In this document: one piece after another, positions 1 through 64,000 of the stretch
How the letters are laid out: every line of letters starts with the position of its first letter
How positions within the stretch are numbered: position 1 is the stretch's first letter
Assembly (NCBI GenBank): GCA_001244265.2
Contig: LN717261.1
Location: 1,131,591-1,195,590, forward strand
Direction: 5' to 3'
DNA from: Microbotryum violaceum
Taxonomy: Eukaryota
Length of the DNA stretch: 64,000 nt
The notes under the pieces: model-generated
The model's database searches: none
The model's input: only the letters and a program-made list of their open reading frames with translations
What the model was told of the DNA's origin: nothing
Position numbers and translations under genes: made by a program

Positions 1-1317
1 GTAAATCGCTTCCTTACCAGCATGCGACAAGGCGAGGTGTTCGGCATCAGTGGTGGAATCTGCTACCCGAGTCTGACGCTTCAATGACCAAGAGACGACG
101 GAGCGGCAAGTAAAAGACAAAGCCATTGTGGAGATTGACGTGTCAATGCAGGCACCCCAGTTTGATCAGAATAGCCAACCACCCCTGTAATCTTGGCTGG
201 ACCGCAGGCTAGAGTAGCTCATCACGGTACGTAGCGCGAAGGTAGCGAAGGACGTGATTGACGGCGACCCAATGGTGGCGGCCGGGGTTGTTGCGCGAAC
301 CGGGACAGGTACGAGACGGCGAAGGCAATGTCGGGGCGAGTGCCGAGTGAAATGTATAGGAGGGAGCCGATGGCTTGCAGGTACCACGACCGAATGCGTT
401 CCGTTCCCTGACCCGGTACTGCGTGAGCGGAGGACGGGCGTCATTGGCACCGTAGCGCCGCGCGTTGTGGTGTCGAAGTGAAAGCGGCGCGAGCACGTCC
501 ATGATGTAGCGCTCCTGAGATAAAGCAATGGAGCCATCTTCCAGGAGTCAAATCTGGATGCGAGGATGTATTCTGCAGGCCGAGTCGTTTGACGCTGTAT
601 TGCTGTTCGAGGCTGGAGATGACACGCTCAATCTCATCGAGGGCGGGGCTGACAATGAGGAGATCATCAACATATAATGCGATATAATGGGGCTGCTTCT
701 GATAATCAATGCGAGAGTAAATGCAGTGATCAGTGCCCGTTGCCGTGTACCAAGACTCCTGAGCGATGTGTCAATGTGGCAATTCCAGATGCGACCGGCC
801 TGCTTAAGACCGTAGATCGAGCGCCGCAGCCAGAGAACCTGGTCGCTCTGCGGAAGTCAAAACCTCGTGGCGTCGTCATCCAGATGTCGTGATTGAGCTC
901 GCCGTGAAGGTAAGCCTTGTCGATGTCAGCCTGATGAACGTGATAGCCGTTGCCAGCAGCAAGGGCGAGGAGGCAGCAATGGAGGAGAAATGGGCGACGG
1001 GTGCGAACGTCTCCAAGAAGTCAATGCCGTCGCACTGGCGCGTTACCCTGCGCAACAAGGCGTGCCTTCCTCCCTGTGATATCACCCTGTGCATTGCGCT
1101 TGGTCTTACAGACGAATTTGGAGGTGACGATGGGCGCCCGGGGGTACCGAGGAACGAGGCTCGATGGTGAACACCTTGAAATTGTTGCGCATGGCGGTGA
1201 ACTCGTCGGAGGCGGCTTGAGCCAGAGGTTGTGCTCGTCGCTGGACATCGCTTCACGCCAGGTCTGAGGGTCGCTAGTGATCGATTTGACCGGCTCAATG
1301 GCTTCGAGGGTGGGGTC
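1..1317 (-). pseudogene. Copia family B pol fragment (RT/RNase H), frameshifted, cut by LTR-A at 1318
   Basis: Pieces such as [19 protein letters not shown] and [10 protein letters not shown] match other B copies (35488-37321). Confidence 0.9.
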
Positions 1318-1626
1318 TGTGAAGAGTCCACTCTCAGCTCGACAGAGGCGCCTGAGTTGTTGCGCGCACCGCTAGCCCCCCCTTGCGGTGGGGACTTAGG
1401 CGCGCGCGACTGCCTCAGCGAGCAGGCGCCAGCGGACTTGGCGCGCGCGCCCGCTAGGCCGCCCCTTGAGGTGCGACTTAGACGCGCGCAGCTGCCTCAG
1501 CGCCCTAGCAAGTTCACCCGCGGCTGGCCTATCCCAGTGCGGGCCCCCTTTCTGTTTCTTAGCTTCCCTCTCACCACTTCTGTTCGACAATCAACCTCTC
1601 CTGACAGTAGTGGTGATCGTCTCATA
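1318..1626 (+). repeat. 5' LTR, family A (TG...TA), no U5 repeat unit
   Basis: Starts TGTGAAGAGTCCACTCTC, ends GTCTCATA, directly followed by the PBS; many homologues in the window. Confidence 0.92.
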
Positions 1627-1638
1627 GGTTATTCGCCC
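1627..1638 (+). promoter_or_regulatory. Primer-binding site GGTTATTCGCCC (tRNA-iMet half-molecule type)
   Basis: Abuts the LTR; resembles GGTTATG(A/G)GCCC, the complement of the initiator tRNA anticodon arm used by copia/Ty5. Confidence 0.8.
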
Positions 1639-1655
1639 ATCGACCTACCGCTGGC

Positions 1656-2690
1656 ATGGACACGTCGTCGCCCCTAACGACAGGTGCCCACCCAACAATC
1701 CCCGCCGAACAGCTCGCCGCACTTACGTCGCTGCTGTCGGGTCTCACCACTGCCACATCCGCCACGTCGTCCGGCACCTCTCGCACCGCCTTTCCCAAGC
1801 ACGCACGCTTGGATGGGCCCAAGACGTTTGCGAGCTGGACACGCCAGCTTCGCCTCTGCCTTGCGGACGACATCCGCTCATACGTCCTCGACGGGATCGT
1901 GCCCGCCGACTGGACACCTTCGCACCGCTCTGCCCGCGATGTCGTGGCACGTGAGCTCCTAGCGAATTCGATCGACTCAGCCGACGTCTCGGCAGTCCTT
2001 GACCAAATCCCTACCGCCGACCTCACAGCGCCCAAAATCTATTCGACGCTGAAATCGCGGTATGCTCCGGATGACGCCACTCGCACGCTCGAGCTCTTCT
2101 CACGACTATGGATTTCCGGCCCATGCCCGGCACCGTTGGCGAATTCGACGGTTGGATCATGGAGTTCAAAGCCATTGCGCAAGAAATCATCGATACGAGA
2201 GACGACTATCAATGATGTTCTTGCCACACTCCTCCTCGCCATTGCACACCCGTGCCTCGAGAGCTTCAAGGCGTCATTCCCGACGAACAGCGCACCCAAC
2301 GATCTCTCCCTGCCATTGATTCGCTCGCCGACCGCATGCGTGTTCAACTCCGCGTCCACCAACGTCCCCAGCACCCAATCGGCCCTTCTTGCCTCGTCGT
2401 CGTCACGTCCTACCCGTCCCAAGTGTCTCGCCTGTTGCAGCCCTTTGCACCGTGTGGCGGAGTGCGCCCTGTGAGAGCGAAACACCCGCCGCCAGGACCC
2501 TGTCGCTCCTGCAAGCAGAATCACTGGTCTTTCGACTGCAAAAGGCTCTCGAGAACGGCAAAAAGGCCAACACGGCGAACTCGACGCCAACTCGCAACAC
2601 CATGTCGGATGTCTCGCTACCGGCCTTCTCGCTCATCGTCGCCAGCTTTGCGCCAACTCCTTCGTCATTGACTCAGGCGCCACTTCGCAC
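1656..2690 (+). pseudogene. Family A gag and start of protease, truncated
   Basis: MDTSSPL...[13 protein letters not shown], two zinc-knuckle-like motifs, ends at [10 protein letters not shown] where LTR-B begins. Confidence 0.9.
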
Positions 2691-3089
2691 TATTCGATCA
2701 ACTCTACTACGTCAGCGATGTAGTTATAGCCAAGAGTGATGAATCATTACAACATACCTATTCGATCAACTCTACTACGTCAGCAATGTAGTTATAGCAA
2801 GAGTGATATAGGAAGCTAACAACAAGAGAGCGCCGCGCCTCACATCCTCAGGCTGCGAACCTTGGGGCTGAGCCAATGGCCCAGGCTCGCCCTGCGCGCC
2901 TAAGTCCTGGGGCTGTGTGCGCCTGGCTCGCTCCGCGCGCCTAAGTCCTGAGCCAATGCGCCTGGCTTGTTCTGCGCGCCTAAGTCCTGGGCCGGTGCGC
3001 AGGCGAGCGCGCGCCTAAGTCCTGGGCCGGTGCGCCAGGCTCGCTCTGTGCGCCTAAGTCCTGAGCGAGCGGAGAGTGGATTCCTCACA
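2691..3089 (-). repeat. Solo LTR, family B, with one extra U5 unit and five CCTAAGTCCTG repeats
   Basis: Termini match other B LTRs; flanks are unrelated, no TSD. Confidence 0.9.
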
Positions 3090-3105
3090 GTAGCGTAAGA
3101 TGTGC

Positions 3106-4557
3106 GCCACCGCTGCCCCCGCACTCCCGGCCGCCCCGCCACGCAGACCAACGCCGCTACCTCAGCCAAAGTCGTGTTTCCCAAACACGCTCGCTTCGAC
3201 GGTCCCAAATCGTTCACCAACTGGTTGCGTCAACTCCGTCTTGCACTCCCGAATCAAGTCCGTGCTTACGTCCTCGAAGGTGTCGTTCCCGCTACTTGGA
3301 CGGCCGATCAGCTTGCCGCCCGGGAACTCATCGTTGGCTCTATTGACTCGCGGACGTCTCGGCCACGCTCGACGCCATTCCCAGTGACGATCTCTCAGCA
3401 CCGCGCATCTTCACCGCTCTCAAGGCTCGCTTTGCACCGGACGATGCTACCCGCACCTCGAGTTGTTCGCCGCCTTTGGGATTTCAGGAAGATGCCTGCC
3501 TCCGTCGAGGCATACAACACCTGGCTGCGCGAGTACATGTCCATCGTACAAGAAATTCGCGACGCCAAAACTTCGCTCAACGATGTACTCGCCACTCACG
3601 TGCTTGCCATGGTCCCATCGTCCTCGACAGCTTCCGACTCACGTTCACGGACGAGCAACGCAACCAACGCGACCTTCCCGAGCTGACAACGCTGACCGAC
3701 CGCATTCGCGTCCAACTTCGTTCGGCGGGACTCTCCACCTCGCACTCGGCCATGCTCGCTACGCCCCCCATGCCCGCCTGCCGCGCCCCGGTCACCGCCT
3801 TCGTGACTGCACCTCACGCGCTCAACACCCCCCCACCGGCCCCTGCCGTCGCTGCCACAAGAAGGGTCATTGGGCCCTCGACTGCAAACCGCGAGGCGAC
3901 CAAAAACGAACCGGCGACGACAACCAGGACAACACACCCTCATCGGTGGCTCAACAACCGAATGTCGGCTATTTCGCCTCCTGCCTGCTCGCTCGCCGCC
4001 ATCTCCGACCGACGCTTCGTCGTCAACTCGGGCGCCACGACACACATGGTCGCCGATCGCTCGCTGTTCACGACTTATCGTCAGACGGCGCACACCAGGG
4101 TCGGCGGTATCGCAGGAGGCATCACGGCCATTGGCATGGGGGACGTGGCGTTCATTACAAGACCGGACACCGATCACGTTGCGTGGCGTTCTTCACACGC
4201 CTGGCCTTCACGTCAACCTTCTCTCTGTCTCTCGCCTCTGCGACACCGACCGCGTTCGACTCGCCTTCACCAGCGACGGGATCGACATTGCAAGGACGGC
4301 CAGGCCATCGCTCACGGGACTCGCGTCAACGACGGTCTCTACCTTTTGGATGCGGACCACACCCAATGTCAGCAGTTGCCTTGCTCTCACGTTCTGAGTC
4401 TCCCGTGCCCCTGCTTACCCTTCACCGCTGCCTCGGCCATCTTGCCCCATCCTCCATACAAAAGATGATTGCTGCAGGTTTGCTGGACGGTTTCGGGGCC
4501 GGGTACAGTGACAAAGACGTAGACGAGTTTGTTTGCAATGCTTGCCTTGGTTCCAAA
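3106..4557 (+). pseudogene. Family B gag-protease-IN N-terminus fragment
   Basis: [46 protein letters not shown]...CNAC. Confidence 0.9.
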
Positions 4558-6560
4558 TGTGATGATGTCACGCCTGCTCAAGCGGTGGTAAGTCTCTGAT
4601 CAAAGGACCAAGGGAGACCAGACCAAGAAGTTGCTTGTTACACACCTGCTCAAGCACTACCGTAAGTTACCACATCTAGAGGGGTGAAAGATAATAGGAA
4701 GAGTAGTGCTCACCTGCTCAAGCGTGGTAAGTCTCTGATCAAAGGACCAAGGGAGACCAGACCAAGAAGTTGCTTGAGCAGAGAGAAACCAGAGAGGGGC
4801 CAGCTGGCTGGGCCTAAGTGCCCAGCCAGAGTCAGGCGCACGGACCTGGCCAGAGTGGGAGAGCTAGAGTGGTGAAAAGTAGGCCAAAAGTGATCAAAAT
4901 GAAGAGAGGAGGATGTTGAGGTAGATGCAAGATACAAGAAGGACATGAAGGAGATATTTGATCTCACACCCCCCCTACTTCGAGTATCAGGGAGCACAGA
5001 TACCGAGTCGACTGCGGTGCCGAGCAAAGAGGTCGCGTGACAATGCTTTGGTGAAGATGTCCGCTGTCATCTCACCAGTGTTGATGTACTGGACGACAAT
5101 ATCGCCCATGGAAACCATATCCCGGACGAAGTGTTCGCGCAGGCGGATGTGCCGAGTCCGAGCATGAAATACCGGATTCTTGGTGAGAGCTTTGGCACCT
5201 TGGTTGTCGCCGTAGATGAGGACGGGCTTTGAAGACGAAAGGCCAAGCTCACCAAAGAGCTGACGCAGAAAGATTGCCTCCTTACCAGCGTGTGACAGTG
5301 CGAGGTACTCGGCGTCACAAGTGGAGTCGGCAACGCGCGATTGGAGCGCGGAGGACCATGAGACGGCAGCACCTGCATAGACAAAAGTGTAACCCATGGT
5401 CGACTTGGAAGAGAGGACGCATGCACCCCAGTTGCAGTCGGAGTAGCCCAAGAGCGGTGCCGGATCCCCACAAGTGTAGCGTAAGCCGTGAGGAAGAGTG
5501 CCAGCGATGTAACGGAAGGCGTGCTTGACAGTCCCCAGGCAGCAGCAGAAGGCGAGTGAGAGAAGCGAGCCAAGTAACCGACGGTGTAAGCCAGGTCGGG
5601 CTGAGTACCAGTGGATGCATACATGAGGGAGCCAATGGCTTGCAGGTACGAGTGCGATCCGGAAAAGGGGTGGGCTGGAGCTCGACTTCAAGGCGGAGAT
5701 CAGACTGCATGGGAGTCGCGACCGGATGGGCGTTGGACATGCCAAATCGAGCAAGGACGTCCTTGAGGTACTGCTCCTGACTCAGGGAGATGGAGCCGTC
5801 TGGAGAACGCCGGATCTGAATGCCGAGGACGTATTCCGCCTCACCAAGCCGTTTGACACCATAGCGCCGCTCAAGCCCTGAAGGGTACGCTCAATCTCGG
5901 GGAGAGAGGGGCTGATCATGAGCAGGTCGTCGACATAGAGCGCAATGTAGTGGCGCACATTGCCCGTTGTCCTGACGTAGACGCAGTGGTCGGATTCGGT
6001 GGCAACATAGCCAAGTGCGGACAAGGCAGAGTCAATCTCGTCGTTCCAGATGCGACCAGCCTGGCGCAAGCCGTAGAGGACCGATGCAGTTGGAGACCTT
6101 GCCTGGCATGTAGATGCCATCAGGTACACGAATGTACAGGGGTGCATCGAGTTTGCCGTGCAGGTAGGCTTTGTCAATGTCGGCCTGGTGGACGTGGTAC
6201 CCATGAGCAGCAGCAAGAGCCAGGAGTGCGCGGATGGAGGTGAATTTGGCCACGGGTGCGAAGGTCTCGTCAAAGTCGATGCCAGAGCGTTGGGAGTCAC
6301 CACGAGCAACGAGACGGCCCTTGTAGGACTTGACTTGGCCATGCTGGTCGCGTTTGGTGCGGAAGACAAAGCGGGAGCCCAGGACCTTGGCGTCTGCTGG
6401 GACAAGGGACTCGTCAATTGGTGTGAACGCCGAAAAATCTTGCAAGAGTGAGTCAAACTCGTCGCGGGCCACAAGACGCCATTCATCCGCTTGAGGGTGG
6501 CCATGGCCGCCCGCCAGTGAGGTGGGTCGCGAGCGGGGGCAATTAGTTCCGCAGGGTCGG
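4558..6560 (-). mobile_element. Family C 3' half: 3' LTR (4558-4968, two intron-like inserts), PPT, RNase H/RT
   Basis: G-run PPT at 4969-4975; YSDCNW and ALYVDD motifs; homologous to 19236-21130. Confidence 0.92.
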
Positions 6561-8813
<2,253 letters not shown>

Positions 8814-9872
8814 TGTAAGAGTTACAACTCTTTGTATTTCCTTCTCACACTGTCTCACCCTTTCTCTGCCTTATTCTTTCTGTGATTTTTGGCCTTTCCC
8901 TTCACCCTGCTCTCCCATCTCTGGGCTGGGTCTGTGCACCTGCATCAAGCGCACGGACCAAGCCATGCTCTGCCTGGCTCCCTCTATCTTCAGGCGGGTC
9001 CGTGCGCTTAACACTGGGGCACGGACCTGGTTGCGCACTACCCAGCCAACTGGCTCCGCGCTTCTCTCTCTCCTGCTCAAGCAACTTCATTGGTCTGGTC
9101 TCCTTGGTCCGTTGATCAGAGACTCACCACCGCTTGAGCAGGTGTGTGCAAAGCAACTTCATTGGTCTGGTCTCCTTGGTCCGTGTTATCAGAGACTCAC
9201 CACCGCTTGAGCAGTTGTGCGCATCATAGGTTATAAGCCCCAACAAGCTACCAGCGCGGTCACCTCCGTCCCGCCCTCGTCATTTTTTTTTTCGCGCTTC
9301 GCACGGCTCAGCCCCTCCCACACTTCGCACGCCCGGCATGTCTGACTCCGACGTCCCCAAGCCCACAACGCTCACATTCCCCCACCGCGCCCGCCTACAC
9401 AAATTACAGCCTTTGCTGCTTCGGACCTTCTGCGCGACGCAGATGGCTACAGGACTGGGTTCTTACCCTATGCTCCGCATGCCATCGACGTAATCGATAT
9501 ATCTAAAGTCCGGCGTCCCTCCTACGTCCTGGCCAACCGCTTATGTACCTTTGTGGGACCATTACGCTCGAGCCTCGATCTGCGCTGCCGTCGACCCCCG
9601 TCTGGTCCTCCCGGTCTCTCCCAGTACTTTGGCGACACTCACAGCGGTCACAAGATTTGGGCAGCTCTGCGCACGCGATACGGCGCTGTCTCGGCTGTCG
9701 ACCTTCTTCCCGTCATCTCTCGACTCTTCAGTCCCGACCTTATGCCGATCCGCGCGACGCATTCCTTCAGTTCCGCGACCGTTTCGAGAACGACTCCCGA
9801 CTTCTAAAACGACTCCGACGTGACAACCGACTCCCTCCTAGCGTCGCACTTACTTGCTCGGATGCCTCCCTC
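8814..9872 (+). mobile_element. Family E (C-related) 5' end: LTR 8814-9228 (TG...TA), PBS 9229-9240, degenerate gag from about 9338
   Basis: U5 shares the AAGCAACTTC...CGCTTGAGCAG unit with LTR-C; PBS GGTTATAAGCCC; gag WDHYARASICAAVD is similar to C gag. Confidence 0.85.
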
Positions 9873-15414
<5,542 letters not shown>

Positions 15415-15812
15415 TTTATTGTGCCCGCCGACACACCCACCGCCGTCAAGACGAGGACCCCACTAGTAAGGTCGGCGCACATGGACGTCTCATCCTCCCT
15501 TGATGATTCTGTCATGAGCGCCGTTGACGTGGCCCCAGGGTACACTGGCAGATCCTTACTTAATTCTACAGATACTAGTCCCTCGCCGTCGCCGTCACTT
15601 GCCCCGCTCTCGTCGCCCACCACGTCCTCGACCGGGGACCGTCCCCCGACAACTCGGATGACCCGCTCGACCTCTTCAGCTCCAACACCGCGGTCCGTCT
15701 CAACCTGATGGACGTGCATCGGTCCGACGACGATACACTGGACGGCCAGGCACCAGCCGTTGACCCTGTTGACCCGCCCTCTGATGACGACTCTCCTGAT
15801 GAGATTGATTTC
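15415..15812 (+). pseudogene. Family B IN-RT linker fragment with the conserved 106-nt block (15466-15571)
   Basis: [16 protein letters not shown]...DSPDEIDF. Confidence 0.88.
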
Positions 15813-16041
15813 TGTGAGGAATCCACTCTCTGCTCGGCTCAGGACTTAGGCGCGCGGATCGAGCCAGGCGCACCGGCCCAGGGCTTAGGCGCGCGGAGGG
15901 AGCTGGGCGCATTGGCTCAGGACTTAGACGCGCGGAGCGAGCCTGGGAAACTTGGGGGCGCGAGGCTCTCACACTGTTAGCTTCCTATTCATCACTCTTG
16001 GCTAGAACTACATCGCTGATGTAGTAGAGTTGATCGAATAG

Positions 16042-16110
16042 GTATGTTGTAATGCATTCATCACTCTTGGCTAGAACTACATCGCTGACGTAGTAGAGTT
16101 GATCGAATAG
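16042..16110 (+). other. Putative 69-nt spliceosomal intron duplicating the LTR-B terminus
   Basis: AG|GTATGT...GCTGAC...GAATAG|GTTAT; removal regenerates the single-unit LTR-PBS junction seen at 34625. Confidence 0.65.
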
Positions 16111-18696
16111 GTTATAAGCCCAACGAGCTACCAGCCCGCCGCTCGCTCGCATTTTTCCTCGAGCCCAGCCACTCGAGCCGCCCACGTCCATCGCACCATC
16201 GCACAATGGATAGTCGCGACCCCACCACGCCTTCGTCCCCCAGGGACCCCAGCCCTCTTGCGTCTTCGATCAGCGATCAACTCGCTACCCTGCAGGCCCA
16301 GCTCGCCGCTCTGCAGGCCTCGCAGCCCCCTGCCGCCCCCGCCTCTGCCGCCGCTGCCTCGCAGCCCACTGCCGCCGCCGCCGCCGCCACCACCGCTTCA
16401 AAAGTCGTCTTTCCCAAGCACGCTCGCCTAGACGGCTCCAAGTCGTTCACGAACTGGTTACGCCAGCTCCGGCTCACGCTTCCGAATCAGATTCGTGGTT
16501 ACGTCCTTGATGGAGTTGTTCCCCCGACATGGACGGCCGACCAGCTGGCCGCTCATGACGACGCCGCGCGGGAAATTATCGTTGGCTCGATCGACTCCGC
16601 CGACGTCTCAGCAACCCTCGATGCCATCCCAAGCGACGACCTGTTGGCGCCACGCATCTTCGCCGCACTCAAGGCTCGTTTCGCACCGAACGACGCCACT
16701 CGCACCCTCGAATTATTCGCCCGCCTTTGGGACTTTCGGAAGATGCCCGCCTCGGTCGAGGCCTATGACACCTGGCTGTGCGAATACATGGCCATTGCTC
16801 AAGAGATTCGCGACGCTAAGACGTCGCTGAACGACGTCCTCGCCACCCACATCCTCGCCATGGTACCGCCCTGCCTAGACAGCTTCCGGCTAATGTTCAC
16901 GGACGAGCAGCGCGCCCAGCGCGAACTCCCGGAGCTCACGACCTTAACGGACCGTATCCGCGTTCAGCTCCGATCCGCCGGCCTCTCGGCTTTGCATTCG
17001 GCCATGCTCGCCGACGCCCCCTCTTGCCCCGCCTGCCGCGCCCCGGCCACCACCTGCGCGACTGCACTTCACGTGCAAAGCATCCGCCCACCGGCCCCTG
17101 CCGCCGCTGCCAAAAGCGAGGTCACTGGGCCCTCGACTGCAAGAACCGGGGCCAACAGACACGTACCAGCGACGACACCCAGGACGACTTGTCTTCCGCC
17201 ACGGCTCACCAACCGAACGTCGGATATTTTGCCTCCTGCCTCTTTGCCCGCCGCCAACTCCCGACCGATGCCTTCGTAGTCGACTCGGGCGCAACGACTC
17301 ACATGGTCGCCGACCGCTCCCTGTTCACAACTTATCGTCCGACGGCACATACCAAGATTGGCGGCATTTCCGGCGGTATCACGGCCATTGGTATGGGGGA
17401 TGTACCGTTTGTTGCCAACACCGGACACCCAATCACGTTGCGCGGCGTTCTGCACGCGCCGGGCCTTCACGTCAACCTTCTCTCCGTCTCTCGCCTTTGT
17501 GACACCGACCGCATTCGGCTTGCCTTCACCAGCGACAGCATTGACATCACCAAGGACGGCCAGGCCATCGCTCACGGTACACGGGTTAACGACGGTCTCT
17601 ACCTCCTGGACGCGGATCACACCAAATGTCAGCAGCTTGCCTTCCTCTCACGCTCTGAGTCTACCGTGCCCCTACTTACCCTCCACCGCTGCCTCGGCCA
17701 CCTTGCTCCATCCTCTATACAGAAGATGATCGCTGCGGGTTTGCTGGACGGTTTTGGGGCCGGGTACAGTGACAAAGACGTAGAGGAGTTTGCTTGCAAT
17801 GCTTGCCTTGGTTCCAAAGGCCATCGTCTTCCTTTTCCCGACTCGGAGTCACATTCCCCGAGAGACTTGGTCTCGTGCACAGCGATGTCCTGTCGTTTCC
17901 CACTCCGTCCTTGACCGGGAAACGCTATCTTGTCACCTTCCTTGACGACCACTCTCGCAAACTATGGGCATACGCAATCGATCACAAAAGCGACGTCTTC
18001 CCGACCTTCCAGACTTGGCTCGCCGAAGTGGAGTTAGAAACGGACGCGCGTCTACGGATCCTTCGCACCGACAACGGCGGCAAATACCGATCCAACGCGT
18101 TCACGGAGTTCTGCCAGTCCAGGGGCATTCGTCGCCAATACTCTATTCCATACAGGCCTCAGCAAAACGGTCGTGCCAAACGTGTCAACCTCTTTATCGT
18201 CGAGGGCGTCCTCGCCCTCCTTGCTGACTCCCACCTGCCGGCCACCTTTTGGGACGAAGCGGCTGCATATTTCGTTTATTGCAAAAACAGGTGCTCACAC
18301 TCAGCTTTGGCCAAACAGACTCCACAATTCGTTTGGAACGGCCAACGCACCATGACCACCGCCCTTCACCCGTTCGGCTGCGCGGCCTGGCTCATGGTCG
18401 CGCCGGACCTTTGCAGCAAGCTCGACCCCAAGGCCGCGTGCGTGATTTTTACTGGTTACGACCTCGCCTCCAAGGCTTTCCGGTTCTTCAACCATTCCAC
18501 CAACAAGGTTGTGCTTGGCCGAAATGCCACCTTCCTCGACGACGACTTCCCCGGCCTACCAGTCAACACGCCCGTCGATGCGGATGACGCCGAACGCCAG
18601 TTCGTCATTCCCGCCGACGCGCCAGCGCCTGACACCGCTGACACGCACGCCCCCGCCGCCACACCCGCCCCCGCCGTCAAGACGAGGACCCCACTA

Positions 18697-18802
18697 GTAA
18701 GGTCGGCGCACATGGACGTCTCATCCCCTCTTGATGATTCTGCCATGAGCGCCGTTGACGTGGCCCCAGGGTACACTGGCGGATCCTTACTTAATTCTAC
18801 AG
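18697..18802 (+). other. Putative 106-nt retained intron in the IN-RT linker
   Basis: GTAAGG...TACTTAATTCTACAG; almost invariant across A and B copies while the flanks diverge. Confidence 0.6.
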
Positions 18803-19548
18803 ATACCAGCCCCTCGTCGTCTCCGTTGCTCGCCCCGATTTCGTCTCCCGCCATGTCCTCAGGGCGGGGACCATCCTTCGAGGACTCGGATGATCCGCTT
18901 GACCTTCTGCACTCCGACACCGCGGTTCGCCTCCGCCTGATGGACGTACATCGATCCGACAACGACACCCTGGTCACACCCACACTCGCCGTTGGCCCCG
19001 GGCAGCCCTCCGACGACGACTCCCCTGATGAGATCGATTTCCTCTCTCGTCATCACCGCGCCTTCATCGCCACCGACGACGACGACCCTACCCTCGAAGC
19101 CATTGAGCCGGTCAAATCGATCACTAGCGACCCTCAGACCTGGCGTGAAGCGATGTCCAGCGACGAGCACGACCTCTGGGCTCAAGCTGCCTCCGACGAG
19201 TTCACCGCCATGCGCAACGATTTCAAGGTGTTCACTGTGATGTTGTCACGCCTGCTCAAGCGGTGGTAAGTCTCTGATCGAAGGACCAAGGGAGACCAGA
19301 CCAAGAAGTTGCTTGAGCAGGAGAGAAACCAGAGTGGGGCCATTTGGCTGGGCCCAAGTCAGCCCAGCCAAAGTCAGGCGCACGGACCTGGCCCAGGTGC
19401 AGAGACCAGGCCCAGAGTGGGAGAGCTAAGGTGGTGAAAAGTAGGCCAAAAGTGATCAAAACGAAGAGAGGAGGATGTTGAGGTAGGTACAAGATACAAG
19501 AAGGACATGAAGGAGATATTTGATCTCACACCCCCCCTACTTTGAGTA

Positions 19549-22500
19549 TCAGGGAGCACAGATACCGAGTCGACCGCGGTGCCAAGCAAAGAGGTCGCGT
19601 GACAATGCTTTGGTGAAGATGTCCGCTGTCATCTCACCAGTGTTGATGTACTGGACGACAATGTCGCCCATGGAAACCATATCCCGGACGAAGTGTTCGC
19701 GCAGGCGGATGTGCCGAGTCCGAGCATGAAATACCGGATTCTTGGTGAGAGCATTGGCGCCTTGGTTGTTGCCGTAGATGAGGACGGGCTTTGAAGACGA
19801 AAGGCCAAGCTCACCAAAGAGCTGACACAGAAAGATTGCCTCCTTACCAGCGTGTGACAGTGCGAGGTACTCGGCGTCACAAGTGGAGTCAGCAACGCGC
19901 GATTGAAGCCGGGAGGACCATGAGACGGCAGCACCTGCATAGACGAAAGTGTAACCCATGGTCGACTTGGAAGAGAGGACGCATGCACCCCAGTTGCAGT
20001 CGGAGTAGCCCAAGAGCGGTGCCGGATTCCCACGAGCGTAGCGTAAGCCGTGAGAAAGAGTGCCAGCGAGGTAACGGAAGGCGTGTTTGACAGCTCCCCA
20101 AGCAGCAGCGGAAGGCGAGTGAGAGAAGCGAGCCAAGTAACCGACGGTGTAAGCCAGGTCGGGCCGAGTACCAGTGGACGCGTACATAAGGGAACCAATG
20201 GCCTGCAGGTACCGAGTGCGATCCGGGAATGGGGTGGGCTGCAGCTCGACTTCGAGGCGGAGATCGGGCTGCATGGGCATGGCGACGGGATGGGCATCGG
20301 ACATTCCAAATCGGGCAAGGACGTCCTTGAGGTATTGTTCCTGACTCAGAGAGATGGAACCGTCTGGAGAGCGCCGGATCTGGATGCCGAGGACGTATTC
20401 TGCCTCACCGAGCCGTTTGACACCATAGCGCTGCTCAAGACCCTGAAGGGTACGCTCAATCTCAGGGAGAGAGGGGCTGATCATGAGCAGGTCGTCGACA
20501 TAGAGCGCAATGTAGTGGTGCACATCACCCGTTTTCCTGACGTAGACGCAGTGGTCGGATTCGGTGGCGACGTAGCCGAGTGCGCACAAGGCAGAGTCAA
20601 TCTCGTCGTTCCAGAGGCGACCGGCCTGGCGCAAACCATAGAGGGACCGATGCAGTTGGAGGACCTTGCCTGGCATGTAGATGCCATCAGGCACACGAAT
20701 GTACAGGGGTGCGTCGAGTCTGCCGTGCAGGTAGGCTTTGTCAATGTCGGCCTGGTGGACGTGGTACCCATGAGCAGCAGCAAGAGCCAGGAGTGCGCGG
20801 ATGGAGGTGAATTTGGCCACGGGTGCAAAGGTCTCGTCAAAGTCAATGCCAGAGCGTTGGGAGTCACCACGAGCAACGAGACGGCCCTTGTAGGACTTGA
20901 CTTGGCCATGCTGGTCGCGTTTGGTGCGGAAGACAAAGCGGGAGCCCAGGACCTTGGCGTCTGCTGGGACAAGGGACTTGTCAATTGGTGTGAACGCCGA
21001 AAAATCTCGCAAGAGTGAGTCAAACTCGTCGCGGGCCGCAAGACGCCATTCATCCGCTTGAGGAGTGGCCATGGCCGCTCGCCAGTGAGGTGGGTCGCGA
21101 GCGGGGGCAATCAGTTCCGCAGGGTCGGCGGGCGAGGTCTCAATGAGGGCGGCAGCGCCAGAGGCAAGGTAGGCCACGGCAGAGGGTGAGTGGAGTGCGT
21201 CATCCACGTCGTCGGGAAACTCCTGCGCCTGGCATAGCGAAGCAACATCGCGTGGGCGTGGCAGGAGATCGATCGGGTCCGGGGAGTCGGACCGAGCGGG
21301 TGAGGGTGGCGCTGGCAACGCACGGGAGGCCACGGGGCGCGGGGAAGGACAAGGCGTGGAGATGGCCGAGTCAGAGCTACCTTGGTCAGAGGCGCTTGAT
21401 GCAGGTGATTCCGGGTCAGGGAGCTCACGAGCAGGGGAGCCTTGGTCAGGGACAGGGGGTGCGAGCGAGTCCTGGTCAGGGACCTCGCGGGCAGGGGCGG
21501 GACGGTGCAAGCCCTGGTCAGGGCTGCCGGCACGGGTCAAGGTGGCTCAGTGCGAGGCGCGAGTGAGCGAGGGGAAGCAACGAGCGAAGGCTCAAGGGGG
21601 TCTACCTGGTCAGGGTATGCGTCAACAGTTACGGGGAGTGGGATTGGTTCAGCGCGAACGTCGGTGGCTGGCCGGAGTGCAGGGAACTCGGATTCACGGA
21701 AGACAACATTGCGGCTGAGTTGTATCCTGCGCGTGGACGGCTCGAAGAGTCGGAAAGCCTTGGCATGGTGGTCAAAACCAACAAACAGGAGGGGTACAGG
21801 CTTGGGGTCGAGGTCCGTGCGCTTGGCCGAGGGAAGGTGGTGCCAAGCGCGGCAGCCAAAGGCGCGAAGGGTGGAGATGTCAGGCGCAAAGCCATGCCAA
21901 CGAGTGTCGGGGATCTCACCACCAATGCCGGCGTGAGGCATCAGGTTTTTGCAGTGCACGTAGTACAAGGCAGCCTCACCCCAGAGGCGTGAATCAGCGC
22001 CAGAGGAGTAGAGCAGAGCAAGGATGCCCTCCTTGATGGTGCGATTGCTGCGCTCGACACGCCCATTTTGTTGGGGTGTGTAAGGGATGGTGAGTTCCCG
22101 ACGAATGCCTTTACTTGTACAGAAGTCGACAAAGTTGCGCAGAGTGAACTTGCCTCCATTGTCAGAGCGGATGGTCTTCACCTTGTTGCCGGTGGCATTC
22201 TCGACTTCAAGGATCCAGTCGCGAAGGCGAGGGAAGACATCACTTTTGAGTGCCAGGAGGAGACACCAGTGCTTGCGAGAGAAGTCATCAATGATGACCA
22301 GCATGTACCGATGTCCACCAAATGTAGGGCGAGGCATTTGCGCTACATCGACGTGGAGGAGATCCAGACGGCCAGAGGCGATGGACTTGGACCGGGCGAA
22401 GGGGAGGGCATGCGCTTTGGAAGCGAGACAAGCATTGCAGTAAAAATCCCGGAGCTCCTGATCCTTATACACCCAATCCACCCCAGTAACCAAGCCTCTC

Positions 22501-23863
22501 TGCACAATGTTTCTGATTTGCGCAACGGGCAAGTGCGCAAGGCGACGGTGCAGAGTCAGCAAGGACACTTTGGTAGGGATGGCGAGGAGGGCTTTGGGCG
22601 TACAGGGTGTAGGTCCAAGTGCCAAGGCGTACAGGTTGTTCCCGATGGCTTGAGCGGTAGCGACGACGGCACCCGAGGGACGGGCGATGCTTGCACAACG
22701 AGATGCGAAGGAGACGCGGTAGCCAAGTTGATCCAACTGGAAGACGGACAGCAGGTTGCATGGGAGATCCGGTACCAGGAGGACATTGGACACGGTGATG
22801 GGACCCGTTGAAGTCTGGATGCAAATGGTGCCGCAGCCGGTGGAAGGGAGGGAGCCGGCGACGCCTCCAACTCGCGGGCCTGCGACCGTGCGAAGCTCGG
22901 AAAAAAGGCCCCTGTCGTTCGTCATATGGCGATTAGCGCCCGAGTCAAGAAGCCAAGCCGATTTGCGAAATGGCGAAGGTGTTGCGAGGAGACAGGCCAT
23001 GAACGACACAGAGTTGGGTGTGTCCACTGCGGCTGGTGACGCGACTGGCTGGGAGGCCTTCTTCTCGGCGGTGCGACGAGCTCGGTAGGCGGCGGCCCAG
23101 GCGGGTGTCGGGGCATTCCCGAGCCAGTGCAACTTGCGACAAGACGGATTTGGGCACGGCCTTGAACAGCCGTGGCGGGCCTGCGGCGTGGCGACGGCGG
23201 CAACAGGAGTATCGACGGGGCGGGCTTTGACATCGCGGTAAAGGCGCGTGAAGATCTCGGTGGCGGAGGGCATCGCAGTGGAATCGCCCTGGTCAGCAAC
23301 AAAGGTGGTGCGCCAGGCGTCGAAGGACGAAGGAAGGCAAGCAAGCAAGTGCGAGGCAAGAAGGGCGTTCACGGTGACCTGCGAGTCCTGCAGCAGCCGG
23401 GCGTCGTTTTCGAAACTGTCGCGGAATTGCAGGAACAGGTCGGGAGTGACGGGCACAGGGTCAGAGCTGAAGAGGCGTTGGATGACCGGTAGCAGATCGA
23501 CAGCAGAGACGGTGCCGTAGCGTTCGCGAAGTGCCTGCCAGACCTTGGGTGCTGCGAGCGATTCGTCGAGGTAAGGTGACAGGCCCGGGAGGACAGTTTG
23601 CGAATCGACGGAGGCGCAAATGGAGGAGCAGGCGTAGTGGTCCCAGAGAGGGACATACGAAGCAGGCCAAGACTCGAGTGGTACGCCCGTGTTGAGGTAA
23701 CGGACGACGCCGGAGGGCAGGCGTGAACGGATGGCGAGGACCCAGTCTCGGTAGCCGGACGAGTTGCGAAGGCCGCAGAGTGGGTGGGCGGGCGCAAGGG
23801 CGGCGCATCGGGCGTGGGCTCGCGGAGCTTGGCTTCAGGCGTGGAGGCGCCGGCGTCGGACAT
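19549..23863 (-). pseudogene. Family C Gag-Pol polyprotein with a few frameshifts
   Basis: WLLDSGANRHM (PR), LHRRLAH...CNAC and RSDNGG (IN), ALYVDD (RT), YSDCNW (RNase H). Confidence 0.92.
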
Positions 23864-23956
23864 GTTGCGAAGGGTGAAAAAGTAGAGCGAAGGGCGGGCA
23901 CGGAGGTGGCCGCACTGGTAGCTTGGTTGGGCTAATAACCTGTGATGTTGTCACGC

Positions 23957-24166
23957 CTGCTCAAGCGGTGGTAAGTCTCTGATCGAAGGACCAAGGGAGA
24001 CCAGACCAAGAAGTTGCTTGTTACACACCTGCTCAAGCGTGGTAAGTCTCTGATCGAAGGACCAAGGGGGACCAGACCAAGAAGTTGCTTTTTACACACC
24101 TGCTCAAGCACTACAGTAAGTTACCACATCTAGAGGGTGAAAGATGATAGGAAGAGTAGTGCTCAC
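23957..24166 (-). repeat. Three back-to-back intron-like units (67, 71, 72 nt) in LTR-C U5
   Basis: CAG|GTGAGC...CAG|GTGTGT...CAG|GTGTGT...CAG; 210 nt equals the length difference between the two LTRs (505 vs 295). Confidence 0.8.
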
Positions 24167-25661
24167 CTGCTCAAGCGGTGGTAAGTCTCTGATCGAAGGA
24201 CCAAGGGAGACCAGACCAAGAAGTTGCTTGAGCAGGAGAGAAACCAGAGTGGGGCCATTTGGCTGGGCCCAAGTCAGCCCAGCCAAAGTCAGGCGCACGG
24301 ACCTGGCCCAGGTGCAGAGACCAGGCCCAGAGTGGGAGAGCTAAGGTGGTGAAAAGTAGGCCAAAAGTGATCAAAACGAAGAGAGGAGGATGTTGAGGTA
24401 GGTACAAGATACAAGAAGGACATGAAGGAGATATTTGATCTCACAGTTTCCCGGTCAAGGACGGAGTGGGAAATGACAGGACATCGCTGTGCACGAGACC
24501 AAGTCTCTCGGGGGAATGTGACTCCGAGTCGGGAAAAGGAAGACGATGGCCTTTGGAACCAAGGCAAGCATTGCAAACAAACTCTTCTACGTCTTTGTCA
24601 CTGTACCCGGCCCAAACCCGTCCAGCAAACCCGCAGCGATCATCTTCTGTATAGAGGATGGAGCAAGGTGGCCGAGGCAGCGGTGGAGGGTAAGTAGGGG
24701 CACGGTAGACTCAGAGCGTGAGAGGAAGGCAAGCTGCTGACATTTGGTGTGGTCCGCGTCCAGGAGGTAGAGACCGTCGTTAACCCGTGTACCGTGAGCG
24801 ATGGCCTGGCCGTCCTTGGTGATGTCGATGCCATCGCTGGTGAAGGCAAGCCGAACGCGGTCGTGTCACAAAGGCGAGAGACGGAGAGAAGGTTGACGTG
24901 AAGGCCCGGCGCATGCAGAACGCCGCGCAACGTGATTGGGTGTCCGGTGTTGGCAACAAACGGTACATCCCCCATGCCAATGGCCGTGATACCGCCGGCA
25001 ATGCCGCCAATCTTGGTGTGTGCCGTTGGACGATAAGTTGTGAACAGGGAGCGGTCGGCGACCATGTGAGTCGTGGTGCCCGAGTCGACGACGAAGGTGT
25101 CGGTCGGAGATGGTGGCGAGCGAGTAGGCAGGAGGCGAAATAGCCGACATTCGGTTGTTGAGCCGCCGATGAGGGTGTGTTGTCCTGGTTGTCGTCGCCG
25201 GTTCGTTTTTGGTCGCCTCGCGGTTTGCAGTCAAGGGCCCAGTGACCCTTCTTGTGGCAGCGACGGCAGGGGCCGGTGGGGGGGTGTTGAGCGCGTGAGG
25301 TGCAGTCACGAAGGCGGTGACCGGGGGCGCGGCAGGCGGGGCATAGGGATGTGAAGAGTCCACTCTCAGCTCGACAGAGGCGCCTCGATTGTCGCGCGCA
25401 CCCGCTAGCCCGCCCCCTTGCGGTGGAGACTTAGGTGCGCGCGACTGCCTCAGCAAGCAGGCGCCAGCGGACTCGGCGCGCGCCCGCTAGGCCGCCCCTT
25501 GAGGTGGCGACTTAGACGCGCACAGCTGCCTCGGCTCCCCAGCAAGTTCACCCGCGGCTGGGCCTATCCAGTGCGGGCCCCCTTTCTGTTTCTTAGCTTC
25601 CCTCTCACCACTTCTGTTCAACAATCAACCTCTCCTGACAGTAGTGGTGATTGTCTCATAG

Positions 25662-25868
25662 GTATGCTGAAATAGACCACTTCTGTTCAACAATCAACCT
25701 CTCCTGACAGTAGTGGTGATTGTCTCATAGGTATGCTGAAATAGACCACTTCTGTTCAACAATCAACCTCTCCTGACAGTAGTGGTGATTGTCTCATAGG
25801 TATGCTGAAATAGACCACTTCTGCTCAACAATCAACCTCTCCTGACAGTAGTGGTGATTGTCTCATAG
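25662..25868 (+). repeat. Three tandem 69-nt intron-like units at the LTR-A/PBS junction
   Basis: Each reads GTATGCTGAAATAG...CCTGAC...CTCATAG (25662-25730, 25731-25799, 25800-25868). Confidence 0.85.
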
Positions 25869-25896
25869 GTTATTCGCCCATCGACCTACTGCTGGC

Positions 25897-30399
<4,503 letters not shown>

Positions 30400-31822
30400 T
30401 GTGAAGAGTCCACTCTCAGCTCGACAGAGGCGCCTCGATCGTCGCGCGCACCCGCTAGCCCGCCCCCTTGCGGTGGGTACTTAGGCGCGCGCGACTGCCT
30501 CAGCAAGCAGGCGCCAGCGGACTCGGGCGCGCGCCTGCTAGGCCGCCCCTTGAGGTGGCAACTTAGACGCGCGCAGCTGCCTCGGCTCCCCAGCAAGTTC
30601 AACCGCGGCTGGGCCTATCCCAGTGCGGGCCCCCTTTCTGTTTCTTAGCTTCCCTCTCACCACTTCTGTTCAACAATCAACCTCTCCTGACAGTAGTGGT
30701 GATTGTCTCATAAGGGAGGCGGTAGCGAGCATGGCCGAGTGCGAGGTGGAGAGTCCCGCCGAGCGAAGTTGGACGCGAATGCGGTCGTCAGCGTCGTCAG
30801 CTCGGGAAGGTCGCGTTGGTGGCGTTGCTCGTCCGTGAACGTGAGTCGGAAGCTGTTGAGGCACAATGGGACCATGGCAAGCACGTGAGTGGCGAGTACG
30901 TCGTTGAGCAAAGTTTTGGCGTCGCGAATTTCTTGTACGATGGACATGTACTCGCGCAGCCAGTTGTCGTATGCCTCGACGGAGGCAGGCATCTTCCTGA
31001 AATCCCAAAGGCGGCGAACAACTCGAGGGTGCGGGTAGCATCGTCCGGTGCAAAACGAGCCTTGAGAGCGGTGAAGATGCGCGTGCTGAGAGATCGTCAC
31101 TGGGAATGGCGTCGAGCGTGGCCGAGACGTCCGCGGAGTCGATAGAGCCAACGATGAGTTCCCGGGCGGCGTTGTCACGGCGGCAAGCTGATCGGCCGTC
31201 CAAGTAGCAGGAACGATACCTTCGAGGACGTAAGCACGGACTTGATTCGGGAGCGCAAGACGGAGTTGACGCAACCAGTTGGTGAACAATTTGGGACCGT
31301 CGAGGCGAGCGTGTTTGGGAAACACGACTTTGGCTGAGGTAGCGGCGTTGGTCTGCGTGGCGGGGGCGGCCGGAAGTGGGGGCAGCGGTGGCGGAGACTG
31401 CAAGGCCTGCAGGGCAGCGAGCTGTGCCTGTAGAGTTGCAATTTGTGCGGCGATCGAGGATTCAGGGGGGCTGGGAGAATCCTTGGGGGGCGAGGGCGGT
31501 GCGGGAGCGGGAGAGTCGCCCATGGTGCAAAGGGATGTGTGCGGTCGAGTGGCTAAGCTCGAGGAAAAAACGCAAGGCGGCGAGGCTGGTAGCTCGTGGG
31601 CGGATAACCTATTTGATCAACTCTACTACGTCAGCGATGTAGTTCTAGCCAAGAGTGATGAATAGGAAGCTAACAACAAGAGAGCCACGCGCCTCAAGTC
31701 AGTGTGAGAGCCGCGCGCCCCAAGTTTCCCAGGCTCGCTCTGTGCGCCTAGCCCTGGGCCGATGCGCCTGGCTCGCTCCGCGCGCCTAAGTCCTGAGCCG
31801 AGCGGAGAGTGGATTCCTCACA

Positions 31823-32068
31823 CCACCGGCCCCTGCCGTCGCTGCCACAAGAAGGGTCACTGGGCCCTCGACTGCAAACCGCGAGGCGACCAAAAACGAA
31901 CCGGCGACGACAACCAGGACAACACACCCTCATCGGCGGCTCAACAACCAAATGTCGGCTATTTCGCCTCCTGCCTGCTTGCTCGCCGCCATCTCCCGAC
32001 CGACGCCTTCGTCGTCGACTCGGGCGCCACGACTCACATGGTCGCCAACCGCTCCCTGTTCACGACTT
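31823..32068 (+). pseudogene. Family B gag/PR fragment
   Basis: [14 protein letters not shown]...[11 protein letters not shown]. Confidence 0.88.
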
Positions 32069-34295
32069 TGTGATGTTGTCACGCCTGCTCAAGCGGTGGT
32101 AAGTCTCTGATTGAAGGACCAAGGGAGACCAGACCAAGAAGTTGCTTGAGCAGGAGGGAAACCAGAGAGGGGCCAGCTGGCTGGGCCTAAGTGCCCAGCC
32201 AGAGTCAGGCGCACGGACCTGGCCCAGAGTGGGAGAGCTAGAGTGGTGAAAAGTAGGCCAAAAGTGATCAAAACGAAGAGAGGAGGATGTTGAGGTAGGT
32301 ACAAGATACAAGAAGGACATGAAGGAGATATTTGATCTCACACCCCCCTACTTCGAGTATCAGGGAGCACAGATACCAAGTTGACCGCGGTGCCGAGCAA
32401 AGAGGTCGCGTGACAATGCTTTGGTGAAGATGTCCGCTGTCATCTCACCAGTGTTGATGTACTGGACGACAATATCGCCCATGGAAACCATATCCCGCAC
32501 GAACTGTTTGCGCAGGCGGATGTGCCGAGTCCGAGCATGAAATACTGGATTCTTGGTGAGAGCATTGGCACCTTGGTTGTCGAGGTAGATGAGGACGGGC
32601 TTTGAAGACGAAAGGCCAAGCTCGCCAAAGAGCTGACGCAGAAAGATTGCCTCCTTACCAGCGTGTGACAGTGCGAGGTACTCGGCGTCACAAGTGGAGT
32701 CAGCAACGCGCGATTGAAGCCGGGAGGACCATGAGACGGCAGCACCTGCATAGACAAAAGTGTAACCCATGGTCGACTTGGAAGAGAGGACGCATGCACC
32801 CCAGTTGCAGTCGAGTAGCCCAAGAGCGGTGCCGGATCCCCACGAGTGTAGCGTAAGCCGTGAGGAAGAGTGCCAGCGATGTAACGGAAGGCGTGCTTGA
32901 CAGCTCCCCAGGCAGCAGCAGAAGGCGAGTGAGAGAAGCGAGCCAAGTAACCGACGGTGTAAGCCAGGTCGGGCCGAGTACCAGTGGATGCATACATGAG
33001 GGAGCCAATGGCTTGCAGGTACCGAGTGCGATCCGGAAAAGGGGTGGGCTGGAGCTCGACTTCAAGCGGAGATCAGACTGCATGGGAGTCGCGACCGGAT
33101 GGGCGTCGGACATGCCAAATCGAGCAAGGACGTCCTTGAGGTTCTGCTCCTGACTCAGGGAGATGGAGCCGTCTGGAGAACGCCGGATCTGAATGCCGAG
33201 GACGTATTCCGCCTCACCAAGCCATTTGACACCATAGCGCTGCTCAAGACCCTGAAGGGTACGCTCAATCTCAGGGAGAGAGGGGCTGATCATGAGCAGG
33301 TCGTCGACATAGAGCGCAATGTAGTGGTGCACATCACCCGTTTTCCTGACGTAGACGCAGTGGTCGGATTCGGTGGCGACGTAGCCGAGTGCGCACAAGG
33401 CAGAGTCAATCTCGTCGTTCCAGATGCGACCGGCCTGGCGCAAACCATAGAGGGACCGATGCAGTTGGAGGACCTTGCCTGGCATGTAGATGCCATCAGG
33501 CACACGAATGTACAGGGGTGCGTCGAGTCTGCCGTGCAGGTAGGCTTTGTCGATGTCGGCCTGGTGGACGTGGTACCCATGAGCAGCAGCAAGAGCCAGG
33601 AGTGCGCGGATGGAGGTGAATTTGGCCACGGGTGCAAAGGTCTCGTCAAAGTCGATGCCAGAGCGTTGGAGTCACCACGAGCAACGAGACGGCCCTTGTA
33701 GGACTTGACTTGGCCATGCTGGTCGCGTTTGGTGCGGAAGACAAAGCGGGAGCCCAGGACCTTGGCGTCTGCTGGGACAAGGGACTCGTCAATTGGTGTG
33801 AACGCCGAAAAATCTCGCAAGAGTGAGTCAAACTCGTCGCGGGCCGCAAGACGCCATTCATCCGCTTGAGGGTGGCCATGCGCCGCCCGCCAGTGAGGTG
33901 GGTCGCGAGCGGGGGCAATTAGTTCCGCAGGGTCGGTGGGCAAGGTCTCAGAGGGTGCAGCGCCAGAGGCAAGGTAGGCCACGGCAGAGGGTGAGTGGAG
34001 TGCGTCATCCACATCGTCGGGAAACTCCTGCGCCTGGCATAGCAAAGCAAATCGCGTGGGCGTGGCAGGAGATCGATCGGGTCCGGGAGTTGGACCGAGC
34101 GGTGAGGATGGTGCTGCAATACACGGGAGGCCACGGGCGCGGGAAGGACAAGGCGTGGAGATGGCCGAGTTGGAGCTGCCTTGGTCAGAGGCGCTTGATG
34201 CAGGAGATTCCGGGTCAGGGAGCTCACGAGCAGGGGAGCCTTGGCAGGGCAGGGGGTGCGAGCGAGTCCTGGTCAGGGACCTCGCGGCAGGGGAG
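32069..34295 (-). mobile_element. Family C 3' half (short 3' LTR 32069-32342, RNase H, RT, linker)
   Basis: Homologous to 19236-21500. Confidence 0.92.
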
Positions 34296-35203
34296 TGTGA
34301 GGAATCCACTCTCCGCTCGGCTCAGGACTTAGGCGCGCAGAGCGAGCCTGGCGCACCGGCCCAGGACTTAGCGCGCGCTCGCTTGGCGCACCGGCCCAGG
34401 ACTTAGGCGCGCGGACAAGCCAGGCGCATTGGCTCAGGACTTAGGCGCGCGGAGCGAGCCAGGGCACACAGCCCCAGGACTTAGGCGCGCAGGGCAGCCT
34501 GGCCATTGGCTCAGCCCCAAGGTTCGCAGCCTGAGGACGTGAGGCGCGCGGCTCTCTTGTTGTAGCTTCCTATTCATCACTCTTGGCTATAACTACATCG
34601 CTGACGTAGTAGAGTTGATCGAATAGGTTATCAGCCCACGAGCTACCAGCCTCGCGCCTTGCGTTTTTCCTGAGCTTAGCCACTCGACCGCACACATCCC
34701 TTTGCACCATGGGCGACTCTCCGCTCCCGCACCGCCCTCGCCCCCAAGGATTCTCCCAGCCCCCTGAATCCTCGATCGCCGCACAATTGCAACTCTACAG
34801 GCACAGCTCGCTGCCCTCCAGGCCTCGCAGTCTCCCGCCACCGCTGCCCCCGCACTCCGCCGCGCCCGCCACGCAGACCAATGCCGCTACCTCAGCCAAA
34901 GTCGTGTTTCCCAAACACGCTCGCCTCAACGGTCCAAATCGTTCACCAACTGTTGCGTCAACTCCGTCTTGCGCTCCCGAATCAAGTCCGTGCTTATGTC
35001 CTCGAAGGTGTTGTTCCCCCTACTTGGACGCCGATCAGCTTGCCGCCCGTGACGACGCCGCCCGGGAACTCATCGTTGGCTCTATCAACTCCGCGACGTC
35101 TCGCGCCACGCTCGACGCCATTCCCAGTGACGATCTCTCAGCACCGCGCATCTTCACCGCTCTCAAGGCTCGCTTTGCACTGGACGATGCTACCCGCACC
35201 CTC
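34296..35203 (+). mobile_element. Family B 5' end (LTR 34296-34625, PBS GGTTATCAGCCC, gag from 34709)
   Basis: Reverse-complement match to 53506-54287. Confidence 0.9.
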
Positions 35204-37321
35204 TATTCGATCAACTCTACTACGTCAGCGATGTAGTTATAGCCAAGAGTGATGAATCCATTACAACATACCTATTCGATCAACTCTACTACGTCAGCAA
35301 TGTAGTTATAGCCAAGAGTGATGAATAGGAAGCTAACAACAAGAGAGCCGCGCGCCTCAAGTCAGTGTGAGAGCCGCGCGCCCCCAAGTTTCCCAGGCTC
35401 GCTCTGCGCCGCCTAGCCCTGGGCCGATGCGCCTGGCTCGCTCCGCGCGCCTAAGTCCTGAGCCGAGCGGAGAGTGGATTTCTCACACCCCCCCCCCCAC
35501 GCGAACGCAAGGTAGACTTGAGCCGTGGTGACGCGTCCGGAGGCCTAGAGCATAGCAATGTACACCAAAAATCTTGGGACCTAGCGCCTTGGTGAATATG
35601 TCCGCAACCATGTTCGCTGTGCCGACGTGTGAGAGGGAGATATCGCCTTGGTGGACCATGTCGCGCGACAAAGTGCTTGCGGAGGCGTATGTGTCGGGTG
35701 CCAGAGGTGTGAACGGGGTCGTGAGCGACGGCGGCCGCGCGCCTTGTTGTCCGTGAAAATGTGAGCCGCATCGACCGGGCAAACGTGGAGCTCGGAGAGG
35801 AGTTGTGTAAGGTAAATCGCTTCCTTACCAGCATGCGACAAGGTGAGGTATTCGGCATCAGTGGTGGAATCTGCTACCCGAGTCTGACGCTTTGATGACA
35901 AGAACGGCGGAGCGCGGCAAGTAAAAGACGAAGCCCATTGTGGAGATTGACGTGTCAACGCAGGCACCCCAGTTTGCATCGGAATAGCCAACCACCCCTG
36001 TAATCTTGGTTGGACCGCAGGCGTAGAGTAGCTCATCACGGTATCTAGCGCGAGAGTAGCGAAGGACGTGTTTGACGGCGACCCAATGGCGGCGGCGGGG
36101 TTGTTGGCGAACCGGGACAGGTACGAGACGGCGAAGGCAATGTCGGGGCAAGTGCCGAGTGAAATGTATAGGAGGGAGCCGATGGCTTGCAGGTACCACG
36201 ACCAAATGCGTTCCGTTCCCTGACCCGGTACTGCCGTGAGCGAGAGGCCAGGCGTCATTGGCACCGTAGCGCCGCGCGTTGTGGTGTCGAAGTGAAAGCG
36301 GCGCGAGCACGTCCATGATGTAGCGCTCCTGAGATAAAGCAATGGAGCCGTCTTCCAGGCGTCGAATCTGGATGCCGAGGATGTATTCTGCAGGGCCGAG
36401 TCGTTTGACGCCGTATCGCTGTTCGAGGCCGGAGATGACACGCTCAATCTCGTTGAGGGCGGGCTGACAATGAGGGGATCGTCGACATATAATGCGATAT
36501 AATGGGGCCGCTTCTGATCATCAATGCGAGAGTAAATGCAGTGATCAGTGCCCGTTGCCGTGTACCCAAGACTCCTGAGCAATGTGTCAATGTGGCGATT
36601 CCAGATGCGACCGGCCTGCTTAAGACCGTAGATCGAGCGCCGCAGCCGAGAACCTGGTCGCTCAGGAAGTCGAAACCTCGTGGCGTTGTCATCCAGATGT
36701 CGTGATCGAGCTCGCCGTGAAGGTAAGCCTTGTCGATGTCAGCCTGATGAACGTGATAGCCGTTGGCAGCAGCAAGGGCGAGGAGGCAGCAAATGGAGGA
36801 GAAACGGGCGACAGGTGCGAACGTCTCCGAGAAGTCAATGCCGTCGCGCTGGCGGTTACCCTGCGCGACAAGGCGTGCCTTCGCCCTGTGATATCACCCT
36901 GTGCATTGCGCTTGGTCTTCCAGACGAATTTGGAGGTGACGATGGTGGCGCCCAGTGGTACCGAGGAACGAGGCTCGATGGTGAGCACCTTGAAATCGTT
37001 GCGCATGGCGGTGAACTCGTCGGAGGCGGCGTGAGCCCAGAGGTCGTGCTCGTCGCTGGACATCGCTTCACGCCAGGTCTGAGGGTCGCTAGTGATCGAT
37101 TTGACCGGCTCAATGGCTTCGAGGGTGGGGTCGTCGTCGTCGGTGGCGATGAAGGCGCGGTGATGACGAGAGAGGAAATCGATCTCATCAGGGGAGTCGT
37201 CGTTGGAGGGCTGCCCGGGGCCAACGGCGCGTGTGGGTGTGACCAGGGTGTCGTCGTCGGATCGATGTACATCCATCAGGCGGAGGCGAACCGCGGTGTC
37301 GGAGTGCAGAAGGTTAAGCGA
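35204..37321 (-). mobile_element. Family B 3' half (LTR 35204-35487 with extra unit, RNase H, RT, linker)
   Basis: PPT C-run on + from 35488; [14 protein letters not shown]. Confidence 0.9.
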
Positions 37322-37728
37322 TATAAGACGATCACCACAACTGTCAGGAGAGGTTGAGAGTCGAACAGCAGTGATGAAAAGGAAGCTAAGAAACAAAAGG
37401 GGGGCCCGCGCTGGGATATGTGAAGAGTCCACTCTCAGCTCAACAGAGGCGCCTCGATCGTCGCGCGCACCCGCTAGCCCGCCCCTTTGCGGTGGGACTT
37501 AGGCGCGCGCGACTGCCTCAGTGAGCAGGCGCCAGCGGACTCGGCGCGCGCCCGCTAGGCCGCCCCTTGAGGTGGCGACTTAGACGCGCGCAGCTGCCTC
37601 AGCGCCCTAGCGATTTCACCCGCCGCTGGGCCTATCCCAGCGCGGCCCCCTTTCTGTTTCTTAGCTTCCCTCTCACCACTTCTGTTCAACAATCAACCTC
37701 TCCTGACAGTAGTGGTGATTGTCTTATA
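37322..37728. repeat. LTR-A2 piece (37322-37418, -) joined to a solo LTR-A (37419-37728, +)
   Basis: A complete TG...TA LTR sits between two minus-strand LTR-A pieces. Confidence 0.85.
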
Positions 37729-48661
<10,933 letters not shown>

Positions 48662-48816
48662 GGAGGCAGGCATCTTCCTGAAATCCCAAAGGCGGGCGAA
48701 CAACTCGAGGGTGCGGGTAGCATCGTCCGGTGCAAAGCGAGCCTTGAGAGCGGTGAAGATGCGCGGTGCTGAGAGATCGTCACTGGGAATGGCGTCGAGC
48801 GTGGCCGAGACGTCTG

Positions 48817-53505
<4,689 letters not shown>

Positions 53506-54287
53506 GTCCGCGGAGTCGATAGAGCCAACGATGAGTTCCCGGGCGGCGTCGTCACGGGCGGCAAGCTGATCGGCCGTCCAAGTAGCGGGAACGACACCTT
53601 TGAGGACATAAGCACGGACTTGATTCGGGAGCGCAAGACGGAGTTGACGCAACCAGTTGGTGAACGATTTGGGACCGTTGAGGCGAGCGTGTTTGGGAAA
53701 CACGACTTTGGCTGAGGTAGCGGTGTTGGTCTGCGTGGCGGGGGCGGCCGGGAGTGCGGGGGCAGCGGTGGCGGGAGAGTGCAAGGCCTGCAGGGCAGCG
53801 AGCTGTGCCTGTAGAGTTGCAATTTGTGCGGCGATCGAGGATTCAGGGGGGCTGGGAGAATCCTTGGGGGCGAGGGCGGTGCGGGAGCGGGAGAGTCGCC
53901 CATGGTGCAAAGGGATGTGTGCGGTCGAGTGGCTAAGCTCGAGGAAAAACGCAAGGCGGCGAGGCTGGTAGCTCGTGGGCTGATAACCTATTCGATCAAC
54001 TCTACTACGTCAGCGATGTAGTTATAGCCAAGAGTGATGAATAGGAAGCTAACAACAAGAGAGCCGCGCGCCTCAAGTCCTCAGGCTGCAAACCTTGGGG
54101 CTGAGCCAATGGCCCAGGCTCGCCCTGCGCGCCTAAGTCCTGGGGCTGTGTGCGCCTGGCTCGCTCCGCGCGCCTAAGTCCTGAGCCAATGCGCCTGGCT
54201 TGTTCGCGCACCTAAGTCCTGGGCCGGTGCGCCAGGCTCGCTCCGCGCGCCTAAGTCCTGAGCCGAGCGGAGAGTGGATTCCTCACA

Positions 54288-54487
54288 GCATTGGCTCAGG
54301 ACTTAGGCGCGCAGAGCGAGCCTGGGAAACTTGGGGGCGCGCGGCTCTCACACTGTTAGCTTCCTATTCATCACTCTTGGCTAGAACTACATCGCTGACG
54401 TAGTAGAGTTGATCGAATAGGTATGTTGTAATGATTCATCACTCTTGGCTAGAACTACATCGCTGACCTAGTAGAGTTGATCGAATA
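54288..54487 (+). repeat. 3' part of an LTR-B with an extra U5 unit
   Basis: Matches 15909-16109; ends GATCGAATA. Confidence 0.88.
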
Positions 54488-55036
54488 GGCCTTTCGTCTT
54501 CAAAGCCTGTCCTCATCTACGGCGACAACCAAGGTGCCAATGCTCTCACCAAGAATCCGGTGTTTCATGCTCGGACTCGGCACATCCGCCTGCGCGAACA
54601 CTTTGTCCGGGATATGGTTTCCATGGGCGATATTGTCGTGCAGTACATCAACACTGGTGAGATGACAGCGGACATCTTCACCAAAGCATTGTCACGCGAC
54701 CTCTTTGCTCGGCACCGCGGTCGACTCGGTATCTGTGCTCCCTGATACTCGAAGTAGGGGGGTGTGAGATCAAATATCTCCTTCATGTCCTTCTTGTATC
54801 TTGCATCTACCTCAACATCCTCCTCTCTTCATTTTGATCACTTTTGGCCTACTTTTCACCACTCTAGCTCTCCCACTCTGGGCCAGGTCCGTGCACCTGA
54901 CTCTGGCTGGGCACTTAGGCCCAGCCAGCTGGCCCCTCTCTGGTTTCTCTCCTGCTCAAGCAACTTCTTGGTCTGGTCTCCCTTGGTCCTTCGATCAGAG
55001 ACTTACCACCGCTTGAGCAGGCGTGACAACTTCACA
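54488..55036 (+). mobile_element. Family C 3' end (RNase H tail, PPT, short LTR 54763-55036)
   Basis: [13 protein letters not shown]...GICAP*, G-run, TGTGAGATC...TCACA. Confidence 0.92.
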
Positions 55037-57895
55037 TAACCGAGGTCGCGAAGCGAAGCGTCGATGTGTCGATTCCAGATTCTGCCAGCTTGTTTGAGCC
55101 CGTAGATGGAGCGTCGCAGTCGGAGCACCTTATCGCCAGGAAGATCGAAGCCTCGCGGTGCCGTCATCCAGATGTCGTGGTCGAGGTCGCCGTGAAGGTA
55201 GGCTTTGTCGATGTCCGCTTGGTGTACATGGAGGCCATTGGTCGCCGCCAGCGCAAGGAGGGAGCGTATTGAAGAGAAGCGTGCGACCGGTGCGAAGGTT
55301 TCAGTGAAGTCGATGCCGTCACGTTGGCGATTGCCTTGCGCGACCAGCCGTGCCTTGTGTCCAGTGATCTCGCCGAGTGCGTTCCGTTTTGTTTTCCAGA
55401 CGAATTTGGACGATACGATGGTCGCGCCCGCAGGTACTGTAGAACGGTCATCAATGGTGTAGACCTTGAAGTCGTCGCGCATGGAATTGAACTCATCGGC
55501 AGCGGCCTTGGCCCATACCTCACGTTTGTCGCCCGACATCGCTTCTCGCCAGGTCTGTGGGTCGCTCGTAATGGATTTGACGGGTTCGATGGCCTCGGTG
55601 TCAGAGGTGTCGTCGTCAGTCGCAATGAACGCGCGGTGATGGCGAGTGAGGAAATCGATTTCGTCCGGGGACTCGTCGCGAGAGTGGCGTCCAATGAGAT
55701 CAAGTTCGTGGGGCGACTCCTCAGCCGATGCGGGCTCGCGGTACGTGCTGAAGTCTGGGGGTTGGGTGTCCATTGGGTCGAGGGGAGCCTGGGGCTGTGA
55801 GCCGATGAGGTCAAGAGGATCGGCGGAGTACTCAGATTCAGTGGGTAAGGCCGAAGGTGACGACGATGCAGCCAACGACGGTGAGGGCGCGGACGATGGT
55901 GCAGCCGACGGGGACAAGGCCGGTTCAGGAGACAGTGACGAGGACGGCGCAGGCGACGGTGACGCGGGCGATTCGGCATCTGTAGAATTAAGCAAGGTTC
56001 CGCCAGTGTACCCTGGGGCCACGTCAACGGCGCTCATGGAAGAATCATCAAGAGGGGATGAGACGTCCATGTGCGCCGACCTTACTAGTGGGGTCCATGA
56101 CTTGACGGTGGTTTGAGGGTCGGCGAAGGGAGCGCTGGCGAAGTGCGTGACATCGTCTGGCTCGGCGGAGTTGCCACGTAACCCGGGGAATTCGGTGTCA
56201 AGGAAGGTGGCATTTCTGCCCAGGGTGACCTTCTTTGTTGTAGGGTCGTAGAAGCGGAAGGCTTTGGAAGCCAAGTCATAGCCGGTGAACAGAACGCGAA
56301 CCGCTTTCGGGTTGAGTTTAGAGCGAAGTTCGGGCGCAACCGTGAGCCAAGCCGCACAGCCGAACGGGTGAAGCGCGGAGGCTGTGGTGCGTCCGCCCTG
56401 CCAGACCGAGTTCGGTGTTGCCTTGTCAAGAGCCGAGTGTTGAAACAGGTTCTTGCAGTAAACGAAGTAAGCCGCAGCCTCCTCCCAGAATGTCTTGGGT
56501 AGATGGGCGTCCGCCAGAAGGGCAAGAATACCTTCAACAATGGACCGATTGACCCGCTCTGCCCGACCGTTTTGTTGAGGCGTGCGAGGGATAGAGTATT
56601 GTCGACGCGTACCTCGCACCTTGCAGAACTCCGTGAATGCTCTCGAGCAATACTCGCCACCATTGTCAGTTCGGAGGACCTTCAGTGTTGCACCTGTCTC
56701 GAGCTCGACCTCGGCAAGCCAAGTCTTGAACACGCTGAAGACTTCGCTTTTATGTCCGATCGCGTAGGCCCATAGTTTGCGCGAGTAGTCGTCGAGGAAT
56801 GTGACCAGGTATCGTTTGCCAGTCAAGGAACGCTCCGGGAGGGAAAGTACATTGCTGTGTACGAGGCCGAGTCTCTTGGAGGAGTGCGAATCCGAATCGG
56901 GAAAAGGAAGACGATGGCCCTTGGCGCTGAGGCAAGCATTGCAGACAAACTTCTCTACCTCTTCGTCACTATATCCGGCCCCGAGACCCTCCAGCAAACC
57001 AGCGGCAACCATCTTCTGTATGGACGACGGTGCGAGATGGCCGAGGCAGCGGTGGAGAGTCAGCAGGGGCACGGAAGACTGTGAACGAGAGAGGAGAGCA
57101 AGGTGCTGACATTTGGAATGATCAGCGTCGAGCAAGTAGAGTCCCTCGTCAAGCCTCGTGCCTTCAGCGATGTTGTTGCCGTCTTTGTCGATGTCAATGC
57201 CGTGTTTCGTGAAGGCAACACGGACGTCGTCGGTGTCGCAAAGTCGAGAGACCAAGAGGAGATTGACGAACAGGCCGGGAGTGTGCAGCACGCCAGTGAG
57301 CGTGATCGGATGGCCCGAGGCGGCAACACCAGTGAGCGTGATCGGATGACCTGAGGCGGCAGCGAAGGCGATGTTTCCCGTCCCGATGGCGTTAATACCC
57401 CCTGCAATACCACCAATCTTCGTAGGAGCGACGTGTCGATAGTTTGTGAACAGTGACTTGTCCGAGACCATGTGCGAAGTGGCGCCTGAGTCAATGACGA
57501 AGGAGTTGGCGCAAAGCTGGCGACAATGAGCGAGAAGGCTGGTAGCAAGACATCCGACATAGTGTTGCGAGTCGGCGGTTGAGTCGTCCGTGTCGGGTTT
57601 GTTGCTGTTCTCGAGAGCTTTCTTGCAGTCAAATGACCAGTGATTCTTCTTGCAGGAGCAACAAGGGCCTGGCGGCGGGTGTTTTGCTCTCACAGTGCAC
57701 TGCGCCACACGGTGCGAAGGGCTGCGACAGGCAAGACACGTGGGACGGGTAGGACATGACGACGAGGCAAGGAGGACCGATTGAGTGCTTGGGACGTTGG
57801 TGGACCAAAGTTAGACATGCATGCAATCGGCAAGCAAATTGATGGCAGGGAGAGATCTTTGGGTGCGCTGTTCATGGGTGAACGACGCCTTGAAG
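55037..57895 (-). pseudogene. Family A internal fragment: about 900 open codons from gag C-terminus through PR, IN, linker to RT N-half
   Basis: ORF 55003-57708; truncated by LTRs at both ends. Confidence 0.93.
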
Positions 57896-60800
57896 TATAA
57901 GACAATCACCACTACTGTCAGGAGGGGTTGATAGTCGAACAGAGTGATGAGGAGGAAGCTAAGAACAGACAGGAGGCCCCTGCTGAGATAGGCCCAGTCG
58001 CGGGTGAAATTGCTAGCGCGCTAAGACAGTCGCGCGCGTCTAAGTCCCCAGCGCCGGGGGCGGGCTAGCGGGCTCGCGTAACGACCGAGGCGCCTCTGCC
58101 GAGCTGAGAGTGGACTCATCACACCCCCCCCCCCCCCACACAAATGCGAGGCAGACCCAAGCCGTGGGTGTCGAGTGCGCAAGCCGAGAGCATAGCAATG
58201 CATGGAAAAAATCTTCGGGCCAAGTGCCTTGGTAAAGATGTTGGCCACCATGTTGCTTGTCCCCACGTGGGAAAGAGAAATCTCACCCCGATTCACCATG
58301 TCCCGAACGAAGTGCTCACGCAGACGGATATGTCGAGTCCCGGATGCACGGACAGGGTCTTGTGCGACAGCGGCAGCAGCTTTGTTGTCAGTGTAGATGT
58401 GAGCTGGGATACCAGACTGGACATGGAGCTCCTCAAGCAGCTGACTGAGGTAGATCCCTTCCTTGCCAGCATGCGAGAGAGCGAGGTATTCCGCGTTGGT
58501 GGTAGAGTCGGCGACCCGCGATTGACGCTTGGAGGACCAGGATACAGCAGAGCCAGCAATGTAGAAGACGAAACCCATGGTGGAGACCGATGTGTTGACG
58601 CAGGCACCCCAGTTTGCATCGGAGTAACCTACCACGCCCGTGATGCCCATCTTACCACGAGTGTAGAGAAGCTCGTTGCGATACGTGGCTCGGAGGTAGC
58701 GTAGGACGTGCTTGACGGCAATCCAATGGCGCTGACCCGGGTTGTTGGCGAAGCGGGCCAGGTAAGATACGGCAAAGGCGATGTCGGGGCAAGTGCCAAG
58801 CGAGATGTATAAGAGCGAGCCGATTGCCTGTAGATACCATGACCTGATCTGTTCCGTGCCTTGACCCGGAATGGCGGTGAGCGAAAGACCGGGGTCATTG
58901 GGACGGTAGCGCCGCGAGTCGTAGTGTCAAAGTGGAACCGAGCGAGCACGTCCATGATGTACCGTTCCTGGCATAGGGCGATAGAGCTGTCGTTGAGCCG
59001 CCTGATCTGGATGCCGAGGATGTACTTGGCCGGTCCAAGGCGTTTTACACCGTAACATTGTTCCAGGCCCAAGATGACGTGTTCGATCTCGGCCAGGTCC
59101 GGACTGATCATCAGAAGGTCGTCGACGTACAGTGCGATGTAGTGTGAGCTTTGACAATCGTCGAGCCGAGAGTAGACGCAGTGATCGGTGCCCGTCGCCG
59201 TATACCCGAGAGCACGAAGCGAAGCGTCAATGTGTCGATTCCAGATGCGGCCGGCCTGTTTGAGCCCGTAGATGGAACGGCGCAGTCGAAGCACTTTGTC
59301 GCTGGGAAGGTCGAAGCCGCGCGGTGCCATCATCCAGATGTCGTGATCGAGGTCGCCGTGAAGATAGGCTTTGTCGATGTCCGCTTGGTGTACATGCAGG
59401 CCGTTGGCGGCCGCGAGCGCGAGGAGTGAGCGTATCAAAGAGAAGCGGGCAACGGGCGCGAACGTCTCGTTGAAGTCGATGTCGTCGCGTTGGCGATTGC
59501 CCTGCGCGACGAGCTGTGCCTTGTGTCCAGTGACGTCGCCGAGTGCGTTCCGTTTGGTTTTCCAGACGAATTTGGACGATACGATGGTCGCGCCCGCAGG
59601 TACTGTAGAGTGATCGTCGATGGTGAAGACCTTGAAGTCATCTCGCATGGAATTGAACTCGTCGGTGGCGGCCTTGGCCCATACCTCACGCTTGTTGCTG
59701 GACATTGCCTCGCGCCAGGTCTGTGGGTCACTGGTGATGGACTTAACTGGTTGAATGGCCTTGGCGTCAGACACGTCGTCGTCGGTTGCAATGAATGCAC
59801 GGTGATGTTGGATGAGGAAAGCAAGTTCGTCCGGCGATTCGTTGTGAGAGGGGTGCCCAATGAGGTCGAGTTCGTCAGGAGACTCCTCAGCCGATGCGGG
59901 CTCACGGTACGTGGTGAAGTCTGGGTGGTGCACGGCCGGTGGGTCGAAGCGAACCTGGGGCTGTGAGCCGATAAGGTCGAGAGGATCGGCGGAGTATTCA
60001 GAGTCAGTCGGTAAAGCCAATGGTGACGATGACGCAGCCGACAATGTGGAAGGCACAGGCAATGGCGACGCGGGCGGCTCAGGAGATGGTGACGAGGACG
60101 GCGCAGACAACAGCGAGGAGGACAGTTCGGCATCTGTGGGGTTAAGTAAGGTTCCGCCAGTGTACCCTGGGGCCACGTCAACGGCGCTCATGGGAGAATC
60201 ATCAAGTGGGGATGAGACGTCCATGTGCGCCGACCTTACTAGTGGGGTCTTCGTCTTGATGGCGGGGGCGGGCGGATCGGCAGGAACAACGACGTAGCGT
60301 TTGGTGTTGGCCAAGTTGACGGGTGCGTTGTCCTGCAGGCCGGGGAAGTTGTTGTCCAAGAAGGTGACATTTTGGCCAAGTACAATCTTGTTGACGGAGT
60401 GGTCGAAAAAACGGAAAGCCTTGGAGGCGAGGTCGTAACCGGTGAAGATCACGCGCCTGGCTTTGGGGTCGAGCTTGTTGCGAAGGTCCGGGGCAATCGT
60501 GAGCCAGGCGGCGCAGCCAAACGGGTGGAGGGCAGTGGCAGTGGTGCGTTGGGGGTTCCAAGCGGATTCTGGAGTCTGTTTGGCTAAAGCGGAGTGTGGG
60601 CATCTGTTTTTGCAATAAACGAAATACGCAGCCGCTTCATCCCAAAAGGTGGCCGGCAGACGGGCGTCCGCAAGGAGAGCGAGGACGCCCTCGACGATGG
60701 AGAGGTTGACACGTTCGGTGCGACCGTTTTGCTAAGTACGCGGCCGCCTCATCCCAAAAGGTGGCGGGCAAGCGAGAATCGGCGAGGAGAGTGAGGACAC

Positions 60801-62280
60801 CTTTGACGATGGAAAGGTTGACACGTTCGGCGCGACCATTTTGTTGAGGTGTGTATGGTATAGAGTACTGGCGGCGAATACCCCTGGACTTGCAGAACTC
60901 TGTGAAGGCGGTGGAGCGATACTCCCCACCGTTGTCGGAGCGGAGGATCTTCAAGCGTGCGTTCGTCTCCAATTCCACCTCGGCGAGCCAAGTCTTGAAG
61001 GTTGGAAAGACGTCGCCTTTGTGGTCGATCGCATATGCCCAGAGTTTGCGAGAGTGGTCGTCGAGTAACGTGACGAGGTAGCACTTGCCGGTCAAAGACG
61101 GAGTCGGAAACAACAGGACGTCGCTGTGTACAAGGCCGAGTCTCTCGGAGGAGTGCGAGTCCGAGTCAGGGAAAGGGAGGCAATGGCCTTTGGAACCAAG
61201 GCAAGCATTGCAAACAAACTGCTCTATGTTTTTGTCACTATATCCGGCCCCCAACCCGTCCAACAAACCAGCGGCAATCATCTTCTGTATAGAGGATGGA
61301 GCGAGATGGCCGAGGCAGCGATGGAGGGTAAGCAGGGGCACGGTGGACTCAGAACGCGAGAGTAAGGCAAGATGCTGACATTTCGAGTGATCTGCGTCCA
61401 GGAGGTAGAGACCCTCGTCGACCCTGTGACCTTGAGCGATGGCCTGACCGTCCTTCGCGATGTCGATGCCTTCGTTGGTGAAGGCGAGTCGAACACGGTC
61501 GGTGTCGCAGAGGCGAGAGACGGATAGAAGGTTGACGGCGAGACCAGGCGTATGAAGGACGCCACGCAGCGTGATCGGATGTCCGGACTTGGCAACGAAG
61601 GCCACGTCACCGATGGCAATGGCCGTGATGCCGCCTGCAATGCCGCCTATTTTGGTTTGCGCCGTGCGGCGGTACGTGGTGAACAGAGACCGATCAGCGA
61701 CCATGTGTGCCGAGGCGCCCGAATCAACCACAAAGGCGTCATCAGGGAGGTGGCGGCGAGCAAACAGGCAGGAGGCGAAATAGCCGATGTTAGGCTGTTG
61801 AGACGCAGTTGATACCGAGTCGTCATGGTTGCTGTCGCTGGTGGTCTTCTGCTCCCTTGGTGCTTGCAGTCGAGGGCCCAGTGGCCTTTTTTGTGGCATC
61901 GGCAGCAAGGACCGGTGGGGGGTGCTTGGCTCGCGACTGCAAGTCGCGAAGGCGGTGACCAGGGGCGTGGCAGGCTGGACAAAGCGATGGCGTGGCGAGC
62001 ATGGCCAAAGGCGAGGTGGAAAGTCCTGCCGAGCGAAGTTGGATGCGGATGCGGTCCGTGAGCGCCGTGAGTTTGGGAAGGTCGCGTTGGCTTCGCTGCT
62101 CGTCCGTGAAGGTCAGGCGGAAGCTGTCGAGGCAGGACGGAACCATGGCGAGGACGTGGCGAGGACGTGGGTGGCGAGGACGTCATTGAGCGACGTTTTG
62201 GCATCACGGATTTCTTGTGCAACCAACATGTACTCGCGGAGCCAAGTGTCGTATGCCTCGACGGAAGCGGGCATCTTCTT
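57896..62280 (-). mobile_element. Chimeric, heavily mutated element: A-type 3' LTR (57896-58123), RH and RT with B-type IN, PR and gag
   Basis: A-like linker ([11 protein letters not shown]) downstream of about 60130; B-like [12 protein letters not shown] and [10 protein letters not shown] upstream. Confidence 0.85.
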
Positions 62281-62593
62281 TGTGACGAGTCCACTCTCAG
62301 CTCGGCAGAGGCGCCTTGGTCGTTACGCGAGCCCGCTAGCCTGCTCCCCTGCGCTGGGGACTTAGACGCGCGCAACTGACTCAGCGCGCCAGCGCCGGGT
62401 GGATCGGTGCACGTGCCCGCTAGGCCGCCCCCTGCGGTGGGGACTTAGACACGCGCAACTGTCTTAGGGCGCTAGCAATTTCACCCGCGACTGGGCCTAT
62501 CTCAGCGCGGGCCTCCTGTCTGTTCTTAGCTTCCTCCTCATCACTTCTGTTCGACTATCAACCTCTCCTGACAGTAGTGGTGATCGTCTTATA
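62281..62593 (+). repeat. Solo LTR, A-related variant
   Basis: TGTGACGAGTCC...GTCTTATA; mismatched flanks. Confidence 0.88.
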
Positions 62594-63170
62594 GTCCTGA
62601 CGCTATGCTCCCGTCTGCCCTCCGACGTTATTGACTACCTTCAGTCTGGCGTCCCTTCGTCGTCCTGGCCGCCATCTTACGTTTCATTATGGGATCACTA
62701 CGCTCGCGCCTCGATCTGCGCCGCCGTTGATCCTTGGATGGTTCTTCCCGGCCTCTCGCAATACTTCGGCGACCCTCGCAGCGGTCACAAGATTTGGGTA
62801 GCTCTGCGCATGCGATATGGCGCTGTCTCGGCGGTTGATCTTCTCCCTGTCATCTCTCGACTCTTCAGTCCCGACCCTATGCCCGACACCGCCGACGAGT
62901 TCCTTCAGTTTCGCGACCAATTCGAGAACGACTCCCGCCTCCTCGACGACTCAAAGGTGACAACGGATTCTCTACTAGTGTCACACTTGCTTGCCCGGAT
63001 GCCATCCTCCCTCTCCGCCTGGCGGACAACGTTTGTCAATTTTCAGGGCACATCCCGTACACTGCACCCGGCCGCCCAGATCCTCAACCGTATCTACGCG
63101 AGATCAAGGCTTGTCCGGTCGACTCACCAGTTGCCGCCACTACCATTCCTCAGCAACGCGTCCCTCATAG
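62594..63170 (+). pseudogene. Family E/C-like gag fragment
   Basis: RYGAVSAVDLLPVISRLFSPDP...FLQFRDQFENDSRLL, as at 9550-9870. Confidence 0.85.
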
Positions 63171-63237
63171 CCCGAGCGACAAGGGCCTGGCGGCGGGTGT
63201 TTTGCTCTCACAGTGCACTGCGCCACACGGTGCGAAG

Positions 63238-63581
63238 AGCAGCTGGTAGCTTGTTGGGCTCATAACCTATAAGACGATCACCACAACTGTCAGGAGAGGT
63301 TGAGAGTCAAACAGCAGTGATGAAAAGGAAGCTAAGAAACAAAAGGGGGGCCCGCGCTGGGATAGGCCCAGCCGCGGGTGAAATCGCTGGCGCGCTGAGG
63401 CAGTTGCGCGCGTCTAAGTCCCCGCCACAGGGGGGCGGCTTAGCGGGCGTGCACCCGAATCCGCTGGCGCCGGTGCGCTGAGGCAGTTGCGCGTGTCTAA
63501 GTCCTCACCGCAAGGGGGCGGGCTAGTGGGCTCGCGCAACGACTGATGCGCCCCCGTCGAGCTGAGAGTGGACTCTTCACA
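63238..63581 (-). mobile_element. 5' LTR-A2 (63268-63581) with PBS GGTTATGAGCCC and a short leader
   Basis: The PBS is the exact complement of GGGCTCATAACC. Confidence 0.88.
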
Positions 63582-64000
63582 GCCCTTGCCCCAACCCCTC
63601 TTGTCGAAAGATGCACTGGCTTTGGGACTGTCCCGACACCGCCTGGGCCGCCGCCTTCTGCGCCCGCAAAGCTGCCACGTGGCGCAGTGCACTGTGAGAG
63701 CGAAACACCCGCCGCCAGGCCCTTGTCGCTCCTGCAAGAAGAATCACTGGTCATTCGACTGCAAGAAACCTCTCGAGAACAGCAACAGGCCCAACACGGC
63801 CGACTCGACCGCCGACTCGCAACACCATGTCGGATGTCTCGCTACCGGCCTTCTCGCTCATCGTCGCCAGCTTCGCGCCAACTCCTTCGTCATTGACTCA
63901 GGCGCCACTTCGCGCATGGTCTCGGACAAGTCACTGTTCACGAACTATCGACACGTCGCTCCTACGAAGATTGGTGGTATTGCAGGGGGTATTAACGCCA
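63582..64000 (+). pseudogene. C/E-type gag knuckle piece (to about 63678) fused to an A-type gag/PR piece running off the window
   Basis: [16 protein letters not shown], then [19 protein letters not shown]...VIDSGATS. Confidence 0.82.

Follow-up and report, generated by a model that had tools for sequence, protein, structure and literature searches.

An LTR-end tandem copy with putative intron features in Ty1/copia retrotransposons of Microbotryum

The carrier elements

The window, by which we mean the whole 64-kb stretch of DNA analysed, contains Ty1/copia LTR retrotransposons of the genome of the anther-smut fungus Microbotryum, and these elements carry the repeated unit described here (Table 1). 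A Pfam scan identified RVT_2, rve, gag_pre-integrs, Pol_BBD and SH3_retrovirus domains in 12 of 14 ORFs, and the closest proteins are Microbotryum copia-like, with 90-98% identity. LTR pairs reach 99% identity in self-BLAST, a PBS follows the 5′ LTR and a G-run precedes the 3′ LTR, which is the layout of an LTR element. A polypurine tract (G-run) lies ahead of the 3′ LTR in the sister copy of the family-B element at 15813.

When the PBS pattern was compared with metagenomes, tRNA-fMet-like genes were present at 118 of at least 119 loci and a single locus (L023) was odd; among the matches listed (at least 119 loci), no related element was found. Within the window itself ARAGORN detected no tRNA gene, and no Rfam model matched at E<=1 within 15700-26100. 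Over the stretches covered, these two null results speak against a tRNA-derived sequence or another known RNA family in the LTR.

Table 1. Features of the carrier elements and positions of the extra units in the window.
Position	Strand	Feature	Support
15813..16110	+	Family-B 5′ LTR (TGTGAGGAAT...GATCGAATA+G), one extra unit included	Self-BLAST, sequence
15987..16043	+	First copy of the 57-nt direct repeat (original LTR end)	2 copies, 98% identical
16042..16110	+	69-nt family-B unit: GTATGTTGTAATGCA + LTR-end duplicate, terminal TAG	
16044..16055	+	Spacer of 12 nt, specific to the unit (ATGTTGTAATGC)	
16110..16134	+	PBS GGTTATAAGCCCAACGAGCTACCAG, complementary to D + anticodon arms of an initiator-type tRNA	Sequence match; 13 sites of this type in the 64-kb window vs 0.1 expected
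16206..17279	+	ORF at the gag position of the B copy, no Pfam match; integrase further along the element	
17628..17722	+	Stretch of 95 nt within pol with GT..AG borders, passed over in contigs of two runs that are probably RNA	Joint 17627->17723
48316..48384	-	B unit in 5′ LTR, then PBS	Two copies 100% identical
43438..43506	-	B unit ending a 3′ LTR, then unrelated flank	LTR 99% identical to the 48316 LTR
35203..35271	-	B unit at LTR end, then flank	
2690..2757	-	B unit (68 nt) at LTR end, then flank	
54421..54488	+	B unit (68 nt) at LTR end, then flank	
25662..25868	+	Three tandem 69-nt family-A units in 5′ LTR, then PBS GGTTATTCGCCC	TRF: period 69, 3.8 copies, 99% matches
14184..14252	-	Family-A unit in 5′ LTR	
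9872..9940	-	Family-A unit at LTR end, then flank	
23957..24166	-	Family-C 5′ LTR with three extra units placed 16 nt ahead of its end: V (67 nt), followed by units of 71 and 72 nt	
4574..4713	-	Family-C 3′ LTR with two extra units, V (68 nt) and one of 72 nt, then tail, then flank	
9142..9214	+	Family-C (subfamily 2) extra unit, 73 nt, 5′ LTR	

Structure and distribution of the unit

The 69-base unit is heritable and duplicates in tandem the terminal portion of the copia LTR, on its R/U5 side. In family B it comprises a 57-nt direct repeat of the LTR end and a 12-nt spacer, giving 68-69 nt in total. At the 15987/16042 locus a repeat search recovered two 57-nt copies at a spacing of 69; the direct repeat extends 2 nt beyond the AG, so that 12 nt of unique spacer remain, and the duplicate takes in the LTR end together with the first nucleotides of the PBS. 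The unit is located inside the LTR and also terminates LTRs that adjoin unrelated flank, such flank and not a PBS following four of the six B units. Since the unit lies within the LTR and upstream of the PBS, every round of retrotransposition passes it on to both LTRs, an inheritance that fits a U5/R position and also U3.

The 21-nt LTR-end motif GTAGTAGAGTTGATCGAATAG has 16 matches in the window at up to 3 mismatches, compared to 0 in 100 shuffles, and these matches correspond to 10 LTR ends and 6 second copies. The unit sequence quoted in an earlier, sequence-only reading of this DNA is indeed found at 16042-16110 (+) and 48316-48384 (-), and we recovered the same distribution of family-B units, with one extra unit at the LTRs at 2690, 15813, 35203, 43438, 48316 and 54288 and none at those at 7603, 31609, 34296 and 53988. 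The uniform length of 69 nt that it reported is accurate for four of the six B units, the other two (2690-2757 and 54421-54488) being 68 nt long.

Across families A, B and C, one to three extra units occur at 12 of 29 LTR ends (17 units in total, all of 67-73 nt), including 6 of the 12 PBS-adjacent and 6 of the 17 flank-adjacent ends. Family C, the third family, has units of 71-73 nt and in addition a variant unit (V) of 67-68 nt. Family A carries 0, 1 or 3 extra units, unit-bearing and unit-less LTRs are both present within each B subfamily, and the TTATA subfamily (A2), with five LTR ends in the window, has a unit at none of them. Variants diagnostic for unit-bearing subfamilies include the PBS GGTTATAAGCCC together with the leader downstream of it, and GGCTAGAAC as opposed to GGCTATAAC. 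That the structure results from a collapsed or expanded repeat in the assembly is very improbable: such artefacts are a general risk in repeat-rich regions, but here the structure recurs at 12 independent LTR ends with differing flanks and private variants, and a spacer-containing variant is present in a contig of the independent run X20.

The only unit-specific part of the sequence is the spacer. At 43438/48316 the B spacer is identical to the family-A spacer at 10 of 12 positions, or at 13 of 15 when GTA is included, compared to only 44 of 75 positions between the A and B LTR ends. The equal length of A and B units follows from the homology of their LTR ends and of this spacer (10/12). No similarity was detected between the spacer and sequence upstream of the first copy (p = 0.29 to 1.0), and a post hoc comparison of the spacer end plus repeat start with the LTR 5′ start gave p = 0.006 (A), 0.0135 (B) and 0.34 (C). 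We also considered an introner-like or mobile intron family and rejected it, as each of the 11 matches to the spacer motif AGGTATGYTGWAAT is at a family-A or family-B LTR end and not in an unrelated gene.

Copy-number turnover, splice-like borders and competing explanations

The sequence-only reading had attributed the unit to selection on splicing plus concerted evolution of the duplicate, and the second half of this proposal is supported: both copies within one LTR carry subfamily- or copy-specific variants, with A and B having diverged. In family B, variants shared within an LTR include GGCTAGAAC versus GGCTATAAC and ACATCGC versus ACACCGC, while in family A AATCGACC is common to 14184/14253 and ACATTCAACC to 9872/9941. 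The units lie head to tail, vary in number among related copies and resemble one another more within an array than between families, as would a tandem repeat that arose and was homogenised in the course of reverse transcription. Both members of the 99%-identical LTR pair 48316/43438 have one unit, and the single bona fide insertion at 25346-30713 has three extra units in its 5′ LTR and none in its 3′ LTR. Switching of reverse transcriptase between repeated copies would be the simplest source of copy numbers of 0, 1, 2 and 3 as well as of near-identity, and would probably take place during minus-strand strong-stop synthesis and transfer. Because the gain of units (three in A) is impossible by splicing, template switching is required in any case, and it accounts by itself for precise loss. 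The imbalance of three units versus none at 25346-30713 is predicted by neither the intron nor the template-switching model.

This imbalance suggests a change at the DNA level and as such agrees with the view that the unit is a neutral by-product, in which one tandem duplication at the U5/PBS boundary arose in the ancestor of A and B and an independent one in C, the likeness to an intron is coincidental, and expansion and contraction may proceed via template switching or DNA slippage. Variable-copy tandem repeats are common in LTRs, repeats of 26-39 nt occur in U3 within the same window, and the 17 of 29 LTR ends that have no unit indicate that it is dispensable for the presence of a copy. We nevertheless regard a neutral origin as improbable, since loss is irreversible and yet all three diverged families, as well as the youngest LTR pair (99% identical), still carry units, and since the spacer is more conserved (13/15) than its surroundings (44/75; binomial p ~0.02).

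Our preferred reading, to which we assign a probability of roughly 40%, is that the extra unit is a putative facultative, self-restoring spliceosomal leader intron. The putative 5′ site would be AG|GTATGY in families A and B and CAG|GTGTGT or GTGAGC in family C, with a putative branch point CTGAC 21-22 nt from the unit end in A and B and a 3′ site TAG or CAG. AG|GT is present at 17 of 17 unit junctions, the units have the GT...AG borders of a U2-type intron, and the distance from CTGAC to the unit end given in the earlier reading agrees with ours (21 nt in B, 22 nt in A). Removal of the unit would restore the exact LTR-end/PBS junction of a unit-less LTR, and spliced and unspliced RNA would thus both be replication-competent, with the LTR-end/PBS junction intact in each. 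The intron would be inherited via unspliced RNA, the progeny of spliced RNA would be unit-less copies, and units could re-expand by strand-transfer slippage. With still more reserve, we propose that such an intron inside the LTR, built from a copy of the LTR end and self-restoring, would be retained because a leader intron raises expression or aids escape from RNA surveillance in this intron-rich, RNAi-competent fungus.

Selection on splicing, the other half of the earlier proposal, is a possibility only, and most of the signals cited for it have another origin. The AG|GT junction arises from the LTR end together with the GGT of the PBS: in A and B the GT of the unit is that of the PBS GGTTAT carried into the duplicate, and the spacer starts with GGTATG. 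This derivation equally serves the neutral explanation. In addition, CTGAC, GTAGT and TAG are parts of the LTR end and are found equally in unit-less LTRs, including the five TTATA (A2) ends. The fungal splice consensus is GTRNGT with a CTRAY branch motif. We take this general fungal, not host-trained, consensus to fit the A, B and V units; standard C units have CTTAC or CTCAC in place of CTRAY, which speaks against an intron. AG dinucleotides between the putative branch point and 3′ site (GTAG, TAG and GAG in B) also weigh against an intron and could compete with that site.

What may still favour splicing is the conserved spacer, the contrast within family C and the persistence of units in diverged families. 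Internal junctions in family C read GTGTGT in both subfamilies, whereas the paralogous terminal tails, after which no unit follows, read GCGTGA (6/6) or TTGTGC (1). A GT at all 17 junctions and its absence from these tails also argue against a neutral by-product. The interior of the variant unit V is unrelated to that of the other units, yet V keeps GTGAGC...GTAACTTAC...CAG and the length class. Persistence would count for function because the spacer could not be regenerated after the loss of all units, yet unit-bearing lineages persist.

The persistence argument is equally valid for a functional cis element that is not spliced, made up of the conserved GU-rich spacer (GGUAUGUUGWAAUG, or GUGUGU in C) and the extra LTR-end copy and acting in LTR RNA or DNA. 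It may, for example, be an efficiency or downstream element for 3′-end formation that is otherwise missing from a very short U5, or an element for initiation of reverse transcription or for packaging beside the PBS, with copy number and homogenisation set by reverse-transcriptase template switching. In keeping with such an element, the unit lies inside the LTR and also occurs in LTRs that are solo or at the 3′ end (6 of the 17 ends next to flank), and the conservation of the spacer between A and B (10/12 at 43438/48316) exceeds the six bases of a 5′ splice site. GU-rich and UAUGU-like motifs are moreover typical polyadenylation elements. However, a copy in the 5′ LTR would risk premature termination, and the loss of GT in the family-C terminal tails is left unexplained.

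Folding analysis bears on both sides of this question. The unit-less B LTR end plus PBS folds better than shuffled sequence (z = -2.5; 4 of 200 shuffles fold equally well), in keeping with a cis element, but the B unit alone does not (z = +0.32; A unit, z = -1.39), and the A/B consensus hairpin (9 pairs, -0.99 kcal/mol) has 0 of 9 compensatory pairs. On these folding results, the idea that a conserved U5 hairpin set the borders of the repeat was dropped. Overall, we consider an unspliced cis element rather unlikely.

Finally, we compared contigs of four sequencing runs, X16 (a DNA run), X17, and X19 and X20 (both probably RNA), with positions 15500-35400. Among the listed pieces there was no joint of 67-73 nt at any unit, the DNA run included despite the existence of unit-less DNA LTRs, and LTR ends were thinly covered in X19 and X20; this result weighs neither for nor against splicing. 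X17 is DNA-like, as the joint 25345->30714, which is of DNA type, occurs in it and the 95-nt joint in pol does not. The latter (17627->17723) was found in X19 and X20 only and was absent from DNA run X16. The stretch that it skips is conserved across A and B copies and carries the signals GTCAGC...CTTAC/CTGAC...CAG, and in the copy at 46719-46813 its removal gives the junction a stop codon, downstream of the protease motif. This joint, which is separate from the LTR unit, suggests that the copia elements here use the host spliceosome. A loose end at 24166 in X19 was considered as a splice into downstream sequence and discarded, its letters being absent from the window. An X20 contig that holds a spacer-containing variant has a loose end at 35235.

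Significance and relation to known systems

In the accessible portions of the full-text literature we found no description of an LTR intron or a U5 repeat in Microbotryum copia elements, and the main text of PMC4469406, in its available part, gives no intron length. If spliced, the unit would be, as far as the literature searched shows, the first intron within an LTR and upstream of the PBS, and it would make intron retention, loss via reverse transcription of spliced RNA and gain by duplication legible in one transposon family. If unspliced, it would be a U5 repeat with fast turnover that is nonetheless persistently retained beside a half-tRNA PBS, and would help in understanding strand transfer and the formation of 3′ ends where R-U5 is very short. 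Either way, since the LTRs of a single element can differ in their number of whole units, the unit matters for the annotation of LTR boundaries and for the dating of insertions in Microbotryum.

Introns can be created by tandem duplication of AGGT, with the 5′ site in one copy and the 3′ site in the next, so that splicing restores the original sequence. The geometry of the Microbotryum unit is exactly equal to this, although here the duplicate lies in a non-coding LTR end, has a conserved 12-nt spacer, is present in 0-3 copies and spreads by retrotransposition, and splicing is putative. In retroviruses, direct repeats are deleted and duplicated by template switching of reverse transcriptase. 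The same process, applied here by analogy, accounts for precise loss, occasional gain and homogenisation of repeats in reverse-transcribed RNA, but it leaves the origin and conservation of the spacer unexplained. Drosophila copia has variable short repeats in the 5′ LTR and untranslated leader, with effects on expression. Repeat number varies naturally at the LTR/leader boundary in that element too, whereas the motifs repeated there are short, enhancer-like and positioned downstream of the LTR, unlike the 69-nt duplicate of an LTR end, bordered by GT..AG, described here.

The remaining comparisons draw on the accessible parts of the papers cited. LTR elements of Pucciniomycotina are primed by the anticodon-loop region of tRNA (Kojima 2024, PMC10886601). 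The same study reports tRNA-like sequences in the LTRs of Helenus and, in the part available, none in Microbotryum; a U5 repeat is likewise not described in that part. The Ty1/Copia element EVD of Arabidopsis produces a subgenomic GAG mRNA via splicing (PMC5580714). EVD would resemble the present elements in the use of the host spliceosome by a copia element, and the 95-nt joint at 17628-17722 with its junction stop codon fits a GAG-mRNA strategy; in EVD, however, the intron belongs to the coding region, around the protease domain, and not to an LTR unit (PMC5580714). In Penelope of Drosophila virilis, a 75-bp intron located 46 bp downstream of the transcription start is kept through transposition, spliced and unspliced RNAs are both present, and a reporter from which the intron is deleted is hardly expressed, although its RNA is not lost (PMC2377424). 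Although Penelope is not an LTR element, its intron neither duplicates neighbouring sequence nor adjoins a PBS, and splicing is demonstrated there and putative here, Penelope and the Microbotryum elements would have in common a short, 5′-proximal intron within a retroelement (PMC2377424).

Carrier elements and primer-binding site

The window is a nest of Ty1/copia retrotransposons: 12 of the 14 ORFs scanned carried RVT_2, rve, gag-pre-integrase, Pol_BBD or SH3_retrovirus domains, and the closest proteins were copia-like ones of Microbotryum saponariae, M. silenes-dioicae and M. intermedium (90-98% identity). Copia-like elements are reported as the commonest TE class in M. lychnidis-dioicae, whose genome is described as having 26.1 Mb, 55.4% GC, 5.6 exons per gene and core RNAi genes (PMC4469406). 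The LTRs start with TGTGAG immediately 3' of a G-run polypurine tract. Since the base past ...ATA (families A and B) or ...CACA (family C) is variable in flank-adjacent LTRs, we placed the LTR end there, with the primer-binding site (PBS) beginning GGTTATNNGCCC. When the PBS pattern was compared with metagenome contigs, tRNA-fMet-like genes lay at 118 of 119 loci among the matches listed, indicating complementarity of the PBS to the D and anticodon arms of an initiator-type tRNA. Its two N positions, opposite tRNA positions 34 and 33, are family-dependent (GA, AA, TC, TA, CA or CC), and one LTR end of the A2 subfamily, A-type ends with TTATA instead of TCATA, has an exact iMet-type PBS, GGTTATGAGCCC. 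The Microbotryum PBS type corresponds to the 'half-tRNA' priming reported for Pucciniomycotina LTR elements (Kojima 2024, PMC10886601).

A fourth copia family, D, has LTRs that are 98.6% identical, canonical TG..CA ends, the PBS GGTTATGAGTCC and a GC content below that of its surroundings; no U5 repeat or unit was found in its element. The U3 of family-B LTRs holds 26-39-nt tandem repeats resembling GGACTTAGGCGCGCGGAGCGAGCC, in numbers that differ between copies. In addition, contigs of one DNA sequencing run (X16) and of three runs guessed to be RNA (X17, which is DNA-like, X19 and X20) were compared with 15500-35400. Differences from the window were mainly transitions (for X16, A>G 62, T>C 62, C>T 31 and G>A 24, with each transversion at 2-9), an excess that would be compatible with the RIP-like hypermutation that has been described in Microbotryum.

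Features of the retrotransposon nest, in window coordinates
Feature	Position (strand)	Remarks
PBS, GGTTATNNGCCC...AGCTACCAG	16110-16134, 25868-25879, 23929-23940 (-), 53206-53217 (-)	Examples from 13 sites
Variant unit V, GTGAGCACTACTCTTCCTAT...GTAGTGCTTGAGCAG	24100-24166 (-), 4646-4713 (-)	67-68 nt, in family-C arrays
Homologues of the 95-nt pol stretch	46719-46813 (-), 24570-24809 (-), 4300-4539 (+), 27192-27426 (+)	And others
LTR starts compared with unit starts	15813, 25346, 24445 (-)	
U3 tandem repeats in B LTRs	15835-15947, 34318-34514, 48509-48639, 54101-54264	Examples
Family D copia element, apparently intact	48817-53509 (-)	1326-aa ORF: gag, protease-type, integrase and RT domains

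Anatomy and turnover of the units

The family-B unit sequence described in the sequence-only reading was present at 16042-16110 (+) and 48316-48384 (-). A 21-nt LTR-end motif matched 16 times in the window (at most 3 mismatches) and not once in 100 shuffles, and these matches correspond to 10 family-B LTR ends, six of them with one extra unit, exactly as had been listed; that the unit is an artefact is extremely improbable. The claimed uniform length of 69 nt held for four of the six B units, whereas the other two measure 68 nt. A direct-repeat search showed that the true repeat in B is 57 nt long, at a spacing of 69, with copies 98-100% identical and extending two bases past the AG, so that the unit-only part is a 12-nt spacer.

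Units lie inside the LTR, and unrelated flank follows directly after four of the six in B and after one of three unit-bearing LTRs in each of A and C. Among 29 LTR ends (A 12, B 10, C 7), 12 bear extra units, comprising 6 of 12 PBS-adjacent and 6 of 17 flank-adjacent ends; none of the five A2 ends does. The 17 units are distributed as six in B, five in A and four in C, plus V in two LTRs. All five A units are 69 nt long, three of them in tandem at 25662-25868 (TRF: period 69, 3.8 copies, 99% matches). In family C, with its four standard units of 71-73 nt, the repeat does not keep phase with the LTR terminus: units finish with ...GCTTGAGCAG, and a 14-16-nt tail separates them from the PBS. The interior of V is unrelated to the C unit and in part similar to the family-B leader (CTTCCTATTCATC); V may have been acquired from another family by template switching. 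An X20 contig with a loose end at 35203-35235 (-) showed a shorter unit variant from another strain or species, in which the spacer GTATGTTGAAATGCA is followed by an LTR-end copy without most of its 5' half and is preceded by a different end (...GGGTAAATAG).

Unit-bearing and unit-less LTRs coexist in each B subfamily and the spacer is homologous throughout, which points to repeated precise loss of units. Copies inside one LTR share variants typical of their subfamily and, beyond these, copy-specific ones (AATCGACC at 14184/14253, ACATTCAACC at 9872/9941), while A and B LTR ends are identical at only 44 of 75 positions. These observations support the concerted evolution of the duplicate proposed earlier. 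The simplest generator would be a reverse transcriptase that switches between repeat copies during strong-stop synthesis and transfer, a model drawn from retroviral biology that could delete, add and homogenise units; we infer such template switching as the source of turnover. Unit number is equal in the LTR pairs 48316/43438 and 14184/9872 (1 and 1 in each). In the A element at 25346-30713 (+) the numbers differ: the 5' LTR bears three extra units and the 3' LTR bears none, which is not predicted by normal reverse transcription. This element is a single insertion, because X16 and X17 contigs run from 25345 straight on to 30714, with 4 letters shared at the joint; identity between its two LTRs is only 96.5%.

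Evidence for and against splicing

The intron likeness of the unit gives less independent evidence than it seems to at first. The AG|GT junction is made of the last A of the LTR and the GGT of the PBS, brought along in the duplicate, and dropping one T from the PBS start GGTTATG gives the spacer start GGTATG. CTGAC, GTAGT and TAG belong to the LTR end and are kept in unit-less LTRs too, and the equal unit length in A and B is due to homology. AGs downstream of the putative branch point but ahead of the 3' site, and the lack of a CTRAY motif in standard C units, speak against an intron. That the spacer instead works unspliced, as a GU-rich element for 3'-end formation or as some other cis element belonging to a very short U5, is a rival reading only somewhat less likely than the intron.

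Specific to the unit is the spacer itself, identical at 10 of 12 positions between family A and B copies at 43438/48316; V, with its unrelated interior, still has GTGAGC...GTAACTTAC...CAG. Also specific to the unit are the internal junctions of family C, GTGTGT in both subfamilies, where the paralogous terminal tails have GCGTGA (6/6) or TTGTGC (1). A further unit-specific point is that unit loss would be irreversible, yet units persist, the youngest LTR pair included. Neutral slippage as the origin of the whole repeat is less likely than the intron or the cis element. We favour a facultative self-restoring leader intron, to which we would assign a probability of about 0.4. The observation of the unit was confirmed and its interpretation partly supported. 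The last bases of the spacer and the repeat start also resemble the first ~25 nt of their own family's LTR (p = 0.006 in A, 0.0135 in B and 0.34 in C against shuffles, in a post hoc comparison).

Among the joints listed for contigs of the four runs, none of 67-73 nt fell at a unit, either in the DNA run, although unit-less LTRs exist as DNA, or in X19 and X20, where cover of LTR ends was low. A 95-nt stretch with GT..AG ends inside pol, at 17628-17722 (+) and conserved in A and B copies, was skipped in X19 and X20 contigs (run type guessed) and not in those of X16 and X17. Removing the copy at 46719-46813 yields a stop codon right on the junction, between the protease motif and integrase. The skip probably represents a subgenomic mRNA for gag and protease, of the kind known from Drosophila copia and Arabidopsis EVD. 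The joint and its stop codon match the splicing by which Ty1/Copia elements are reported to make a subgenomic GAG mRNA (PMC5580714), which suggests that the host splices these copia elements. Alternatively, the joint may be a DNA deletion variant in the organism of X19/X20, as the RNA nature of these runs is only guessed and the joint is assigned to no origin class.

Comparison with known systems

No support was obtained for a conserved hairpin behind the repeat borders (0 of 9 consensus pairs compensatory). ARAGORN predicted no tRNA gene in the window, and Rfam gave no match at E<=1 in 15700-26100. Nor is the unit a dispersed introner, since the spacer motif was confined to LTR ends in 11 of 11 matches. 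A full-text literature search found no description of an LTR unit of this type. In sequence geometry the unit equals the model in which an intron arises when an AGGT-containing segment is duplicated. Among demonstrated cases the nearest is Penelope, whose 75-bp 5' intron is reported to be kept through transposition and required for expression (PMC2377424).

Follow-up and report, generated by a model that had tools for sequence, protein, structure and literature searches.

A 106-nt segment that begins with GT and ends with AG lies in the linker between integrase (IN) and reverse transcriptase (RT) of Ty1/copia elements of the anther-smut fungus Microbotryum violaceum, and it occurs in seven copies within the window analysed here, a 64,000-nt stretch of contig LN717261.1. 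This block is a real and unusual conserved module, and it is probably functional at the RNA level. We give about even chances to the reading that it is a cis-acting, structured and mostly retained spliceosomal intron, whose occasional removal would shift the reading frame before RT. The original prediction had described the block as a retained-intron switch. Much of that description is upheld by nucleotide conservation, splice-like ends, a shift of frame ahead of RT and the parallel with copia splicing in plants and flies, whereas the role it suggested for a basic shifted-frame tail is not supported, and splicing itself stands as a candidate process.

Within the window, LTR retrotransposons are nested in one another. 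The elements bearing the block are placed in Ty1/copia by the domain order protease (PR), IN, SH3-like domain, RVT_2; Pfam matches in 55006-57810 run in the order Pol_BBD, gag_pre-integrs, rve, SH3_retrovirus and RVT_2. LTR pairs are located at 25346/30396 and 43436/48314. The nearest relatives come from Microbotryum, and all 120 listed homologues of the A-type polyprotein belong to Microbotryum silenes-dioicae, M. saponariae or M. intermedium. The open pol frame of the B1 element (17773..19269, plus strand) covers the integrase core, the SH3-like domain, the linker and the start of RT, and the element is interrupted at 19235 by another copia insertion. This family D element (19236-24445, minus strand), whose 280-nt LTR stretches are identical, has a pol frame split in the linker at about 21540, where no block-like intron candidate was seen. 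A distinct copia element of lower GC content (48817-53509, minus strand), with one 1344-codon frame and LTRs 98.6% identical, also has an IN-RT linker without a block-like intron candidate. Tandem units of 55-69 nt mark the LTR/leader ends of A and B elements (25607-25870 on the plus strand, 15987-16112, 43436-43561 and 48314-48439), and the unit borders of the A-element leader repeat read GT..AG with a CTGAC motif. An intron candidate of 78 nt, GTGAGC..CTGAC..CAG, is in frame in the A-family gag (26191-26268, plus strand) and absent from B. One LTR (42385-42704) is apparently common to a 3' fragment of an A element (to 43439) and the next A element, in a tandem arrangement.

All seven copies are found where the original prediction had placed them, each with GTAAGG at its start and YAG at its end, and a word-size-7 BLAST of the window returned no eighth. 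On the plus strand, the B1 copy lies in frame in the linker (18697..18802), a second copy belongs to a short B-type fragment (15466..15571) and a third to the A element at 25346-30712 (28280..28385). The minus strand carries copies in the A element at 37729-42704 (39852..39957), in the B2 element at 43436-48602 (45683..45787), in an A fragment with a 935-codon open frame (55980..56085) and in a recombinant whose upstream part is B-like and whose downstream part is A-like (60134..60239). Six copies measure 106 nt, and the B2 copy has lost one nucleotide (105 nt). The division into two families, A and B, proved too simple, as at least four lineages are present in the window: A, B1, B2 and the B-left/A-right recombinant. 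The proposed difference of about three positions between A and B is exact for the B1 copy against each of the three A copies. Across all 21 pairs the copies differ at 2-9 positions, and the differences between families (3) are similar to those within them (2-4). Identity sets in about 9 nt upstream of the GT and ends 1-2 nt past the AG, as predicted, while the adjacent 106-nt windows are 46-60% identical upstream and 66-68% downstream between A and B. None of the nine window sites with the upstream 9-mer is a precisely intron-less copy. An A-type copy at 12020..12050 (minus strand) has lost some 300 nt, the block among them, from between two 11-nt direct repeats; it was considered as a spliced retrocopy and rejected, being a microhomology deletion and not a precise intron loss.

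Conservation of the block exceeds what the encoded protein requires, as the synonymous-site scan proposed with the original prediction makes clear. Taking the third position of each identical codon as a synonymous site, B1 and A differ within the block at 1/31 sites, and four further lineage pairs at 2/30, 3/31, 0/19 and 0/18 (for B2 pairs, only the 22 codons before the B2 deletion were counted), against rates of 0.25-0.53 for the flanks; in the flanking frame the lineage pairs span 22-58%. Binomial P values range from 2e-9 to 0.004 over the five pairs, which are not independent of one another. The block is also the most similar 106-nt window between A and B anywhere in the element, with 100-103 identical positions, compared with 90-93 in the best window elsewhere and medians of 71-77; the windows on either side of it are among the least similar. 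Eight of the 14 distinct substitutions among the copies fall at codon positions 1 or 2, which points to constraint, or recent ancestry, at the nucleotide level, and conservation is no weaker in the middle of the block than at its two ends.

Beyond the window, the 36-residue block peptide is 92-100% identical in proteins of M. saponariae and M. silenes-dioicae, and the lineage-specific alleles of the block are common to the same lineages in M. silenes-dioicae. Within the A lineage, the block is 94% identical across species and neighbouring residues 61-64%. Identity to M. intermedium falls to 44-58% for the block, with 19-50% for the adjacent 36 residues and 63-79% for the SH3-like domain. In a search for distant copia relatives among 261 proteins, convincing matches to the block peptide came only from Microbotryum or were near-identical; a metagenome scan returned 33 loci, all of them distant integrases at 23-38% identity that were left out of the comparison, and a viral sequence scan found no related locus.

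The ends of the block resemble splice signals. In the B1 copy, the donor-like A|GTAAGG (18696..18702, plus strand) matches the U1-type GT donor present in all seven copies, and it could also supply the 5' strand of a 7-bp closing helix. A putative branch point, TTGAC, occupies +59 to +63 (18755..18759) and is invariant in all copies; a second branch-like motif, CTTAC, is found at +90 to +94 in six of the seven, lying in B1 within CCTTACT (18785..18791), which is the exact complement of the donor. Both candidates, TTGAC and CTTAC, fit only the loose branch-point consensus YTNAY. An acceptor-like CAG follows a pyrimidine-rich stretch (18800..18802), and an alternative CAG (18767-18769) would define an intron of 73 nt. 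These acceptors, at +73 and +106, are the two that the copies share, and both give lengths of 3n+1. Upstream of RT, A- and B-type copies share no canonical GT donor other than that of the block (6/6 aligned copies), and none precedes it. Donor-like and branch/acceptor-like motifs at both edges of an arbitrary 116-nt span occur at 0.33% of 127,500 window positions, in a test devised after the motifs had been seen. The GC content of the block is 55-56%. The minus strand at 18694-18803, which holds the block and 4 nt more, can also be read as Helitron-like (TC...CTAG between A and T); we judge this to be chance, because without these 110 nt a frame that is otherwise open would be interrupted, and coding sequence lies on both sides.

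Public gene models and contigs were compared at these ends. Of the 120 listed proteins, 42 read straight across the block, 41 jump away at the residue just before the GT, 11 continue with Val and then diverge, and 26 lack the motif. These proteins are gene-finder models, in which the jumps end at many different in-frame acceptors, and the donor is well scored by gene finders in three species, including in nine of ten M. intermedium matches; such cuts show a good donor score and are no proof of use. Public contigs over 39300-46700 (runs X1, X6, X3 and X7, not recorded as RNA) match the block ends at none of 15 joints listed (of 21). The intron-like leader repeat of A elements, which would have served as a positive control, is likewise unspliced in X1 and X6, and contigs lose rare forms. 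An X1 contig runs unspliced across the donor and an X6 contig across the acceptor, and two loose ends in X3 carry the B1 acceptor with intron letters; the stretch compared held A and B2 copies, while the runs had been found with the B1 copy.

Unspliced, the block reads through in frame, and since 106 is 3n+1 its removal shifts the frame before RT, both as originally stated. The tail predicted for B is likewise confirmed in B1, where 45 codons follow the junction before a TGA at 18938-18940 (plus strand). Translation of the shifted frame stops after 29-271 codons in all seven copies and reaches RT in none: it ends after 29 codons in the decayed fragment at 15466, 45 in B2 as in B1, 58 in the decayed A copy at 28280, 232 in the recombinant and 270-271 in the other two A copies. 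Stops are rare in the +1 frame all along these GC-rich elements (one A copy has 10 in 934 codons), and its open runs reach 238-239 codons in unrelated parts of the element too. A functional shifted tail was rejected on these grounds, its length being unconserved, and the Arg-rich sequence looks incidental, probably a by-product of Ser/Pro codons. Two of the A copies have a TGA four codons before the donor (28268-28270, plus strand; 39967-39969, minus strand) where the third has TGG, so that those two end after integrase even when unspliced; this reflects either shared decay or a lineage without RT.

Folding predictions add a further layer, and together with the second branch-like motif and the +73 acceptor they extend the first reading of this sequence. 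In the isolated block, the donor strand is predicted to pair over 7 bp with CCUUACU, enclosing a long interrupted hairpin of 17 pairs (18704..18754) and a small hairpin that would bury the +73 acceptor (18764..18782); the small hairpin appears in isolated folds, and its region is not conserved in M. intermedium proteins. Three copies folded as sense-strand blocks gave z scores of -2.5, -3.6 and -3.0. The main stem of the long hairpin has a probability of 0.97-1.00 in 9 of 10 folds of the B1 copy and the A copy at 28280, and the hairpin stays high in most wide-context folds. With flanks of at least 60 nt, the closing helix drops to 0.09 or less in all seven copies and the small hairpin is mostly gone; the helix is favoured only when the flanks do not exceed about 15 nt, and five of its seven donor/branch pairs are automatic, GTAAG being complementary to CTTAC. 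Substitutions fall in paired columns in 3 of 14 cases, against 6.7 expected (P 0.035), and break a pair once, against 3.6 expected (P 0.06), in a comparison that is somewhat circular as the structure was derived from the same sequences. The seven DNA copies contain no compensatory changes, and Rfam 15 gave no covariance-model match to region 18500-19000 at E up to 5. The long hairpin is thus a solid prediction of the folding model, and sequestration of the donor a possible alternative state only.

Diverged relatives provide a separate view of the fold. The M. intermedium proteins P0041, P0137 and P0267 read through a version of the block one codon shorter, in which Val-Arg still marks the donor and Thr-Asp the acceptor and the length remains 3n+1. 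Covariation was deduced from these annotated proteins, with the one-codon gap placed by hand and the small hairpin, where the gap falls, excluded. P0137 has three amino-acid-forced double changes, two of them in the long hairpin and the third in the closing helix, all of which keep their pairs (permutation P about 0.003); P0267 has one pair-keeping double change (P 0.26), and P0041 has none, with 2 of 24 pairs that cannot form. Pair 17-49 is impossible in all three. For one double change, both arms lie in CpG context; since an extract of PMC4469406 reports RIP-like hypermutation of copia elements for Microbotryum, both arms may have been hit, and this change is possibly mutational. As read from the protein sequences, the double changes are suggestive of selection on the fold.

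The block also serves as a crossover site between families, because it is the stretch in which they are most similar. Upstream of it, the recombinant copy is at a synonymous distance of 0.22 from B1 and 0.54 from A, and downstream at 0.58 from B1 and 0.31 from A; the same B-left/A-right arrangement occurs in 10 of the 39 read-through public proteins matching the pattern. The original prediction had named recent exchange between families as the observation that would count against it. Such recombinants do exist, but exchange leaves the covariation and the lineage-specific alleles unexplained and is less likely as the sole cause. The corresponding explanation, in which a neutral tract is homogenised by template switching or gene conversion and the splice-like ends and fold are chance or mere short homologies at the crossovers, draws on these recombinants, on the similar divergence between and within families and on the much weaker conservation in M. 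intermedium. It would need several separate exchanges with the same two endpoints in A, B1, B2 and the recombinant, and it predicts neither the avoidance of stems by substitutions nor the pair-keeping double changes; moreover, the alleles common with M. silenes-dioicae predate the species split, while adjacent residues have drifted. We therefore consider it unlikely. Constraint on the protein is more improbable by far. The IN/RT cleavage site must fall somewhere within the integrase-RT linker, and the 36 residues could be where the protease cuts or could form a functional motif at the end of integrase, as their near-identity in M. saponariae and M. silenes-dioicae would allow. The synonymous-site result largely refutes this, unless constraint is combined with exchange; over half of the substitutions fall at codon positions 1 and 2, and the peptide has diverged in M. 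intermedium and has no convincing distant copia match.

The strongest of the competing explanations keeps selection on a cis-acting RNA structure but does away with productive splicing: the block would act in packaging, dimerisation or nuclear export or as a U1 site that suppresses early polyadenylation, and its acceptor-like end would be incidental. Consistent with it, the long hairpin is the sole context-robust structure, and the middle of the block is conserved like its ends, which is more than a plain intron requires. There are precedents as well: extracts of PMC5580714 describe a splicing-independent anti-termination role of U1 binding in EVD, and extracts of PMC12786077 describe structured export elements in IAP and MusD. 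Against it, conservation stops 1-2 nt past a YAG that is preceded by branch-like motifs, and the acceptor codons are retained in the diverged M. intermedium proteins. We rate it as rather unlikely. A bolder form of the intron hypothesis, which we put forward tentatively and hold to be less likely than not, is that of a self-gating coding intron in the pol frame: the donor would pair with its own branch region, the RNA would toggle between a protected genomic form and a spliced Gag-PR-IN form, and the block would be a selected module that acts as a hinge for IN/RT swaps between families.

For the mostly retained intron that we prefer, the following course of events may be proposed. RNA that retains the block would be the genome and would encode the full Gag-PR-IN-RT-RH polyprotein, so that each transposed copy would keep the block. 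Its removal from a fraction of transcripts would shift the frame before RT, giving either a Gag-PR-IN protein without RT/RH or an early-stop RNA that is decayed or ends early, and either product would lower RT relative to Gag. The long hairpin, together with optional pairing between the donor and the branch region, would set how frequently the spliceosome acts. Selection on the fold, splicing and its purpose in this scheme are what the sequence patterns suggest to us.

Several known systems resemble this arrangement in part, as judged from extracts of the papers cited. The barley Ty1/copia element BARE1 has an alternatively spliced intron of 104 nt whose splicing is demonstrated (PMC3735527). 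Like the block, it is a short, facultative, 3n-breaking intron of nearly equal length in a single gag-pol frame, and its removal causes a frameshift and the loss of downstream enzymes. The BARE1 intron, however, is U-rich, lies at the end of gag and leaves Gag only, whereas the block, at 55-56% GC, follows integrase, would keep PR and IN, and is conserved and predicted to fold along its whole length; its splicing is predicted only. In EVD and other Arabidopsis Ty1/copia elements, the shGAG introns span protease and average about 300 nt, and splicing in EVD is linked to premature termination where integrase begins (PMC5580714). EVD shares with the elements described here a conserved U1-type donor in a single-ORF copia, the need for retention in genomic RNA and an early stop upon splicing, but A and B have no shared donor at the protease position. 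The block, which comes after the integrase SH3-like domain, thus departs from EVD and BARE1 in position, and it agrees with them, as far as translation can tell, in a frameshift and stop before RT. Drosophila copia (a 2950-nt splice), the Ty3/gypsy element CRR (rt spliced out) and Ogre, as described in PMC3735527, are further cases in which splicing of LTR-retrotransposon RNA alters RT output, with rt lost in CRR; their introns remove long coding stretches or lie between ORFs, while the block has 106 nt and RT would be lost by frameshift. In yeast, splicing is promoted by zipper and downstream stems that were probed in living cells, for the most part in long host introns (PMC12350175). A donor-branch stem and a branch-acceptor stem are also the predicted layout of the block if TTGAC is the branch point, but the block, as a candidate intron, is short, lies in coding sequence and must stay in most transcripts. 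No description of the element was found in the literature searched, which covered few subscription journals.

The block matters for annotation, as public gene models are cut at its donor and continue from a variety of in-frame acceptors. Bursts of copia elements are described as common in these genomes in an extract of 10.1101/2022.08.03.502670. A single-ORF copia element must make more Gag than enzyme and must shield its genomic RNA from the spliceosome, and the splicing solutions compared here from the literature are those of plants and flies, acting at the gag/protease end. If our reading is true, these fungal elements would add a further solution, a structure-gated intron downstream of integrase, and it would offer a compact and testable model for the retention of an intron by an element that replicates through RNA, as well as an explanation for a recurrent crossover site between families.

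Follow-up and report, generated by a model that had tools for sequence, protein, structure and literature searches.

LTR retrotransposons generally lose an ordinary intron whenever their spliced RNA is copied to DNA, and loss of an intron from U5 could also remove sequence needed for priming and integration. In the 64,000-nt stretch of Microbotryum violaceum DNA analysed here (the window), the 5' LTR of one retrotransposon ends in three 69-nt units that look like short introns and largely copy the LTR end itself. Are these units introns, how are they inherited, and how could an element keep them?

The U5 array and its element

The element at 25350–30712 belongs to the Ty1/copia class, having direct LTRs, a 5-bp target-site duplication, a primer binding site (PBS), a polypurine tract (PPT) and integrase before reverse transcriptase (Table 1). 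Pfam places rve (E 2e-15; 27352–28173) upstream of RVT_2 (E 2e-58; 28847–29896), and the PPT, GCGTGGGGGGGGGGG, has its last base at 30399, next to the 3' LTR. At the protein level the nearest matches are copia polyproteins of Microbotryum (94–97% identical); the reading frames of the element itself are broken, as judged from the ORF list. In alignment, the two LTRs are each other's closest relatives, with 303 matches, 8 mismatches and 209 gap columns that include the three units (207 nt).

The PBS abuts the 5' LTR and starts at 25868 with GGTTATTCGCCC. The pattern GGTTATNNGCCC has 14 matches in the window against 2.16 expected, 12 of them directly after LTR ends of the families we call A (that of the element above), A2, B, B' and C; a thirteenth, at 53206–53217 with one mismatch, follows a family D LTR end. 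The PBS begins with GGTTAT and is of a type that would pair with the initiator tRNA-Met anticodon stem-loop. Subfamily A2 has the form GGTTATGAGCCC, from which the family A form deviates at two bases (TC for GA). No tRNA genes were found in the window, and an Rfam search returned no matches.

Table 1. Positions of the array, its element and related unit-bearing or partner LTRs in the window.
Feature	Position	Strand	Evidence
Target-site duplication AGGGA, 5' side, immediately before TGTGAAG	25345..25349	+	
Family A Ty1/copia 5' LTR (TGTGA...CTCATA), 518 nt counting three extra units	25350..25867	+	BLAST against window, alignment to 3' LTR
E1, 55-nt LTR-end segment; starts directly after CT-rich tract, predicted hairpin	25607..25661	+	Tandem Repeats Finder, direct reading
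Unit 1, d (GTATGCTGAAATAG) plus E copy, GTATGC...CTGAC...TAG	25662..25730	+	Direct reading
Unit 2, no difference from unit 1	25731..25799	+	Direct reading
Unit 3, single T>C; final G is PBS base 1	25800..25868	+	Direct reading
Primer binding site GGTTATTCGCCCATCGACC	25868..25886	+	Pattern search
Internal region: putative gag ATG at 25897, degraded gag-protease-integrase-RT frames, PPT ending at 30399	25897..30399	+	ORF list, Pfam
3' LTR of element 25350–30712, zero extra units	30400..30712	+	BLAST, pair alignment
Target-site duplication AGGGA, 3' side	30713..30717	+	
Family A 5' LTR, one extra unit, PBS adjoining	about 14185..14566	-	BLAST, motif reading
Family A 3' LTR, one extra unit, PPT upstream, without PBS	about 9873..10191	-	BLAST, motif reading
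Family C 5' LTR, one 69-nt unit, d = GTATGTTGAAATGG	48317..48661	-	
Family C 3' LTR, partner of 48317–48661, also one unit; pair has 311 matches, 2 mismatches	43440..43752	-	
Family C 5' LTR, one unit, d = GTATGTTGTAATGC	15813..16109	+	
Family B 5' LTR, three extra U5 units (67, 71, 72 nt), GTGAGC or GTGTGT...CTTAC...CAG in sense, then 16-nt LTR tail, PBS	23941..24445	-	
Family B 3' LTR, zero extra units, otherwise 295/295 identical to 23941–24445	19236..19530	-	
Family B 3' LTR, two extra units, one of them a divergent 'odd' unit	4558..4968	-	
Family B' LTR end, one extra 73-nt unit, GTGTGT...CTCAC...CAG; PBS at 9229	9041..9228	+	

In the end of the 5' LTR (25607–25868), a 55-nt segment, E, occurs four times, with a 14-nt spacer, d, between each copy and the next; the PBS comes after the last copy. 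E is the reiterated LTR-end segment ACCACTT...CTCATAG, and one d plus the E copy that follows it makes up one unit. Since unit 3 and the PBS overlap by one G, the last base of the LTR proper is 25867 (...CTCATA). Tandem Repeats Finder reports the array as 25607–25870 with a period of 69, 3.8 copies, 99% matches and a score of 521, and the sequence ATAGGTATGYTGWAATRS has 11 matches in the window at no more than two mismatches against 0.01 expected. Direct reading and repeat detection thus agree on the anatomy that the initial annotation had described, namely three 69-nt units in each of which 14 nt are new and the rest is LTR end. The fold of the 0-unit copy equivalent to E1 is predicted at -19.5 kcal/mol (z -2.5); single folds of E give z values of -2.5 for family A, -1.8 for family C and -0.9 for A2. 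None of the nine pairs in the alignment fold of the E hairpin shows a compensatory change, so a conserved E structure is not supported.

Unit-bearing LTR families and copy-number change

Searching the window with the family A LTR by BLAST reproduced the earlier census of zero, one or three units at the named loci, with 0-unit copies at 1318, 30400 and 42385–42700. The same module occurs in a second family. Although E and U3 have diverged strongly between families A and C, family C LTRs have the same 55 + 14 = 69-nt build, and their d, GTATGTTG[A/T]AATG[G/C/A] followed by a 55-nt E_C, is homologous to that of family A. It was found in six LTRs, four with units of 69 nt and two (2691–3089 and 54288–54487) with units one base shorter, 68 nt. 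Aligned between A and C, d is unchanged in 10 of its 14 columns and E differs in roughly half of its own; with about 27 of 55 columns conserved in E, by a count by eye, d is not significantly the more conserved of the two. Conservation of d passes beyond the six donor bases (GTATG.TG.AAT), and this additional part (TG.AAT) is not explained by a splice site alone. Because d is homologous in two strongly diverged families, the module must be old. Descent of d from a recent copy of the PBS was ruled out, only GGT(T)AT being common to the two by eye.

Families B and B' carry independent U5 units of 67–73 nt, which read GT...AG in the sense direction. The divergent unit of the family B LTR at 4558–4968 has only GTG..., ACTTAC and GCTTGAGCAG in common with the normal units. 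At their start the units have GTGTGT, against GCGTGA (B) or TTGTGC (B') in the homologous part of the LTR tail, and these differences between unit start and tail fall at donor positions +1, +2 and +6. The branch motifs of B and B' (CTTAC and CTCAC) are relaxed forms only and do not conform to CTRAY.

Units occur in 6 of the 12 PBS-adjacent LTRs of the window and in 6 of its 16 LTRs without a PBS. They belong to the LTR and pass through reverse transcription, as 3' and solo LTRs carry units too; RNA that bears units does give integrated copies, as the initial annotation needed it to. Unit number is 0, 1 or 3 in family A, 0 or 1 in family C, and 0, 2 or 3 in family B. Two LTR pairs differ by three units against none, 25350/30400, with AGGGA on both sides, and the family B pair 23941/19236, which differs by a single 210-nt gap only and has no target-site duplication. 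Hence, copy number changes without splicing, by misalignment between E copies at the level of DNA or cDNA. The 0-unit copies need not be products of splicing, since one AGGGA-flanked insertion (25350–30712) combines a three-unit 5' LTR with a 3' LTR that lacks units. Evolution within the arrays is concerted: at the four sites of E that vary between LTRs of a family, all E copies inside one LTR share their state (by eye).

The array is therefore a variable-number tandem repeat, a minisatellite, in U5 of Ty1/copia elements of an anther-smut-type fungus, common to the diverged families A and C. Each of three family C sublineages contains both 1-unit and 0-unit LTRs. That the module was kept through the A/C split despite repeated, irreversible loss suggests that it confers an advantage. 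The family C module, the independent units of B and B', the units in 3' and solo LTRs and the splicing-free change in copy number all add to what had been noted for this locus. An extra G after the LTR end, present in 5 of 5 unit-bearing 3' or solo LTRs against 2 of 6 0-unit ones, was considered as a further signal and dropped, since target sequence explains it at 35204 and 43439; the extra G at 9872 probably has the same explanation, judging from flank homology.

Splice-like signals and their possible meaning

We scored units by a strict test consisting of a GTRNGY donor, CTRAY 10–40 nt before the end and a terminal YAG, a consensus from other fungi that may not be the host's. Families A and C pass it on the sense strand, with GTATGC or GTATGT, CTGAC and TAG in units of mostly 69 nt. 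The distance from the branch A of CTGAC to the unit end is 23 or 22 nt, and the junctions read G|GTATGY and TAG|G. Composition-matched shuffles of the unit, read in any phase, held the full motif set in 181 of 200,000 cases, rising to 767 of 200,000 for shuffles already holding GT..AG. When both strands of the 14 tandem-repeat rows with a period of at least 36 were scored (28 tests), the family A array in sense was alone in passing. Under a relaxed test the same 28 yielded the B' array in addition, again on the sense strand, and family B units pass in a direct scan. The full set of splice motifs is thus rare by chance and within the window is confined to U5 arrays. The splice-like donor, branch and acceptor motifs first noted in family A are real, lie on the sense strand, are kept in C and are paralleled in B and B'.

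Removal of a unit does restore the LTR-end/PBS junction, as had been pointed out: unit starts read CATAG|GTATG and the PBS boundary CATAG|GTTAT, and a 69-nt deletion yields the 0-unit junction of 1318, 30400 and 42385. As evidence for splicing this does not stand, since it holds for a 69-nt deletion in any phase of any 69-nt tandem repeat. The AG|GT is likewise automatic, because the LTR ends in A and the PBS starts with GGT. Against splicing, too, stand additional AGs 2–10 nt past the branch motif, the placing of the donor just 3' of the predicted E hairpin and of the branch motif inside a predicted hairpin, and the relaxed branch motifs of B and B'. Unit size, 67–73 nt, may be set beside the median of 65 nt given for 5'-UTR introns of Cryptococcus, a comparison species and not the host (PMC3990503). 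The content of the window is transposons only, the sole region without repeat hits being an intact copia of another family.

Of 24 sequencing runs listed, none is recorded as RNA. Contigs from X1 and X4 and from X6 and X17, two runs guessed to be RNA, cover the one-unit locus 13800–14570 in short pieces; none spans the region and no 69-nt skip is listed among them. Spacer d is flanked on both sides by letters of E in X17 record 13 and X6 record 28 (14219–14280; 19 and 29 letters, under the 31-letter bar for bridging) and in X1 records 5 and 6 (28 and 39–42 letters, counted as under the same bar). Because the joined form is also present as DNA, in the 0-unit copies, such contigs cannot tell splicing from DNA copies. 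Metagenome loci that match a degenerate d motif (n = 118) are attributable to chance, with a repeated E or a PBS nearby in 0 of 118.

Our preferred reading, to which we give slightly less than an even chance, is that the spliceosome treats each d + E unit as a short intron in the leader. The splice sites would be G|GTATGY at the 5' end and TAG|G at the 3' end, with CTGAC as the branch motif. Because a copy of the LTR end closes the unit, splicing would leave a normal U5/PBS junction, and it would also take out the upstream AUG present in each d (ATG CTG AAA TAG). The spliced RNA would be a clean message for gag-pol and could still be reverse-transcribed, giving 0-unit copies; the module itself would reach the next generation in unspliced RNA. 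In a basidiomycete an intron near the cap could be worth its cost, as introns there promote mRNA accumulation and transposon RNA that is spliced poorly can be a source for RNAi. Transgene expression in basidiomycetes is described as needing introns (PMC4935854, PMC8379801), Cryptococcus as having degenerate splicing signals and a spliceosome-coupled RNAi complex that targets poorly spliced transposon RNA (PMC5851062), and Microbotryum as possessing RNAi genes (PMC4469406).

Alternatively, the arrays may be an unspliced and functionless minisatellite, a possible though doubtful account in which terminal U5 was duplicated once with a 14-nt filler, by template switching of reverse transcriptase or by slippage at the hairpin, and in which the intron look comes from the built-in AGGT plus chance. 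The unequal unit numbers in the two LTRs of single elements do reveal instability without splicing, and E copies homogenise in the fashion of tandem repeats. Moreover, in three families the arrays have the same location, just downstream of a CT-rich tract and around a hairpin predicted there, as would suit a mechanical hotspot; plant LTR retrotransposons are known to have tandem repeats in their UTRs (PMC7004042); and a chance of 0.0009 per array is not overwhelming given some 28 strand tests. Such a repeat sits poorly, however, with the homology of d across A and C, which makes it old and a survivor of recurrent loss and suggests an advantage, with the finding that U5 arrays are all intron-like in sense whereas other arrays are so on neither strand, and with the coincidence between donor positions and the start-versus-tail differences of B and B'. 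If d is instead selected, it could serve as a cis signal other than a splice site, acting in 3'-end formation, as an upstream ORF that tunes gag, or in packaging, dimerisation or priming, with the E copy supplying a second U5 hairpin. The conservation of d past the donor hexamer would be at home in this account, as would the ATG in every d, followed by a stop within 2–10 codons (by eye), and the hairpin predicted for E in both families A and C. UAUGCUG and UAUGUUG also resemble the Cryptococcus poly(A) motif AUGHAH (PMC3990503), with U for A at position 5, and it is at this one position that the motif fails; no motif test came out in favour of a signal of this kind. Compensatory pairs in the hairpin and Rfam matches are wanting as well, and the GTGTGT or GTGAGC starts and CAG ends of the independent B and B' units are left unexplained; we regard the account as unlikely. 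A mis-assembled array length at 25607–25868 is highly improbable: tandem repeats are easily mis-assembled, and E is a point where contigs of other runs break off, but LTRs with units are found at 12 places, in three families and with variants peculiar to single copies, and one unit of the array has a private substitution.

The leader-intron reading can be extended, more speculatively and at a probability we would call low, to a 'self-healing' intron: a tandem copy of the U5 end, seeded by the AG|GT that the LTR-end A forms with the half-tRNA PBS (GGT...), would recruit the spliceosome near the cap while a primable and integrable U5 end is kept throughout, and array size would tune the balance between message and genome. 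The benefits would be mRNA accumulation, export, removal of the upstream AUG and avoidance of spliceosome-coupled RNAi, and intron-less daughter copies made from spliced RNA would be poorly expressed.

Known systems and implications

Retroviruses have their major splice donor within the 5' leader or close to it, and their genome is the unspliced RNA only. The arrangement described here is similar in that a putative donor lies near the 5' end of the genomic RNA, with a possible split into spliced message and unspliced genome. Whereas retroviral donors are usually downstream of the PBS and are joined to distant acceptors to give subgenomic mRNAs, here the putative donor and acceptor are 69 nt apart and upstream of the PBS, and removal of the unit leaves a full-length, primable RNA. 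In Drosophila, copia makes a subgenomic RNA by splicing. Intron-containing LTR retrotransposons also include Ogre, EVADE and Cer1, whose introns are internal and yield subgenomic RNAs (PMC12786077). All of these are LTR elements, copia-type ones among them, that use the host spliceosome, as the present elements would; the difference from Ogre, EVADE and Cer1, as described there, is that the candidate intron lies in U5 and is a copy of the LTR end.

Introns can be born through tandem genomic duplication across AGGT, as set out by Hellsten et al. 2011 (PMC3265369) and in a study of the potato RdRp case (PMC4974935). There, as here, copying a segment that spans AG|GT creates donor and acceptor in one step, and splicing would return the unduplicated RNA. 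Unlike in those descriptions, the duplicated sequence here is retrotransposon U5 and not host exon, 14 of 69 nt are new, unit number varies from 0 to 3, and, the RNA being the genome, a spliced form would be inherited. Tandem repeats in the UTRs of plant Ogre and other LTR retrotransposons (PMC7004042) are like the present arrays in having head-to-tail units that differ in number from copy to copy. They sit in the 3' or 5' UTR, beyond the LTR, and no intron-like nature is reported for them; here the arrays are inside U5 and abut the PBS. Half-tRNA priming is described for copia and Ty5 (PMC5371799), and the PBS starting with GGTTAT resembles those cases, the match to the tRNA being putative here. 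A paper on Echinococcus TRIM elements proved irrelevant. In line with the initial annotation, which knew of no account of this architecture, no U5-end intron or tandem repeat was found in the literature outside subscription journals.

Even without splicing, the arrays are a clear case of a conserved U5 module, of concerted evolution and of unit number differing between the LTRs of one insertion, which bears on insertion dates estimated from LTR divergence and on tools for LTR annotation. If the units are spliced, they would show how a retroelement keeps a leader intron, by building it from a copy of sequence that must stay. Splicing would then join three subjects mostly treated apart, intron birth by tandem duplication, the intron dependence of basidiomycetes and spliceosome-coupled transposon silencing, and would make the array a natural reporter for the split of RNA between message and genome.

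The unit array of a family A copia element

Self-BLAST found nested LTR retrotransposons to be the sole content of the window, its sole repeat-free stretch being an intact copia element of a different family. The LTRs of the array-bearing element read TGTGA...CTCATA and are flanked at either end by a 5-bp target-site duplication, AGGGA. Integrase (rve) precedes a copia-type reverse transcriptase (RVT_2), the polypurine tract (PPT) ends at 30399, and the best protein relatives are Microbotryum spp. copia polyproteins (94–97% identity). The primer binding site (PBS), GGTTATTCGCCC, begins at 25868; its match to a tRNA is putative. Its type would fit copia/Ty5 half-tRNA priming (PMC5371799).

The array anatomy of the 5′ LTR claimed in the initial annotation is borne out by both Tandem Repeats Finder (25607–25870; period 69, 3.8 copies, 99% matches) and direct reading, and family A LTRs with zero, one and three extra units were found where it had placed them. 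Each unit consists of a 14-nt spacer, d (GTATGCTGAAATAG), and a further copy of the LTR-end segment E. The final G of the array is also a PBS base.

Positions of the array-bearing element and of repeats in the LTRs
Feature	Position	Strand	Basis
Ty1/copia element with unit array in 5′ LTR	25350–30712	+	LTRs, target-site duplication, PBS, PPT, domains
E, 55-nt LTR-end segment	25607–25661	+	sequence
Three 69-nt units after E	25662–25730, 25731–25799, 25800–25868	+	sequence
Family C U3 repeats	2868–3066, 15835–15947, 34318–34514, 48509–48639, 54101–54264		

In every d (for example 25662–25675 and 48371–48384) an upstream ATG opens a very short reading frame: ATG CTG AAA TAG in family A, ATG TTG TAA or a 10-codon frame in family C. 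The stop lies a few codons on and the ATG about 100 nt or more upstream of a putative gag start codon at 25897. Loss of the units from the RNA would clean the leader. Another family A LTR (42385–42700, −) has a PPT upstream and a PBS downstream and is thus common to two tandem elements (element–LTR–element). In subfamily A2 (63250–63270, −) an inverted repeat spans the LTR end and PBS (CTTATA GGT TATGAG), hence the U5 end would mimic an anticodon loop, the presumed pairing partner of the PBS.

Units in other families

Family C (LTR TGTGAGGAATCC...CGAATA; PBS GGTTAT[AA/CA/CC]GCCC) has the same build as family A, with a 55-nt E and a 14-nt d. E and U3 have diverged strongly between the two families; d is homologous (GTATGTTG[A/T]AATG[G/C/A], 10 of 14 columns invariant), indicating that the E–d–E module predates the A/C split. 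Four family C units are 69 nt long and two, lacking one base, 68 nt; in the latter (LTRs 2691–3089, −, and 54288–54487, +) d is GTATGTTGTAATG, followed by ATTCATC, so that the units are not all held to one length. Family C U3 also carries 38–39-nt repeats (...GGACTTAGGCGCGCGGAGCGAGCC...) in variable number, where the LTRs of element 43440–48661 differ by 32 gap columns.

A third family, B, and its relative B′ have independently derived U5 units of 67–73 nt, which read in sense CAG/GTGTGT or GTGAGC ... CTTAC or CTCAC ... CAG and are followed by a 14–16-nt LTR tail and then the PBS. Where the units start with GTGTGT, the homologous LTR tail has GCGTGA or TTGTGC, the differences falling at donor positions +1, +2 and +6. 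A divergent B unit, present in two LTRs, has little in common with normal units beyond GTG..., ACTTAC and GCTTGAGCAG. An apparently intact family D copia element (49089–53123, −; one 1344-codon open frame) has its PBS at 53206–53217 (GGTTATGAGTCC), and no repeated unit was seen in the 330 nt upstream of it.

Inheritance and change in unit number

The units form a heritable U5 module whose number alters by misalignment of the 55-nt repeats. Units occur in 6 of 12 PBS-adjoining LTRs and in 6 of 16 LTRs without a PBS (3′ or solo), a count that omits two short LTR fragments (37322–37414 and 37729–37837) and the family D LTRs; the units therefore belong to the LTR and not merely to the leader. By eye, all E copies inside one LTR agree at the sites that distinguish LTRs (two in A, two in C), and thus evolve in concert; where they differ privately, it is by a single change in an older copy. 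Three family C sublineages each contain 1-unit as well as 0-unit LTRs, indicating recurrent loss.

The LTRs of 25350–30712 are mutual closest relatives (303 matches, 8 mismatches) sharing one target-site duplication, yet carry three and no units. The family B pair 23941/19236, which has no target-site duplication, shows 295 identities over 295 positions apart from one 210-nt gap, again three units versus none. Unit number thus changes without splicing. Two further pairs have one unit in each LTR; across the four pairs, the unit number of the 3′ LTR never exceeds that of the 5′ LTR. In both unequal pairs (19236–24445, −; 25350–30712, +) it is the 5′ LTR that has three units, a direction that premature first strand transfer via E homology would predict and that may, with two cases, be due to chance.

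LTR ends at 30712 and 9873 (family A) and 35204 (family C) abut homologous gag positions of other copia elements, all antisense and no more than 1 nt apart (flanks at 30713, 9871 and 35203: AGGGAGGCGGTAGC, GAGGGAGGCATCC and GAGGGTGCGGGTAGC). This suggests a strong insertion-site preference or a duplicated nested structure.

The units as candidate leader introns

The initial annotation read the units as intron-like, with a donor at d, branch motif CTGAC and acceptor TAG, noting that GT/AG removal leaves an LTR-end/PBS junction. That restoration is real but carries no weight, since any 69-nt deletion from a tandem repeat of that period, whatever its phase, restores the junction; nor does the AG/GT boundary, which is automatic when the LTR-final A meets the PBS GGT. 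What stands is the rarity of the splice motif set (GTRNGY, CTRAY 10–40 nt before the end, and YAG, a consensus borrowed from other fungi): 181 of 200,000 unit shuffles contain it in any phase, and 767 of 200,000 with GT..AG given. Among 28 tests (14 tandem-repeat rows of period 36 or more, both strands), the family A array alone passed the strict version and the B′ array additionally the relaxed one, each in sense only. In family C the units satisfy the strict test as well; in family B a direct scan finds them to pass the relaxed one. Lengths of 67–73 nt fit short introns of other fungi, such as Cryptococcus 5′-UTR introns (median 65 nt; PMC3990503). The donor-position differences in B and B′, the few motifs that the divergent B unit shares with normal ones, and the upstream ATG in each d count on the same side.

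Several observations count against introns. With 10 of 14 columns conserved, d does not significantly exceed E (about 27 of 55, judged by eye), and its conservation runs beyond the donor hexamer. Strict CTRAY is absent from B and B′, AGs lie close downstream of the branch motif, and the donor is just 3′ of a predicted E hairpin with the branch motif inside one, a hairpin with covariation support in 0 of 9 pairs. A neutral minisatellite sited at a mechanical hotspot would fit the change in unit number without splicing; we consider it somewhat less likely than the intron reading. Another cis role of d, for example in 3′-end formation, as a regulatory upstream reading frame or in packaging, appears rather unlikely, the conservation beyond the donor hexamer notwithstanding. 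Units recur in families A, C, B and B′, and an assembly artefact is very hard to credit.

When introns arise through tandem duplication across an AGGT, the logic is the same (PMC3265369, PMC4974935), but here the setting is a retroelement U5. The known introns of LTR retrotransposons (Ogre, EVADE and Cer1) are internal and yield subgenomic RNAs (PMC12786077). Where tandem repeats are known from LTR elements, they are located in UTRs and not in the LTR itself (PMC7004042), whereas these units lie in U5, inside the LTR. A literature search covering journals outside subscription found no account of this U5 architecture.

Each unit could quite possibly be a facultative leader intron, a reading that is supported in part and that we favour tentatively. 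A spliced transcript would retain an ordinary U5/PBS junction and could serve as message and also as template for reverse transcription into 0-unit daughters; the module would be transmitted by unspliced RNA only. The module has outlasted the separation of A and C although its loss is recurrent and irreversible, which speaks for better replication of unit-bearing copies. Introns promote expression in basidiomycetes (PMC4935854, PMC8379801), RNAi in Cryptococcus is fed by transposon transcripts that are poorly spliced (PMC5851062), and RNAi genes are present in Microbotryum (PMC4469406). A benefit to expression and the targeting of poorly spliced RNA by RNAi are thus possible reasons for the advantage of the units.
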